Below are positions 1-60,050 of a stretch of DNA of 60,050 bases, in pieces. The translations under genes and the position numbers were made by a program. The stretch comes from an uncultured Campylobacterales bacterium (GTDB lineage Bacteria > Campylobacterota > Campylobacteria > Campylobacterales > JAADDG01). The first letter of the stretch is position 1. Each line of letters starts with the position of its first letter. The notes beneath the pieces are model-generated. The model was not told where the DNA came from and ran no database searches. It saw only the letters and a list, made by a program, of their open reading frames with translations. The DNA is taken from positions 1 through 60,050 of the forward strand of contig CAYVDJ010000118.1 in the NCBI GenBank assembly GCA_964450755.1, given 5' to 3'.

Positions 1-339
1 GTTGCCTGTAAATCTATCCTTCTTCAAAAGAGTTTGGAACTTTTTTTAAAAGATTTTATATCTACATACAGATATTGCGATTTTATGATAACAGATCGTA
101 ACATCAATATGGATAAACCTCTTTTTTTGATATCAAAAGACAAAGAGGCAAATATCAGTGTTCCTTTTTCCAAATCGCAAATCATTTTGGAAACAAAAGC
201 TTTTTACCAATCACTACAAAACAAAAACAAAACGACAAAAGGAGTTGATTTTACTCTTCTTGAAAAAAAGATAGAACTTCTTTCCAAAGAATTTACCAAA
301 AATATTATAAAAGCCGTAAGAGAGCATTATGAACAATAA
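1..339 (+). CDS. hypothetical protein, C-terminal part (reading frame is open to the left edge of the window)
   Basis: Frame 1 has no stop from base 1 to the stop at 337-339, so the track start at 34 is only the first TTG. No motif recognised. An 11-nt overlap with the next gene suggests coupling. Confidence 0.4.
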   Translation, partial: VACKSILLQKSLELFLKDFISTYRYCDFMITDRNINMDKPLFLISKDKEANISVPFSKSQIILETKAFYQSLQNKNKTTKGVDFTLLEKKIELLSKEFTKNIIKAVREHYEQ

Positions 340-913
340 AAATCTTTTCATATATATAGAGGGAGGCAAATATAAAGGCAAAAAACTCTTCCTGCCTTCA
401 TCCAAAAGTACAAGAAGCACAAAAAGTATCGTCAAAAACTCCTTTTTTGATACTGTTCAGTTTGAACTGTACGGCAAAATATTTTTTGAGGTTTTCGGAG
501 GAAGCGGCTCTATGGGACTTGAAGCGATAAGCAGAGGAGCGGATTTTGCATATTTTATAGAAAAAAACAAAGATGCCTACAATATCCTTTTAAAAAACTG
601 CTCCCTGATTGACAAAAACAAAACAGAAGTCTTTTTAGACAACAGCTTTACCCTTTATGATAAAATTATATCTATGATAGAAGAAAAAGAGAAAAAAGCC
701 TATATCTATCTCGATCCTCCTTTTGAGATACGAGAAGGTATGAGCAATGTATATGAAGAAGTTTACAAACTGATAGAAAAAACACCAAAAAATACAGCAA
801 AAATGTTCATCTTAGAACACAGAAGCGCCATAAAAACACCCGATCAAATAGGCAGTTTCAAAAAGAAAAAAACCAAAAAATTCGGAAAAACCTCATTGAG
901 CTACTGGCACTGA
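329..913 (+). CDS. rsmD: 16S rRNA (guanine966-N2)-methyltransferase RsmD
   Basis: SAM-binding stretch FGGSGSMGLEAISRGA and catalytic DPPF motif (YIYLDPPFE). 194 aa is typical of RsmD. Confidence 0.8.
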   Translation: MNNKNLFIYIEGGKYKGKKLFLPSSKSTRSTKSIVKNSFFDTVQFELYGKIFFEVFGGSGSMGLEAISRGADFAYFIEKNKDAYNILLKNCSLIDKNKTEVFLDNSFTLYDKIISMIEEKEKKAYIYLDPPFEIREGMSNVYEEVYKLIEKTPKNTAKMFILEHRSAIKTPDQIGSFKKKKTKKFGKTSLSYWH

Positions 914-932
914 AACAATATTTTTCAATCTT

Positions 933-949
933 TGGAATACTTTTTGCTT
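933..949 (+). promoter_or_regulatory. sigma54 (RpoN) -24/-12 promoter upstream of flgI
   Basis: TGGAATACTTTTTGCTT. GG at 934-935 and GC at 946-947 give the exact 12-nt spacing of TGGCAC-N5-TTGC, about 35 nt upstream of the flgI start. Confidence 0.6.
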
Positions 950-983
950 TTGGAGTTATAAAACATCTCTAAAGGCAGCAAAG

Positions 984-2039
984 TTGAAATTTATCAAATA
1001 CCTGATTTTGTGCATTGTTTTATTTTCACCTCTGTCGGCAGAAAAGATAAAAGATATCGCCAATATTGTGGGAGTTAGAGACAACCAGCTTATCGGTTAC
1101 GGTTTGGTTGTGGGACTCAGGGGAACGGGAGACGGCAGTTCTTCAAAATTTACTCTAAGAGCTCTTTCAAACCTTCTCTCTACCGTCAATGTCAAAATAG
1201 ATCCGAGTGAAATCAAATCAAAAAACATAGCAGCCGTCATTGTTACGGCAAAACTTCCGCCTTTTGCAAGGCAGGGAGACAAGCTTGATGTAGTTATCTC
1301 ATCCATCGGGGATGCAAAATCCCTTCAGGGAGGAACTCTTCTTTTAACTCCTCTAAAAGCGGTGGACGGTCAGATATACGCCCTTGCACAGGGTCCTGTT
1401 ACGATAGGAGGCAAGAACGGAAGAGGCGGGGGACTCAACCACGCAACAGTCGCCACACTCTTTTCGGGAGCCGTTGTGGAGAGAGAAGTTTTACAAAATA
1501 TCTACAAAAAAGATTACGCAGAACTCAGCCTGAAACAGACCAATTTCTCTAATGCCGTAGCCATACAAAATACACTGAATGACTACTTTAAACAAACGGT
1601 GGCGGTTGCAACAGACGCAAGAGTCGTAAAACTGAAAAAACCAACCAATCTTTCTATGGTTGAATTTATCGCAAAGATAAATGATTTGAATATCAACTAT
1701 ACAAAAGAGAAAAAAATAGTCATCGATGAAAGAACAGGGACGGTGGTATCGGGCATAGATATCGTTATAGATCCGGTTGTGATCACACACGGAGATCTGA
1801 CTATCAAAATATCTCCGAAAGACACTATGCCAAAACCGGCAAAAAGTGATGTTGATATGAACGAAGGCGTAACAATAGGTGTGGCAAACAATATCGTCAA
1901 AATGAAAAAAGATGAAGTAACGGTAGCAAATCTGGCAAGAGTTCTCCAAAAACTCGGAGCAAAACCAAAAGATATCATCTCGATACTCGAAACCATCAAA
2001 AGAGCCGGTGCCATCAGTGCCAAACTTGAGATCATATAA
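984..2039 (+). CDS. flgI: flagellar P-ring protein FlgI
   Basis: Signal peptide, then KDIANIVGVRDNQLIGYGLVVGLRGTGD. C-terminus is LGAKPKDIISILETIKRAGAISAKLEII. Both are classic FlgI. The start is TTG. Confidence 0.95.
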   Translation: MKFIKYLILCIVLFSPLSAEKIKDIANIVGVRDNQLIGYGLVVGLRGTGDGSSSKFTLRALSNLLSTVNVKIDPSEIKSKNIAAVIVTAKLPPFARQGDKLDVVISSIGDAKSLQGGTLLLTPLKAVDGQIYALAQGPVTIGGKNGRGGGLNHATVATLFSGAVVEREVLQNIYKKDYAELSLKQTNFSNAVAIQNTLNDYFKQTVAVATDARVVKLKKPTNLSMVEFIAKINDLNINYTKEKKIVIDERTGTVVSGIDIVIDPVVITHGDLTIKISPKDTMPKPAKSDVDMNEGVTIGVANNIVKMKKDEVTVANLARVLQKLGAKPKDIISILETIKRAGAISAKLEII

Positions 2040-2048
2040 AGGAGTGCC

Positions 2049-2336
2049 ATGCAAATAGACAGTTTCTCTGCTTTGCAAAATTTGGAAAAAGCAAAATACG
2101 ATATCTCAAAAAATGTGGACAATGACAAACTAAAAGAGCAGACTGACAAGTTTGAAGCATTTTTATTAAAGAAAATTCTTGATATCTCTATGCCAAAAGA
2201 GAACAAACTTTTTCCAAAAGATGCAGGAGACAAAATATACAAATCAATGTACAATGATGCAATAAGTTTATCAATAAGTGGAAAATTCGGATTTAGTGAG
2301 CTGTTATATAATTTTTTACAAGAAAATAATAAATAG
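2049..2336 (+). CDS. flgJ: rod-binding (FlgJ N-terminal domain-only) protein
   Basis: 95 aa with the rod-binding pattern [16 protein letters not shown]...[11 protein letters not shown]. It sits directly after flgI, as in Campylobacter. SD AAAGGAG precedes the ATG. Confidence 0.7.
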
Positions 2337-2418
2337 CACTATTTGTCAAAATAGAAAAATTTATATGATATATTTTCTAAAAAGGTATAATAAACTTTAC
2401 TAAATTAGTTAAATGTTA

Positions 2419-2447
2419 TGAAGTTTTTTTAAGCAACTGTCGATATA
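2419..2447 (+). promoter_or_regulatory. sigma28 (FliA)-type promoter upstream of flgM
   Basis: TGAAGTTT-N12-GTCGATAT compared with consensus TAAAGTTT-N11-GCCGATAA. It lies about 40 nt upstream of the flgM ATG. Confidence 0.55.
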
Positions 2448-2485
2448 ATCCTTAGTAAGCAAAATTTAACTAAAGGATTACAGCG

Positions 2486-2698
2486 ATGGTAACAGAGATT
2501 CAAAAACCTGTAACAGAGACTAAAGAATACCTGAAAAAGGACGATATAACTCAAAAGTCCGAAAATAAAACAGAAGTTTTAAACAAAGATTTAAGAGAGC
2601 TTGACAAAGTCCAAAAAATCAAAGAGATGATCAAAAAGGGCGAATACAAAATCGATATAGAAGCAACTGCCCAAAAGATAGCGGAGGAGCTTTTATAG
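2486..2698 (+). CDS. flgM: anti-sigma-28 factor FlgM
   Basis: 70 aa. The C-terminal KIKEMIKKGEYKIDIEATAQKIAEELL is the typical FlgM sigma28-binding helix. Synteny with flgI and flgK supports the call. Confidence 0.8.
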   Translation: MVTEIQKPVTETKEYLKKDDITQKSENKTEVLNKDLRELDKVQKIKEMIKKGEYKIDIEATAQKIAEELL

Positions 2699-2738
2699 AA
2701 GATTGAAGGCTCTTTTATCTCGTAATAAAGGAGCAATT

Positions 2739-3167
2739 ATGCTTAAATATTATCTAAACGGTATCATAAAAGATATCGAGAATCTCATACAACTGACAAA
2801 AGATGATATTGAAGAGATCAAAAAGGCAAATCACGAAAAGATTTTTAACTCTTCAAGACTGAAAGATGAGCTTGTTGCTTCATTTGAAAACAAAAAAATT
2901 ATTATAGATGATACTCTCATAAAACTTGTCAATGAAAACCGGGGCAAAGAGTTGGAAGAGATTTTGGACGAAGAAGACAAATCTCTTCTTGAGATGATGA
3001 GAATAAAACTTTTCGATCTCAAAGAGATAAACAAAGAGTATGCACAGATGGTTATATATGTAAGCGAATTTTACAACTCTTTGCTTGATGAGATGTTTCC
3101 GAGAGAGCTTGAAGGTTATACAAAATTAGGTCCGAAAAAAGAGCTTCTTTTTAGCGCAAGTATCTGA
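2739..3167 (+). CDS. FlgN-like flagellar export chaperone (putative)
   Basis: Helical acidic protein of about 142 aa between flgM and flgK, the position of the FlgN-like gene in Campylobacter. ATG at 2739 with SD AAGGAG is preferred over the TTG at 2703 in the track. Confidence 0.45.
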   Translation: MLKYYLNGIIKDIENLIQLTKDDIEEIKKANHEKIFNSSRLKDELVASFENKKIIIDDTLIKLVNENRGKELEEILDEEDKSLLEMMRIKLFDLKEINKEYAQMVIYVSEFYNSLLDEMFPRELEGYTKLGPKKELLFSASI

Positions 3168-3169
3168 AA

Positions 3170-4999
3170 ATGAGCCTATTAGACACTCTAAATGTTTCAA
3201 ATTCCGGTCTTAACACATCACAGGTCGGAATGAATGTCGTCGGACACAACATAGCCAATGCAAACAATGAAAGTTATACCCGTCAAAGAGTAGATCTAAA
3301 TCAGACAGTTCCGTTCCATACAACACCCGGAGATATCGGAACCGGCGTCAAAATAGCACAAATCGTCAGAATACATGATGAGTTTGTTTATACAAGACTA
3401 AAATCAAGCTCTTCAAGACTGGAATATGACAGTTTCTCAAAAACCAATCTTGAAGAGGTTGCAAAATACTTTCCTGATCTTCAGGAAAAGGGTCTGTATA
3501 ATGATTTGAAAAACTATTTCAACTCATGGAACGATCTTTCAGCCCATCCTAACGATTCCGCACAAAAAACAGCTCTTGTTCAAAACATCAAAACTTTCAG
3601 TACAAATCTGAAAGATTCAAGACAAAGAGTCCAAAAACTTCAAAACTCCATAAACGATCAGCTGAAAACATCGATAGACGAAGTAAATCGTCTAGGAAAA
3701 GAGATAGCAAACATTAACAAAAAAATATCACATACCGAAATAACAAATGACAACAGAGCCAATGATCTAAGAGATCAAAGAGACAAATTAGAATCAACTC
3801 TGCAAAAACTTCTCGACATATCGGTTCTCAAAGGGAGCATGAAAAGCGACAGCACAAAAGATCAAAGCATCACAGACGGCGGTAAAATGTACTATCTGAA
3901 TATCGCCGGACACTCTTTTGTTGACGGAGTTACCTTTCATCCTCTGAAAATCGACAACAAAGACGAACCAAACGGATTTTACACAATAAGCCATGTAAGT
4001 CAGGATCTCTCTTTGGTTGATCTGACAGGCAAAATAAAAGGCGGCAAGATAGGCGCTATGCTTGATCTTAGGGGAAGAGATATAGACCCAAAAACACACA
4101 GCCCAAACGACGGACTTTTGCAGGGGTATCTTGATGATCTTGATTCGTTTGCAAAAACATTTATCGATAAAACAAATACGATCTATGCAAAAAGCGCAAA
4201 AGAGAGTATGCACAGCAAAGAGATGAAATATTATGACGATGACGACAAAATCACATATCTTGATGAGATCAAAGAGGGAAGTTTCGATGTAGTTGTTTAT
4301 GACAATGACGGAAACGAAACTGCAAGAAGAACAATACAGATCACAAAAGATACAACAATGAAAACGGGAACAGACTCCATAGTGGAAAAATTCAACGCTG
4401 ATCAGGATGATAATGAGGATAACGATTCCACAAATGATCTTGATGATCTTTTCAGCGCAAACTATGTAAACAATGTCCTGACAATCACTCCAAAAGATGG
4501 AATCAGCGGTTATACCATCGCAATAGAAGACAATGGGACAAATTTTGCCGCCACTGCCAAAACAGGCAATCTTCTTGAAGGAGAGAGCGCAAAAGACATC
4601 TCTTTAAAAAACGAATACGAAGAAAACCCCGATAAACTTCAGGCTTACAAAGCACCTGTAGAAGGAAACAACGAAGTTGCCAACGAAATGGTACAACTTC
4701 AATATGACAATATAGACTTTGAGAGAAAAAACAAAGAGAGCGTAAATGATACAATTTATGGATTTTACAGTTTTGTAACAACAAATATCGCCACAGACGC
4801 ACAACACGCAGATCGTAACAAAGAGGCTTCCACCGCCCTTTACAACACTGTTTATCAGGAATTTCAATCAATAAGCGGCGTAAATATAGACGAAGAGCTG
4901 ACAAATTTGATAAAATATCAAACAGGATATACAGCAAACGCCAAAGTCATCTCAACAATCGACAAAATGCTTGATGTATTACTTGGGATAAAACAGTAA
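3170..4999 (+). CDS. flgK: flagellar hook-associated protein 1 FlgK
   Basis: N-terminus LNVSNSGLNTSQVGMNVVGHNIANANNESYTRQRV and C-terminus EELTNLIKYQTGYTANAKVISTIDKMLDVLLGI are canonical FlgK termini. There is a variable acidic middle region. Confidence 0.9.
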   Translation: MSLLDTLNVSNSGLNTSQVGMNVVGHNIANANNESYTRQRVDLNQTVPFHTTPGDIGTGVKIAQIVRIHDEFVYTRLKSSSSRLEYDSFSKTNLEEVAKYFPDLQEKGLYNDLKNYFNSWNDLSAHPNDSAQKTALVQNIKTFSTNLKDSRQRVQKLQNSINDQLKTSIDEVNRLGKEIANINKKISHTEITNDNRANDLRDQRDKLESTLQKLLDISVLKGSMKSDSTKDQSITDGGKMYYLNIAGHSFVDGVTFHPLKIDNKDEPNGFYTISHVSQDLSLVDLTGKIKGGKIGAMLDLRGRDIDPKTHSPNDGLLQGYLDDLDSFAKTFIDKTNTIYAKSAKESMHSKEMKYYDDDDKITYLDEIKEGSFDVVVYDNDGNETARRTIQITKDTTMKTGTDSIVEKFNADQDDNEDNDSTNDLDDLFSANYVNNVLTITPKDGISGYTIAIEDNGTNFAATAKTGNLLEGESAKDISLKNEYEENPDKLQAYKAPVEGNNEVANEMVQLQYDNIDFERKNKESVNDTIYGFYSFVTTNIATDAQHADRNKEASTALYNTVYQEFQSISGVNIDEELTNLIKYQTGYTANAKVISTIDKMLDVLLGIKQ

Positions 5000-5011
5000 A
5001 AAAGTACTTTT

Positions 5012-5064
5012 TTGGAAGTGAAGCTTTAGCTTCACCTAAGGTAGGACTAAAGTCCTACTTCCAA
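5012..5064. other. compact nested palindromic element (two 7-bp hairpins closed by an outer stem) just after flgK
   Basis: TTGGAA[GTGAAGC-TTTA-GCTTCAC]CTAAG[GTAGGAC-TAAA-GTCCTAC]TTCCAA. It is preceded by the palindrome AAAAAGTACTTTTT. It may act as a terminator or RNA-stabilising 3' structure. Confidence 0.4.
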
Positions 5065-5200
5065 AGAAAGCCCTGAATTTAGACTATTTATAAAATATTT
5101 TACTTTAAAAAAATGGCATTGGGTTGAAACTCACTAAATCTGTAATATCCATTAAATTTAAAATTATAATTTAGAGGTTTGTTTAACAGGAGATTTTTAG

Positions 5201-6004
5201 ATGAAACCACCCTATTTCAGTATCTTTTTTTTGCTTTTTATCTTTTTGCTCTCCTTTTTCGGCGGATATTTTTATCATCTTTCTCCTTTTGAACTGAACA
5301 AACATGCCATTTTACTGCCTCCCTCTTTTGAACATCTGATGGGAACGGACAGGCTGGGAAGGGATCTTTTTGCAAGGATTATGGAGGGAGGAAAGATATC
5401 TTTGATTATCGGTGTGGGAAGTGCGGTTATATCAAGTCTTATAGGACTTATCATCGGTGTAACGGCAGGATTTTTCGGACGCAATGTCGATAAAGTATTT
5501 GTCGTAGTTGTTGATCTCTTTTTGACATTTCCTACATTTTTTCTTCTTTTGGCACTTATCAGCTACATAAACGCCTCGGTATGGGTTTTGATATTTGTCA
5601 TATCCGTAACAGGCTGGATGGGAATGGCAAGAATGATAAGAAGTGAAAGTTTTGCCATAACAAACAAACCTTTTATAAAAATCCTGAAAATTGCAAAAGT
5701 AAACAGACTAAAAATCATTTTAAAATACTACACTCCACTTTTGGCTCCGATATTTTTTATCAGTTTCACTTTCGGAGTGGGAGGGGCTATATTGGCTGAA
5801 AGCGGACTCAGTTTTTTGGGTATCGGTATCATGCCGCCTCAAATCAGCTGGGGAACAATCATCAGCGAAGGAAAAGAGGTGATCGACATAGCATGGTGGG
5901 TAAGTTTTTTTCCGGGATTTATGATCTTTGCCGTAATCTTTTCTCTGATAAACATCTCCGACTATATGCAGACAAAAACCAATCAGAAAGAGTCTTTTGC
6001 ATAA
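5201..6004 (+). CDS. ABC transporter permease, DppC/OppC (peptide/nickel) family
   Basis: N-terminal HLMGTDRLGRDLFARIMEGGKISL is typical of DppC/OppC. Multiple TM segments. SD AGGAG lies 7 nt before the ATG. Confidence 0.8.
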   Translation: MKPPYFSIFFLLFIFLLSFFGGYFYHLSPFELNKHAILLPPSFEHLMGTDRLGRDLFARIMEGGKISLIIGVGSAVISSLIGLIIGVTAGFFGRNVDKVFVVVVDLFLTFPTFFLLLALISYINASVWVLIFVISVTGWMGMARMIRSESFAITNKPFIKILKIAKVNRLKIILKYYTPLLAPIFFISFTFGVGGAILAESGLSFLGIGIMPPQISWGTIISEGKEVIDIAWWVSFFPGFMIFAVIFSLINISDYMQTKTNQKESFA

Positions 6005-6773
6005 TTTTGCCAAACTTAAAGCCCTTTTGGACAAAGAGGCTGATTTTAGAAATTCAAAAGATGAAGTAAACCCCGATAAACCCGATCCGATCCTCATAGC
6101 AAAAAAATACAAAGAGGAGTATATAAGCCTTATCTGCTCTCTTTTTGCCTACGGAAACGCAAAACAGATAGTAAAATTTCTCTCATCTTTTGATTTTTCT
6201 TTGTTGAAAGAGAGTGAAGAGAAGATCAAAAAAGAGCTTCAAAACCATTACTACCGTTTTCAAAAAACCAAAGATGTTACGGCTTTTTTCATAACCATCA
6301 AAAGACTGCAAGAAACAGACTCTTTGGAAAATATCTTTCTAAAAGGATACAAAAAAGAAAATAGAGTCATAGATGGGATAAAAACAACGATAGAGAGTAT
6401 CTACAAAGTAAATCCTTACAATTCAAAAGGATATACCTTTTTGATAGGTAAGCCCCCCTCAAAAAACCCATCTTCTCCATACAAAAGATGGAATATGTTT
6501 CTAAGATGGATGGTAAGAGAGGATCATATCGATTTTGGACTCTGGAAAAAGGTAAAAAAAAGCGATCTCATCATCCCGCTTGACACCCATACATTCAAAG
6601 TTTCCCAAAAACTTGGACTTTTAAAAAGAAAAACCTACGATTTCAAAGCTGCCGTTATGTTAAGCGAAACTCTGAAACTTTTTGATCCCGACGACCCGAT
6701 AAGATATGATTTCGCCCTTTACAGAATCGGTCAGGAATCAAAGATTTTGCTACTCTATCCCACTCACCTTTAA
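5997..6773 (+). CDS. conserved hypothetical protein (resembles the TIGR02757/DUF2400 family)
   Basis: Recognised from memory only, on patterns such as LICSLFAYGNAKQIVKFL and IPLDTHTFKV...YDFALYRIGQ. TTG start overlaps the permease stop by 8 nt. Confidence 0.45.
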   Translation: MHNFAKLKALLDKEADFRNSKDEVNPDKPDPILIAKKYKEEYISLICSLFAYGNAKQIVKFLSSFDFSLLKESEEKIKKELQNHYYRFQKTKDVTAFFITIKRLQETDSLENIFLKGYKKENRVIDGIKTTIESIYKVNPYNSKGYTFLIGKPPSKNPSSPYKRWNMFLRWMVREDHIDFGLWKKVKKSDLIIPLDTHTFKVSQKLGLLKRKTYDFKAAVMLSETLKLFDPDDPIRYDFALYRIGQESKILLLYPTHL

Positions 6774-8717
6774 AAGAGCTTCGATATCGGGTTCTTCTCC
6801 TTTGAAACTTACAAAAGACTCCATCGCTTTTCTGCTTCCTCCTTTTGTCAGGATTTCACTGTAAAAGCTCTCTGCTATTTCATCATTGAATATTCCGTTT
6901 TCTACGAACATATAAAAAGCATCAGCACTCAAAACTTCCGCCCATTTGTAGCTGTAATACCCTGCGGCGTATCCTCCTGCAAAGATGTGGGCAAATCCCC
7001 ATTGAAATTTATTGTATTTTGGAGGTTTGATAACGGCTATCTCCTCTCTTGTCTCATTCAGGATATTTTGTACCTCTTTGGCATTATATCGCTTTAGATG
7101 AATCAGCATATCAAAAAGAGCAAACTCTATCTGTCTTAGCATTGCCAAAGCTGATTGAAAATTTTTGGAGATTTTCAGCTTTTTTATCATCTCTTTTGGC
7201 AAAAGTTCACCTGTTTTGTGATGATGGGCAAACATCTGCAAAACACTCTCTTCATAGGCGAAATTTTCCAAAAACTGACTCGGAAATTCCACCGCATCCC
7301 ATTCCACACCGTTTATTCCGCTTACAAACGACTCCTCCACTTTGCTTAAAAGATGATGAAGAGCGTGTCCGGCTTCATGGAAAAGAGTTTCAACATCATT
7401 TGGTCTCAAAAGCGAAGGAGAATCTTCAGAAGAAGGGGCAAAATTTGCCACGATATAGGCTATGGGAAAAATCTTTTCTCTCCTTTCGTTTATATGATGA
7501 GTTACCCACTCATCCATCCACGCACCGCCTCTTTTATCCTCTCTCGCTTCAAGATCAAGATAGAGTCTGCCTATCAGATCACCGTCTTTATAGAGTTCGT
7601 ATGTCAAAACTTTCTCATCCCATACCAAAGCGGTTATCTTTTTGAACTCTATCTTAAAGAGTTTTTTTACAAATTCAAAAAGACCGTTTACAACTCTGTT
7701 TTTTTCAAAATACGGCATATAGTCTTCATCATTTACGCTGTATTTCTCTTTTTTCAGTTTTTCAGAATAGTAGGATAGATCAAACGGTTTTAATTCCCCG
7801 TCAAATCCTTTCTCTTTGGCAAAATCTCTCAACTCTTCAAACTCTTTCAAAGCCTGTTTGCGGCTCTTTTTTGCCAGTTCTTTCAAAAAGTTTATGATGG
7901 TTTTTGGATCTTTTGCCATCTTTTTTGCCAAAGAGAGTTGGGCATAGTTTGAAAATCCCAAAAGAGAGGCTTTTTTGTAGCGAAGATCCAAAATCTCCTC
8001 TAGTATCTTCTCGTTCTCCGGCGCTCTTGTTACATAGGCTTTATAGAGTTTTTCTCTGTTTTCTCTGTTTTTTCCGTAGGTCATATAGGCTATGTAACTT
8101 GGCTGTTGAAGGGTAAAACGATAGAGATTTTTTCCCTCTTTTTTCACTTTTGCACTCTCAAGATCACTTTTTGGAAAATCCTTCAACTCTTCCTCATCCT
8201 CTATGAACATTTCATAGGCATTTGTAGCATCCAAAAGATTTTGGGCAAATCTGTTTTGCAGATCGCTTAGAGATATCATGATCTCTTTGATCTCTTTTTG
8301 TTTTTTCTCTTCCAGCCCTACTCCGCTTAGTTCAAACTCCAAAATCAGATCTGTTAAAACCTTCTTTCTCTCTTTGTTTAAAGAGCTTTTTTCTTCTTGA
8401 TATATCTCTTTAACCGCTTTGTAAAGCTCCTCGTTTTGACCGAGTTTCGCATAATATTCGGTCAAAACAGGAAGAAGGGAGGAGTAAATATCTTGAGTCT
8501 TTTTGGAATTTTTCACACTGTTTAGATGAGAAACGGGAGAGAAATAAAATCCAAGCTTCTCGTGCATAAGCTGATAGGGAGTTATAAAATTGTTATAAGT
8601 TTTCTCTTCTATACCTAAAAGTTCCTCTATCTTTTTTTCATTATCCCTGATCGTTTGTAAAACTCTCTCTTTTTGTTCTTCAAGATTACTCTCGTTTATA
8701 TCAAATTCTCTAAACAA
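6750..8717 (-). CDS. M3 family oligopeptidase (oligopeptidase A / dipeptidyl carboxypeptidase-like)
   Basis: Zinc motif HEAGHALHHLL with a downstream EFPSQFLENF. 655 aa fits M3A peptidases. Confidence 0.9.
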   Translation of the reverse strand: MFREFDINESNLEEQKERVLQTIRDNEKKIEELLGIEEKTYNNFITPYQLMHEKLGFYFSPVSHLNSVKNSKKTQDIYSSLLPVLTEYYAKLGQNEELYKAVKEIYQEEKSSLNKERKKVLTDLILEFELSGVGLEEKKQKEIKEIMISLSDLQNRFAQNLLDATNAYEMFIEDEEELKDFPKSDLESAKVKKEGKNLYRFTLQQPSYIAYMTYGKNRENREKLYKAYVTRAPENEKILEEILDLRYKKASLLGFSNYAQLSLAKKMAKDPKTIINFLKELAKKSRKQALKEFEELRDFAKEKGFDGELKPFDLSYYSEKLKKEKYSVNDEDYMPYFEKNRVVNGLFEFVKKLFKIEFKKITALVWDEKVLTYELYKDGDLIGRLYLDLEAREDKRGGAWMDEWVTHHINERREKIFPIAYIVANFAPSSEDSPSLLRPNDVETLFHEAGHALHHLLSKVEESFVSGINGVEWDAVEFPSQFLENFAYEESVLQMFAHHHKTGELLPKEMIKKLKISKNFQSALAMLRQIEFALFDMLIHLKRYNAKEVQNILNETREEIAVIKPPKYNKFQWGFAHIFAGGYAAGYYSYKWAEVLSADAFYMFVENGIFNDEIAESFYSEILTKGGSRKAMESFVSFKGEEPDIEALLKVSGIE

Positions 8718-8726
8718 ATCTCTCTC

Positions 8727-10289
8727 CTAATGCAAAAAGTGTCTGACACCGGTAAAATAAAGAGCGATGTTATGTTCATTTGCCGCCTCTATCACCTCAT
8801 CATCTCTTATACTTCCTCCCGGTTCTATGATCGCTTTGACTTTTGCTTTTGCCGCCTCATCGATACTGTCTCTGAAAGGGAAAAAAGCTTCACTTGCCAT
8901 CGCCGAACCGCTTACATCCAAACCAAGCTCGTTTGCTTTTTTCAAAGCGCATTTTGCGGCATCAACTCTGCTTGTCATCCCCATCCCGATAGCCACCATC
9001 GCCGCATCTTTTACATAAACGACACAGTTTGATTTTGTCAAAGCGGCAACTTTATAAGCTATCTCAAGATCCTTTAACTCCTCTTTGGTCGCTTCTCTTT
9101 GACTTTTTAGATCTGCATTTTTTATCTCTTCATCATCGACTCTGTCCGCATTTTGAAAAACAAAACCGCCCTCTATATGTTTAAAATCATACTCATCATC
9201 GCTGAGTGTCAGATAATCGCTCTCTTGAGTAAAAATCTTTATCCTCTTTTTCTTGGCAAAAACTTCCAAAACATCCTCATCAACATCAGCCGCTATAATC
9301 ACCTCTACAAATATCTTATTAATCTCTTCTGCCAACTCTTTATCGAGTCTGCCGTTTATGGCTACAACTCCGCCGTAAGCTGAGATTGGATCGCATTTTA
9401 GAGCTTCTGTGTAACTCTCTTTCAAACTTCCCTTTATGGCAAAACCGCAGGGGTTGGCATGTTTTACGATACAAACCGCATTTTCTTTACCGAAATTTGC
9501 AGCTATTTTGACGGCTGAATTGATATCGGTCAGGTTATTGAAACTTGCTTCGCCTTTTAGAGTTTTGAAATGTTTACTAAAAAAGTCTTCAAACTGATAA
9601 AGCGCACCTTTTTGATGCGGATTTTCTCCGTATCTTGTATCAAATACTTTCTCTCCGACGATAAATCGTTTCTTTCCAAAACCATCTTTGAATCTCTTGT
9701 TCATATAGTTTGCAATCATAGAGTCATAAGATGCCGTATGTTCAAATGCTTTGATCATAAGTTCTTTTCTAAACTCCGTATCATTTTTACCCTCTTTTAG
9801 AGTTTCCACCACTTTCTTATAATCGCCACTGTCAGTTACGATCATCACCGAATCAAAATTTTTGGCAGCACTTCTTACCATCGCAGGTCCGCCGATATCG
9901 ATATTTTCTATGATCTCTTCAAAATCATCCGTTTTTGCGATAGTCTCCTTGAAAGGATAAAGATTTACACACACAAGATCAATGCCCTCTATCTGATGTT
10001 CCTGTGCCGTTTTTTGATGTTCTTTCAGATCCCTTCTGTATAAGATGGCTCCGTGTATGTAGGGATTTAGCGTTTTTACTCTTCCGTCAAACATTTCAGG
10101 AAATTTTGTAACTTTTGATATCTCAACCGCTTTTATACCGTTTTCTTTCAAAAGCCCGTAGGTTCCGCCTGTGGATATGATCTCATATCCCAAAGAGACA
10201 AGCTCTTTGGCAAACCAAACTATATCTTTTTTATCACTGACACTCAAAAGCGCTCTCATGGTTTTAGTCCTTAGAAAATTTTTTTGCAA
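8727..10289 (-). CDS. purH: bifunctional AICAR formyltransferase / IMP cyclohydrolase PurH
   Basis: N-terminus [19 protein letters not shown]...[12 protein letters not shown] and C-terminus [33 protein letters not shown] are both canonical PurH. Confidence 0.95.
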
Positions 10290-10319
10290 TTGTAACGAGA
10301 ATTTGTTTAATAGTAGATT

Positions 10320-11618
10320 TTAGGAAGATAAAAATAAAAATCCATCTTCATCCAGATATCCCTCCTCATCTGTCAAAATCCACTCATCACAAATATAGCT
10401 CTTTATCCATATCCGCCCTTTTTTCATAAAATCCAGATTCTCACCCTCATCATCGGCTATCCTGACACTTCTGCCGGGAAGTGGCATACCGACACTCTCT
10501 TTTTTGTATCCCACCTGTACTTTCCAGTAACCTGTTTCCAAAACATCAGGAAGATTTAAACAGACAAGCCCTGTTTTTTTGTGCGAATATCCCTCATAAA
10601 CCGTTTTTTTAAATCTCTCTTCAAAGGCATTTTTGATATTTTGAGAAATCTTTTCAACAGTTATGATATATTTTAAACTCGAAAGCATCAGAGGATGGAT
10701 CTTTTGATTTTGCACACTCACTTCCAAAAACTCTTCATTGGAAAAGAGATATTTTATATCTTCTCTTGCCACTCTTTTGCAAACCTCCATATAATCTTTT
10801 TTCTCATAACAGCAGAGAAATTTTATCTTTTTTGAAAAAGAAAGGATAGCATTTAGCAAATGGCGGGGAGGCAAAAGAGAGATGATTTTTTCATTTTTCT
10901 CAGCATTTAACAGATCCAAAAATTTTTTATTTTCAAAAGATTTAAATGACGAACTTTTTTTATACGATTCTTTAAAGGCTTCAACAGAGAGATGAAAAAT
11001 TTTCTGCTTTAAAAGCGCCTTTTTCGTCAAACGAGAAAGCGGTTTTCCAAAAGCCACAACAATCTCTCTTCTTAGTATCAAACCATCCTTTACAGCCGAT
11101 CTCGAAAAAACACTTCCCCTTATCCCCTCTATATAAAAAGGAACTATCAAAGTATCTTCCATATCTTTGAGTACCCTTTCAAAACCGCCTTTAAAAGTAC
11201 CCTGCTGTGAGTTGTAACTGATCGTGCCTTCAGGAAAAATGCAGACGATTTCACCTTTTTTCAAAGCTTTTTTGATATTTTTTATACCTTCTCTGGCACT
11301 TTTTGACGATATCGGTATAACACCAAGCAGATCCAAAAGCCATCTGTGAAAATCAAGCATATAAATCTCTTTGTGCATAACAAATCTGATACAACGATGA
11401 CAACTCATCTGAAGTATAGCCCAGTCTATCCAGCTGATATGATTTCCAAGAAGCAAAACAGCCCTGTTTTCAGGCAGATTTTTCATCCCTGCAATCTTTA
11501 TCCTGTATCTCAAATGAAAGGGAAAAAGGATGATATGACAAAGCAGTTTTTTTAAAAAAGGATTTGTTATCTTCATATTGAAAGTATATCCTAAAAAAAG
11601 CTTTCTTATAAAGAGCAA
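10320..11618 (-). CDS. lysophospholipid acyltransferase (PlsC-type) fused to a short, degenerate AMP-binding-like C-terminal region (Aas-like)
   Basis: Acyltransferase H(X4)D motif NHISWIDW and PEGTIS block. The C-terminal half carries EGYS, ESVGMPLPGRSVRI and GYLDEDGFLFLSS, which resemble adenylate-forming enzyme motifs. No P-loop motif was seen. An alternative ATG lies 14 codons in. Confidence 0.6.
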   Translation of the reverse strand: MLFIRKLFLGYTFNMKITNPFLKKLLCHIILFPFHLRYRIKIAGMKNLPENRAVLLLGNHISWIDWAILQMSCHRCIRFVMHKEIYMLDFHRWLLDLLGVIPISSKSAREGIKNIKKALKKGEIVCIFPEGTISYNSQQGTFKGGFERVLKDMEDTLIVPFYIEGIRGSVFSRSAVKDGLILRREIVVAFGKPLSRLTKKALLKQKIFHLSVEAFKESYKKSSSFKSFENKKFLDLLNAEKNEKIISLLPPRHLLNAILSFSKKIKFLCCYEKKDYMEVCKRVAREDIKYLFSNEEFLEVSVQNQKIHPLMLSSLKYIITVEKISQNIKNAFEERFKKTVYEGYSHKKTGLVCLNLPDVLETGYWKVQVGYKKESVGMPLPGRSVRIADDEGENLDFMKKGRIWIKSYICDEWILTDEEGYLDEDGFLFLSS

Positions 11619-11844
11619 CTTAAAAAAATGACAGAAGAGTAAATATGGGCAGCTCTAAAAACTTATATAGCCCATATAATGTTGTTTAAAAAATATTCTA
11701 CTTATTCTTGAAATTTAAAGATATTTGCTATGAAGTGTTTTATCAGCTGATGTTACGCATAAAACAATTTTACAATTGACACTTCGTTTACCTGCATACT
11801 TGTTGTCTCTATATCATTTAATCAAAAACTAAACTTTAGGTTGT

Positions 11845-11865
11845 TATAATTATCCGTATAATTAT
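11845..11865 (+). promoter_or_regulatory. duplicated palindromic box, likely promoter/operator of the toxin-antitoxin pair
   Basis: TATAATTAT-CCG-TATAATTAT. These are two copies of a self-complementary ATAATTAT core 12 nt apart, about 25-45 nt upstream of the antitoxin ATG. It also doubles as a TATAAT -10 element. Confidence 0.4.
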
Positions 11866-11888
11866 AGTCAATAATACAAGGATACAAA

Positions 11889-12185
11889 ATGGTAGCATAT
11901 TCTCAGGATGAATTAGTTTCATCAACAGATATATCAAAACAATTTGGTTATTATCTTTCAAATGTATCAAATGGTGTTGTTGAAAAATTGGCAATTTTGA
12001 AAAATAATAAAATTGAAGCAGTGATGATACCAACAGCAATGTATGAAAGCTTAATGGACATGCTAGATGAAAGAGAAAATATAGAAATTTTAGAAACTAT
12101 CGAAAAAAGATTAAAAACACCGAAAGAAAACTATCTTGATGGTAATAAAGTTTTAAAAGAATTAAATTTATCTTTAGATGACTAA
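11889..12185 (+). CDS. type II antitoxin, Phd/YefM-like
   Basis: 98 aa. The N-terminal pattern ISKQFGYYLSNVSNG..EKLAILKNNKIEAVMIPTAMYESLMD matches the Phd/YefM fold consensus. The stop overlaps the toxin start (ATGA-type junction at 12185). Confidence 0.6.
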   Translation: MVAYSQDELVSSTDISKQFGYYLSNVSNGVVEKLAILKNNKIEAVMIPTAMYESLMDMLDERENIEILETIEKRLKTPKENYLDGNKVLKELNLSLDD

Positions 12186-12481
12186 TGTATAATTTTAAAT
12201 TTCATCCAGATGCTTATGAAGAATTACAAAAGCTAAATAAATCTATCCAAATTCTATTTACAAAAAAACTAAAACAGATTTTAAATTCACCAGAAATTGG
12301 AATTAAACTAGGAAATAAAAATAATCTAAATTTAGCAGGATTTAAAAAAGTGTATTTTAACAATAAAAAATATAGGATAGTTTATGGAATCATTGAAGAA
12401 GAAATTATAATTTATATTATAGCAATAGGAAAAAGAGAAGAAATGGATGTTTATAAAAAAGCTGTCAGCAGAAAAAAATAA
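12185..12481 (+). CDS. type II toxin, RelE/ParE superfamily
   Basis: 98 aa. FHPDAYEELQKL...KKVYFNNKKYRIVYGIIEEEIIIYIIAIGKREEMDVYKKA has the typical RelE/ParE layout. It is translationally coupled to the upstream antitoxin. Confidence 0.65.
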   Translation: MYNFKFHPDAYEELQKLNKSIQILFTKKLKQILNSPEIGIKLGNKNNLNLAGFKKVYFNNKKYRIVYGIIEEEIIIYIIAIGKREEMDVYKKAVSRKK

Positions 12482-12542
12482 TTTATTGGTTGAAATATTT
12501 CAATTTTAAAATTTTTTACTATCATTTTACCAAGGAAAACTC

Positions 12543-13535
12543 ATCTTAAAAAAAGGTTATACCACGGGTGTTCATACTCTTTTTGCTTTTAGATGCGCAC
12601 TTGAGAGTTATTTGCGCTTATCCCAAAAAAGCTGGTCAAAAACCGTTAAAATGGACAATGATGATCTTGATGTGACAAAAGGGTGTGAGATCATCGTAAC
12701 CGTAAGCGATAAAAAAGATGATCTTGTTTTAAATCCTCTGCCTCAAAAACCCCATATCCTCCAAAGCAAAGACAATATCCTCTGCCTCTATGCCGGTAGA
12801 GGTGTGGGAGTAGTAACAAAAAAAGGTCTAAAAACCAAACCGAACTTTCCTGCCATCAATCCGACCCCTTTAAAAGAGATGCAAAAAATTTATAAAAGAT
12901 TTATGCAAAATCACAAAGCTCTTATCCTCTACTCTTGCGTATCAGTCAAAAATGCAGAAGAGATCGCAAAAAATACAGCCAATAAAAAAGTGGGTGTTAT
13001 AGGAGGTATATCGATTCTTGGAACAAGCGGTTTTGTAAAACCCGTATCATCAGAATCTTACCTTGAATCTATAAAAACAGAGATAAGATTTGCAAAAGCA
13101 AACGGTTGCAAAAAGATAGTTTTCACTATCGGAAATAGCTCTTATACAAAGGCAAAAAGAGTTTATGATGAAACAGACATTATTGAAATAGGCAATTTCG
13201 TTTATGACTCTTTTAAAATAGCCAAAGATGAGAATATAAAAGATTTTATCTTAATTGCCGGTATAGGTAAAATAACCAAAATAGCTCTTGGATTTAAAAA
13301 TACCCACAACAGATTTGGTTCTATCGATTTTGATGAGATTCAAAAGTGGGTAGGAAGCGATTTTGAAGATATCGTAACTGTTAAAGGACTTTGTGAAAAA
13401 CTCGACAACAGATCAAAATGCTTTTACCATACAGCGGAAAAAAGAGCAAAAGAGCAGATAAAAAAGTGGTTTAAAGAGAGTAAAATTTCTATAAATATCT
13501 CCGAAATCTTTAGCTGTCCATCTCCAAGCTCATAA
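12543..13535 (+). CDS. cbiD: cobalt-precorrin-5B (C1)-methyltransferase CbiD homologue; start codon uncertain
   Basis: LKKGYTTG near the N-terminus and ILGTSGFVKPVSSESYLESI are CbiD signatures. The frame is open from 12510 with no ATG/GTG/TTG before 12612. An ATC at 12543 lies 6 nt after SD AAGGA. The track start at 12612 (TTG) would remove the GYTTG motif. Confidence 0.65.
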   Translation: MLKKGYTTGVHTLFAFRCALESYLRLSQKSWSKTVKMDNDDLDVTKGCEIIVTVSDKKDDLVLNPLPQKPHILQSKDNILCLYAGRGVGVVTKKGLKTKPNFPAINPTPLKEMQKIYKRFMQNHKALILYSCVSVKNAEEIAKNTANKKVGVIGGISILGTSGFVKPVSSESYLESIKTEIRFAKANGCKKIVFTIGNSSYTKAKRVYDETDIIEIGNFVYDSFKIAKDENIKDFILIAGIGKITKIALGFKNTHNRFGSIDFDEIQKWVGSDFEDIVTVKGLCEKLDNRSKCFYHTAEKRAKEQIKKWFKESKISINISEIFSCPSPSS

Positions 13536-13854
13536 GATACATATCCTCCCCGTCTATTACATCAACTTCTATACTTTTACATTGTGGGCAGCAGTATTCA
13601 AGCTCTTTTAGTTCGCTTTTTGTGTTGCATTTTCTGCATTTTATCACAACTTTTTGGATATTTATGACAAATTCACACCCCTCGCAGATAGTGTCCTCTT
13701 TGAAAGTGTCAAATGCCGTTTGCAAAAGATCAGTTTCAACCCCGCTCATAACACCTATCTTGACAACCACTTTTGTTATCTTTTTGGCATTATGTTTTAT
13801 CGCCTGTTCTTCACACTGATTTAAAAGTGCCTGAACTATACTGTATTCATGCAT
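13510..13854 (-). CDS. hypA: hydrogenase nickel incorporation protein HypA
   Basis: MHEYSIVQALL N-terminus (Ni site) and two CxxC pairs, CRKC and CPQC (Zn site). 114 aa. Confidence 0.9.
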   Translation of the reverse strand: MHEYSIVQALLNQCEEQAIKHNAKKITKVVVKIGVMSGVETDLLQTAFDTFKEDTICEGCEFVINIQKVVIKCRKCNTKSELKELEYCCPQCKSIEVDVIDGEDMYLMSLEMDS

Positions 13855-15499
13855 CGATATCCTTTAATCGCTTTGGAGTAAAAATCGGACAGATTTTATA
13901 TACAAACTCTCTTCTCAAACGATGAAAAGAACTGTTCTCATCCCAAAATTCGGGATACATTATTTCAAGTTCTCTCTCTTTGCAGGAGTTTATATACTCT
14001 TTGTTCTCATCCAAAAAATCCTGTTTGTCATAGATAAAATCATCATATTTATCCTCATCTTTCAAAAGATTTTGACAAAATGTATCCAAACTCTCAAAAT
14101 AGTTCTCATTTTCAAAAACTTCATCAACCATTGAAATCTCTTTTGCTCTTTTGACACTTACAGGAAGAGAGTCATCTTTTAACTTTTTGCTCATCTTTTC
14201 TCCAACTCTTTTTGGAAGTGTAAAAGTGTGATATTCACTTCCGCTGAGTCCCAAAGTTTTATAATGTGGGTTTAAAACAACTCCATCTCTTGCTATAACA
14301 TAATCACAGGCCAGTCCCAAAAATACACCTCCCGCTCCGGCATTTGCGCCAAATGAGGCAACAGTTATAATCTCATCGCAAAAGAGAACGGATTTTATCA
14401 GATCATTCATCGCATTGATGTTGCTCCAGCCGTCTTCTCCCTGTTTTTTGCTGTCTTCTAGGATATTTAGATGGATACCGTTACTGAAAAAATCTCTCCC
14501 TCCCATCAAAACCAAAACCTTGCACTTTTGTTTCAGATACTCTATCGCATATTTGAGTCTTATACACTGTTCACTGCCCATGGCTCCGTTATGAAAATCA
14601 AAATGAAGATAAACGACATCTCCCGCCTCTTTTGTATAAATCTCATAAAAAGTTTCATAACTTTGATCAAATATCAAAGGAAGTCTATGCTCTTTTACAC
14701 CTTTTAATCTCTCTTTTAACACATAAGTTGACGGGAGTTTAAACCTTTTTGGCTCTTTTAGATGAGATATCCAAACAGCGGCATCTTTTGTTCCCACACA
14801 GACAGCCCCGTCTCGTTTTGCCAAAATCTCTTTTACGCCGCCTCTTAGTTTCTTTTCATAATGCGCTCCAAATAGATAACATTCCATCCCCAAAAATTCA
14901 TCTTTCACTCCGGGATAACTGTCAGCAGCGTTTATCTTTCGTATGATATCTTTCGTAGAGTCATTGAACCAGTCAATCTTTCTCTCTTTTTGGGTTAAAA
15001 TTTTGTGAACGGGATTTAAGATCTGTTTTTTGGGTTTAAAAGAGGGATCTTTGATATTTTCCAAAAGCTCTTTTAACATTTTCACCGCACTGTCGCTTAC
15101 CTCTTTTCGATAAAGAGAACTTTTGGGCGCTTCTCTTACAGGAAAAAAACTCTCACTGTAAATATCCCCCGCATCTATCTCTTTGTCGGCTTTCAAAAAA
15201 ACAGCTCCCCATATCTTTTCCCTTTTTAACAAGGCATAATCAAGAGAGTTAGCCCCTCTGTCTCCTCTTATACCCGGATGAAAGATAAAAACAGGTATAT
15301 TTTCATAAATCTCTTTTGGAACATACTTTTTTAAAAAGGGAGAGAGTATCAGATCGGGTTTGAAACTTTTTGCGGCTTTTATCATGCTCTCTTCATCAAT
15401 GGCAAACTCTACGGAGAGTTTATGCCCCTCATCTTTCAGATAGCAAAAAACCTTTTGAGTCAGAGAGTTAAAAGAGGAAACGATAAAAAGGATTCTCAT
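13847..15499 (-). CDS. hypX: HypX/HoxX-type hydrogenase maturation protein (formyltransferase-like N-domain plus crotonase-like C-domain)
   Basis: The N-terminal IFHPGIRGDRGANSLDYAL resembles the HypX formyl-THF site. The C-terminal GGRDFFSNGIHLN...GANAGAGGVFLGLACDYVIA is an enoyl-CoA hydratase fold. It lies between hypE and hypA and overlaps hypA by 8 nt. Confidence 0.75.
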   Translation of the reverse strand: MRILFIVSSFNSLTQKVFCYLKDEGHKLSVEFAIDEESMIKAAKSFKPDLILSPFLKKYVPKEIYENIPVFIFHPGIRGDRGANSLDYALLKREKIWGAVFLKADKEIDAGDIYSESFFPVREAPKSSLYRKEVSDSAVKMLKELLENIKDPSFKPKKQILNPVHKILTQKERKIDWFNDSTKDIIRKINAADSYPGVKDEFLGMECYLFGAHYEKKLRGGVKEILAKRDGAVCVGTKDAAVWISHLKEPKRFKLPSTYVLKERLKGVKEHRLPLIFDQSYETFYEIYTKEAGDVVYLHFDFHNGAMGSEQCIRLKYAIEYLKQKCKVLVLMGGRDFFSNGIHLNILEDSKKQGEDGWSNINAMNDLIKSVLFCDEIITVASFGANAGAGGVFLGLACDYVIARDGVVLNPHYKTLGLSGSEYHTFTLPKRVGEKMSKKLKDDSLPVSVKRAKEISMVDEVFENENYFESLDTFCQNLLKDEDKYDDFIYDKQDFLDENKEYINSCKERELEIMYPEFWDENSSFHRLRREFVYKICPIFTPKRLKDIDA

Positions 15500-16492
15500 C
15501 TAACAGATTCTCGGTAACAGCTCACCTGTTGGAGTTTCCAAAAATCTTCTTGTTCCGTAAGAGCTTTTCAAAAGTACCTTTCCAATGTACTCATCACTTA
15601 CTTTTCCTATAACAGAGGCGTTTTGATTGAACTCTTTTAAAACTTCAAAAGCGATTATCGCATCTTTTTTATTAATTGCCAAAACAAAAGTTCCCTCGTT
15701 TGCCAAAGAGAGAGCCTCAAAGCCAAGCAGTTCACAGACTCCTTTTACCTGTTCACTGACAGGTACTTTATCTTCTTCTATCTCTATACAGACACCGCTT
15801 TGTTTTGCCCATTCGTTTAAAACGGCACTGATTCCGCCCCTTGTGGCATCCCGCATGGCTGTTATCCTGATACCTTTGTCTATCAAAGCTTTTACAATCG
15901 GAAACAAAGAGGCACAGTCACTCATAAGATCACTTTGTATATCTATCCCCTCTCTTGCCGTAAATATCGCCGCTCCGTGGCATCCGATATCACGACTTAC
16001 AAGGATAAGATCATCTTTGCCCAAAGCGTTGGCACTGATATCAGAAACCAAAATCTCTCCGATTGCAGAAGTGTTTATAAAAATCTTATCAACACTCCCT
16101 TTTGGAACTACTTTGGTATCTCCGCTTACGATCACGGCAGAGTTTGTCTCCAGCTCTTTTTTCATACTCCTTACGATCTTTTGCAGTTCTCTTGTACCAA
16201 ATCCCTCTTCAAGTATCACCGAAAAAGTAAGATAAAGCGGTTTTGCTCCCATCATCGCAAGATCATTGCAACTGCCGCAAACAGAGAGTTTTCCTATATC
16301 ACCGCCGTTGAAAAAAAGAGGTGTAACGGTAAAACTGTCGGTTGTAAAAGCAAGTTTTCCATTCTCTATAACCGCCGCATCCTCACTTTTTTGCAAAATG
16401 TCATTTTTGAAAGCTTTGTAAAAAACCTCTTTTATCAGACGGTTGTTCTCTTCCCCTCCGTTTCCGTGAGCCAAAGTTATCTCTTTATCCAT
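15500..16492 (-). CDS. hypE: hydrogenase maturation protein HypE
   Basis: AIR-synthase-like pattern (LAHGNGG, GGDIGKLSVCGSCNDLAMMGAKP) and the diagnostic C-terminal PRIC. Confidence 0.95.
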   Translation of the reverse strand: MDKEITLAHGNGGEENNRLIKEVFYKAFKNDILQKSEDAAVIENGKLAFTTDSFTVTPLFFNGGDIGKLSVCGSCNDLAMMGAKPLYLTFSVILEEGFGTRELQKIVRSMKKELETNSAVIVSGDTKVVPKGSVDKIFINTSAIGEILVSDISANALGKDDLILVSRDIGCHGAAIFTAREGIDIQSDLMSDCASLFPIVKALIDKGIRITAMRDATRGGISAVLNEWAKQSGVCIEIEEDKVPVSEQVKGVCELLGFEALSLANEGTFVLAINKKDAIIAFEVLKEFNQNASVIGKVSDEYIGKVLLKSSYGTRRFLETPTGELLPRIC

Positions 16493-17654
16493 TCCTCTTT
16501 CCCTGTTTCAAAAAATTTCCGTATTTGTAGTATGCCGCACATGCTCCCTCACTGCTGACCATACAACTGCCTATCGGGTTTTCCGGTTTACACGCAGTGC
16601 CAAAAACCGTACATTCTGTAGGTTTTGCCATACCTCTTAGTATATCTCCACAGATACAGAGCTTATGATCTTCTATCTCTTCAAGAGGCAGGATATCTTT
16701 ATAGATATATTCGGCATCATATTTTTTGTACTCATCTTTTAGTTTCAGAGCGCTTTTTGGGATATTTCCCAAACCTCTCCACTTAAAAAGCTCTCTTTTT
16801 TCAAAGTACCTGTCTATCATCTCTCTTGCTCTTATATTTCCTTCAAAAGTTACAACCCTTTTGTACTGAATCTCAAGTTCGCATCTGTTTTGCAAAAACT
16901 GTTTTACGATCATAGAGATACCCTCCATCACATCAACCGGCTCAAATCCCGCTACAACAACGGGACGATTATAGGATTTTGGAAAAATCTCATATATTCT
17001 GCTTCCGGCTATCACACTGACATGGCTGGGACCTAAAAATGCATCTATTTGATTGTTGTAACTGTCCACATGGACATCTCTGCTGTCTATCAACTCTTTC
17101 ATAACTTCGGGAACCGTTACATGATTGATATGAAAAAATATGTTTTTTATATCTCTTTTTATCACGATATCCAAAAGTGCCGCCGTCATGGGAGTAGTAG
17201 TTTCAAATCCTATGGCAAAAAATATAATCTTTTTATCAGGATGCTCTTTTGCTATCTTCAAAGTATCCATCGGAGAATAGACAAATCTCACATCGGCACC
17301 CTTGCTTCTTGCTTTTTGCAAACTGCCGTTACTGCCGGGAACTTTTATCATATCCCCCAAAGTAACCAAAATAACATCTTCTTGCATACTGAGGATATAG
17401 GCATGATCTATCCTCTCTTTTGGCATGATACAGACAGGACAGCCCGGACCGTGTATAAAATCGATATTTTCAGGCAAAAGCTGCAAAAGTCCGTATTTCA
17501 TAATCGTATGGGTATGACCTCCGCATACCTCCATGATATTTATATCTCTTTTGAGTTTTTTTGCATCTTCTTCTATAATCTTTGCAAATGATTTTATGGT
17601 TTTTGGATCCCTGAAATCATCATAAAGATTTTTAAGCTCCAATCTATCCATCAA
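16485..17654 (-). CDS. hypD: hydrogenase maturation protein HypD
   Basis: MEVCGGHTH, GPGCPVCI and FETT motifs, plus the C-terminal cysteine cluster. Overlaps hypE by 8 nt. Confidence 0.95.
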   Translation of the reverse strand: MMDRLELKNLYDDFRDPKTIKSFAKIIEEDAKKLKRDINIMEVCGGHTHTIMKYGLLQLLPENIDFIHGPGCPVCIMPKERIDHAYILSMQEDVILVTLGDMIKVPGSNGSLQKARSKGADVRFVYSPMDTLKIAKEHPDKKIIFFAIGFETTTPMTAALLDIVIKRDIKNIFFHINHVTVPEVMKELIDSRDVHVDSYNNQIDAFLGPSHVSVIAGSRIYEIFPKSYNRPVVVAGFEPVDVMEGISMIVKQFLQNRCELEIQYKRVVTFEGNIRAREMIDRYFEKRELFKWRGLGNIPKSALKLKDEYKKYDAEYIYKDILPLEEIEDHKLCICGDILRGMAKPTECTVFGTACKPENPIGSCMVSSEGACAAYYKYGNFLKQGKRNG

Positions 17655-17886
17655 AATCCATCTTTTCCAGAATCTCTTTATAAACTTTTATAGACTCTTT
17701 TGCATCCTCCTCATCTATTTTGTTCATAACAAAACCTATATGCAAAAGTACAAAATCCCCCTCTTTTACCTCTCCCTCCTGCATCAAATCCAAACTTGCT
17801 TTTCTTTTAACTCCCATCGTATCAACAACGGCGATATTTTTCTCCTCATCTATTTCAACAACTTTTGAAGGTATGGAAAGGCACAT
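17644..17886 (-). CDS. hypC: hydrogenase maturation chaperone HypC
   Basis: MCLSIPSKV N-terminus with the essential Cys2. 80 aa. Confidence 0.9.
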   Translation of the reverse strand: MCLSIPSKVVEIDEEKNIAVVDTMGVKRKASLDLMQEGEVKEGDFVLLHIGFVMNKIDEEDAKESIKVYKEILEKMDFDG

Positions 17887-18641
17887 TATCTCATCTCCAT
17901 TTTAAATTTTATCCACTCAGCCACTCTTTTTAGACTCTCTTTGTTTTTGATACTGACTTCTAAAATATCTACATTTGGCTTCAGTTTTCTTGCATTTTGT
18001 TTCTCTTTTTTTATATCATATTCAAAATATGGCAAAAGATCGGTCTTTGTAAAGAGAACAAGATCGGCTTTTCTAAACATAACCGGATATTTTATTATCT
18101 TGTCTTCTCCTTCGGGAATACTTACAAGAACGATATTTAGATGAGCTCCCACATCATAACTTGCAGGACAGACCAGATTGCCCACATTTTCTATAAAACA
18201 GACATCTATATCTTCAAGAGGCAGATGATGAAGCCCCTTATGCACCATAAAAGCATCCAGATGACATGCCGAACCGGTTTGAATCTGCTGTGAGGGAATA
18301 CCTTTTTTGATCAGTCTCTGGGCATCTTTGTTTGTTTCAAGATCTCCCTCTACAACACCGAATTTAAAATCACAAACATCGCTTAAATGTTCAAGAAGAG
18401 TTGTTTTTCCGCTTCCGGGGCTACTCATGAGATTTATAGCCAAAACATTGTGTTTGTCAAAATGTTCTCTGTTGTGTTTTGCTTCGTGATCGTTTTTATC
18501 AAGGATTTTTGTTATAACCGAAATAGTTTTTTCATCATTTAGCTGAGGATTTGAATGAATCTGCTCAAGTGATCCTTCATGGTGATGATGTTCATGTTCG
18601 TGGGAATGTTCGGTGATGCTGCAACCGCAATCTTTACACAT
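17886..18641 (-). CDS. hypB: hydrogenase nickel-inserting GTPase HypB
   Basis: N-terminal CxxCGC (MCKDCGC) followed by the His stretch HSHEHEHHHHE. P-loop SSPGSGKTTLL and ENVGNLVCP are present. Confidence 0.95.
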   Translation of the reverse strand: MCKDCGCSITEHSHEHEHHHHEGSLEQIHSNPQLNDEKTISVITKILDKNDHEAKHNREHFDKHNVLAINLMSSPGSGKTTLLEHLSDVCDFKFGVVEGDLETNKDAQRLIKKGIPSQQIQTGSACHLDAFMVHKGLHHLPLEDIDVCFIENVGNLVCPASYDVGAHLNIVLVSIPEGEDKIIKYPVMFRKADLVLFTKTDLLPYFEYDIKKEKQNARKLKPNVDILEVSIKNKESLKRVAEWIKFKMEMR

Positions 18642-18653
18642 TTTATTCTCCTA

Positions 18654-18669
18654 ATGAATGATTATTCAT
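18654..18669. promoter_or_regulatory. inverted repeat between a putative -10 element and the hypB ribosome-binding site (candidate metal-regulator operator)
   Basis: On the hypB sense strand: TAATAT-ATGAAT-AATC-ATTCAT-TAGGAGAATAAAATG. It is a perfect 6-bp inverted repeat with a 4-nt spacer, and is AT-rich like Fur/NikR boxes. Confidence 0.3.
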
Positions 18670-18711
18670 ATATTAAGGAAAATAAGATTAAAGAGAGGTT
18701 AAAAGTAAAAA

Positions 18712-19458
18712 TCAATCAACTTTTATATCGCTTATACCGTCTATAAATTTTCTGATAATCGGATTGTCGGTTGTTTTAAAAAATTCGGGATTATCTGCCG
18801 CTATGATTTTGCCTTCATAGATCATAGCCATCTTATCGGCTATCTTGAAACTCTCTTTGATATCATGACTGATAACGACCGATGTGGTTCCGAGTTCATG
18901 CTGAAGTTTCAATATCATTCTGCTTATAAGATCGCTTGTTATGGGATCAAGTCCGGAAGTCGGTTCATCATAGAGTATGATTTCGGGATTTAGGATAATG
19001 GTTCTTGCAAGACCGGCTCTTTTTTGCATACCGCCGCTTAATTCGTCAGGATAGAGATGAGCCACCTCATCATATTTAAGTCCCACCATATCAAGGCGTT
19101 TTCTTACCTCGTACTCTATCTCTTTTTTACCGAGTTTTGTATGCTCTTTTAGAGGAAAAGCGGTATTTTCAAAGATATTCATACTGTCAAAAAGCGCTCC
19201 GCTTTGAAACAAAAATCCAACCTTCTTTCTGACTCTGTATATATCATCTTCATTTGCAGAAGCAACATTGATCCCGTCCACCCAGACATCGCCGCTGTCT
19301 GGTTTTAAAAGACCTACCATATGTTTTATGACAGTTGATTTTCCGCTGCCGGAAGGACCTAAAATAACCGTCGTTTTTTTAGGTTCTATCTCCAGATCGA
19401 TACCTCTTAAAACTCTCTTTTTACCAAAACTCTTATGCACATCTACCAATCTAATCAT
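18712..19458 (-). CDS. ABC transporter ATP-binding protein (MlaF/Ttg2A-like)
   Basis: Walker A GPSGSGKST, signature LSGGMQKR and Walker B ILYDEPTSGLD. The overall layout is like MlaF-type ATPases. No cognate permease is adjacent. Confidence 0.8.
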   Translation of the reverse strand: MIRLVDVHKSFGKKRVLRGIDLEIEPKKTTVILGPSGSGKSTVIKHMVGLLKPDSGDVWVDGINVASANEDDIYRVRKKVGFLFQSGALFDSMNIFENTAFPLKEHTKLGKKEIEYEVRKRLDMVGLKYDEVAHLYPDELSGGMQKRAGLARTIILNPEIILYDEPTSGLDPITSDLISRMILKLQHELGTTSVVISHDIKESFKIADKMAMIYEGKIIAADNPEFFKTTDNPIIRKFIDGISDIKVD

Positions 19459-20294
19459 AAACTCTTCTCTTTGAAATTTATAACAAATCCTCTATCCAAA
19501 GAGGCCAAATCTTTATAAAAAAAATACTCTTTTATACCCTCTTTTTTAAAAAACTCTTCCATACTCTCTTTTTGATCATATCCCATCTCGCAGACAAGAT
19601 GTTTTGCCTCTTTCTCTTTTGCAATTTTTACTATCCTTTTTAGCATCTCATCTCCGGTTTTACCACCATACAGTGCCTCTTTTGGCTCTTTTTCAACACT
19701 TTTATCAAGTTTGAAATCATCGGCTATATAGGGAGGATTTGATATGATGATATCAAATTTTTGCTTAACCGTATCCAAATAGGGTCTGTTTACAAAGCTT
19801 ATCCTCTCTTGCACTTTATACTTTTTGGCATTGATCTTTGCGCATTTTATCGCTTCTGTTGAAATATCGGTAGCGGTAATTTTGATATCATCCGTAAAAA
19901 GAGCAATTATCACGGAAATTATCCCGCTGCCGACTCCAATCTCCGCTATATCGGGAGGTTTTTTATAGCGTTTGATGATATCAAGAACATGATCGATCAA
20001 AAGCTCCGTTTCGGGACGGGGGATCAAAACCCCTTTTTTTATATAAAATTTTCTTGAATAAAAAGAGACCTCGTTTGTTATATATTCAAGAGGTTCATAT
20101 TCCGCTCTTCTTTTTACAAGTTCAAAATACTCTTTCTCTTTTTCAAGTTTTTTGTTTTCGTTTACAACAAGATCTATCCTGTCCTTTTTTAACAAAAAAG
20201 AGAGAAGTATCTGAGCTTCAAGATAAGGTCTTTGCATATCTTTTAAAAGCAAAGAGGCTTCCAAAAGAGCCTCTTTTATCGTAAATGTTCGCAA
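19455..20294 (-). CDS. prmC: release factor glutamine N5-methyltransferase PrmC (HemK)
   Basis: LIPRPETE, EIGVGSG and the catalytic NPPY (ISNPPYI). Confidence 0.85.
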   Translation of the reverse strand: MRTFTIKEALLEASLLLKDMQRPYLEAQILLSFLLKKDRIDLVVNENKKLEKEKEYFELVKRRAEYEPLEYITNEVSFYSRKFYIKKGVLIPRPETELLIDHVLDIIKRYKKPPDIAEIGVGSGIISVIIALFTDDIKITATDISTEAIKCAKINAKKYKVQERISFVNRPYLDTVKQKFDIIISNPPYIADDFKLDKSVEKEPKEALYGGKTGDEMLKRIVKIAKEKEAKHLVCEMGYDQKESMEEFFKKEGIKEYFFYKDLASLDRGFVINFKEKSL

Positions 20295-21526
20295 CTGCCT
20301 TCCATTGCCTCTTTTTCTTCCTCTTTTGCAAAATCGTAACCAAGCCGTTTCAATCTCTCAAGAAGAGGAGGATGTGTAAAATAAAAAAAGATATACAGCG
20401 GATGACTTCGTGGAAAACTCTTGTTCTCCTCCGCCAGTTTCATAAGAGCTGTTGCAAGGTCTCTTTTGCTGACACTCTCCGCCCCGTATTCATCGGCTTC
20501 AAACTCGTTTTTTCTGCTGACAAGTCCCATCACCGGAAGAAGAACAAACATAACAAGGGGTGATAAAAGCAAAAATATCGATATAACTCCATAAGGAGTA
20601 TCTCCTGTATTGAACGCATCAAAAACACTTTTTGGAAGATTTCCAAAAATCGCAAACATAACAAAAAGCAACAAAGCGGTTATAAAGATGTTTTTGTAAA
20701 TATCTTTGTGTTTAAAGTGTCCGAGTTCATGCCCCAAAACCGCCAAAAGCTCTTTTTTGTCAAGCTTTTTTATCAAAGTATCAAACAAAACAACTCTTTT
20801 TGCTTTGCCTATCCCTCCAAAGTAGGCATTTAGGCGGTTGTCTCTTTTACTCGCATCTATCGTAAAAACTCCCTCACTTTTGAGTCCTGCTTTTTTCATC
20901 AGATCCTCTATTGCCTCTTTTAGATCCATATCTTCCAAAATCGTAAATTTGTTGAAGATAGGCGCTATGAGAGTGGGATAGATCATATTGATAAAAACAA
21001 CCACTGCAAATAAAAAGACAAAACCCCACAGCCACCAGTTTGAAAAATTGAGCATTATCAAACTTATGATCCAGACAATCAACGATCCAAATATCAAAAA
21101 CAAAATCCCGCTTTTTAGAGTATCGGTGATAAAAAGTTTGACACTCATATTGCTAAAACCGTATTTTTTATCCAATACGAAACTTTTATACAAAGAAAAA
21201 GGAAGAGATGCAAGATAATTGATGATGATAAAAAGATCGATAAAAACAACTGATTTTAATGCAATATCTTTGATATTTATCAAATTATCAAGCCAATTTA
21301 GACCAAATCCCATCCAAAAAAGAAACAGAGCATAATCAACAAGAAGAGATAAGATCTCCATCCTCTCGGTTGATATTTTATAATTTGCAGCTTTGAAATA
21401 ACTTGAGGGTTTTAAAATAACAGCCGTCATATTTTTGGCTTTTGCCACATAGCCTATCTCCATAACAGCTATATAAATTTTTAACAGAACATAGATAAAG
21501 TATATTATTCCTATCGTAAATACCAT
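20276..21526 (-). CDS. M48 family (Ste24/HtpX-like) integral membrane zinc metallopeptidase
   Basis: HELGHFKH zinc motif, a downstream EFEADEYG, and multiple TM helices. 416 aa matches bacterial Ste24 homologues. Confidence 0.8.
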   Translation of the reverse strand: MVFTIGIIYFIYVLLKIYIAVMEIGYVAKAKNMTAVILKPSSYFKAANYKISTERMEILSLLVDYALFLFWMGFGLNWLDNLINIKDIALKSVVFIDLFIIINYLASLPFSLYKSFVLDKKYGFSNMSVKLFITDTLKSGILFLIFGSLIVWIISLIMLNFSNWWLWGFVFLFAVVVFINMIYPTLIAPIFNKFTILEDMDLKEAIEDLMKKAGLKSEGVFTIDASKRDNRLNAYFGGIGKAKRVVLFDTLIKKLDKKELLAVLGHELGHFKHKDIYKNIFITALLLFVMFAIFGNLPKSVFDAFNTGDTPYGVISIFLLLSPLVMFVLLPVMGLVSRKNEFEADEYGAESVSKRDLATALMKLAEENKSFPRSHPLYIFFYFTHPPLLERLKRLGYDFAKEEEKEAMEGSCEHLR

Positions 21527-21611
21527 GATTTCCTTTCCGGTTTTTAAAAGTGGCTTATTATAGCATATTTAGGAATATGAAATTCTCGACACTATGACAA
21601 ATTTAAGATAA

Positions 21612-21648
21612 GGCCGTTTAAAACCACTGTTAAGAATTTTAAACGACC
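21612..21648 (-). terminator. putative terminator hairpin after the 597-aa DUF4214 protein gene
   Basis: GGCCGTTTAAAA-N13-TTTTAACGACC-type 12-bp stem with one mismatch, directly downstream of the stop at 21657. A T-rich tract follows on the minus strand. Confidence 0.4.
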
Positions 21649-21656
21649 TATTTTAA

Positions 21657-23450
21657 TTAGTTGTATTTATCTACCAACACACCAGATTCCAAGGCAAATT
21701 TTTTAAATTCATCAGATTTTAAAAACTGATCGATCATCTCATCTCTGCTTACACCGCTTTGAAGTTGATTTAACCAGTATGTTTTTCCGGCATCATCGGC
21801 ATCTCTGCCCATCAAAGTTTCATAAACAACAGAGATAAACTCTTCATCTGTCAAATTTTGATTTTTAAATTCATCCGAGCTGAAAAATTGTTTTGCCACC
21901 TCTTTTGCGCTTTTTCGAGCCTCTTTCAACTCTTTTGACCAATAACCGCTTCCATTTGGATCGGCATCTCTTTTTAAAGCTTTTGTATAAAATCTCTCTA
22001 CAAAATCTTTTACTTTATCACTGGACTCTATATCGTATGATTTTGCAAGAGCATCAAATTCATTTGCATCCAAAAAACTGTTTAAAAGTTCATCTCTGCT
22101 CATACCTTCATCAAGTTTGGTTTTCCAAAAATCAACACCGGCATCATCAGCCTCTCTTCCCATGATAACTTTATAAACAATTTTTACAAAATCTTCATTG
22201 TTCAGATTTTTACTTTTAAATTCATCAGAATTAAAAAACTGTTTTGCTATATCTTTGGCACTCATATCCTTGCTTGAAAGCTCTTCTGCCCAATAGTTAT
22301 ATCCACCCTCTTCGGGGGTTCTTGTCAAAAGTTCTGTATAAAATCTTTTAACAAATTGTGCAACTTTTTTGCTTTGATCTCTTTTTTGATCCTCATCACC
22401 GTTTAAAGCATCATCGATATTATCGCTGTTTACTTTACTTTCAAAATCATCGGAAGATATCACATCATAAAACATCTCTTCTCTTGTCATATCCGCATCC
22501 TGAAGTTTTTTTACAAGTGCTTCCGTCTCCTCCTGAGTCAACTCCTGATCTAGCAATACATCATAAAGTTTGGTTACAAACTCATTATCACTCAATTTTG
22601 CTCCATCATCAAAGAAAAGTTCTTTATAAACTTCACTCAATGATTTTCCATTTTCATATTTTTTCATTGAATCTTTTAATTTATCGGTATCAAAATCATC
22701 ATCGAAAAATTTTTCCAAATGATCTTTTAAATGATCCTCCACATGAGAAGTATCCGCACTTTTTGTCGTTACAGTTTTGGTAACACCGTCTCCCTCTCCA
22801 AATTCGTTAAAAGGTTTGATCTCATAGGTATATTCTTTACCGGCTTGTAAATCAGTATCTCTAAACTCGGTACTGTTTGGAGGAAGAATTTTGATAAGTT
22901 CTCCATCTCTGAATACTTTATATCCAAGTTCGTTATCAGTATTGTCTTCCCACTTGAGTTTTACACTTTTTGTTGATTCTTTTGCATGAGAAAAGTCCGG
23001 TTTTGAAGGAGGCTTATGCTCACCAAAATCTGAATGTTTGCCACTTTGTTCACCGTCATTATCATCATCGTCATGAGGATTGTCAGGCATTTGCGGAGAG
23101 TGTATTGCACCACCGTTTCCATCGTCATTGGAAGAGTCTCCACCTCCGCTCCCACTCGAAGAGCCATCACCACTGCTGCTTCCACCGCCGCTGGAATGTG
23201 AACTTGAACCGCCACTTGAACCGCTTGAAGAACCTCCGCTGCTGCTTCCACCGCCGCTGGAATGTGAACTTGAACCGCCACTTGAACCGCCACTTGAACC
23301 GCTTGAAGAACCTCCGCTGCTGCTTCCTCCTCCGCTTGAGTGGGAACCTGAACCTCCGCTACTAAAACCGCTTCCTCCAAATCTGACATCTGCATTTGAA
23401 GAGCTTACCAAAAATGCGCAAAGTATTGATGATAATAAAATTTTTCTCAT
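21657..23450 (-). CDS. secreted protein: signal peptide, Gly/Ser repeat region, acidic/His linker, FN3 domain, then tandem DUF4214-like units
   Basis: Signal peptide MRKILLSSILCAFLVSSSNA. Repeats of SHSSGGGSSSGGSSSGSSGGS. FN3-like VKLKWEDNTDNELGYKVFRDGE...YTYEIKPFNEFGEG. C-terminal units such as FVKRFYTELLTRTPEEGGYNYW and FVKIVYKVIMGREADDAGVDFW. Confidence 0.75.
   Translation of the reverse strand: MRKILLSSILCAFLVSSSNADVRFGGSGFSSGGSGSHSSGGGSSSGGSSSGSSGGSSGGSSSHSSGGGSSSGGSSSGSSGGSSSHSSGGGSSSGDGSSSGSGGGDSSNDDGNGGAIHSPQMPDNPHDDDDNDGEQSGKHSDFGEHKPPSKPDFSHAKESTKSVKLKWEDNTDNELGYKVFRDGELIKILPPNSTEFRDTDLQAGKEYTYEIKPFNEFGEGDGVTKTVTTKSADTSHVEDHLKDHLEKFFDDDFDTDKLKDSMKKYENGKSLSEVYKELFFDDGAKLSDNEFVTKLYDVLLDQELTQEETEALVKKLQDADMTREEMFYDVISSDDFESKVNSDNIDDALNGDEDQKRDQSKKVAQFVKRFYTELLTRTPEEGGYNYWAEELSSKDMSAKDIAKQFFNSDEFKSKNLNNEDFVKIVYKVIMGREADDAGVDFWKTKLDEGMSRDELLNSFLDANEFDALAKSYDIESSDKVKDFVERFYTKALKRDADPNGSGYWSKELKEARKSAKEVAKQFFSSDEFKNQNLTDEEFISVVYETLMGRDADDAGKTYWLNQLQSGVSRDEMIDQFLKSDEFKKFALESGVLVDKYN
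23175..23330. repeat. in-frame tandem DNA repeat (66-nt unit, then a 78-nt unit with a 12-nt internal duplication) encoding the Gly/Ser tract
   Basis: GCTGCTTCCACCGCCGCTGGAATGTGAACTTGAACCGCCACTTGAACCGCTTGAAGAACCTCC recurs starting at 23175 and 23241, and the next unit begins at 23319. The second copy carries an extra CCGCCACTTGAA. Confidence 0.8.
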
Positions 23451-23501
23451 AGAAATTCCTTTAGTTTAATTTAAAGTGAAATATTATTTTACTCTAAAAG
23501 A

Positions 23502-23558
23502 GTTAACTAAGTGTTAACACCCTGTCCAAGAAAAAGTTCCTGTTAACGCAGAGTTAAC
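23502..23558. promoter_or_regulatory. four GTTAAC palindromes arranged as two pairs in the divergent promoter region (candidate operator)
   Basis: GTTAAC at 23502, 23513, 23542 and 23553. Spacing within each pair is 11 bp and the pairs are 40 bp apart. The array sits just upstream of a TATAAT at 23569-23574 for the cytochrome c gene. Confidence 0.35.
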
Positions 23559-23614
23559 ATTTATATCGTATAATCATTACATCTTAAGTATTACAATAAA
23601 AGGAGAATTTCAAA

Positions 23615-24013
23615 ATGAAAAATATAGTAGCAAGTTCGATCCTACTTTTAGCTATTTGCAGTTTTGCAACTGAGGGAAGTAAACTGTTTGATCAAAAATG
23701 TTCAATATGTCATATCAAAACCAAACCGACACCACAGATAAGACAGACAATGGTAGCCCCTCCGATAATGGGAGTAATGTTTCATATCAAGGAAAAGTAT
23801 TCAAACAAAGATGAAGCTGTTAAATTTATATCCGATTATGTCATAAATCCTTCAAAAGACAAAGCTCTTTGTTTGCCAAAATCTATCAAAAGATTTGGTC
23901 TGATGCCTTCTCAAAAAGAGAATGTTACCAAAGAGGAACTAAAAGAAATCGCAGAGTATATATACGACAACTTCCCTCCAAAAAGTTATAAACATCCTAA
24001 AATGATGAAATAA
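23615..24013 (+). CDS. monohaem c-type cytochrome (periplasmic)
   Basis: Signal peptide, a single CxxCH (CSICH), and downstream Met-rich MVAPPIMGVM as a possible sixth ligand. 132 aa. Confidence 0.75.
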   Translation: MKNIVASSILLLAICSFATEGSKLFDQKCSICHIKTKPTPQIRQTMVAPPIMGVMFHIKEKYSNKDEAVKFISDYVINPSKDKALCLPKSIKRFGLMPSQKENVTKEELKEIAEYIYDNFPPKSYKHPKMMK

Positions 24014-24025
24014 TTTTTTGACTAC

Positions 24026-24052
24026 AAAACGAAGGCTTTAAGCCTTCGTTTT
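24026..24052. terminator. bidirectional rho-independent terminator between the cytochrome c gene and the RND pump gene
   Basis: AAAACGAAGGCT-TTA-AGCCTTCGTTTT, a 12-bp perfect stem with A/T runs on both sides. It overlaps the stop of the RND pump gene. Confidence 0.7.
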
Positions 24053-27000
24053 ATTTATGTTCATTTTTGAAAAAAAGCAGATAAAACCCCGGTAAAACAA
24101 GTAGTGTAAGGATAGTTGAACTAATAATTCCTCCTGTTACAACAACAGATAACGGATATTGTATCTCACTACCGACACCTTTTACAAATAAAAGAGGAAG
24201 TATCCCAAAAAGTGTGGTAGATGCCGTCATTAAAACCGGTCTCAATCTAAGAAGTGTAGCTTCCTTTAAAAGGTCAATCAATTTGACATGTGGAAACTTC
24301 TCTCTTAATTGATCAATAAAACTAACTAAAACAATACCGTTTAATACCGCTATTGCAAATATTATAATAAAACCTATAATTGCCGAAACGCTAAGATATA
24401 TATCTCCTATAAAAATTGCGATCATACCTCCAATAAGTCCCAAAGGAATACCAATTAAAATAAGCAAAGCTTTTTTCAGCGAATTAAAAGCCGTATAGAG
24501 AAGTAAAATAATTAAAAGAATGGTGGAAGGAATAATAATCATCAATTTTTTTTGAGCTTCCTGCATATTTTTAAAATCTCCCGCCCAACTAATATAATAT
24601 CCAACCGGCAGTTTAATATCCTTTTTTATTATTTCATTTGCTTCCTTTACAAATGAAGCAATATCCCTGTTCTCCACTTCCATAGAGATAACCATATAAC
24701 GATTTAAATTTTCTCTTTTTATAAATGAAGGTCCTTGCAAAATTTCTATATTACAAATATCCAAAAGCTTTACCATTTTACCGCTTTTGCTTCTTATCAT
24801 TGTATTTTTTAAACTATCTATATTTTTTTTAGCATTTTTTAATTTTGCAACTACTCCAAATCTTTTAATCCCCTCTATTTTTTCCGTAATTTTTTCTTCT
24901 CCTATCCCCTTTCTAATAAGTTGCATAATATCTTCTATAGTTATTCCATATCTTGCCAATGCTAAAAAATTGGGAATTATTTTAATTTCGGCTTGACCGA
25001 GTTGAGATTCGGTTTCAATATGCTTAAGACCTCTTATATTTTCCAAAGCTTTTTTAATATCGGCTGCTATAATATTGAGTTTTTTCTGATCTTCCCCAAA
25101 TATCTTTATGGCAAGTTCCGCTTGAATACCCTCCAAAAGTTCTTCTATTCTCATAGCAATAGGTTGAGTCGGAACAAATTGAATATAAGCAAATTTTTTA
25201 GAAAGGTCTTCAGTTATCTTATCATCTAATCTTTCTATATCAATTCCTTCATTCAATGTAAGCAATATTTCCATATAATTTGACTGTGCCGTTTCACCCT
25301 TTTCACTTCTTCCTATCATCGCCAAAACACTTTTAACCTCATCATAATTTTTCAAAATATATTTTTCTATCTCTTTTGAATTTTTTACATTTTGAGAAAG
25401 AGATGTTCCCGGTATCGCTATAACTCTATACATAATGGATTCTTCATTGAGTTTGGGTATAAACTCTTTTCCTACCATACTCATCTGATAAAGAAGAATA
25501 AAAAATATAAAAGAGATTAATGTGATTATACTTTTTGTATATTTTAAACAAAAAGTCAAAACAGGACTATATATCTTTTTTATAAATATCATAAAGGGAC
25601 TTATCCTGTGCCGTGTCGGCTTTAGGAACAAAAAGGAGACAATAGGAACCATGATAAGAGCAACAACCAAAGATCCAATCATAACAAAAACTATATTCAT
25701 AGCCATTGGAGAGTAAAGTTTTCCGGCAAGACCCTCAAGACTCAAAAGTGGTATAAAAATTGCCATAATAACCAAAAGAGCAAAAATAACCGGCTTTACA
25801 ACCTCTTTCGTACCTTTACTTATAATCTCTAAAAGAGAGTCGTTTTTATTTTCATGAATAAGCCTAAAATTATTTTCAACTACTACAATTGTTGCATCAA
25901 CTATCATTCCTATTGCAATAGCAAGACCGCTTAAACTCATGAGATTTGCACTTATCTCAAACCATTTCATCAGTAAAAAAGCTATAAAAATAGAAAAAGG
26001 CAGAGATAAAACAACGATAAAAGCACTTCTTATTTCAAATAAAAACAGTACCAAAACAGCAACAACCAAAATCGAACCGCCTATCAATGCATTTTTCATT
26101 GTATCGATTGCCTTTCTTGTAATATTGCTTCGATCATATATGATCTCTATCTCGATACCCTTTGGTAAAGTAGCATTTATAAGAAGAATCCGTTCTTTTA
26201 ATTTTTCAACTACTTTGGCGGCATTGGTACCACTTCTTTGCAAAACCATTCCAAACACTGCCTCTTTTGCATCAACTGTTACTGCACCAAATCTCATCTC
26301 TTTTGCCACTTTGACTTCTGCCAAATCTTTTATCGTAACGGCTTTTGCATCTTCTGCTTTTACAACTACATTTTTTATATCTTCCAAATTTTTAAGAAGG
26401 CCGACTCCTCTTATAAGATATTGCTCTTTATTAAATTCCAGATACTGTCCTCCCGCTACCTGATTACTTTTAGATAGCGCTTCTACAATCTCCTGGTAAG
26501 TTATACCCAAAGCCTGAAGTCTTTTAGGTTCAATCAAAACTTCATACTGTTTTTTAAAACCTCCCCATCCTATAACCTCTTCCACACCGTTAACCGATTT
26601 GAACATAGGAGTTATTACATAATCTTGCAGTTCTCTGAGTTTGGTTAGAGAAAATTTTGAATCTTTAGTTCTCAACCGATACCATAAAATCTGTCCAAGA
26701 CCGGTAGTATTAGGACCAATAGACGGTTTCCCCCAGCCCTTTGGAATATCAACATTTTGAAGTCTTTCTAAAACCTGTCTCCTTAAAAAGTAAATATCAT
26801 AAGCATCATCAAAAAAAACAGATACATAAGAGAGTCCAAATAATGAGTTGGACATAATAGATTTAATACCCGGCAATCCCGATAAAGAAGATTCTATAGG
26901 ATATGTTATAAGTTTTTCTATATCTTTTGCCGAATTACCGGGACTTTCAGTATATATAACCACTTGTTTGGGTGTAATATCGGGAAACGCATCTACCGGA

Positions 27001-27098
27001 ATATCCCTATAAGCTTTATATCCAAAAACCACGATAATTGTAAAAAGGGTTAAAATAAGAAGTTTATATTTTATAAGCTGTTTAAAAAAAGTTTCCAT
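24051..27098 (-). CDS. heavy-metal efflux RND transporter, CzcA/CusA family
   Basis: 1015 aa, 12-TM RND layout. The N-terminus VDAFPDITPKQVVIYTESPGNSAKDIEKLITYPIE is typical of HME-RND pumps. Confidence 0.9.
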   Translation of the reverse strand: METFFKQLIKYKLLILTLFTIIVVFGYKAYRDIPVDAFPDITPKQVVIYTESPGNSAKDIEKLITYPIESSLSGLPGIKSIMSNSLFGLSYVSVFFDDAYDIYFLRRQVLERLQNVDIPKGWGKPSIGPNTTGLGQILWYRLRTKDSKFSLTKLRELQDYVITPMFKSVNGVEEVIGWGGFKKQYEVLIEPKRLQALGITYQEIVEALSKSNQVAGGQYLEFNKEQYLIRGVGLLKNLEDIKNVVVKAEDAKAVTIKDLAEVKVAKEMRFGAVTVDAKEAVFGMVLQRSGTNAAKVVEKLKERILLINATLPKGIEIEIIYDRSNITRKAIDTMKNALIGGSILVVAVLVLFLFEIRSAFIVVLSLPFSIFIAFLLMKWFEISANLMSLSGLAIAIGMIVDATIVVVENNFRLIHENKNDSLLEIISKGTKEVVKPVIFALLVIMAIFIPLLSLEGLAGKLYSPMAMNIVFVMIGSLVVALIMVPIVSFLFLKPTRHRISPFMIFIKKIYSPVLTFCLKYTKSIITLISFIFFILLYQMSMVGKEFIPKLNEESIMYRVIAIPGTSLSQNVKNSKEIEKYILKNYDEVKSVLAMIGRSEKGETAQSNYMEILLTLNEGIDIERLDDKITEDLSKKFAYIQFVPTQPIAMRIEELLEGIQAELAIKIFGEDQKKLNIIAADIKKALENIRGLKHIETESQLGQAEIKIIPNFLALARYGITIEDIMQLIRKGIGEEKITEKIEGIKRFGVVAKLKNAKKNIDSLKNTMIRSKSGKMVKLLDICNIEILQGPSFIKRENLNRYMVISMEVENRDIASFVKEANEIIKKDIKLPVGYYISWAGDFKNMQEAQKKLMIIIPSTILLIILLLYTAFNSLKKALLILIGIPLGLIGGMIAIFIGDIYLSVSAIIGFIIIFAIAVLNGIVLVSFIDQLREKFPHVKLIDLLKEATLLRLRPVLMTASTTLFGILPLLFVKGVGSEIQYPLSVVVTGGIISSTILTLLVLPGFYLLFFKNEHK

Positions 27099-27107
27099 TT
27101 TTACCCC

Positions 27108-28187
27108 TTAATGACCATGTTCACCAAGCTTTGATTTTAAAATCAAAGACTTCACAAAATAGACTCCCTCACTTACATACTCTTCACCGCTTTTTAACCC
27201 TTTGATAATCGCTTTATCTCCCAAAAATTCCACTACCTTTACAACTTTTGGTTCATATAATATTTCATGATGTTCCTCTTTATGTTTGTGAAGATGATCT
27301 TCTTCATCTTCTTCTTTCGGTATAAACACAACCCAATTTCCTTCCATCATTGTAAGAGCTGTTTGTTTGATAACTTTTTCTCTTTTATAAGGTAAAACCT
27401 CTATCTTCATAAGAGCATATGCGTTTAGTAAAAAAGGTTTTTCTCCATTTTCAATGCTAAATAGGAGTTTTGCCTGTTGTGTTTCTTCGTCAACTTTGGG
27501 TAAAAGCTGTAAAAAGGAGCATCTATATCTTTTATTTGATAAAATAAGTTCTCCTTTTATATTTTTTGGAAGATTTAATGCTTCATCTATATTTAAATAA
27601 GCCATCGCAAAAAACTTTTTATTACCAAGTACTGATACAATAGGAGTAAAAGGATCAACATTACTATGAAGAGATATAAAAATCTTATCTACTCTTCCCT
27701 CTGTATGGGCTTTAACTATAAAAGTATCAATAGCAGAATCCAATTTTTCTATCCCTAAAGTTTTTAGTTGCATTTTTAAACTAAGATATCTTGAATTTAA
27801 ATTTTCAAGTTTCATCCTTTCTTGCTCCAAATCCCTACTTGCCGTAAGCCCTTTTTCAAAAAGTTTTTTCAAATTTTCAAATCTTTTGTTTTGAGATTGA
27901 AGCTCTTTTCTCAATCCCAAAAATTCAGAACTCATTTTTGAAATTGTTAATGATTTTATTTTAGCAACAGGAGATCCTTTTTTTACAAAATCCCCCGTAT
28001 TTATAAAATACTTTTCAATATGCCCTCCTATTTGAGATACAATATTTTGACTTTGATTATTAAGCTGAATAATTTTGGCATTTGTTTTTAAAATTTTTCC
28101 AATCAGCTCTTCTCTAACCGTATCTGTTTTTATTTCACTTGCATACAGGTTTAAAATCAAAAACAGTAAAAGTAATATTTTATTCAT
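27108..28187 (-). CDS. RND periplasmic adaptor (membrane fusion protein, CzcB/CusB-like) with a His-rich insert
   Basis: Signal peptide, lipoyl-like GDFVKKGSPVAKI, coiled-coil hairpin and beta-barrel region. Contains the insert EEDEEDHLHKHKEEHHE and a C-terminal GEHGH. Confidence 0.8.
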   Translation of the reverse strand: MNKILLLLFLILNLYASEIKTDTVREELIGKILKTNAKIIQLNNQSQNIVSQIGGHIEKYFINTGDFVKKGSPVAKIKSLTISKMSSEFLGLRKELQSQNKRFENLKKLFEKGLTASRDLEQERMKLENLNSRYLSLKMQLKTLGIEKLDSAIDTFIVKAHTEGRVDKIFISLHSNVDPFTPIVSVLGNKKFFAMAYLNIDEALNLPKNIKGELILSNKRYRCSFLQLLPKVDEETQQAKLLFSIENGEKPFLLNAYALMKIEVLPYKREKVIKQTALTMMEGNWVVFIPKEEDEEDHLHKHKEEHHEILYEPKVVKVVEFLGDKAIIKGLKSGEEYVSEGVYFVKSLILKSKLGEHGH

Positions 28188-29337
28188 TATAAGCCCCTTG
28201 TAAATATTTTAATTTGATAATTTCCAGATTTAGATAAAAGAGAGTATCCAATATAAAACCATCTATTTTTAAAAGATTGTTCTTTGAGAGTAAAAGCTCT
28301 ATCAATGAGCTTTTATCTATTTTATATCCCTCTTCATATAGATTTAACAGCTTTTTTTGATCTCTTTTTAGTTCTGTCAAAGAGTTATACTCTTTTTTTA
28401 AATCCAAAACTTTCTCTTTTAAATTTCTAAGAGTTATTTTCAGTCTCTTTTTTAAAAGTTCCTCTTCATATTTGACTTTTTTTGCATTTATCAAAGATAA
28501 CTCTCTTTCCTCTTTCTTTTTGTTAAATATGGGTAAAGGAAATGAAACACCGATCTTTATTACATCTTGATCCGGCTCTTTTTCAAATTCACTAAAAAGT
28601 TCATAATTGTCAATCGTATGAGAATTTACCTCCACCTCTTTTAGAAAATAATCCCTTTTTATTCGGTATATAAGGAGTTCCTGATTTTGAAGCTCCCTAT
28701 TTTTAAAATCCTCAAAAGTATATAAAAATGATGAACTGTCCAGATCAGCATCAACATTTGCATACTCCAAAAGTTTAAAATATGCTTTTTTTACAACTCT
28801 TTGCTGCATCAAAAGCTGATTTTCAATTCTCTTTTTTTCAAGAGCCAATTTCAAAATCTCTGCTTTTGTTTCATTCCCTCTTTTAAATTTATCTTTCACT
28901 ATATTTAAAAGAGAATCTGCTATTTTTATTTCATTTTTCAAAAGAGAAATTTTTGATTTTTCATAGATATATTCAGTATATAATTTTTCCAAAGAAGCTA
29001 TAAAAGAGGCCTTTTCTTTTTTATAAATACTCTTTGTCAAATTGATATCTAATAACGAAAGTTTTTTAGAGTCATCTTTGAAACTCTTTGGTAAAACCGA
29101 CATATTGATTGATATAGCATATCCTAAATTATAAGATTCATTTTTGGATTTAAATCTATTCATTTGAAAATCCAATTTTGGATTATTGGATCTTGTTTTG
29201 ATCCTGTTTTGAATAATGCTTTTTTTTATCGATAAAGCTTTTGAAACAAAAATATTTTTTACAGCTTTGTCTTTAAATTCTTCAAAACCAATCCCAAAAA
29301 GGAACAAAGGAAACAGAAAAACTATAAATTTTTTCAT
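28180..29337 (-). CDS. outer membrane efflux protein (TolC/CzcC-like)
   Basis: Signal peptide. 385 aa of long heptad-rich helical repeats typical of OMF proteins. It is first in the operon and overlaps the adaptor gene by 8 nt. Confidence 0.7.
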   Translation of the reverse strand: MKKFIVFLFPLFLFGIGFEEFKDKAVKNIFVSKALSIKKSIIQNRIKTRSNNPKLDFQMNRFKSKNESYNLGYAISINMSVLPKSFKDDSKKLSLLDINLTKSIYKKEKASFIASLEKLYTEYIYEKSKISLLKNEIKIADSLLNIVKDKFKRGNETKAEILKLALEKKRIENQLLMQQRVVKKAYFKLLEYANVDADLDSSSFLYTFEDFKNRELQNQELLIYRIKRDYFLKEVEVNSHTIDNYELFSEFEKEPDQDVIKIGVSFPLPIFNKKKEERELSLINAKKVKYEEELLKKRLKITLRNLKEKVLDLKKEYNSLTELKRDQKKLLNLYEEGYKIDKSSLIELLLSKNNLLKIDGFILDTLFYLNLEIIKLKYLQGAYNE

Positions 29338-29657
29338 CTGTATTCCTTAGAAAGCACTTTTGCATTAAAAGCATTGATTTTGATTTTACATGACTCCGTA
29401 AAAACCACATAGTAAAGCATAAGTCCACAATGCGTTAGAAACAGACTTTTTATTTTTTCGTTATGGCAGATTTTGGAAGCAATTTCTTTTGCTTTTTGCT
29501 CATCTGTTTTACATAATCTACGCATGTTTCTCTTCTTTTTCATTTTAAGAGCAGGTCTGTTATTTGCATTGTGTATTCTAAAATGTTCAGAAAAACTCAT
29601 TTTTTCCTGCGCAAAAACCAAGGTTGAAAGCAGTATCAACAGGTATAAATATTTCAT
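29334..29657 (-). CDS. small secreted protein, possibly PepSY-like
   Basis: Signal peptide MKYLYLLILLSTLVFAQE. The C-terminal half (EQKAKEIASKI...YYVVFTES.KIKINAFNAKVL) loosely resembles a PepSY fold. 4-nt overlap with the OMF gene. Confidence 0.35.
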   Translation of the reverse strand: MKYLYLLILLSTLVFAQEKMSFSEHFRIHNANNRPALKMKKKRNMRRLCKTDEQKAKEIASKICHNEKIKSLFLTHCGLMLYYVVFTESCKIKINAFNAKVLSKEYR

Positions 29658-29719
29658 TGCATATCCTTTTTTAATATATATGATTTTTTTTATGATAAAT
29701 TGTGATGAATTAAAAAAAG

Positions 29720-30016
29720 TTATGCTTTTGGAGGTTTAAACAAGAGAATTATAATCTTAAGCTTATAGAGTTTATCATGATAATTAATTGGAGTTTTTTT
29801 ATAAAAATATCCCAATTGAATTTGAAAATTTTCAAAAATCGCACTTAAATGAAAAAGGTGGTGAAAATCACACAAATCCCCATGTTCTACGGGTTGAGAA
29901 ACTTCTACAACATACTCTTTCAGTTCTGTTTGATGATCTGTATGGTGTATAAAATAAGGATGAATGACATTAATAAAAACAGAAAACAATAACATAACAA
30001 CAATAAGCTTTTTCAT
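29720..30016 (-). CDS. small His-rich membrane/secreted protein (possible metal-binding accessory of the efflux operon)
   Basis: N-terminal hydrophobic segment, then HPYFIHHTDHQ...EHGDLCDFHHLFH. No family recognised. Confidence 0.35.
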   Translation of the reverse strand: MKKLIVVMLLFSVFINVIHPYFIHHTDHQTELKEYVVEVSQPVEHGDLCDFHHLFHLSAIFENFQIQLGYFYKKTPINYHDKLYKLKIIILLFKPPKA

Positions 30017-30065
30017 AATAAAAAATTATATCTAAATTGTAAAAAAGTTGCAATGATTAAAAAAA

Positions 30066-30140
30066 ACAGCACGGAGTTATAAAATCTCCATCCCCCTTGC
30101 ATTTGTGCAGATATTTATCTCTGGTGCCGTGCTTTTAAAG
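30066..30140 (-). terminator. structured terminator region after the peptidase-PKD-ricin gene
   Basis: On the minus strand, AGCACGG...CCGTGCT encloses small internal hairpins (GGAG-N9-CTCC, TGCA-N4-TGCA) and is followed by a T8 run. Confidence 0.45.
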
Positions 30141-30155
30141 CTTTGATTGATGTTT

Positions 30156-32093
30156 CTATTTTAACATCCATCGTTGATTGCTTCTTCCATGACACGGCCA
30201 TGTGATTAGTTTGGCACCAGGAGATGAATTTGATTTGGCTATATCTATGCAATAATTATTTAAGCGAGATTTTAATTCTCCGTTATCATAATACCACTGT
30301 TGATTACTTTTCCCATGACACGGCCATGTAATAAGCTGTGCTCCCGCTGATGAATCTGCACCGGAAATATCTATACAGTATCCGTTTAAAGCAGATCTAA
30401 TCTGTCCGTTGTCATAATACCACTGTTGATTGCTTTTCCCATGACACGGCCATGTGATAAGCTGCGCTCCTGCCGATGAATCTGCACCGGAAATATCTAT
30501 ACAGTATCCGTTCATTTTGGAGACAATCATTTTAAAATTGTCAAAGACGGGAGGATTGGGAGAAGGAGACGGAGGAGTATAATCATCAATAACCGTTAAA
30601 GTAAAACTGTCTTGAGAAGATAAATCATCATTATCGGTTACAGTCAGTTTTATCTCAAACTTTCCTACTGAATCAGGAGTAATTTTCAACTTTTTTTCAT
30701 ACCCTAAAATATAATTATCCACGCTCCATTGATATTGCACAATATATCCGTCAAGATCCATGCTATTTGACCCGTCAAGGATAACACTTTGTCCTATTTT
30801 TATCTGTTTGTCACTTCCTGCATCAGCAACAGGAGGCTCTTTTACACTTTTTAGAGGTACTATAACAGTAACCTGTTCAAGATACAAAGGATTATAACAT
30901 CTGTTTCTATCTTTTTCCCATCCTGTTTTGACACAGAAATAGTCATTGTTATCATAAATATCATCTATATATTTATATGCAACGGCAGAATGAAAGAAAT
31001 TTTGTGACAAAATAACGATACTTGCCAAAATCGGTCTGTTGGAATATATTTCCCTCATAAGTGTCATCCATGCACTGAAAGGATCTTCTCTCACAGCGAT
31101 ATAGGCATAAGATTCAGGATATCCCCTCTCTTCCACATAATGAATTCCCTGCGCCATATTTGAACGGGGAGTTGCTCCACTATCATCGCTATCGCAAAAT
31201 GTACCCAGATATTCTCTCAATCTTTCGATCATGTACCTTACATCCGGATCAGATGTATTTATATTGTCATTATCATAAGCACTTCCTACCATTTTCGGAA
31301 ATCCGTTTCTATCCCAATATTCTAAAAGTATAGCCCATGCTACAGGAGAACATCCCGCAACGCAATATCCGTTGTTTGACCAGTTTCTATACTCTTGGTA
31401 AAAATCGCTGAAATTATACCTTCCCATATTTTTTGTATTTCTCTTTTTCTCAACAGACTTTATCGATTTTACTTTAATATCTTTAAAAAGATCTTCCCCT
31501 TTTCCTTTTAGCAATTTCTCTTTTAATTTTACATTCTCTTTGATAAACTTTAAACTTCTTCTTTTTTGATTATTTTGAAAGTATTTTACTTCTTTACACT
31601 CTTTTAACGGAGAAAAAACAAACCACCCATTCTCTTTGGAAACACCGTTTAAAAAACCGATCTCTTTATCTACCTTAAATCCAATCCCATAACATACAGG
31701 AAGAGCTATGAAAAATCTACTCTCAAGGACTTTAATACCCGCTTGTTTGAAATTTTTTCTTAACTTTTTCTCATAAGACAAGAGGTTTGCGCTTATAGAT
31801 TTGCCATTTTCCAAAACAATTGGAATCAAAGGAGTATTTTTATCATTGCTTATAAAAAAACCTCCGCTCTCATTTTCCAAAGATACTTCATATCCAACAA
31901 TATTTCCCTCAATATCATAAAATTTTTCGATATTAGATATATTGGCTTCTCTCCATTCCTTAAAAATATTTTCCTGCACTCTTTTTTTGTAATTTTGTGC
32001 TATCAAAGTAGCTTCATCAAACTTTATGAAATCCTTTCCGTTTAAAAAACCTGCAATTAATACCAATATCCAGATAATTCTGCCCATCATCAC
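30156..32093 (-). CDS. secreted multidomain protein: pro-region, papain-fold (C10/streptopain-like) cysteine peptidase, PKD domain, Pro-rich linker, ricin-B (beta-trefoil) lectin
   Basis: Signal peptide. Candidate catalytic Cys in GYCVAGCSPVAWAILLEYW and His in FFHSAVAYKY, with KTGWEKD. PKD-like ADAGSDKQIKIGQSVILDGSNS...IKLTVTDNDDLSSQDSFTLTV. Linker PPSPSPNPP. Three units of YCIDI...GA.LITWPCHG.SNQ.W (QxW). Confidence 0.6.
   Translation of the reverse strand: MMMGRIIWILVLIAGFLNGKDFIKFDEATLIAQNYKKRVQENIFKEWREANISNIEKFYDIEGNIVGYEVSLENESGGFFISNDKNTPLIPIVLENGKSISANLLSYEKKLRKNFKQAGIKVLESRFFIALPVCYGIGFKVDKEIGFLNGVSKENGWFVFSPLKECKEVKYFQNNQKRRSLKFIKENVKLKEKLLKGKGEDLFKDIKVKSIKSVEKKRNTKNMGRYNFSDFYQEYRNWSNNGYCVAGCSPVAWAILLEYWDRNGFPKMVGSAYDNDNINTSDPDVRYMIERLREYLGTFCDSDDSGATPRSNMAQGIHYVEERGYPESYAYIAVREDPFSAWMTLMREIYSNRPILASIVILSQNFFHSAVAYKYIDDIYDNNDYFCVKTGWEKDRNRCYNPLYLEQVTVIVPLKSVKEPPVADAGSDKQIKIGQSVILDGSNSMDLDGYIVQYQWSVDNYILGYEKKLKITPDSVGKFEIKLTVTDNDDLSSQDSFTLTVIDDYTPPSPSPNPPVFDNFKMIVSKMNGYCIDISGADSSAGAQLITWPCHGKSNQQWYYDNGQIRSALNGYCIDISGADSSAGAQLITWPCHGKSNQQWYYDNGELKSRLNNYCIDIAKSNSSPGAKLITWPCHGRSNQRWMLK
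30160..30535. repeat. three tandem 126-nt (42-codon) units encoding the ricin beta-trefoil; two units are nearly identical at DNA level
   Basis: The unit starting at 30286 and the unit starting at 30412 differ at only a handful of positions over about 100 nt. The third unit (30160-30285) is clearly more diverged. Confidence 0.75.
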
Positions 32094-32337
32094 TCCCTTA
32101 AAAAAACCTCCATACTGTTTATCTTATACTATATCTTGGATAAATAAAAAATATCAATTTTTTTTACTAATAAAATTTAATTTTACAGCTTACAATCACA
32201 ATTTGATATTTAAAAATTAAAAACAGTTAAATTGATTTTAAAATAGAAAAGTACCTACAATCAATATCTTTTACAAAGAAAGGTTAAAAGTAAAATTATG
32301 AAGAAGTATAGAAATATATATTACAACTTATACAAAT

Positions 32338-32859
32338 CTATTCTTTTTGTGCCAAAAATTCCCTGGCCTGTCTTATCCATTCATCTCTTTCGATTCTTCC
32401 GGGAAATTTTAGATAGGTATCGACCTTTGCGGCATCCTCTTTTGACCAGTTGGCTATCTGTTTGAAAGTATATACGCCCAAAGAATTTAAAAGTTTTTCA
32501 AGTTTTACACCTATACCTTTGATCTGTTTGAGATCATCAGCCTGTGCCATCCCCTCCTCTTCATTCAAAGCATTGGGAACTATTCTTCTGGCTATCATCG
32601 CACTTTCATTTTCAGCCTCATCTGTATCGAGAGTTTCCGTATTTATATTCTCATCCGAAAATTCTTCACCGGGGAGTTCTTCCAGAGGAGATTCCTCTTC
32701 AGATTTTTCAGAATCTTCTTCACTGCATACATAAAAACATCCCATGCACATAGCTATCAACAAAAACAGAAGGAAAAAACCCAGGATAATAGAGGAACCG
32801 GAAAAATTCATGACAAACCCTTTAAAAATAGAACTTATATTATTGTAATCTAAGCTCAA
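32338..32859 (-). CDS. membrane-anchored acidic protein with a C-terminal helix-hairpin-helix-type domain
   Basis: One TM segment (IILGFFLLFLLIAMCMGCFYV) and a Glu/Asp-rich linker. The C-terminal DDLKQIKGIGVKLEKLLNSLGVYTFKQIANWSKEDAAKVDTYLKFPGRIERDEWIRQA resembles a module also seen as a C-terminal extension of some NuoE proteins. Confidence 0.45.
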   Translation of the reverse strand: MSLDYNNISSIFKGFVMNFSGSSIILGFFLLFLLIAMCMGCFYVCSEEDSEKSEEESPLEELPGEEFSDENINTETLDTDEAENESAMIARRIVPNALNEEEGMAQADDLKQIKGIGVKLEKLLNSLGVYTFKQIANWSKEDAAKVDTYLKFPGRIERDEWIRQAREFLAQKE

Positions 32860-32883
32860 TAAAAAATAGATTAATCCCTTCTA

Positions 32884-33498
32884 TTAAATGATATTTTTAT
32901 TGACAATAAAACCGCCTATCACCTCAAAGAGCGTTATCAGAGCCGATCTCAGGCTTTTGCCAAAAACCATTATCCCCTCTTGATGTCCGCTCATCACAAA
33001 TTTTGGATTTTCAAGAGGATTTATGTCTTGATATATCCTTTTAACCTCTTTGATCATCTCTTTGGAACCGTAGGGAACATCTTTTGTTTTCAGATAATCG
33101 CCCTCTAACATAAATCTCCACAAATTCAAAGAGTGGATATGTATAACAGCGTTTATATCCTTGTCAAGGTTATAGATCGTAGCATGGGTGAGGCTTTCAC
33201 TGCTTGGTTTTATCATTCCGCTTGATTTGAGATAGAACTTTTCATCTTCAAAATCCTCCACAAGAGTATAGTCGTTTGCATCCAGACTTTTTTTATCTCC
33301 CGTTTGGGTACCTGTTATGACAAAAGATTTTTCACCCTCCCTTTTGCTGATATTGCCGTATCCTATACCATCTTTCCAACCGATGAGTTTCATGGCAAAA
33401 AGCTCTTCTCTGATCTTCTCTGTCTCTTCCCAAAGTTTTTTATCCAAAGGAGAGGTTTTTGTAAATTGAAAATCATATTTTATAATTCCGTCTTTCAT
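32884..33498 (-). CDS. class II aldolase/adducin-family protein (MtnB dehydratase or Ald2-type 5-methylthioribulose-1-P aldolase)
   Basis: GNISKRE, PSSESLTHATIY, VIHIHS and GHQEGIMVFG match the class II aldolase metal and phosphate motifs. 4-nt overlap with mtnA. Confidence 0.7.
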   Translation of the reverse strand: MKDGIIKYDFQFTKTSPLDKKLWEETEKIREELFAMKLIGWKDGIGYGNISKREGEKSFVITGTQTGDKKSLDANDYTLVEDFEDEKFYLKSSGMIKPSSESLTHATIYNLDKDINAVIHIHSLNLWRFMLEGDYLKTKDVPYGSKEMIKEVKRIYQDINPLENPKFVMSGHQEGIMVFGKSLRSALITLFEVIGGFIVNKNII

Positions 33499-34592
33499 TT
33501 GAAAATTTCCCTTTTACTGCACAAATCCTCAAACATCTCTTCTATCTCTTTTTGATCTGCCTTGCAGATTCCTCTCTCGGTAATCAGCCCTGTTATCAGT
33601 TTTGCGGGAGTTACATCAAAACCGTAATTCAAAGCGGGTGAATTATCCAAAACTATCCTTATCTCTTTTAGCTCACCTCTCTTATCAACCCCTCTTATAA
33701 ATTTCACTTCGTTTTCATCTCTTATCTCGATGGGTATCTCTTTGATCCCGTCTATGATCTCAAAGTCAAATGTCGAAGCCGGAAGAGCTATATAAAATGG
33801 TATATTGTTCTCTTTTGCCGCAAGAGCTTTCAGGTAAGTTCCTATCTTGTTTGCCGCATCTCCTCTTCTGCTTACGCGATCCGCTCCTGTGATACAGACA
33901 TCAACCATCCCTTTTTGCATCAAAAGTCCGCCGGTATTGTCCGCTATGACCGTATGGGGGATCTTCTCTTTTGAAAGTTCCCATGCCGTCAGATTTGCTC
34001 CCTGATTTCTCGGTCTTGTCTCATCTACCCAGACATGTATATCAATACCTCTGTTTTTCAGCTCATAAATCGGTGCAAGTGCTGTTCCTTTATCGATAAT
34101 GGCAAGATATCCGGCATTACAGTGAGTCAGGATATTTAACTTTTTGATCCCTTTTTTTCTCATGATGTTTTCAAAAAGATCAGCTCCGAATTTTGCGATA
34201 TTTTCGCTTCTTTTTACATCTTCGTCACATATCTTTACAGCCTCTTTTTTCAAAACTTCCTCTCTTGAGAAAGTATCACACTCTTTTGCTTTTTGCATCA
34301 TGCGATCCACCGCCCACATCAGATTTACGGCGGTCGGTCTTGATTCTCTTATCGATTTTGCTTTTTTTTCAAGTTCTTTTATGTCTCCATTGCACTCTTT
34401 GGCGGCAAGATAAACCCCAAAAGCCGCCGTATTGCCTATCACTCCCGCACCTCTTACAGTCATATCTTTTATGGCTTTTATGCACTCTTTTGTATTTTTG
34501 ATAACAACCGTACTCTCTTTGAAAGGAAGATATCTTTGATCCAAAACCTCAAGATATCCGTCATCTCTTAACCAAAGCGCTTTATATTTCAC
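33495..34592 (-). CDS. mtnA: S-methyl-5-thioribose-1-phosphate isomerase MtnA
   Basis: eIF-2B-like family. RPTAVNLMWAV, THCNAG, ETRPRNQGA and GADRVSRRGDAANKIGTY are present. Confidence 0.9.
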   Translation of the reverse strand: MKYKALWLRDDGYLEVLDQRYLPFKESTVVIKNTKECIKAIKDMTVRGAGVIGNTAAFGVYLAAKECNGDIKELEKKAKSIRESRPTAVNLMWAVDRMMQKAKECDTFSREEVLKKEAVKICDEDVKRSENIAKFGADLFENIMRKKGIKKLNILTHCNAGYLAIIDKGTALAPIYELKNRGIDIHVWVDETRPRNQGANLTAWELSKEKIPHTVIADNTGGLLMQKGMVDVCITGADRVSRRGDAANKIGTYLKALAAKENNIPFYIALPASTFDFEIIDGIKEIPIEIRDENEVKFIRGVDKRGELKEIRIVLDNSPALNYGFDVTPAKLITGLITERGICKADQKEIEEMFEDLCSKREIFK

Positions 34593-35812
34593 AGTCTCTC
34601 CCTTACAGCTTCTGTAAATTCTTTTGGAGAGTTTATCTTGTTATGGGATTTGACCATCATTACTCCTATATCAAGGGCTTTTCTTTCTGCTTTTTGTCTT
34701 AGGGTTTTATCTTCTATCCCCCTTATCTCTTTGACTCCTGCTATTCCGAACACTCTTCTTGCCATTTTGCAACCTGCAAAACCGATACTCTCTTTAAAGA
34801 TATTTTGCATAAACTCTTTTTTGAAAAGAGAGAAATTTTTTTCATCTATAAATCCCTCTGTTATCAAAGCGCTGTTTTTCTCTTTGTCCCAAAGAGCCAA
34901 AAATTTCTCTTCAAACTTCTCATAAATCTCAATAACCGTTTTATAAATCCACTCCTGATAATCGTTGTCTTTTGTTACGATATGATGATAGATGGCTGCA
35001 CTAAAGAGATTGGCTATGATTGCTCCGATATCAAAACCAAAAGGACCAAAAAATGCAAATTCGGGATCGATAACAAAAGTCTCTTTTTCATTTATCATGA
35101 TGGAGCCGGTATGCAAATCACCGTGTAAAAGAGCGTCGGTATGGGTCATGAATATATATTTCAGTTTTAAAACCTCTCTTTTAAAATCCATATCTTTAAA
35201 CAGTATCTTGGCATCCTCTTGCATCCCCTCATCGATAAAATCGGTCTCATGATCCATATATGGAAATGTAAAAACAAAATCCTCAGTCAGTTTGCAAAGT
35301 TCGCTGTTGTTGTTAAAACGAGACATCATCTCTCTTTTTTCCTGACTTGAGAGATGTAAAGAAGAGGTAAGAAAGAGGGTATTTGCCAAAAAAGATGAGA
35401 TATGTTCGCTAAAAAGAGGATACTTTTTGCCATCTATCAAACCCAGACGCATGATGATATGATTTGAGAGATTTTGCATAACGACAAGACTCATTTTCTC
35501 ATCGGCATAATAGACTTTCGGTACAAAATCCCCTATAAAATCGCCGTATGTTTTGAGCGCTCTTATCTCATAGGACATTCTCTCTCTTGAGAGCGGATAC
35601 TCCTCTCCCGCACATCTTAGATACGGAACCGCCTGTTTTATGATAAGAGATCTGGTGGGATCATCTTTGCTTACAGCCAAAAAAACAAAGTTTACATTTC
35701 CGTCTCCAATCTCTTTTATATCCAAAGAGGAACCCTCAAAATAGCTCTTAATCTCGTTGATTCCCAAAAGAAATCTCTCCAAATTATCAACACTCAGTAT
35801 CTCATAGCCCAT
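34589..35812 (-). CDS. mtnK: 5-methylthioribose kinase MtnK
   Basis: EIGDGNVNFVF, LIIKQAVPY, LLHGDLHTGSIM, VIDPEFAFFGPFGFDIG and IGFAGCKMARR line up closely with Bacillus MtnK as I recall it. Confidence 0.9.
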   Translation of the reverse strand: MGYEILSVDNLERFLLGINEIKSYFEGSSLDIKEIGDGNVNFVFLAVSKDDPTRSLIIKQAVPYLRCAGEEYPLSRERMSYEIRALKTYGDFIGDFVPKVYYADEKMSLVVMQNLSNHIIMRLGLIDGKKYPLFSEHISSFLANTLFLTSSLHLSSQEKREMMSRFNNNSELCKLTEDFVFTFPYMDHETDFIDEGMQEDAKILFKDMDFKREVLKLKYIFMTHTDALLHGDLHTGSIMINEKETFVIDPEFAFFGPFGFDIGAIIANLFSAAIYHHIVTKDNDYQEWIYKTVIEIYEKFEEKFLALWDKEKNSALITEGFIDEKNFSLFKKEFMQNIFKESIGFAGCKMARRVFGIAGVKEIRGIEDKTLRQKAERKALDIGVMMVKSHNKINSPKEFTEAVRERL

Positions 35813-35891
35813 AAAACACTCCTAAGTTTTTTATCAGATTATGCAGGATATTATATCACACTTTAGAGATGCCCTTTAAAAAACAAAAGTG

Positions 35892-36677
35892 TTATTTTGT
35901 AAGAAAATCAGCTATGAGAGGAGCATGATCGCTTGGAGTGGGTTTTCTTCTTTTTCTCGTCCACATATCAACTTTTATATCTTTGAGTTGTTCGGACAAA
36001 GAGGAAGATGCCAGAATATAATCTATCCTCATCCCCTCATCTCTGAAAACTCCGGCAGTTCTGTAATCCCACCATGTAAAGCCCCTCTTGAGAGGATGTG
36101 CATATCTGAAAAGGTCGATTAGACCTATATCCAAAAACTTCTCAAAAATCTCTCTCTCATCATCCATAAAATCTGTTTTTCCCTGAAAGAATACGGGATC
36201 GTAAACATCAATATCCTCTCTGGCAACATTCAAATCTCCTACGATAGAGATTTTTTCATTTTCAAGATCATGTTTTTGTTTTATAAATTCTCTCAGATAT
36301 TCAAAAAATTCCAATTTATACCGGTGTTTTTCACTTCCCTCCTCACCGCCGTGGGGAGCATAGACATTATAAACTATTATATCTTTGATTTTTGCTTTTA
36401 TCATTCGCTTTTGAAGATCAAATCTCTCGTCTCCAAAACCTTTTTGGATATCACTCATAGGATATTTTGAACAAATCGCAACACCGTTATAGGCTTTTTG
36501 TCCAAAAACTGCACATTCATAGCCCAACTTTTCAAACTCTTCAAAAGGAAAATTCCGTTCTTCGCATTTTATCTCCTGAAAGCATAAAACATCTATCTTG
36601 ACCTTTTCCTCAAGCCATCTGATTATCAGATCTTTTCTTGCTTTTATAGAGTTTACATTGAATGTTGCAAGAGTCAA
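35892..36677 (-). CDS. xthA: exodeoxyribonuclease III
   Basis: ATFNVNSIKAR, VLCFQEIK, GDLNVA and the C-terminal PSDHAPL are typical of the ExoIII/APE1 family. Confidence 0.9.
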   Translation of the reverse strand: MTLATFNVNSIKARKDLIIRWLEEKVKIDVLCFQEIKCEERNFPFEEFEKLGYECAVFGQKAYNGVAICSKYPMSDIQKGFGDERFDLQKRMIKAKIKDIIVYNVYAPHGGEEGSEKHRYKLEFFEYLREFIKQKHDLENEKISIVGDLNVAREDIDVYDPVFFQGKTDFMDDEREIFEKFLDIGLIDLFRYAHPLKRGFTWWDYRTAGVFRDEGMRIDYILASSSLSEQLKDIKVDMWTRKRRKPTPSDHAPLIADFLTK

Positions 36678-36686
36678 ATCAAATCT

Positions 36687-37745
36687 TTATGCCACGGAAG
36701 AACACGCTATATGCATTTTTTTGTGTTTTACCGGTTTTTTTATCCTCACTCCCTTAACACTTAAAAGAGTGATATCTTTTGAGAGATATCTTGCTTTTAC
36801 CGGCTCTTTTTTAAACAGATCCGTACTTAGATATTTCTTGTTGTCATCTGCAAAAACCGTAACTACCGAAGCATTACCGCCCAATCTCTCCTGAGCTATC
36901 AAAGCTGCCAGAAAATTGGCTCCCGAAGATATACCCACACCCACACCAAGTTCAGATGCCAGTTTTTGAGCCATCAAGATAGCATCTCCGTCATCAACCG
37001 CCAAAACCTCATCCAATGAACACATCTGTACGATAGAGGGAATAAATTCATCAGATATTCCCTCTATCCTGTGAAATCCCACTTTATGCCCTGTTGAGAG
37101 AGTCGGAGAACTTGCAGGTTCTACAGGATGGAGTTTTATAGAGGGATTTTTCTCTTTGAGATACTCTCCGGTTCCCATGATAGTTCCGCCTGTACCGACT
37201 CCGGCTACAAAAGCATCGGGTATGACATTCAGTTCTTCCAACTGCTGCCAGATCTCAGGACCTATCAGGGAATAGTGAGCTTCTATATTGTCTATATTTG
37301 AAAATTGCCTCGGTAAAAATACATTATCCATTTTTGCCGCCATCTCTTCGGTTTTATTGATACTTCCTATAAAACCGCCCCCGTTTTTATCGACAAGATG
37401 AATTTCCGCCCCAAAAGTCTGGATCAGTTTTACTCTCTCTTCACTCATCCAGCTTGGCATAAATATAATCACTTTATGCCCCAAAGCTCTGCCTATTGCC
37501 GCAAAAGAGATACCGGTATTGCCGCTTGTGGCTTCGGCAATGATATCATCTTTTTTAAGTTCTCCTTTTGAGTAGGCTTTTTTGATGATATGAAGTGCCA
37601 TTCTGTCTTTGATACTTCCGGTAAGACTAAAATACTCCGCTTTTGCGTAAATTTTTCTTCTTCTGTTTTTATACAAAAACTCTATAACCAAAAGAGGGGT
37701 ATTACCTATAAGATCTTCCAAACCTTTTATGAGTTCTTCTCTCAA
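36687..37745 (-). CDS. cysK: cysteine synthase (O-acetylserine sulfhydrylase family) with a C-terminal extension of about 40 aa
   Basis: [15 protein letters not shown] (PLP lysine), [10 protein letters not shown] and [11 protein letters not shown] start with SD AGGGAGA. A basic tail follows the usual ...YLSTDLF end. Confidence 0.85.
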
Positions 37746-37839
37746 AACATTCTCCCTAATAAACTTCGAGCGTATTATTACATTTTTAGTTTAAGATTAT
37801 AATTAATATCGAACTTTTAACGATAAAATTTATAATTTT

Positions 37840-38127
37840 TTATCCAAAATATGATTTACCGCCTATAAATGAAAAGAGTAAAAGAAAAAGTAAAAAAGAA
37901 AAAAGTCTGATATAAGTTTTTTTATTGAAAAGTATGGAGATGATAAGTCCCGCAAGTACGCTTAAAAGATATCCTATGAACAAAAACAGAACGGTTTTTA
38001 TCTCATTTTCGGGAAAACCGAGAATATCGGGATGTACGATAAATGTCTGTAAAACCACCGAAGCAGCCCAGGTATATAAAAACACGGCTGTAAAAAAGAG
38101 AATCAAAAGATATCGTTTTATTCCCAT
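37840..38127 (-). CDS. small integral membrane protein (3 predicted TM segments)
   Basis: 95 aa, strongly hydrophobic. It starts 3 nt after the stop of the beta-helix gene, so it is probably co-transcribed. Confidence 0.4.
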   Translation of the reverse strand: MGIKRYLLILFFTAVFLYTWAASVVLQTFIVHPDILGFPENEIKTVLFLFIGYLLSVLAGLIISILFNKKTYIRLFSFLLFLLLFSFIGGKSYFG

Positions 38128-38130
38128 CTG

Positions 38131-39795
38131 TTATCTCTCTTCATAAAAACCTATATCGGGAGATTTTCCTTTAAAACGGTGATTTTTTTCAACAGCAATT
38201 CCGGCATCAATACACGGTGAAGATGATTTTAAATGCAGATCTCTTTTTTTGACATCCATAAACTCAGGATCTTTTTGAATATTATTTGATATTTTATCTA
38301 CTTTATTTATTTTATTAAATTCTTTGACAGTTAAAAACTTTCCTTTGTAAAAGATGATTTTTCTGCTTGTTGAGCCGTTATAAATACAGTTATTTAAAAA
38401 AGTGTTGTTTTTTACAGATTTGTGATTATCTATAACCAATCCCATTCCATCCAATTTGTCTTTTGAATTGATACCGCAGTTATATATGATATTGTTTCTT
38501 ACAAAATTGTTATATTTGTCATTTTCACCGGCTCTTATCCTTATACCGGCCTCTTCGCAATCTATGATTACATTGTTATCAATGGTATTGTCATGACTTA
38601 CATAATTTTTCCCATACCCCTGTATCTCTATACCCTGAGCCGTTCCGTAAGGTTTGATGGGAGAGTTTTTAACCGTATCAATGATATTGTGATGAAAACG
38701 GTTATGATCTCCGTTTAACTGACTTCTTACGGTCGTATTTTTGATAATGTTATAAAAAAACTCGTTATGATGCGCTCTGTTTTCCACTCCGTCTATTCCT
38801 ATGCCTCTTGAGTAGGATAGATTTTCACCTGTTATATAATTACTGTAAAATTTATTGTTATAAACTCCGGGATTTTGTCTGTTTAGGGCTACAATGTTTA
38901 TGCCGGTATGTCCCCAGTCTTTTATACGGTTGTTTCTGACGATACAGTCATGCGCTCCGCTGTTTAATAAAATTCCGTCTATTGATCCTCTTGTGGAGGG
39001 AGCTTTATAGCCTTTGAAATGAAATTTGGAATCAACAAGACAGTTTTCTACGATAACATCATGAGAAGGAACAAATCTGCTCTCTTCTTTGTTATCCATG
39101 ATTTGAAGTCCCATTCGCGAATAACCGCCTATAGTGCAGTTCTTGACAACTATATCATGTGAACCTCTTATCGCCAATGCATAACCGTTTCCGCCTTGAA
39201 TATCAAGATTTTGAAAAATAATATTATGTTTGTCTTTTACCAAAACGGTCTCATAGCGGATATTTATCTTTATAGAGTTACAGCCAAAAGCCGGATTTTG
39301 TTCACTGTACACATAGAGTTTATTGTTATTCCAAAACCATTTTATCTTCCTGCCGTCAATCTCCAAAGGCATTTTTCCTGCTCTTAGAACCTCTTTGTCA
39401 TCGATTAAAATTCTTTGGGGATTAAAATTGAGATTGAATGACCAGATATTTTTACCATCTACATTTTCCCAGTTTTCAGGGATTTTACTGCCCGGCAACT
39501 CCTTCATTGAAGTTATAACGGGTAAATCTCCCTTTCCGTAAGAGGTAAAAACTATGGGTTTGTTTTTGTTTCCTGATGAAGATACGATAAAATAACCTCT
39601 AAAAACAGAACCTCTTTTAAAAGATATCGTATCACCGGGCTTAAATCTGAATCCGTTAAGTTTTTTTATGCTTTTCCATGCGCTTTTGGGAGATTTCCCG
39701 GAAGAGAAATCGTTTCCATTCTCAGCATCAAGATAATAGATATCCGCATTTGAAAAAGTTATAAAAACAAAAAAAAGTATCCAAAATTTTGTCAT
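38131..39795 (-). CDS. secreted right-handed parallel beta-helix repeat protein (pectate-lyase fold, polysaccharide lyase/hydrolase-like)
   Basis: Signal peptide. The N-terminus YYLDAENGNDFSSGKSPKSAWKSIKK is typical of this fold. Many periodic NN.I/N..I.N turns are present (VVKNCTIGG, IVENCLV, IVRNNRI, NNIIDT, NNVIIDC, NNIIYNC). Confidence 0.7.
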   Translation of the reverse strand: MTKFWILFFVFITFSNADIYYLDAENGNDFSSGKSPKSAWKSIKKLNGFRFKPGDTISFKRGSVFRGYFIVSSSGNKNKPIVFTSYGKGDLPVITSMKELPGSKIPENWENVDGKNIWSFNLNFNPQRILIDDKEVLRAGKMPLEIDGRKIKWFWNNNKLYVYSEQNPAFGCNSIKINIRYETVLVKDKHNIIFQNLDIQGGNGYALAIRGSHDIVVKNCTIGGYSRMGLQIMDNKEESRFVPSHDVIVENCLVDSKFHFKGYKAPSTRGSIDGILLNSGAHDCIVRNNRIKDWGHTGINIVALNRQNPGVYNNKFYSNYITGENLSYSRGIGIDGVENRAHHNEFFYNIIKNTTVRSQLNGDHNRFHHNIIDTVKNSPIKPYGTAQGIEIQGYGKNYVSHDNTIDNNVIIDCEEAGIRIRAGENDKYNNFVRNNIIYNCGINSKDKLDGMGLVIDNHKSVKNNTFLNNCIYNGSTSRKIIFYKGKFLTVKEFNKINKVDKISNNIQKDPEFMDVKKRDLHLKSSSPCIDAGIAVEKNHRFKGKSPDIGFYEER

Positions 39796-39798
39796 AAT

Positions 39799-41190
39799 CT
39801 ACTTACTCTTATTAAACAGTATATATAATTTTACCAAAGCGGGGATTAAACCTGCATTATAGCTGATAGAGACTTCATTTGCTATATAATCATCTCTTTT
39901 GTCTTCATAATCAAAATCATCCAGACTCTTAGGTCCTCCCACCATGGCACCTGTTAATTCATAAGTGTTGTTTTTTGGAACATCTATATCATCTGTTTTT
40001 GAATGATGAGCGTTTGCATGATGGGGATTTTTCGGAAAATTTCTGCCAAATCCTATCAGATAACTGCTCTGTCTTGGATTTTTACCCAAAATATAATCTA
40101 TCTGACTTTTTGCAAAACTGATATATTCTTGTTTTTTACTCTCTGAGGGAACAAAATCTGCATAAACAAGAGCAGTAAAAGCCAAATTTGCAGCATACTG
40201 AAGGGAACCCCATTTATCTGCAAATACCAATCCTCCTTTGGTTCTTTTTTCTTTATGTATCCAGTGATTTAGATGCTGTTGCACCAAATTGTGATAGAGA
40301 GGTTTATCTGTCAAAATCGCCAAAAGCAAAAAGACACTGTTTTGCATATCTCCCCAGTTTAACGGCCAATAGATATCATCTTTGTCCAGCTTGGATGCAA
40401 AATTCACGGCATCCAAAAGATATTTTTTCTCTTTTGTGGCAATATAGAGCCATAGCGCACTATAAGAGAGTTCATCAATATATCCCGAAGAGTCATAAGC
40501 TCCTTTTGCCATCTTGTAACCGCTGTTTCCCTGAAAAGTTTTTGAAAAGAGATAAAGCCTTTTTGCCCTTGTCAAAAGTGTATCGGCATAATCTTTGTCA
40601 CTGTTTTTAAAAACAAGATATCCTATCGCCAAAGCCGCCGCCGTTTGCGCACTTACTTCACTGCAAGGAGAGGAGGAAGTACAGTAAAATGAACTTCTTT
40701 GATAGTTGATATCTTCCGCGCTCATCCAGTATTTGTGATCGATTGCAGGATCACCCACCTGATAGAAAAAAATATCATCTTTTATATTTTTTTTGATTTT
40801 ATATGCTTTTAGAAAATAGTCCAAAACATATTTGAGATTGCTTTTTGCATAATCATAGAGTTTCAGTTCCTTAAAAGCCTCCGGAGAGAGGAGAATACTC
40901 CATCCCGTCATTGAAGCGCTGTATGCCATCGGCAAACCAAACTTCACATAGTCTCCGGCATCATACCATCCGCCGCTTAGATCGACTCCGTTATCTTTAC
41001 CGTCATCCAAAGCGGAGGATTTTGGCCAGTTTAATTTGTATATATATTTATCTGTCTCTTTTTTACCGGATCTTTGGGCTTCATAAAAAAGAAACGATTT
41101 TTTTAAGGCATCACCGTAATCAAAATCTTTTGCCATTGCACCTGTTGAGATCAAAATCAAAGATAAAAAAAACAGAGATATCTTTTTCAA
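39799..41190 (-). CDS. glycoside hydrolase family 9 enzyme (endoglucanase / glucosaminidase-like), secreted
   Basis: Signal peptide. GH9 signatures DLSGGWYDAGDYVKFGLPMAYS, NPHH..AHH and the C-terminal DDYIANEVSISYNAGL. Confidence 0.85.
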   Translation of the reverse strand: MKKISLFFLSLILISTGAMAKDFDYGDALKKSFLFYEAQRSGKKETDKYIYKLNWPKSSALDDGKDNGVDLSGGWYDAGDYVKFGLPMAYSASMTGWSILLSPEAFKELKLYDYAKSNLKYVLDYFLKAYKIKKNIKDDIFFYQVGDPAIDHKYWMSAEDINYQRSSFYCTSSSPCSEVSAQTAAALAIGYLVFKNSDKDYADTLLTRAKRLYLFSKTFQGNSGYKMAKGAYDSSGYIDELSYSALWLYIATKEKKYLLDAVNFASKLDKDDIYWPLNWGDMQNSVFLLLAILTDKPLYHNLVQQHLNHWIHKEKRTKGGLVFADKWGSLQYAANLAFTALVYADFVPSESKKQEYISFAKSQIDYILGKNPRQSSYLIGFGRNFPKNPHHANAHHSKTDDIDVPKNNTYELTGAMVGGPKSLDDFDYEDKRDDYIANEVSISYNAGLIPALVKLYILFNKSK

Positions 41191-41198
41191 AACAGTCC

Positions 41199-42299
41199 TT
41201 AAACATTAAATCTAAAGTGCATCACATCACCGTCAACAACGATATAGTCCTTTCCTTCAAGTCTCATTTTACCGGCTTCTTTTGCTCCGGATTCTCCACC
41301 GCAGGAGATAAAATCCTCATAGGAGATAACTTCGGCTCTGATAAAACCTTTTTCAAAATCATTATGTATGACAGCGGCTGCCTGAGGCGCTTTAGTTCCT
41401 TTATGTATCGTCCAGGATCGAACTTCTTTTACTCCTGCTGTAAAATAACTTATGAGTCCGAGTTTTTCAAAACTGGTTCTTATGATCTGCTCAAGTCCAG
41501 ATTCCTCGACTCCAAGCTCTTTTAGAAACTCCTTTTTTTCATCTTCTTCAAGAGCCACCATCTCCTCTTCTATTTTAGCGCAAAGTTTTATAACATCGGA
41601 GTTCTTCTTTTTTGCATATTCAAAAACTCTCTTTACATACTCGTTATCTTCCAAAAGATCATCCTCCCCCACATTTGCGCCGTAAATAATCTCTTTTGCC
41701 GTTAAAAGTCTTAGATCTCTGTTTAGAGATTTAAACTCCTCACTCTCTCTTTTTTCAAAATTTGCAGCCGGTTCTCCGCTGTTTAGATGATCCAACAAAG
41801 AGTTTGTCATATCCAAAAGGGGTTTTATCTTTTTGTCCGATTTTGCCTGTCTGTTTAATCTCTCCAGTTTTTTTTCAAGAGACTGAATATCTGCCAATAA
41901 AAGCTCTGTCTCTATGATCTCTATATCTCTTATCGGATCGACTCCGCCTTCGACATGAGTTACATTCTCATCTTCAAAACATCTGACGATATGCAAGATT
42001 ATTTCACTCTCTTTGATATTTCCCAAAAACTGGTTTCCAAGTCCTTCACCTTTGCTTGCTCCCTTTACAAGACCTGCAATATCAACAAAATCGATTGTAG
42101 AGTGCATAACCCTTTGGGGATTTACTATCTTTGAAAGCTCTTCAAGCCTTGGATCCGGCACCGGCACAACGGCTTTGTTCGGCTCTATTGTACAAAAAGG
42201 ATAATTTGCAGATTCTGCATTTTGAGCTTTTGTCAAAGCATTAAAAGTTGTTGATTTTCCCACATTCGGAAGTCCTACGATTCCTACACTTAAACCCAT
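41199..42299 (-). CDS. ychF: redox-regulated ATPase YchF
   Basis: GIVGLPNVGKSTTFNALT, DIAGLVKGAS, and a C-terminal TGS-like IVVDGDVMHFRFNV. Confidence 0.95.
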   Translation of the reverse strand: MGLSVGIVGLPNVGKSTTFNALTKAQNAESANYPFCTIEPNKAVVPVPDPRLEELSKIVNPQRVMHSTIDFVDIAGLVKGASKGEGLGNQFLGNIKESEIILHIVRCFEDENVTHVEGGVDPIRDIEIIETELLLADIQSLEKKLERLNRQAKSDKKIKPLLDMTNSLLDHLNSGEPAANFEKRESEEFKSLNRDLRLLTAKEIIYGANVGEDDLLEDNEYVKRVFEYAKKKNSDVIKLCAKIEEEMVALEEDEKKEFLKELGVEESGLEQIIRTSFEKLGLISYFTAGVKEVRSWTIHKGTKAPQAAAVIHNDFEKGFIRAEVISYEDFISCGGESGAKEAGKMRLEGKDYIVVDGDVMHFRFNV

Positions 42300-43750
42300 T
42301 ATTTCTCTTCCTTCGCTAATTTTTGCATCCAGTAAAGAGCAAGTCTTACCCCCGCTCCCGTAGCTCCTTCTTTATTGTATCCCCACGCTTTTTCCACATA
42401 AGCGGGACCTGCTATATCAAGATGAAGCCATTTGTCTTTATACTCTTTCTTTATAAAATTATCCAAAAACAAAGCTGCCGTAATGGCACCGCCGTATCTT
42501 GAAGAAGAGATGTTTGAAATATCTGCAACAGAGCTTTTTAAAAGTTTTTTCAGATATCTGTTAAAAGGAAGACTCGAACAAAGCTCCCCGCTCTCTTTGG
42601 AAGATTCTATGATAGAGTGTTTCAGTTTTCCGCTGTGTCCCATAACTCCTATCGTATATTCTCCAAGAGCCACGACACAGGCACCCGTCAAAGTGGCAAG
42701 ATCTATCAGATAGTCTGGTTTTTGTTCCTGCGCATAGCACAGACAGTCTGCCAAAACAAGTCTTCCTTCGGCATCGGTGTTTCTAACTTCTATCGTTTTG
42801 CCGTTTTTGGCTGTCAATACATCATCCGGTTTATAGGCATTTCCTCCTATCATATTTTCGGCGGCTCCGATGATAGAGTCTATCTCAAAAGGAAGCTCCA
42901 ATGCCGCTGCTGTTTTTATGATGGAGATGGCCGCTGCCGCTCCGCTTTTGTCCGATTTCATCGTAACCATAAAATTGCTCGGTTTCAGGCTCAAACCGCC
43001 GCTGTCATAAGTAAGACCCTTTCCGACAAAAACAAATTTTGCTTTTGCCTTGTTTTTTGGTCTGTATTTTAGATGTATCAGTCTCGGAGAATGGGTACTT
43101 GCTCTGCTTACCGCCAAAAAAGCCCCCATCTTCTCTTTTTTCAAAAATTTCTCATCTCCCACAAAACACTTGATATTTTCATACTTCTTTGCCAGTTTTT
43201 TCGCTACTTTTGCCAGTTTTTTGGGTGTCATATCATCAGGCGGAGTATTTACGATATTTTTTGCAAAATTTGCTCCTTTTGCGATGATTGAAGCCTCTTT
43301 TACCAAATCTTCGATCTCTCGCTCGTCTATCGTCTCCTCTTTGTATCCTTCGGTGGAGATGACAAGAGTCTTTTTGTTTTTGCTCTCTTTTTTTGATTTG
43401 TATCTGTCAAATTCATACTCTCCAAAAAGCGCTCCCTCTACGATAGCTTTTATACACTCTTTTGAATATCCGCCTATTTTTACTCTTTGGTATTTTGTTT
43501 TTCTCAAAGCATTTACAGCTTTTGCCACCGCAATCCTTATCTCATCACTCTCAAAACTTTCACATCCTGCATAAATTTTATGACAATGCGGCAAAAACGC
43601 CGTCTCTTCAGAGTTTGCTTTGAAACTCAGTGTTTTTAGATCCTCTCTCTCTTTTACCCATTTGTGATCAAAGTTTTTTTCCATTACCAAAATAATTTCA
43701 CAATCACTCTGTATCTCTTTTAATTTTTTATTTTCTATTAAAAACTGCAT
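42299..43750 (-). CDS. pepA: leucyl aminopeptidase (M17)
   Basis: VGKGLTYDSGGLSLKP and NTDAEGRLVLAD are M17 signatures. Confidence 0.9.
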   Translation of the reverse strand: MQFLIENKKLKEIQSDCEIILVMEKNFDHKWVKEREDLKTLSFKANSEETAFLPHCHKIYAGCESFESDEIRIAVAKAVNALRKTKYQRVKIGGYSKECIKAIVEGALFGEYEFDRYKSKKESKNKKTLVISTEGYKEETIDEREIEDLVKEASIIAKGANFAKNIVNTPPDDMTPKKLAKVAKKLAKKYENIKCFVGDEKFLKKEKMGAFLAVSRASTHSPRLIHLKYRPKNKAKAKFVFVGKGLTYDSGGLSLKPSNFMVTMKSDKSGAAAAISIIKTAAALELPFEIDSIIGAAENMIGGNAYKPDDVLTAKNGKTIEVRNTDAEGRLVLADCLCYAQEQKPDYLIDLATLTGACVVALGEYTIGVMGHSGKLKHSIIESSKESGELCSSLPFNRYLKKLLKSSVADISNISSSRYGGAITAALFLDNFIKKEYKDKWLHLDIAGPAYVEKAWGYNKEGATGAGVRLALYWMQKLAKEEK

Positions 43751-44324
43751 TTTTTTTCTCCTCCAATCTTTTTTCTACACTGTGGAAAAAGTACCAGACA
43801 CTTCCCAAAAATATTCCGGCAATCGGAATTGCCAGATACCAGTGTTTTTTTGCAACCTCTATAATCTGTAAAATCTCTTCTCCAAACAGATAAGCCGGAG
43901 TAATGGTTATGGCTGCCCACGCCCATGCGCTCAGAAGATTGATAAAAGCAAATTTGTATCCAGAATATCTTGTAAGTCCTATCGACATAGGTATAACGGT
44001 TCTTAATCCGTAGAGATATCTTTGAACAAAAATGATAGGCCAACCATATTTTTTTAAAAGCAAGTGAGCAATGGCAAATTTTCTTTTTTGGTGTCTGAAT
44101 TTTTTATAAATGTAATCTTTATTGTACCTTCCGATATAAAAATAGATCTGATCTCCTGCAAATCCTCCCAGACCTCCTATAAAAATAGCCATATAGTGAT
44201 TCATATCTCCCGTATGGGATAAAACTCCCGCCATAATAAGCCCAAGTTCTCCCTCCATAATACTCCATATAAAAAGTATTATATAACCATACTCTTTTAG
44301 TAAATCTATGAAAAATTGTTCCAA
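43728..44324 (-). CDS. DedA family membrane protein
   Basis: 198 aa. The pattern EGELGLIMAGVL...GGLGGFAGDQIYFYIGR...QRYLYGLRTVIPMSIG is typical of DedA/VTT-domain proteins. Confidence 0.8.
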   Translation of the reverse strand: MEQFFIDLLKEYGYIILFIWSIMEGELGLIMAGVLSHTGDMNHYMAIFIGGLGGFAGDQIYFYIGRYNKDYIYKKFRHQKRKFAIAHLLLKKYGWPIIFVQRYLYGLRTVIPMSIGLTRYSGYKFAFINLLSAWAWAAITITPAYLFGEEILQIIEVAKKHWYLAIPIAGIFLGSVWYFFHSVEKRLEEKKNAVFNRK

Positions 44325-44336
44325 TGTAAACCTTAA

Positions 44337-45542
44337 TCAGTCAAAATGAAGTAAATCTTTGGCCTGGATCATATCTTTGTCTCCACGCCCTGAAAGGTTT
44401 ACAATAATAAGAGAATTTTCTATCTGCTCTTTTGGCATCTTTTTAAGATATGCTATGGCATGAGAACTTTCAAAAGCCGGAATTATCCCCTCTTTTTGAG
44501 AAAGCCAGACAAAGGCATCTATCGCCTCTTTGTCCGTTATAGAGTTATAGTATGCCGCTTTTATATCTTTTAGATAGGAGTGTTCAGGTCCGATTCCGGG
44601 ATAGTCAAGACCTGCCGAAACAGAGTGGGCTTCAAGTATCTGTCCCTCTTCATCCTGCAAAAGATAACTCATCTGACCATGCAGTACACCGGGACTTCCC
44701 TTTGCCAGACTTGCACCGTGTTTATCAGTATCAAGTCCCAGCCCTCCGGCTTCTATACCGATACATTTAACTTCATCCTCTTCCAAAAAGTGGCTGAATA
44801 TCCCCATCGCATTGCTTCCGCCTCCGATACAGGCTATGATATAGTCTGGAAGTCTGTTTTCTTTTGCCATAATCTGGGCTTTTGCCTCATAACCGATAAT
44901 TGCCTGAAAATCCCTCACCATCATCGGATAGGGATGGGGACCTGCCACTGTTCCTATGATGTAAAAGGTATCTCTTGCATTTGTTACCCAGTGTCTTATC
45001 GCATCGTTCATCGCATCTTTCAAAGTTCTGCTTCCGCTTTTTACGGAGTGTACTTTTGCTCCCAAAAGTTTCATACGAAAGACATTTAACTCCTGCCTTT
45101 TTACATCTTTTTCACCCATAAATATTTCACATTCCAATCCCAAAAGCGCAGCTATCGTTGCCGTAGCCACTCCGTGCTGTCCTGCACCGGTTTCGGCTAT
45201 AACTTTCTTTTTGCCCAGCCTTTTGGCAAGAAGTCCCTGGATTATGGTATTGTTCACTTTATGAGCACCTGTATGATTTAGATCTTCTCTTTTTAGGTAT
45301 ATCTTTGCATTTAACTCTTTTGAGATATTTTCGGCATAAAACAAAGGAGACGGTCTTCCCACATAGTCTTTTAGATAGTAGCGAACTTCTCTCCAAAAGT
45401 CTTTGTCAAAACGGATTTTTTCATACTCCTCTTCAAGCTCCAGCAAAACAGGCATCAGAGTTTCAGGCACAAACCGTCCTCCAAATATCCCAAAATGTCC
45501 ATTTGAATCGGGATCAAATCCCGAAGGTTTGGGAATATACAT
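44337..45542 (-). CDS. trpB: tryptophan synthase beta chain
   Basis: [25 protein letters not shown] (PLP lysine) and GGGSNAMG. No trpA is adjacent. Confidence 0.95.
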
Positions 45543-46100
45543 CTAATCTATCTCCAATATCGAATAAATTTCAGTCATTTTTACCAATTCTTCATCACCT
45601 TTTAGAAATTTTAGATTTATCAAAAAACATCCCTCTATGCAGTTGGCACCCGATTTGTTTATGAGATTTACGGCAGCTTTTGCCGTACCTCCGGTAGCTA
45701 TGAGATCATCTATCAAAAGAACATTGGGTTTTTCTTTATCAACTGTTTTAAAAGCGTCTATATGAATCTCTATCTCATCAAATCCGTACTCCAAAGAGTA
45801 CTTCTCTCCCACCGTCGTATATGGAAGTTTGCCAACTTTTCTTATCGGAACAAATCTGTTACCCAGTCTTGCCGCAAGTGCCGCACCGAAGATAAAACCT
45901 CTGCTCTCAATTCCCGCGATGTAATCAATCTCTTTTTCTTTGTATCTTGCCTCAAGATGATCCATCAATAAGGAAAACGCCTCTTTGTTATTCAAAAGAG
46001 TAGTAATATCCTTGAAATTGACTCCGGGCTTTGGAAAATCTTTGATAGTTCTAATCGAGCTTAAAAGATAAGCCCTGTCTTCATCTCTTAATATTTTCAT
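45543..46100 (-). CDS. apt: adenine phosphoribosyltransferase
   Basis: FKDITTLL and the PRPP motif [14 protein letters not shown]. Confidence 0.95.
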
Positions 46101-46108
46101 ATTAACCC

Positions 46109-46192
46109 TTATTTAAAAATTGCAATTTTCAGATATATGAATATACCAAAAAGCAAAGCAAACCCTATGTAAGATACCATCTCTATTCCCAT
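46109..46192 (-). CDS. possible 27-aa hydrophobic micro-protein (not in the ORF track)
   Basis: My own reverse-strand reading gives [32 protein letters not shown] lies 7 nt upstream of the ATG. It fills the otherwise empty gap between two minus-strand genes. Confidence 0.25.
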
Positions 46193-46202
46193 CACTTATC
46201 CT

Positions 46203-46535
46203 TTATAAAAGAGCTTCTATCTTTCCTTCTAGCTCATTGATTTTTCTGTTAAGTTTTTCGTTTTCAACTCTGTATTGAGAATTTCTTATACGAAGAGCTT
46301 TTATATCATTTTTAACTTTGTTGAGTTCATTATTTAAAAGATCGATATCTCCTAACGATCTTTGCAGTTGCATCTGATATTTTCTTATCATTATCTCCGC
46401 ATCTTCAAGTGTCGTTTGGATAATTTTGTTGTTTTTTCTCTCCTTTTTCAGAAGGGACTGCGTATATAACATCATAATCAAAAGATATATAACGGCAAAT
46501 ACAAAAACGGTTAGAATAAACCAGTTTAAAAACAT
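46203..46535 (-). CDS. membrane-anchored coiled-coil protein, unknown function
   Basis: N-terminal TM segment (FILTVFVFAVIYLLIMMLY) followed by heptad-like LNNELNKVKNDIKALR...KLNRKINELEGKIEAL. It abuts the rpiB stop. Confidence 0.4.
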   Translation of the reverse strand: MFLNWFILTVFVFAVIYLLIMMLYTQSLLKKERKNNKIIQTTLEDAEIMIRKYQMQLQRSLGDIDLLNNELNKVKNDIKALRIRNSQYRVENEKLNRKINELEGKIEALL

Positions 46536-46973
46536 CTAGTCTGTTTCTATCTTTTTTACTCTGTCAGCATGTCTTCCGCCTTGAAATTCAGACTCACACC
46601 ATGCTTTGCAGATAGACTCTATGACTCCGAGTCCTACCACTCTTTGTCCAAAACACAAAACATTGGCATCATTGTGTTCTCTTGCCATTTGAGCGGTATA
46701 GGCATCATGACAAAGAGCCGCTCTTATGCCTTTGTGTTTGTTGGCACTCAGACTCATACCTATTCCGGTTCCGCAGATGAGTACTCCAAAACTCCCCTCT
46801 TCTTCCAAAACCCGACGACTCAGTTTATGGGCAAAATCGGGATAATCAACTCTGTTGGATGAATCGGGTCCCAGATCCGTAACCTCATTTCCCAAACTCT
46901 CCAATATCTTTATAACATCATCTTTTATAGCAAAACCCGCATGATCCGTTGCGATATAAAATCTCACTTTCAA
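46536..46973 (-). CDS. rpiB: ribose 5-phosphate isomerase B
   Basis: ATDHAGF, GVLICGTGIGMSLSANK and HDANVLCFG. 145 aa. Confidence 0.9.
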   Translation of the reverse strand: MKVRFYIATDHAGFAIKDDVIKILESLGNEVTDLGPDSSNRVDYPDFAHKLSRRVLEEEGSFGVLICGTGIGMSLSANKHKGIRAALCHDAYTAQMAREHNDANVLCFGQRVVGLGVIESICKAWCESEFQGGRHADRVKKIETD

Positions 46974-47104
46974 CCTCTTGTTTTAGTTTTATGAGATTAT
47001 AACATATTTCTTACTTTTTTTATATGCAAACCAAAATAGCAAAATTATTGAATTTAATAATAAAAAAGTTATAATATGCTTAGATAGTTTAAAAGGATTT
47101 TGCT

Positions 47105-50100
47105 ATGAGAATAATATTTTATATTTTGTTTATTTTAAATTCTATTTTTGGCTCTGTTTACACCGTTACCAAAAGTTCAGATACCAACGACGGTATCTGC
47201 GACAAAGACTGCTCTTTGAGAGAGGCTGTTGTAGCTGCAAACAAACATGAGGGATTTGATGTGATAAAAATTCCCGCAGGAGAATACAGACTCACTATAA
47301 AAGGTCTAAAAGAGCTTTACGGAGAAAAAGGCGATCTCAATATCAATGATGATCTCTATATCATGGGAGACGGAAAAGATAAAACCGTTATCACGGGAAC
47401 AAAAGATGACAGGGTATTTTATATAGATACCTTTTCAAAGGGAAAGAGGGTCAAACTCTTTGGTCTTACTGTCAGAAATGGCAAAAGCGATTACGGCGGC
47501 GGTATATTGAGCAATGGAGATTTGACACTTGAAAATGTCAAAATCACAGACAACGAGGCAAACAACGGCGGCGGCATACTGAGTTCATCCTCATTAACTA
47601 TCCAAAACTGCGATATTTTAAACAACAGTGCAAGAACCACCGGTGAGTTAAGTAACGGCTTTGGAGGCGGAGTGTTTGCAAAAAATCTCATCATTATCAA
47701 AAACTCCATTTTAAACAACAACTTTTCAGACAGAGACGGAGGAGCGATTTACGCCAAAACAGACAGCAATCTGACGATAGAACAATCCTCTTTTATCCAA
47801 AATACAAGCTCTTCCAACGGAGGAGCGATCTTCACAAATGCCAAAGCACTCATAACAGATACGGTTTTTGAAAAAAACGAGGCAAATGACGGTGGAGCGA
47901 TAGCCGATCACCAAAAGGCAGATATTACGATTAATAACGGCAGATTTTTACAAAATCATGCAAAAGGGGAAGACCTCGGCGGTGGAGGAGCGCTTTTTAA
48001 TTATCAAGGAACCATAACGATAGACAGATCTCTGTTTGATGCAAACAGTGCGCTTGGAGAGGGTGGCGGAGCTATCGAAAATACCGGAACTTTGCATCTT
48101 TTTAACTCTATTTTGAGAAACAATGAAGCTCTTTTTCACAGCAGCTCTTCACTGCCTGACAATACAAGCTACGGTTTTGGAGGAGCGATGCTGCTCATAA
48201 AAGGATCTTCCAATATACTTGAAAATATAAGATTTACAAACAATACCGCCAATATAAGCGGAGGTGCGATCTATAATGATGTAGAATCAGACTTAACGAT
48301 AGAAGATTCTTCGTTTATCCAAAATGAAGCTTTAAACAAATATGGAGGAGCCATAATAAACGAAGGCTTTTTAAATATCAAAAGATCCCTCATCTCACAA
48401 AACAAAGCAAAACTTTTGGGAGGCGGAATCTCTACAAGCACGGCAGAAGCCACACTCACAGATACAACCATACAGGATAACAACAGCTCCAAAAACGGGG
48501 GAGGATTATACAACTCGCCAAAATCAAAACAGATGAATTTATACAACTGCAAAATTTTATCAAACAATGCCAAAGAGTATGGAGGAGGAGTACTTAACCA
48601 ATCAAAACTCTATATGATCTTTTGCAATCTTGAAAAAAACTACGCTGTCAAAAGCGGTGGAGCCATCTATAATGATATGGAGAGTTTTATCGATATAAAC
48701 AGCTCTCTCATCTCTCAAAACAGCGTCGATACAAACGGAGGAGGGATATGGAATCTAGGTACCATTTTCCTAAAACAGAGTCAAATCACCGATAACAAAG
48801 CCTCACAAATCGGAGGAGGTATCGTAAATTCAAGAGGAAAATTAACTCTGATACAATCTACTCTCTCCAAAAACAGCGCCCAAAGCGGAGGAGCATTTGG
48901 CAACTATCACGGAGCTGTTTTAAATATAGAAGACTCTACGATAAATTCCAACTATGCGATAAACGGCTACGGAGGAGGAGTCATAAACTCCCAAAGTACG
49001 CTAAATATCAAAAATTCAACGATTACTCTAAACAGTGCCAATTTGGGAGGAGCTGTCTCAAACAATGACAAAGATGCAAATATAACTCTCACTCATGTAA
49101 CGATTGCTCTAAATTCAGCCACCCAAAACACAGGCGCTCTTTTAAATTATCAGGGAAATATAGATATAACAAACAGTCTGATAGAGGGAAAGTGTAACAA
49201 TCAAGGAGAGATAAACTCTTTTGGAGGAAATATCGAATCTCCCTCAAATACATGCTCTTTGAATAACACAGATGATCTGTACGAAATATCCGAACTTCTT
49301 TTAAAAGGGCTTGAAAACAACGGAGGTTACACCAAAACAATGGCTCTTGATGAACAAAGTATCGCACTAAACAGGGCAAAAGAGTCTTACTGCCTCTCTG
49401 CGGACGAGAGAGGAGAAAAGCGTATGGAGTGCGATAGCGGAGCTTTTGAGATGACGGGGGATTTATCAAAACTCTCTCTTTTTATGAGCTACTCTTTGAA
49501 AAACGATGCAGACAAAAACGGAAAAATAAGTAAAAATGATACCGTTCACTATCAGGTAACAATCAAAAATATTTCAAACCAAAATGCCAGAAATGTTGTC
49601 TTTGAAAATCCCATCATCGAGGGTTCAACTATTCTGACAGACAGCATAAAAAGTGATGAAGGAGAGACGGAGGATAAAGATTTTTTCGTAAAAGTCAGAT
49701 TTTCAAAACTTACTCCTTCCAAAGAGGTTACAATCTCTTTTGATACGACAATCGATAAAAGAGATGAGGGAAATATAACAAATCAAGCGATACTTTCAGC
49801 CTCAAATGCCCCCAAAATCGATTTTTCCTTGAATATTCCCGTCTTTAGAGGCGATCCTTTGGAAGCTTTTATAGAGCGTTTTTATAAAAATATCCTCTCA
49901 AGAGAAGCGGACAAAGAGGGACTTAACTACTGGGTATCGACTCTGAAAAGCCGCTGCGCATCTTTTGTGGCGCTTGGATTTTTCAACTCAAAAGAGTTTA
50001 CGGACAAAGGGTTGAACAATGAGGAGTTTGTAAAGATACTTTATAAAACCCTGTTTGACAGAGAAGCTGACGGGGAGGGGTTGAGTCATTGGGTTTTTAT

Positions 50101-50563
50101 GTTGGAAAACGGCAAAACAAAAGAGGATGTGATGAGAGGTTTTTTTGCGGCAAAAGAGTTTAAAGATTTGACAGAAAAGTTCAATGTAAAAGATATAGAA
50201 AATGAAGCCCAAAAAGGGGGAATAGAGGGATTTATATCAAGATTTTACACTCTTGTTTTAGGAAGAGGAGTTGATAAAAGCGGTCTTGCCTACTGGATAG
50301 ATCAGATAAAAAGTTCCCAAAAAACACCCGCACAAGCAGCAATCGGTTTTTTTGCAAGTAAGGAGTACAGCGACAGACATCAAACCGACGAAGAGTTTAT
50401 AGATACACTCTATCACACCTTTTTTGACAGAAAAGCCGACGAAGGCGGTCAGGCATACTGGAGTAAAAAGTTAAAAGAGGGAGAAACAAGACTCGATATC
50501 GTAAAAGAATTTACATATACCAAAGAGTTTGGGGATATCGTGGAGAGTTTTGATATAACTTAA
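47105..50563 (+). CDS. large secreted protein: CSLREA-motif head, long Pmp-like (GGAI/GGGI) parallel beta-helix, DUF11-like Ig domain, four DUF4214-like units
   Basis: Signal peptide, then DGICDKDCSLREAVVAAN. There are more than 20 turns containing GGGI/GGAIYN/GGGVxN with NSA/NxA spacing. KNDTVHYQVTIKNISNQNARNVV resembles a conserved-repeat domain. C-terminus FIERFYKNILSREADKEGLNYW ... FIDTLYHTFFDRKADEGGQAYW. Confidence 0.75.
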   Translation: MRIIFYILFILNSIFGSVYTVTKSSDTNDGICDKDCSLREAVVAANKHEGFDVIKIPAGEYRLTIKGLKELYGEKGDLNINDDLYIMGDGKDKTVITGTKDDRVFYIDTFSKGKRVKLFGLTVRNGKSDYGGGILSNGDLTLENVKITDNEANNGGGILSSSSLTIQNCDILNNSARTTGELSNGFGGGVFAKNLIIIKNSILNNNFSDRDGGAIYAKTDSNLTIEQSSFIQNTSSSNGGAIFTNAKALITDTVFEKNEANDGGAIADHQKADITINNGRFLQNHAKGEDLGGGGALFNYQGTITIDRSLFDANSALGEGGGAIENTGTLHLFNSILRNNEALFHSSSSLPDNTSYGFGGAMLLIKGSSNILENIRFTNNTANISGGAIYNDVESDLTIEDSSFIQNEALNKYGGAIINEGFLNIKRSLISQNKAKLLGGGISTSTAEATLTDTTIQDNNSSKNGGGLYNSPKSKQMNLYNCKILSNNAKEYGGGVLNQSKLYMIFCNLEKNYAVKSGGAIYNDMESFIDINSSLISQNSVDTNGGGIWNLGTIFLKQSQITDNKASQIGGGIVNSRGKLTLIQSTLSKNSAQSGGAFGNYHGAVLNIEDSTINSNYAINGYGGGVINSQSTLNIKNSTITLNSANLGGAVSNNDKDANITLTHVTIALNSATQNTGALLNYQGNIDITNSLIEGKCNNQGEINSFGGNIESPSNTCSLNNTDDLYEISELLLKGLENNGGYTKTMALDEQSIALNRAKESYCLSADERGEKRMECDSGAFEMTGDLSKLSLFMSYSLKNDADKNGKISKNDTVHYQVTIKNISNQNARNVVFENPIIEGSTILTDSIKSDEGETEDKDFFVKVRFSKLTPSKEVTISFDTTIDKRDEGNITNQAILSASNAPKIDFSLNIPVFRGDPLEAFIERFYKNILSREADKEGLNYWVSTLKSRCASFVALGFFNSKEFTDKGLNNEEFVKILYKTLFDREADGEGLSHWVFMLENGKTKEDVMRGFFAAKEFKDLTEKFNVKDIENEAQKGGIEGFISRFYTLVLGRGVDKSGLAYWIDQIKSSQKTPAQAAIGFFASKEYSDRHQTDEEFIDTLYHTFFDRKADEGGQAYWSKKLKEGETRLDIVKEFTYTKEFGDIVESFDIT

Positions 50564-50592
50564 CCGATTTTAACACTCCTGTTTCAATCATT

Positions 50593-50624
50593 AAAAAAAT
50601 TGGCACGGCTTTGGCCGTGCTTTT
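50593..50624. terminator. bidirectional rho-independent terminator
   Basis: AAAAAAATTG-GCACGGC-TTTG-GCCGTGC-TTTT, between the convergent 1152-aa gene and yqeY. Confidence 0.7.
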
Positions 50625-50627
50625 ATA

Positions 50628-51074
50628 TCAAGACAACATCTCTTTGACGATGGTATTAATCCTTCTTCCCTCAGCGGCACCGGCTGTTTTTTTGATAACT
50701 GCTCCCATGACTTTTCCCATATCTTTCATGGAAGAGGCACCTGTATCTTCTATGACACTTTTTACTATCTCTTTTAGCTCTTCATCATCCAACTGTTTTG
50801 GCAGATAGGATTTCAAAAATTCAGCTTCTTTTGTCTCTTTTTCATAGAGATCTTCTCTTTGCGCCTCTTTGTACTGTTTTGCGGCATCTTCTCTTTGTTT
50901 TACAGATTTTTGGATAAGCTTTTGGATATCTTCATCGCTTAACTCTCTTCTTTCATCAACTTCCACCTGTTTAAGCGCACTCATCAAAAAACGGATCACA
51001 TCTCTTTTAAAAATATCTTTGGCTTTCATGGCCTCTTTTAGATCATTTTTCAACTGTTCTTTTAAATTACTCAT
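50628..51074 (-). CDS. yqeY: GatB/YqeY domain protein
   Basis: MSNLKEQLKNDLKEAMKAKD..KRDVIRFLMSALKQ...MGKVMGAV is the typical YqeY layout. 148 aa. Confidence 0.85.
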   Translation of the reverse strand: MSNLKEQLKNDLKEAMKAKDIFKRDVIRFLMSALKQVEVDERRELSDEDIQKLIQKSVKQREDAAKQYKEAQREDLYEKETKEAEFLKSYLPKQLDDEELKEIVKSVIEDTGASSMKDMGKVMGAVIKKTAGAAEGRRINTIVKEMLS

Positions 51075-51087
51075 TTTTTCTCCCTTT

Positions 51088-51104
51088 TGGAACTTTATTT
51101 GCTT
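51088..51104 (+). promoter_or_regulatory. sigma54 (RpoN) -24/-12 promoter upstream of flgH
   Basis: TGGAACTTTATTTGCTT. GG at 51089-51090 and GC at 51101-51102 give exact spacing and a near-perfect match to the Campylobacter/Helicobacter GGAAC-N6-TTGCTT form. Confidence 0.65.
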
Positions 51105-51140
51105 GTAATTTTATTACAATTGACTTTAAACGGAGTAAAA

Positions 51141-51857
51141 ATGAAAAAACTTTTTTCAATTATAATGATAAATTCCATGATATTTCTCTTTCTGGGTTGT
51201 TCCGTGCATCCTGTTGATCCCGTGATCGATATGAAACCTCCAAAGTATGTAGAACAGATTCCTCCCCGCATAAACAATAAAATACTCAATAACGAGGGAA
51301 GCCTTTTTGGCAAAGGAGACAACCCTCTCTTTTCTGACAGAACAGCCATGCACATAAACGATATCGTAACGGTTGTTATCAATGAAAATATCGCCCAGTC
51401 CTCCACCGGCAAGAAGAAACTGCAAAAAAACAACAACAACCAGTTGGGAGGCGGTTTGATGACTCCAAATTCCGGTGGTATAGCAAGTTCCATAGCAAAT
51501 ACAATCAACAGCGCTGCAAATATCGGCTTTAAAAGCAATTCAAGCAATATTTTTTCATCTTCGGGAGTTAATACCAGAAACGAAAAATTCACTACAACAA
51601 TAACTGCAAGAGTTATCAAGATACTTGGTAACGGAAACTATTTTATCGCAGGAAGCAGAGAACTTTTGGTAAACGGCAACAAACAGATCATCAAATTAAG
51701 CGGAGTCATAAGACCCTACGATATAGATCAAAAAAATACGATAGATTCAAAATATATAGCCGATGCGAAGATTTTATATCAGACAGAGGGAGATATCGAC
51801 GCTTCCACCACAAAACCATGGGGAGCGAAATTTATAGAAGCTGTTTCACCTTTTTAA
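51141..51857 (+). CDS. flgH: flagellar L-ring lipoprotein FlgH
   Basis: Lipobox MKKLFSIIMINSMIFLFLGCS. Also LFSDRTAMHINDIVTVVINE and LSGVIRPYDIDQKNTIDSKYIADAKI. ATG at 51141 with SD GGAG is preferred over the track TTG at 51087, which lies inside the promoter. Confidence 0.9.
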   Translation: MKKLFSIIMINSMIFLFLGCSVHPVDPVIDMKPPKYVEQIPPRINNKILNNEGSLFGKGDNPLFSDRTAMHINDIVTVVINENIAQSSTGKKKLQKNNNNQLGGGLMTPNSGGIASSIANTINSAANIGFKSNSSNIFSSSGVNTRNEKFTTTITARVIKILGNGNYFIAGSRELLVNGNKQIIKLSGVIRPYDIDQKNTIDSKYIADAKILYQTEGDIDASTTKPWGAKFIEAVSPF

Positions 51858-51886
51858 AAGCGGTGCAAAATACACCGCTTTTTTTA
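51856..51886. terminator. bidirectional terminator between flgH and hpf
   Basis: AAAAGCGGTG-CAAAATA-CACCGCTTTTTTT. It overlaps both stop codons. Confidence 0.65.
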
Positions 51887-52417
51887 ATATAAACCGTATT
51901 TGTTATCGCCTCTTTTGTAAAGAACGCGAAGTTTGTTGTCAGTATCGTTGAAAACCAGAAATTGTCTGCTGTCACTTTTTAAAATCTCCAAAGCCTCTTC
52001 TATATCCAAAGGTTTATAGAGATCCAACTCCATAGGGATTATCTCATCCACTTCATTATCAAAAGATTGTACAGAGAGTGTACCTTCTGTTAAAACTTCA
52101 GGTTTTACATGTTTTTTATCTTTTATCTTGTCATGATGTCTTCTTAGAACTTTTTTGGCTCTTTCAACTGCCAAATCGATAGCGGCATAAACATCTTTGT
52201 CTTTTTGTCTGATAACAACACTGTTTTTTTGCGGAAGATGGATAGTAAATTCTATACTGTATCCTTTTTTCCCGTTTTTTTCATCGGCAGATACTATAAC
52301 TTTGGTAGATATAATATCAAGATTATATTTTTTCAAAGACTCTACGGCACTTTCTATATAAGATTTGATAGAATCGGTAAGTTCAAACTGTCTTCCGACT
52401 AAACTTAAGTTCATCAT
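51884..52417 (-). CDS. hpf: ribosome hibernation promoting factor (long form)
   Basis: MNLSLVGRQFELTDSIKSYIE... followed by a C-terminal dimerisation domain (PLDIEEALEILKSDSRQFLVFNDTDNKLRVLYKR.DNKYGL). Confidence 0.9.
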   Translation of the reverse strand: MMNLSLVGRQFELTDSIKSYIESAVESLKKYNLDIISTKVIVSADEKNGKKGYSIEFTIHLPQKNSVVIRQKDKDVYAAIDLAVERAKKVLRRHHDKIKDKKHVKPEVLTEGTLSVQSFDNEVDEIIPMELDLYKPLDIEEALEILKSDSRQFLVFNDTDNKLRVLYKRGDNKYGLY

Positions 52418-52499
52418 ATATCCTTTCGGTTTGATTTTATATACATAAATATATCAAAAATTCTCTTAAAATGTTGTTATGAAAAAACCTGAAGCCTTT

Positions 52500-54635
52500 C
52501 TATCTGGTAATATTATAAGAAGAGGCTATGTTGGAAAACTCTTTTGAATCTATAAATTCTTCTATCAAATCGTTGTGGGTCATATCATTTTTCAGTTTGT
52601 CTTCCCAGTATGAACGACCCTGTTTTTCGGGTTCTCTGTTCAATAAAGTTCTGTATGCAACATCTATAAACGATTTGTCATCAAGATTTTTGTTTAAAAA
52701 TTCCGGAGAATTAAAAAAATCTTTTGCTATATCTGAAGCGCTTTTTACTTTTTCTCTCAGTTTTTCCACCCAGTACTCTTTTCCCTGCGGATCAATCTCC
52801 CTTTTTAGAACAAATGAGTAAAATCTCTCTACAAATGCCTCCAACTGATCATCTCTGTCAAAAGGGGTGATTTTATAGTGTTCTTCGCACAGTTGTTTAA
52901 ATTCATCGGAAAATATCACACTGTTGAAAAGCTCGACTCTTGGAACATCTTTGTTCTGTATCTGATCAAGCCAATAAGCAAGTCCCTGGGGTTCTACATC
53001 TCTGTTTAAAAGAGCTTTGTAAATGCTTTTTATAAAATCCTCATCACTGATATCACTCTTTTTTATTTCATCACTGTTCAAAAAGAAAAATTTTGCCACA
53101 TAAGCGGCTGTTTTTCCGTTTTTCAGCTGATTTACCCAATAGTCAAAACCCTCTTTGTCATAATCTCTTTGGAAGAGGTATTTATAAAGCGTCCATATAT
53201 ATTCATCTTTTGGCTCTTCAAAAGTCGGAGGAGCGGTTTCGTTATTATCTCCCTGTGCAGCCAGAACAGCTTTGTAGGCATTGACTCTTCCATATCCGTA
53301 GTGATCGTTTCTGCCGTTGATATAGGACATATTTCCTATTTTATCGGCACTTTTTTCCAGGATTTCTATCACCTCTTTGGCACTCAGATTTGGATTTGCA
53401 CCAAAAACCAAAGCCGCTACTCCGGCAACGATGGGAGCTGAAGCGGAAGTACCGGCAAAATCAAAAGTATAGTTGTATCCGTTATAGCCTTTTGCTCCTG
53501 TTACATCTGTTGTAACTATCGTTCCGTATTCGGATCCCGGAGCCAAGATATCCAGACTTTTGCCAAAATTGCTGTAACTTGTTACAAGATCCTCTTCGCT
53601 TGAAGCACCGACTGAAAGAACATAGGGAGATTCGGATTCATCCTGATAGTACGGAGAGTCAAGATTGTATCCGTCATTGCCGGAGGCAAATATGATCAAA
53701 ACGCCTTTGCCTCCCCTCCCTTTAGTATAAAGATTTTTAAAAGTTCTGTTGAGGGCATCATCAAGACTGTATGTTCCCCAACTGTTTGAGATAACACTCA
53801 CCCCCTGCGAATCCAGCCAGTTAAATGCTTTTATGCTGTCGGAGATATAAGGTCCGTCTTTTACCGCATAAAGTTTTGCTTTGGGTGCAACACCCACACT
53901 CCCTTTTGAGTTTTCAGCCGCCACTATCAGTCCAGAACAAGAAGTTCCGTGCCAGTCGCCGTTATAATCCCCCGCCTGTGCCGTAGGAGATGGGTCATCC
54001 GTACCGTAATCGGCATAGTTTTTGTATCCTGCGATATTTTGCTTTAAATCTTCGTGATTTATATCTATCGCATCATCTATGATACCTACTTTTACCCCTT
54101 CACCTTTTGTAATCTTCCATGCATCTTCCACTTTGATATCGGCATCTCTTTTATATAAAACTCCATTCTTTTCACCACCTTTGTTTTTCAAATGCCATGC
54201 TGAAGAAAAGAGAGGGTCAAGGGTTCTTTTTCTTTTTTGTTTGATAAAATCAGGATGAGAGAAATCAACACCTTTTATTTTATATATTTCGTTTGATATA
54301 TCAAGAGTTTTCATTCTGTCGGGAGTTTGAAAAACATAGATATTATTACCAAGCTCTTCTATCATTTTCAGATGATATCTGTTTAAAAGAGTCTCTTTTA
54401 AACTCTCATCTTTTAAACCTACTATTATTCGGTTGGAGATACCTACCAAATCATTGTTTTGTGTTCTGTAGTATATCGCTTTTATATTTTTTGCGTTTTT
54501 TGGTATAAAGTTTTTTACTTCATATCTTGAAAATTTAGCTATCAGAGGCTGTTTATGACCGCCACTGTAGTAAAAAAGCTCTTGGGAAAAAACCGAAGAT
54601 ATCACGAAGAACATCAAGAGCAATATTTTTTTCAT
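52500..54635 (-). CDS. secreted S8 subtilisin-like serine peptidase with four C-terminal DUF4214-like units
   Basis: Signal peptide. Catalytic triad contexts VGIIDDAID (Asp), DWHGTSCSG (His) and AGTSASAPIVAG (Ser). C-terminus IWTLYKYLFQRDYDKEGFDYW ... FIDVAYRTLLNREPEKQGRSYW. Confidence 0.85.
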   Translation of the reverse strand: MKKILLLMFFVISSVFSQELFYYSGGHKQPLIAKFSRYEVKNFIPKNAKNIKAIYYRTQNNDLVGISNRIIVGLKDESLKETLLNRYHLKMIEELGNNIYVFQTPDRMKTLDISNEIYKIKGVDFSHPDFIKQKRKRTLDPLFSSAWHLKNKGGEKNGVLYKRDADIKVEDAWKITKGEGVKVGIIDDAIDINHEDLKQNIAGYKNYADYGTDDPSPTAQAGDYNGDWHGTSCSGLIVAAENSKGSVGVAPKAKLYAVKDGPYISDSIKAFNWLDSQGVSVISNSWGTYSLDDALNRTFKNLYTKGRGGKGVLIIFASGNDGYNLDSPYYQDESESPYVLSVGASSEEDLVTSYSNFGKSLDILAPGSEYGTIVTTDVTGAKGYNGYNYTFDFAGTSASAPIVAGVAALVFGANPNLSAKEVIEILEKSADKIGNMSYINGRNDHYGYGRVNAYKAVLAAQGDNNETAPPTFEEPKDEYIWTLYKYLFQRDYDKEGFDYWVNQLKNGKTAAYVAKFFFLNSDEIKKSDISDEDFIKSIYKALLNRDVEPQGLAYWLDQIQNKDVPRVELFNSVIFSDEFKQLCEEHYKITPFDRDDQLEAFVERFYSFVLKREIDPQGKEYWVEKLREKVKSASDIAKDFFNSPEFLNKNLDDKSFIDVAYRTLLNREPEKQGRSYWEDKLKNDMTHNDLIEEFIDSKEFSNIASSYNITR

Positions 54636-54748
54636 AAAATAATCCTTTTTATCTTAAAATAATTTTTACCGGATAGATTGTAATATAATATATCGTAATT
54701 AATATAAAAGTTTAATAAAATGAAAATTATTTTATCATTTGAGGAAAA

Positions 54749-54776
54749 GTGGCAAATAAGATTACTTATTTGCCAC
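54749..54776 (-). terminator. rho-independent terminator overlapping the stop codon of the LVIVD-repeat gene
   Basis: GTGGCAAATAAG-ATTA-CTTATTTGCCAC, a perfect 12-bp stem. The stop codon lies in the loop, and TTTT follows on the minus strand. Confidence 0.6.
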
Positions 54777-57332
54777 TCCGTATTCATAAGAAAGGTTTTG
54801 AAATTCTTCTGAAGATACAAATTCTTTTACCATATCAAGTCTGCCGTGAGTTTTCAAAAAATCTCTCCAATAGCTTTTGCCGCCCTCATCAGCTTCCCTG
54901 TCCATCAATGCCCTGTAGGCAATATCTATAAATTCCGCATCCGATAGATGTCTGTCTATAAATTCTTTGGAGCCGAAAAATTCCATCGCGATATCCTGAG
55001 CCGTTTTTTCACCGCTTTTTAATTTTCCTGCCCAAAAATTGACTCCTTCAAGATCGGCATTTCTGTCAAGAACCAAAAGATACATTCTGTTTAAAAAGGC
55101 TCTGAGAGCATCATCTTTTGAATAAGCTTTAATATTATATTTTAAAGCCAAACTTTTAAATTCATCAGACATAATAAATTTATAAAAAATGATATCTCTT
55201 GGAATCCCTTTGTCATCAATCATCGATTTCCAGTATAAAAGTCCCTCGTTATCGGCTGTTCTGTCCAAAAGAGTTTCATAAGTTCTTTGCAAAAACTCAT
55301 CTGTTGAGAGGTGAAATCCTCTAAACTCGGCACTTTGAAAGAAAACTTCCGCCACCGACGCTGCACTGTCGTCATTTAAGAGTCTTTGCAGATAATAGTT
55401 CAATCCCTCCTCATCATAGTCTCTTTTCAAAAGTTTTGTATAGAGTCTTTTTATAAAATCTTCTATCTGTTTGGCAAAACTCATCTTGTATATATCTATC
55501 CCGTAACCGTCATCACAACTGATGATATAATCTCTAATAACACTTACATCTTCTACGCTTTTGTTTGCGGCAAAATGTTTAAAAAGAGATGGATGCTCTT
55601 TGTCGGAAATATCAACTATCGCAAAACCGAAATCTTTATATGCCAAATAGGCATAACTGTTTTTTACATCGACTCCCGTGGCATGATCCGCCGAAGTGCT
55701 GCTGTTTAGATCAAACACTGAACTGAGTTTTGGATCGTTTGGATTTTTGGTATCTACTATCTGCAAACCTATCGAAAAATTTGCGATATAGGTATAATCC
55801 CCGCTGTTTACGACATCCATCGCATAACCGCTTGTGTCTGTATCATAAGTTCCTGTTTTTACCGGATTTTTTGGATCTGAAATATCTATCACACAAAGAG
55901 TATCATTATAGTCAGCCAGATAGGCATAGTTGTCTTTGACATAAACGCCCATCGCATAGGCTTCTGTGGGAGTGTTTGCTGTGATTGACGGATTTTTGGG
56001 ATCTTTTATATCCACTGTCTGCAAACCTTTGGATCTGTCTGCGATATAGACATAGTCTCCTTTCACTTTGACATCATAAGCTCTTCCCTCTGTTATGAGA
56101 GTCGAGATCATTTTGGGATTTTGTTTATCCGAGATATCAACTATATGAAGTCCCTGACAAAAGTCTGTTATATAGACATACTTCTCATCTTTACTGACAT
56201 CTATTGATTCGGCTATACATCCAAGCTCAATATTTCCTGTTACTTTCAAAGAGGAGGTATCGGAAAAATCAACGATATCCAAACCGCCGTAAACATCTGC
56301 GATATAGATGGTATCTCCCTTTGCCACCGCTTTTTTGGGATGAAAAACGCACTCATGTGAACCTGCTCTTTTTGCATGAAATTTATCGCTCACATCTATA
56401 ACCTGAATACCCGTATCTTTATTGGCTATATAGACAAGATCTCCCTCTCTTGCCATTGCTACTGCTTCGCCCAACTGTTTGTATTCCGAAGCCAGATGAA
56501 TATTGTCGGGTGTTATAACATTTGCTACTTTAAGACCTGTTGTTTTATCCAGGATATAAGAGGTTTTGCCGTCACTTGAAATATCTATATCCATCGCATG
56601 ACAGTAATGACTAGGTCCGTCACAGTCAAAAAGCAAAGAGGGATTGGAAGGATCGCTTATATCTATCACTCTAAATCCGGCCGCTCCATAGGAGATATAG
56701 GCTTCATTATTGACAACAGCTATTTTGTCAGCGGTTGAGTTTGACTCATAACTTCCTATCTCTGTTATAGCTCCGGAATGGGCTATCTGCAAAACAACCA
56801 GACCGTTCTCACCGTCTGCAATATAAGCTTTGTCATCTCTTACCTTGACATCTTCACTGACTCCCGATGTTGTAAAAGATGTTACAACATTGGGCGAAGT
56901 TTTGTCATATATATCGATAACTTTCAATCCCTCACCGTCAACAGCATAGATATAGCTCTCTTTTACATCCATCCCTTTTATCTCTTTGTCCGAAGCCAAA
57001 AAGGATAACTGCTTAGGAGAGGTGATATCTGATACATCCCATATATAAAGTCCCTTTTTGCCTCCTATATACAAAGTTTTTCCGTCGCTGTAGATAGAAT
57101 TAACTTCATCATTTAAAGAAAAAACACTTTTTTGCTTCATATCTTTTGGATCTGAAGCATCAAAGACCACTATTCCCCTGTTGGAAGCGCCGTAAACTAT
57201 ATGATTTTTTACCGCAACTTCATAAAAAGACTCATTTAAAGTCCCTACTTTCTGCACTTTAAAGTCTTCTGCAAAAAGGTTTGAGAAAAGAAGAAATAAT
57301 ATTAAATATAAAATATTATTTAACTTATACAT
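54762..57332 (-). CDS. secreted LVIVD-repeat beta-propeller protein with four C-terminal DUF4214-like units
   Basis: Signal peptide. About 13 repeats of the type G(L/F)x(V/I)(V/I)D(I/V)SDPxxP (GFRVIDISDPSNPSL, GLHIVDISDKQNPKM, GLQTVDIKDPKNPSI ...). C-terminus FIKRLYTKLLKRDYDEEGLNYY ... FIDIAYRALMDREADEGGKSYW. Confidence 0.8.
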   Translation of the reverse strand: MYKLNNILYLILFLLFSNLFAEDFKVQKVGTLNESFYEVAVKNHIVYGASNRGIVVFDASDPKDMKQKSVFSLNDEVNSIYSDGKTLYIGGKKGLYIWDVSDITSPKQLSFLASDKEIKGMDVKESYIYAVDGEGLKVIDIYDKTSPNVVTSFTTSGVSEDVKVRDDKAYIADGENGLVVLQIAHSGAITEIGSYESNSTADKIAVVNNEAYISYGAAGFRVIDISDPSNPSLLFDCDGPSHYCHAMDIDISSDGKTSYILDKTTGLKVANVITPDNIHLASEYKQLGEAVAMAREGDLVYIANKDTGIQVIDVSDKFHAKRAGSHECVFHPKKAVAKGDTIYIADVYGGLDIVDFSDTSSLKVTGNIELGCIAESIDVSKDEKYVYITDFCQGLHIVDISDKQNPKMISTLITEGRAYDVKVKGDYVYIADRSKGLQTVDIKDPKNPSITANTPTEAYAMGVYVKDNYAYLADYNDTLCVIDISDPKNPVKTGTYDTDTSGYAMDVVNSGDYTYIANFSIGLQIVDTKNPNDPKLSSVFDLNSSTSADHATGVDVKNSYAYLAYKDFGFAIVDISDKEHPSLFKHFAANKSVEDVSVIRDYIISCDDGYGIDIYKMSFAKQIEDFIKRLYTKLLKRDYDEEGLNYYLQRLLNDDSAASVAEVFFQSAEFRGFHLSTDEFLQRTYETLLDRTADNEGLLYWKSMIDDKGIPRDIIFYKFIMSDEFKSLALKYNIKAYSKDDALRAFLNRMYLLVLDRNADLEGVNFWAGKLKSGEKTAQDIAMEFFGSKEFIDRHLSDAEFIDIAYRALMDREADEGGKSYWRDFLKTHGRLDMVKEFVSSEEFQNLSYEYGVANK

Positions 57333-57464
57333 TAACTATCCTTTCTAAAGTTTAGATTCAAGGTATTATATAATAAAGAATATTATTTAAATATTAAAAA
57401 AAATGAACCGATATATATCAATATTTATGATAATATTATCTTTATATTATCCAAAAGGCTGTTT

Positions 57465-58400
57465 GTGTATATCTTTTCCGACAAACTCTACAGAAAAAAT
57501 GAGATCAGATTGGACGATGAACAAAACCGTATAGTTTTCAGCAGGATTTATAATGAAGAGATAATAGAGTGGATGACTCAAAACGGTTTTCCCGAAACCT
57601 TCATAGAGGATATTCAAAATGAAGATCAAAGTGTTACATACGAAGAAAACGAAAATATCAAACTTCTGATTTTAAAATATTTTATTCCGGAAGAGGAGAG
57701 CGAACTTTTATACAAAGATGTCAATATAGCTATTATTTTTATCAAAAACAGATTGATATTTCTGACAAAAGAGGAAAAAATCATAAAAGACATCGTCTCA
57801 AAACTCTACAAAAGATATAAACCAACCGACAGAATCGAATATAATCTCTATAATATTTTAGATATCCTGATAGACAGCACAATGGCAATTATCGACTATA
57901 TCGATATAAAACTAGAAGAGATAGAAGATGATATCTTCAATGAAAACCTTGATGAGGAGGAAGTACAAAAAGCACTCTATTTTGCCAGAAGAAGTTTGAA
58001 TAAAATCGCTAAACTATCTATCCAGGAAAACGATATTGTAAACAAGATGTACAATCATTTGCCGACTGTAACGAGAAAAAAACTGAGATATGAATTTATA
58101 GATCTAAAAGAGCATTTGACATTTTTGATAAATGAGTCAAAAACCTATCTTGACAGAACAGGTTATTTGCAAAATCTTTTGATGGGTTTCCTCTCAAACA
58201 GAATGAATCAGGCTATGCAGAGACTAGCGGCCATATCTTTGATATTTTTACCTCTTACATTTATCGTCGGAAATTACGGAATGAATTTTAAATATATGCC
58301 TGAACTTGAATGGAAATACGGATATGAAATAACATGGATACTGAATATCGCCATTGCATATTTTATATACAAGTGGCTGAAAAAACAAAAATGGATATAG
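57465..58400 (+). CDS. corA: CorA family magnesium/cobalt transporter
   Basis: Two C-terminal TM segments flank the GMN motif (FIVGNYGMNFKYMPEL). 311 aa. GTG start. Confidence 0.85.
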   Translation: MYIFSDKLYRKNEIRLDDEQNRIVFSRIYNEEIIEWMTQNGFPETFIEDIQNEDQSVTYEENENIKLLILKYFIPEEESELLYKDVNIAIIFIKNRLIFLTKEEKIIKDIVSKLYKRYKPTDRIEYNLYNILDILIDSTMAIIDYIDIKLEEIEDDIFNENLDEEEVQKALYFARRSLNKIAKLSIQENDIVNKMYNHLPTVTRKKLRYEFIDLKEHLTFLINESKTYLDRTGYLQNLLMGFLSNRMNQAMQRLAAISLIFLPLTFIVGNYGMNFKYMPELEWKYGYEITWILNIAIAYFIYKWLKKQKWI

Positions 58401-58404
58401 GAGA

Positions 58405-59760
58405 ATGATGATGAAATCAAATATTTACAAGATTTTGGTTGCTGTTGTTATAGCATTGATATTTTTTGCAATATCTCTGCCCTTTTTTACCCAAAAACAG
58501 AGTTTTCTGATAGGACTTGTAGCTTTTATGGTAACTTTGTGGACAAATGAAGCGATCTCTCTTGGAGTTGTCTCCCTTTTTCCGATAGTCCTGTTTCCGG
58601 CATTTGATATTTTGAGTACAAATGCCACTTCTATAAACTACTCAAAATCGATCATATTTCTCTTTTTGGGAGGATTTTTACTTGCCATAGCGGTTGAAAA
58701 AACAGATCTGCATAAATTTATGGCAGATAAAATACTATCCGTTTTTCCTCCGACACCAAGAGGAATCATCTTTTCTCTTTTGATAACTTCGGCAGTTTTG
58801 AGTTCTTTTCTTTCAAATACGACAACCGCTCTGCTTTTGTTGCCTGTGGCAATGTTTTTGAGTGATGATTCCTCTTTGAAAATGAGATTTGTTTTGGCAA
58901 TCGCCTACGGCGCAAGTGTGGGAGGTATCCTTACACCCATAGGCACACCACCGAATCTTATACTTTTGGGTATCATGGAAGACAAAGGTCTTTCTCTCAT
59001 ACCGTTTATACAGTGGATATGGATGATTTTGCCGTTGGCTTTTGTGATGTTGCTTTTTACGGGATTTATTCTCTCATGGGGAGTCAAAAAGATATCTGTC
59101 GGTATGGAAAAAACATCCAAAACACTGAACTTTGAACAAAAAAAGGTTGCATTTGTTCTTATAGCTCTTGTAATTTTGCTTTTTGTAAATGCGCCAATCA
59201 AACCGTTTTACAGCGGACTCGGACTGAATGAAAAAGGTATTTTACTGGGATTTGGACTTTTGATGTTTCTGCCTCCTTTTAATATACTAAAATGGGAAGA
59301 CAGTAAAAAAATTCCGTTTGAGATTATTTTCCTTTTTGGTGCCGGTTTTTCGATAGCAAAAGCCTTTTCAAAGACGGGACTTGACAAAGCGATAGCCGAC
59401 TATCTGATGCAAATCAGCGATCTTTCGCCCTTTTTACTGCTACTTGCCATAGCCGCTCTTATAACCTTTACAACCGAGATCACAAGCAATACCGCTCTGA
59501 CTGCTATGATGCTGCCGGTTATCTATTCGTTTACGACGATGGAAGGAAGCGGTATAAATACAACTCTCTTCTTACTTGTGGCAACCATCTGCGCAAGTTA
59601 TGCCTTTATGCTGCCGATAGCCACACCGCCAAATGCCATAGCCATGTCTTCGGGTGCCATCAGGATAAAAGATATGGCAAAAATAGGATTTATTTTAAAT
59701 ATAGCAGGAATATCATTTATCAGTGTGATAGCATTTTTGTTCTGGGCAAAAGTTTTATAG
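58405..59760 (+). CDS. DASS/SLC13 family anion:sodium symporter (sulfate or di/tricarboxylate)
   Basis: Duplicated hairpin signatures SNTTTALLLLPV and TSNTALTAMMLPV, with GTPPN and ATPPNA. About 12 or more TM segments. Confidence 0.8.
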   Translation: MMMKSNIYKILVAVVIALIFFAISLPFFTQKQSFLIGLVAFMVTLWTNEAISLGVVSLFPIVLFPAFDILSTNATSINYSKSIIFLFLGGFLLAIAVEKTDLHKFMADKILSVFPPTPRGIIFSLLITSAVLSSFLSNTTTALLLLPVAMFLSDDSSLKMRFVLAIAYGASVGGILTPIGTPPNLILLGIMEDKGLSLIPFIQWIWMILPLAFVMLLFTGFILSWGVKKISVGMEKTSKTLNFEQKKVAFVLIALVILLFVNAPIKPFYSGLGLNEKGILLGFGLLMFLPPFNILKWEDSKKIPFEIIFLFGAGFSIAKAFSKTGLDKAIADYLMQISDLSPFLLLLAIAALITFTTEITSNTALTAMMLPVIYSFTTMEGSGINTTLFLLVATICASYAFMLPIATPPNAIAMSSGAIRIKDMAKIGFILNIAGISFISVIAFLFWAKVL

Positions 59761-59772
59761 GAGAATTTAAAA

Positions 59773-59795
59773 GTCCCCATGCAAAACATGGGGAC
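59773..59795. terminator. hairpin terminator between the DASS transporter gene and the convergent outer-membrane protein gene
   Basis: GTCCCCATG-CAAAA-CATGGGGAC, a 9-bp perfect stem. Confidence 0.55.
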
Positions 59796-59810
59796 AAGAG
59801 ATTTAAAAGA

Positions 59811-60050
59811 TTAATATCTGTATCTTATATAAAGTCTAACATCTTGAGCTTTTTCGATAGGATTCAGCCCCATTGCTCTTGCTTCATCCATTGTCATAGG
59901 AGTTCCCGTAGCACTTGCAAAAAATCCCTGACTTCCGGTATATTTGTTTTTGATATAGGTATATCTAAGTTGGGCAGTCAATTTCTTGTCTATCAAACCT
60001 TTGTTTAACCAAAATTCATAGGCATCGCCTCTTGTGGCAAGTTTTGATCC
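59811..60050 (-). CDS. C-terminal fragment of a probable outer-membrane beta-barrel protein (gene continues past the right edge)
   Basis: The frame is open to base 60050. Alternating hydrophobic pattern and the aromatic C-terminus ...VRLYIRYRY are typical of OMP last strands. Confidence 0.35.
   Translation of the reverse strand, partial: GSKLATRGDAYEFWLNKGLIDKKLTAQLRYTYIKNKYTGSQGFFASATGTPMTMDEARAMGLNPIEKAQDVRLYIRYRY

Follow-up and report, generated by a model that had tools for sequence, protein, structure and literature searches.

Why do four otherwise unrelated Sec-type proteins of an uncultured Campylobacterales bacterium carry the same module at their ends, and what could it do there? 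All four are encoded in the window, i.e., the whole 60,050-nucleotide stretch of DNA that was analyzed, and their open reading frames were confirmed in position and strand (Table 1). The passengers were found to be as the original prediction had described them, with a beta-helix (PMP repeats), a Peptidase_S8 domain, an LVIVD propeller, and a weak fn3 match (Pfam, NCBIfam). Signal peptides had been proposed for all four, and the N-termini were signal-like by a crude hydrophobicity heuristic (MRIIFYILFILNSIFG/S, MKKILLLMFFVISSVFS/Q, MYKLNNILYLILFLLFSNLFA/E, and MRKILLSSILCAFLVSSSNA/D). The S8 subtilase has the conserved His (HGTSCSG) and Ser (GTSASAP) motifs, read in its sequence. Matches of the beta-helix protein to choice-of-anchor Q and CSLREA were above the NCBIfam cut-offs, and the match of the LVIVD protein to choice-of-anchor B was below its cut-off. 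A protein identical to the beta-helix protein (P0274) is encoded on ENA contig ERZ27262694:k141_158012, which places the window on that contig; for the S8 protein, no record with its exact sequence was found. An orthologue of the GS/FN3 protein (P0023) has 590 aa and a 75% identical module.

Table 1. Genes, domains, and DUF4214 modules of the four proteins in the window.
Feature	Strand	Nucleotides	Residues (aa)	Basis and remarks
Gene, Sec-type beta-helix protein (1152 aa)	+	47105..50563		ORF, Pfam/NCBIfam domains
Parts of the beta-helix protein			CSLREA 19-46; PMP repeats; choice-of-anchor Q 732-783; DUF11 805-901; then DUF4214 module	
Module, beta-helix protein	+	49859..50560	919-1152	Pfam DUF4214 x4, E 5.6e-52; boundaries hmmsearch; two PBS-linker-like domains
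Gene, Sec-type S8 subtilase (711 aa)	-	52500..54635		ORF, Peptidase_S8
S8 catalytic domain	-	53289-54104	178-449	Pfam/NCBIfam
Module, S8 protein	-	52503..53207	477-711	Pfam DUF4214 x4, E 1.6e-47; boundaries hmmsearch
Gene, Sec-type LVIVD beta-propeller protein (856 aa)	-	54762..57332		ORF, Pfam
Module, LVIVD protein	-	54765..55466	623-856	Pfam DUF4214 x4, E 6.8e-46; modelled structure
Gene, Sec-type GS/FN3 protein (597 aa)	-	21657..23450		Gly/Ser-rich region; fn3-like aa 147-225 (weak); three DUF4214 pairs
Module, GS/FN3 protein	-	21660..22364	363-597	355 bits to module HMM; two well-conserved pairs
Extra degenerate DUF4214 pair, GS/FN3 protein	-	22392..22727	242-353	33.6 bits, i-Evalue 8.3e-10

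Immediately upstream of the S8 gene, and in the same orientation, is the LVIVD gene, separated from it by 126 nt. This pair was conserved in close relatives (loci L080-L083), and in L084 the downstream ORF was truncated and without annotation. The distant LVIVD-DUF4214 protein P0156 (29% identity) had no S8 neighbour. Between 52.3 and 57.6 kb, promoter-like sites occurred at chance level (17 found, 17.9 expected) and the terminator-like matches fell inside coding regions. A hairpin spanning the LVIVD stop codon was read by eye. Housekeeping genes separate the four genes from one another, and no genes dedicated to secretion or processing lie close by, so that the system suggested for them gains no support.

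The predicted DUF4214 matches (PF13946) were significant in all four proteins, with E-values from 1e-46 to 1e-64. The beta-helix, S8, LVIVD, and GS/FN3 proteins had 4, 4, 4, and 5 stretches with 174.1, 159.9, 154.7, and 213.6 bits, respectively, all exceeding the gathering score of 23.2 bits, and the five stretches of the GS/FN3 protein reached an E-value of 2.8e-64. The four tails could be aligned, and when the window was translated in all six frames, an HMM built from them matched these four ORFs alone, with 352-383 bits. The same C-terminal module is thus shared by four unrelated Sec-type proteins, although it is about 234 aa long and not 210-220 aa as first estimated. The alternating A and B units, thought to be used twice, correspond to two tandem A+B domains, and the GS/FN3 protein has a third, degenerate pair, which matches the first half of the module HMM and accounts for the fifth Pfam stretch. 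The identical unit order noted at the outset is present yet trivial, since each A+B pair forms a single domain and this domain occurs twice. Across the four modules, first and second pairs were about equally diverged (31-48%), and in this comparison nothing beyond the repeated pair marked the four-unit block as a fixed unit. Because the modules are mutually only 34-41% identical, they are old paralogues rather than recent copies. They are acidic (pI 4.7-5.2, net charge -8 to -13) and rich in aromatic residues (15% F/W/Y), and the proteins end 0-5 residues past the last DUF4214 helix.

Structure prediction of the four-unit module, proposed as a check, gave a confident helical model. The AF2 model of the LVIVD module had a pLDDT of 94.9, a pTM of 0.88, and 16 helices, and all 50 matches listed by Foldseek against the PDB were phycobilisome (PBS) entries. 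In the single-domain matches, one A+B pair lay on one PBS-linker domain over about 115 columns with a probability of 1.00 and TM scores of 0.55-0.64, normalized to the single-domain targets. One A+B pair, read by Pfam as two DUF4214 half-repeats, is accordingly modelled as a single all-helical domain of about 115 aa with the phycobilisome-linker (Pfam00427) fold. Sequence profiles gave a mixed picture. PF00427 scored 36.5 (full-length), 22.7, and 20.1 bits in the GS/FN3, S8, and LVIVD proteins at a cut-off of 28.7 and had no match in the beta-helix protein; one pair of the S8 module aligned to PF00427 positions 4-115 of 126, and a profile of 13 modules matched PBS linkers in the PDB (CpcN, 2.9e-12). 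The fold is common to the DUF4214 pair and the phycobilisome linker domain (PF00427; PDB 3OSJ, 2KY4, 3PRU, 3NPH). PBS linkers, however, are cytoplasmic and sit inside phycobiliprotein rings, while the DUF4214 modules of the window are on Sec-exported proteins, and phycobiliprotein genes were absent from the ORFs of the 60-kb window.

The prediction that the four proteins have no autotransporter barrel, lipobox, RTX repeats, or sorting motif was borne out (Pfam, NCBIfam). At E <= 0.01, Pfam found no autotransporter, RTX, SLH, CWB2, LysM, or T9SS tail in them, PF00353 RTX repeats had no Pfam match, and no T9SS, PEP-CTERM, LPXTG, or PGF-CTERM sorting domain or motif was found with Pfam and NCBIfam. 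The beta-helix protein has PMP repeats in common with autotransporter (T5SS) passengers such as chlamydial Pmp, but it ends in DUF4214 and is missing a C-terminal beta-barrel translocator (Pfam, E <= 0.01). No ABC/HlyD/OMF trio is encoded beside the four genes, and no route across the outer membrane in the window. The presence of FlgH and FlgI shows that this is a two-membrane organism, and surface exposure of the four proteins is for these reasons only putative.

Two possible links of the module were rejected, the first being retained as a lead only. The RsaA N-terminal domain, which we take to be the O-antigen-binding part of the Caulobacter S-layer protein (PF19198, 6T72), showed no significant homology (hhalign probability 1.4 and 0.3%, hmmsearch 2.1 bits), and PF19198 had no match at E <= 10 for the four window modules. 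Three methods put the same DUF4214 unit on RsaA residues ~58-112, none significantly, and one sub-threshold RsaA_NTD match (23.4 vs 27 bits) occurred in a Sulfitobacter DUF4214 protein. For phage endolysins, a tblastn search with the module gave no match in 50,697 phage records, and the viral structure library yielded solely unannotated 'DUF4214' phage and giant-virus proteins, so that wall binding gains no endolysin-type support. A module-only word search returned just three proteins; the deep module alignment was built from other searches.

DUF4214 arrays occurred in at least 37,170 protein clusters at the 50% identity level (E <= 1e-3) and in 4,112 at E <= 1e-30, and they were abundant in single-membrane Clostridia. 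A scan of GTDB representative genomes gave no near-identical match (best 41% identity), and related genomes contributed further S8, beta-helix, and CotH module proteins. The module stood at the C-terminus of each of the four window proteins, of 97 among the 150 best representatives, and of 91 among 126 ORFs of the fetched loci. In P0157, L025, L001, and the CotH protein of L085 it was N-terminal and followed the signal peptide directly. Its copy number ranged from 2 to more than 6 pairs. By the hydrophobicity heuristic, 115 of 145 Met-starting representative proteins had a signal-like N-terminus.

Where the Campylobacterota orthologues of the LVIVD protein carry a DUF4214 tail, LVIVD homologues elsewhere end in CWB2 x3 (P0185), SLH (P0199, P0229), PGF-CTERM (P0161), or a T9SS tail or FlgD_ig (P0164, P0183, P0158). 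Passengers of the 57 closest module-bearing proteins included BspA-LRR (8), Big_2 (5), choline-binding repeats (4), YkuD (3), and Phage_lysozyme2 (2), along with Amidase_3, M23, GH25, a VgrG3-like C-terminal domain, and SH3_3. Such a portfolio is usual for Gram-positive cell-wall-binding modules. On Sulfitobacter and Roseovarius plasmids, 4-5 DUF4214/RTX proteins were encoded inside rhamnose, Kdo, Kps-type ABC, and glycosyltransferase loci, so that the DUF4214 proteins of these Roseobacteraceae sit within capsule/O-antigen loci. Sugar-nucleotide genes are also found within a few kb of the LVIVD-S8 pair of L081.

On the observed domain identity, fold, position, variable copy number, and comparative pattern, we propose the DUF4214 array as a non-covalent envelope-retention module and give this reading about an even chance; binding, ligand, and final location are inferred. 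Each of the four proteins would be exported via the Sec pathway, and its C-terminal array of two or three tandem helical domains of about 115 aa, with no catalytic role, would bind a cell-envelope polymer and keep the passenger (adhesin-like beta-helix, subtilase, propeller, or FN3) attached to the producing cell. Tandem copies would add avidity. The most likely ligand would be a surface polysaccharide, e.g., capsule or LPS O-antigen; for proteins remaining in the periplasm, it would be peptidoglycan. Retention is favoured because SLH, CWB2, T9SS, and PGF-CTERM take the DUF4214 slot in LVIVD homologues, because the closest module-bearing proteins carry autolysin and adhesin passengers, because of the capsule/O-antigen loci of Roseobacteraceae, because the beta-helix passenger is of a choice-of-anchor type (the LVIVD match to choice-of-anchor B being below its cut-off), and because the representatives mostly have signal-like N-termini. 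The DUF4214 tails of segmented filamentous bacteria (SFB) and the surface action of the protein Psh, both described below, also fit it. As explained in a paper on choice-of-anchor A, this term denotes passengers of surface proteins with interchangeable anchors. The reading is weakened by several points: the window has no route across the outer membrane of this two-membrane organism, acidic modules are awkward for anionic LPS without cation bridges, the PBS-linker fold is known solely for protein-protein contact, and the four genes of the window have no polysaccharide genes adjacent to them. Familiar wall-binding modules are basic, unlike the acidic DUF4214 modules. Of the common anchor, partner-binding, or export role first suggested, the shared module thus stands, and the comparative evidence is best read as retention or partner-binding.

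Partner-binding could also mean docking between proteins. The PBS-linker-like domains would then plug into a ring or lattice protein (an S-layer, a scaffold, or each other) and assemble the four passengers, resembling cohesin-dockerin pairs or phycobilisome linkers. To our knowledge, this fold serves only for contacts between proteins within phycobiliprotein rings, and phycobilisome linker domains are the only solved relatives of the module. The acidic, aromatic-rich composition of the modules and the conserved LVIVD-S8 gene pair, both members of which have the module, also argue for docking. However, neither the window nor L080-L086 had a conserved candidate partner gene beside the module genes, passengers are mostly peptidoglycan enzymes and adhesins, a better fit to wall binding, and the Roseobacteraceae plasmid context is polysaccharide synthesis. 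Docking is therefore considered unlikely.

If the proteins instead remained inside the outer membrane, the module could hold them on the sacculus as a periplasmic peptidoglycan tether. This would agree with a Sec signal as the only export feature found, next to no autotransporter barrel, RTX/T1SS, T9SS tail, or lipobox, with the fusions of the module in Clostridia to YkuD, Amidase_3, M23, and GH25, which all act on peptidoglycan, and with the YkuD/PG_binding_1 and M15 peptidase genes near the DUF4214 genes of L085. Homologues of the passengers in other phyla are, however, routed to the surface by T9SS, PGF-CTERM, SLH, or CWB2, RTX-DUF4214 proteins exit by T1SS with no periplasmic stage, and DUF4214 proteins were detected in Serratia spent medium, making such a tether quite unlikely.

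The array might also have no targeting role, as a generic stabilizing, spacer, or solubility array spread by domain shuffling. The size and diversity of the family, with its tens of thousands of clusters, and DUF4214 having no known ligand would be consistent with this. Strong enrichment on exported proteins, replacement of proven anchors in LVIVD homologues, and long-kept fusions, with modules 54-75% identical to those of orthologous passengers vs 33-45% between paralogues, make it very unlikely. An export or sorting signal read, like the T9SS C-terminal domain or PEP-CTERM, by a translocation or processing system of its own at the outer membrane, with the S8 subtilase as processing enzyme, would suit the prevailing C-terminal position and the slot of T9SS and PGF-CTERM tails, but it is highly improbable given the N-terminal placements, variable copy number, abundance in single-membrane Clostridia, the separate T1SS signal that exports RTX proteins, the size of 234 well-folded residues, where familiar sorting signals are short, and, against the proposed processing role of the subtilase, no common motif at passenger/module junctions or C-termini of the four window proteins (sequences read directly).

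Should the array be an envelope anchor, very many exported proteins now called 'hypothetical' would gain a predicted location, among them the SFB T-cell antigens and the phage-shielding protein Psh. A still wider reading is speculative and rather doubtful: DUF4214 tandem domains may be a general glycan-binding envelope anchor of single- and double-membrane bacteria, here tethering a small Sec-dependent surface proteome including the conserved LVIVD/S8 pair to LPS or capsule, and possibly distant kin of the RsaA N-terminal domain, with PBS linkers then being a cytoplasmic offshoot of an ancient envelope-anchoring fold.

Among known anchors, SLH, CWB2, choline-binding repeats, and the RsaA N-terminal domain are, like the DUF4214 array, tandem-repeat and non-catalytic and sit at one end of exported proteins. 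On LVIVD homologues, SLH and CWB2 are found in just the slot that DUF4214 takes, and choline-binding repeats occur together with DUF4214 in four representative proteins. Their folds and sequences are unrelated to DUF4214, however, none of the four had a Pfam match in the window proteins, and binding is proven for them while it is proposed for DUF4214. Closer in composition are Psh (PP_1794), an RTX-DUF4214 protein of Pseudomonas putida that acts at the cell surface, with an O-antigen claim from docking and gene neighbourhood only (bioRxiv 10.64898/2026.09.02.748959), and the RTX-DUF4214 proteins of Roseobacteraceae. They share an exported DUF4214 x4 array tied to surface-polysaccharide loci, but have RTX repeats, an adjacent T1SS, and no Sec signal, whereas the window proteins carry Sec signals and have neither RTX repeats nor a neighbouring T1SS. 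Modules of the window and of Psh-type proteins were only 27-33% identical.

A close parallel is found in SFB, where DUF4214 matched C-terminal regions of 19 secreted proteins in 2012 (Pamp et al., PMC3371716) and is now described as a likely surface-anchoring domain (PMC12780176). There, usual wall-binding domains are missing and DUF4214 tails are present instead (PMC12780176, PMC3371716). The four window proteins form a set of the SFB type (PMC3371716), i.e., several secreted proteins with unrelated N-terminal parts and four C-terminal DUF4214 regions, as in the many predicted secreted proteins of SFB Cluster.1. A helical fold like the phycobilisome linker 2KY4 was predicted for that cluster as well, and one DUF4214 member in SFB has an fn3 domain like the GS/FN3 protein. 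Cluster.1 comprises 19 proteins and the window 4 in 60 kb, with different passengers (beta-helix, S8, LVIVD), and SFB are single-membrane Clostridia, while the window organism has two membranes (FlgH/FlgI). The DUF4214-tail pattern is hence not new, and the window by itself reveals no new kind of system. It offers a compact test set for localization and binding, and it adds to the SFB pattern a double-membrane case in which plain Sec substrates bear the module, with four different passengers and with propeller and protease encoded as a conserved pair.

The four open reading frames predicted to end in a common module were confirmed at their exact coordinates with the passengers (the parts outside the module) as described (ORF check, Pfam, NCBIfam). 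The proposed identity of the module was also confirmed: PF13946 (DUF4214) was matched by Pfam in all four proteins with E-values of 6.8e-46 to 2.8e-64, in four stretches per protein and five in the GS/FN3 protein. An HMM built from the four tails matched only these ORFs in a six-frame translation of the entire window. The beta-helix passenger comprised PMP repeats, CSLREA, choice-of-anchor Q and DUF11, with choice-of-anchor Q and CSLREA over their NCBIfam cut-offs; the choice-of-anchor B match of the LVIVD propeller protein was below its NCBIfam cut-off. The GS/FN3 passenger was Gly/Ser-rich with a weak fn3 match, and its Gly/Ser-rich region is a coding tandem repeat (window 23173-23354; periods of 66/78 nt, ~2 copies, 91-92% matches) whose length could vary among strains. 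As predicted, each protein began with a signal-peptide-like segment (sequence read, with a crude heuristic concordant), and Pfam reported no autotransporter, RTX, SLH, CWB2 or T9SS domains in the four proteins, which agrees with the claimed absence of an autotransporter barrel and RTX repeats.

Module-bearing proteins and other features of the window
Feature	Coordinates	Strand	Remarks
Type II toxin-antitoxin pair	11889-12481	+	Phd/YefM-like antitoxin (weak match), ParE toxin; flanked by housekeeping genes
GS/FN3 protein gene	21657-23450	-	597 aa; ORF confirmed
Third, degenerate DUF4214 pair of GS/FN3 protein	22392-22727	-	aa 242-353; upstream of two good pairs
Exported protein	30156-32093	-	Peptidase_C10 (weak), PKD, C-terminal ricin-B lectin domain
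GH9 glycoside hydrolase gene and adjoining right-handed beta-helix protein gene	38131-41190	-	GH9 with signal peptide, E 1.3e-127
Beta-helix protein gene	47105-50563	+	1152 aa; ORF confirmed
S8 subtilase gene	52500-54635	-	711 aa; ORF confirmed
LVIVD propeller protein gene	54762-57332	-	856 aa; ORF confirmed

In alignments, each pair of alternating DUF4214 half-repeats spans positions ~4-115 of the 126 in a single Phycobilisome-linker domain (PF00427). Against solved structures, a 13-module profile returned essentially phycobilisome linker proteins only, with CpcN on top (2.9e-12); all significant matches were linker or rod/core proteins, each spanning one pair. The confident AlphaFold2 model of the LVIVD module (pLDDT 94.9, pTM 0.88) has 16 helices, eight per pair, and phycobilisome entries accounted for 50 of 50 among the Foldseek matches listed from the PDB. 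Single-domain matches (3OSJ, 2KY4, 3PRU, 3NPH, 3OHW) covered ~115 aligned columns with TM-scores, normalised to the target, of 0.55-0.64. The module is a ~115-aa helical domain in two tandem copies, which explains the fixed unit order: the identical order on four proteins stands as observed, and its meaning lies in tandem duplication of one domain. With its degenerate third pair, the array of the GS/FN3 protein therefore consists of three domains, not two, and pair number ranges from two to more than six across the wider DUF4214 family. Divergence is much the same among all first and second pairs of the window's four modules (31-48%). The modules are acidic (pI 4.7-5.2).

Three independent comparative lines (slot equivalence, passengers and genomic context) point to a putative non-covalent envelope-retention module. 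Full-length LVIVD homologues of Campylobacterota carry DUF4214 at the C-terminal end, where those of other phyla carry three CWB2 domains, SLH, a T9SS tail or FlgD_ig, or PGF-CTERM. DUF4214-tailed beta-helix homologues are common in other Proteobacteria, the remaining ones having RTX, T9SS or dockerin tails. Choice-of-anchor A, as described in a paper, is named for surface proteins with interchangeable anchors. Domains co-occurring with the module, across 57 of its closest carriers, included BspA-type LRR, Big_2, choline-binding repeats, YkuD, CAP, transglutaminase, Phage_lysozyme2, Amidase_3, M23, GH25, a VgrG3-like C-terminal domain and SH3_3; such a mix of autolysin and adhesin passengers is typical for Gram-positive wall-binding modules.

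Plasmids of Sulfitobacter and Roseovarius encode four to five DUF4214/RTX proteins within loci for rhamnose, Kdo, a Kps-type ABC transporter and glycosyltransferases. These Roseobacteraceae plasmids (L087, NZ_CP081122.1, and L088, NZ_CP045413.1, respectively) are small, with 4-5 DUF4214 proteins each. Of the five proteins scanned from the former, four combine DUF4214 with RTX repeats, and a T1SS adaptor gene lies near the DUF4214 proteins of the latter. A tantalising resemblance to the N-terminal domain of RsaA, which binds O-antigen, recurred in one register across three analyses but was not significant, and homology was rejected. Over a DUF4214 unit of one Sulfitobacter CAP-RTX-DUF4214 protein (L087:21119-23215), Pfam RsaA_NTD scored a sub-threshold 23.4 vs 27 bits, and profile comparisons with the 6T72 sequence aligned the same region without significance. 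A related genome (L085, GCA_054037355.1, 1-19318) encodes three DUF4214 proteins in a 23-kb stretch, namely a 1236-aa S8 protein, the beta-helix orthologue and a protein in which N-terminal DUF4214 precedes CotH and two lamin-tail domains. Genes for YkuD/PG_binding_1 and M15 peptidase adjoin them.

Of the functions originally proposed, retention or partner binding through the common module is likely. A rival role as a protein-protein docking module is rather doubtful; it would fit the fold, whose only known role is protein-protein contact. Quite improbable is a periplasmic peptidoglycan tether holding the proteins on the sacculus inside the outer membrane. The organism has a double-membrane envelope, as shown by FlgH and FlgI in the window; in such a cell a protein with a Sec signal alone is delivered into the periplasm. 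The tether is possible because the window has no visible route onward. The proposed export tag is unlikely and is disfavoured by the module directly following the signal peptide in P0157, L025, L001 and the L085 CotH protein, by varying pair copy number, by its frequency among bacteria without an outer membrane, and by the separate secretion signal of RTX-DUF4214 proteins. Reading of the four sequences revealed no motif common to passenger/module junctions or C-termini, which argues against sortase-like processing and hence against the subtilase as a dedicated processing enzyme; a processing system is unsupported.

Nor are the four genes a genetic system: they are interspersed with housekeeping genes (rpiB, apt, trpB, yqeY, flgH, hpf, corA), with ~24 kb separating the GS/FN3 gene from the other three. 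The sole conserved linkage is that of the LVIVD-DUF4214 gene and, downstream of it, the S8-DUF4214 gene (window 52500-57332, minus strand), a two-gene cassette found in related Campylobacterota at 53-57% identity with differing flanks (locus L080 vs L081-L083). At L084 the downstream ORF is truncated and was not annotated, and no S8 neighbour occurs beside a remoter LVIVD-DUF4214 paralogue (L090). An inverted repeat (GGCAAATAAG...CTTATTTGCC; window 54735-54775, minus strand) extends across the LVIVD stop codon, followed by a short T-rich stretch, and may act as a terminator (a weak one) or attenuator before the S8 gene. Loci L081, L086 and L090 all derive from one metagenome, ENA sample ERZ27262694, which contains the window's own strain, at least one related Campylobacterota population with its own LVIVD/S8 pair, and the remoter paralogue.

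Elsewhere in the window, the ricin-B protein is another exported protein with a C-terminal binding domain of a different type. The GH9/beta-helix pair is unexpected in a Campylobacterota genome and may be connected with a beta-glucan exopolymer.

Identity among the four window modules was 34-41%, and that of each to the module of an orthologous passenger in related Campylobacterota was 54-75%; by these identities all four fusions are old and vertically inherited. Metagenome contig ERZ27262694:k141_158012 encodes an identical beta-helix protein and shares gene order with the window over ~23 kb, and the nearest relatives with a name are MAGs recorded as 'Epsilonproteobacteria bacterium'. Searched with a profile, 1.84 billion representative proteins yielded 37,170 clusters at E <= 1e-3, of which 4,112 reached E <= 1e-30. 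Among GTDB representative genomes, the complete module occurred in many gut/rumen Clostridia, Methylomonas, Halomonas and two Campylobacterota MAGs; in the fetched loci, one Saccharofermentans MAG had at least 16 ORFs with it.

The polysaccharide loci of the Roseobacteraceae plasmids agree with the context reported for Gammaproteobacteria in the preprint on Psh, the RTX-DUF4214 protein PP_1794 of Pseudomonas putida; the O-antigen claim for Psh is based on docking and gene neighbourhood (bioRxiv 10.64898/2026.09.02.748959). Segmented filamentous bacteria (SFB), single-membrane Clostridia, are without the usual wall-binding domains, and DUF4214 has been taken as their likely surface anchor (PMC12780176). 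The pattern is already known, since it was reported for SFB in 2012 and linked to Pfam DUF4214 (PMC3371716). It is alike in the window, whereas lineage and envelope type differ from those of SFB and are what is new here.
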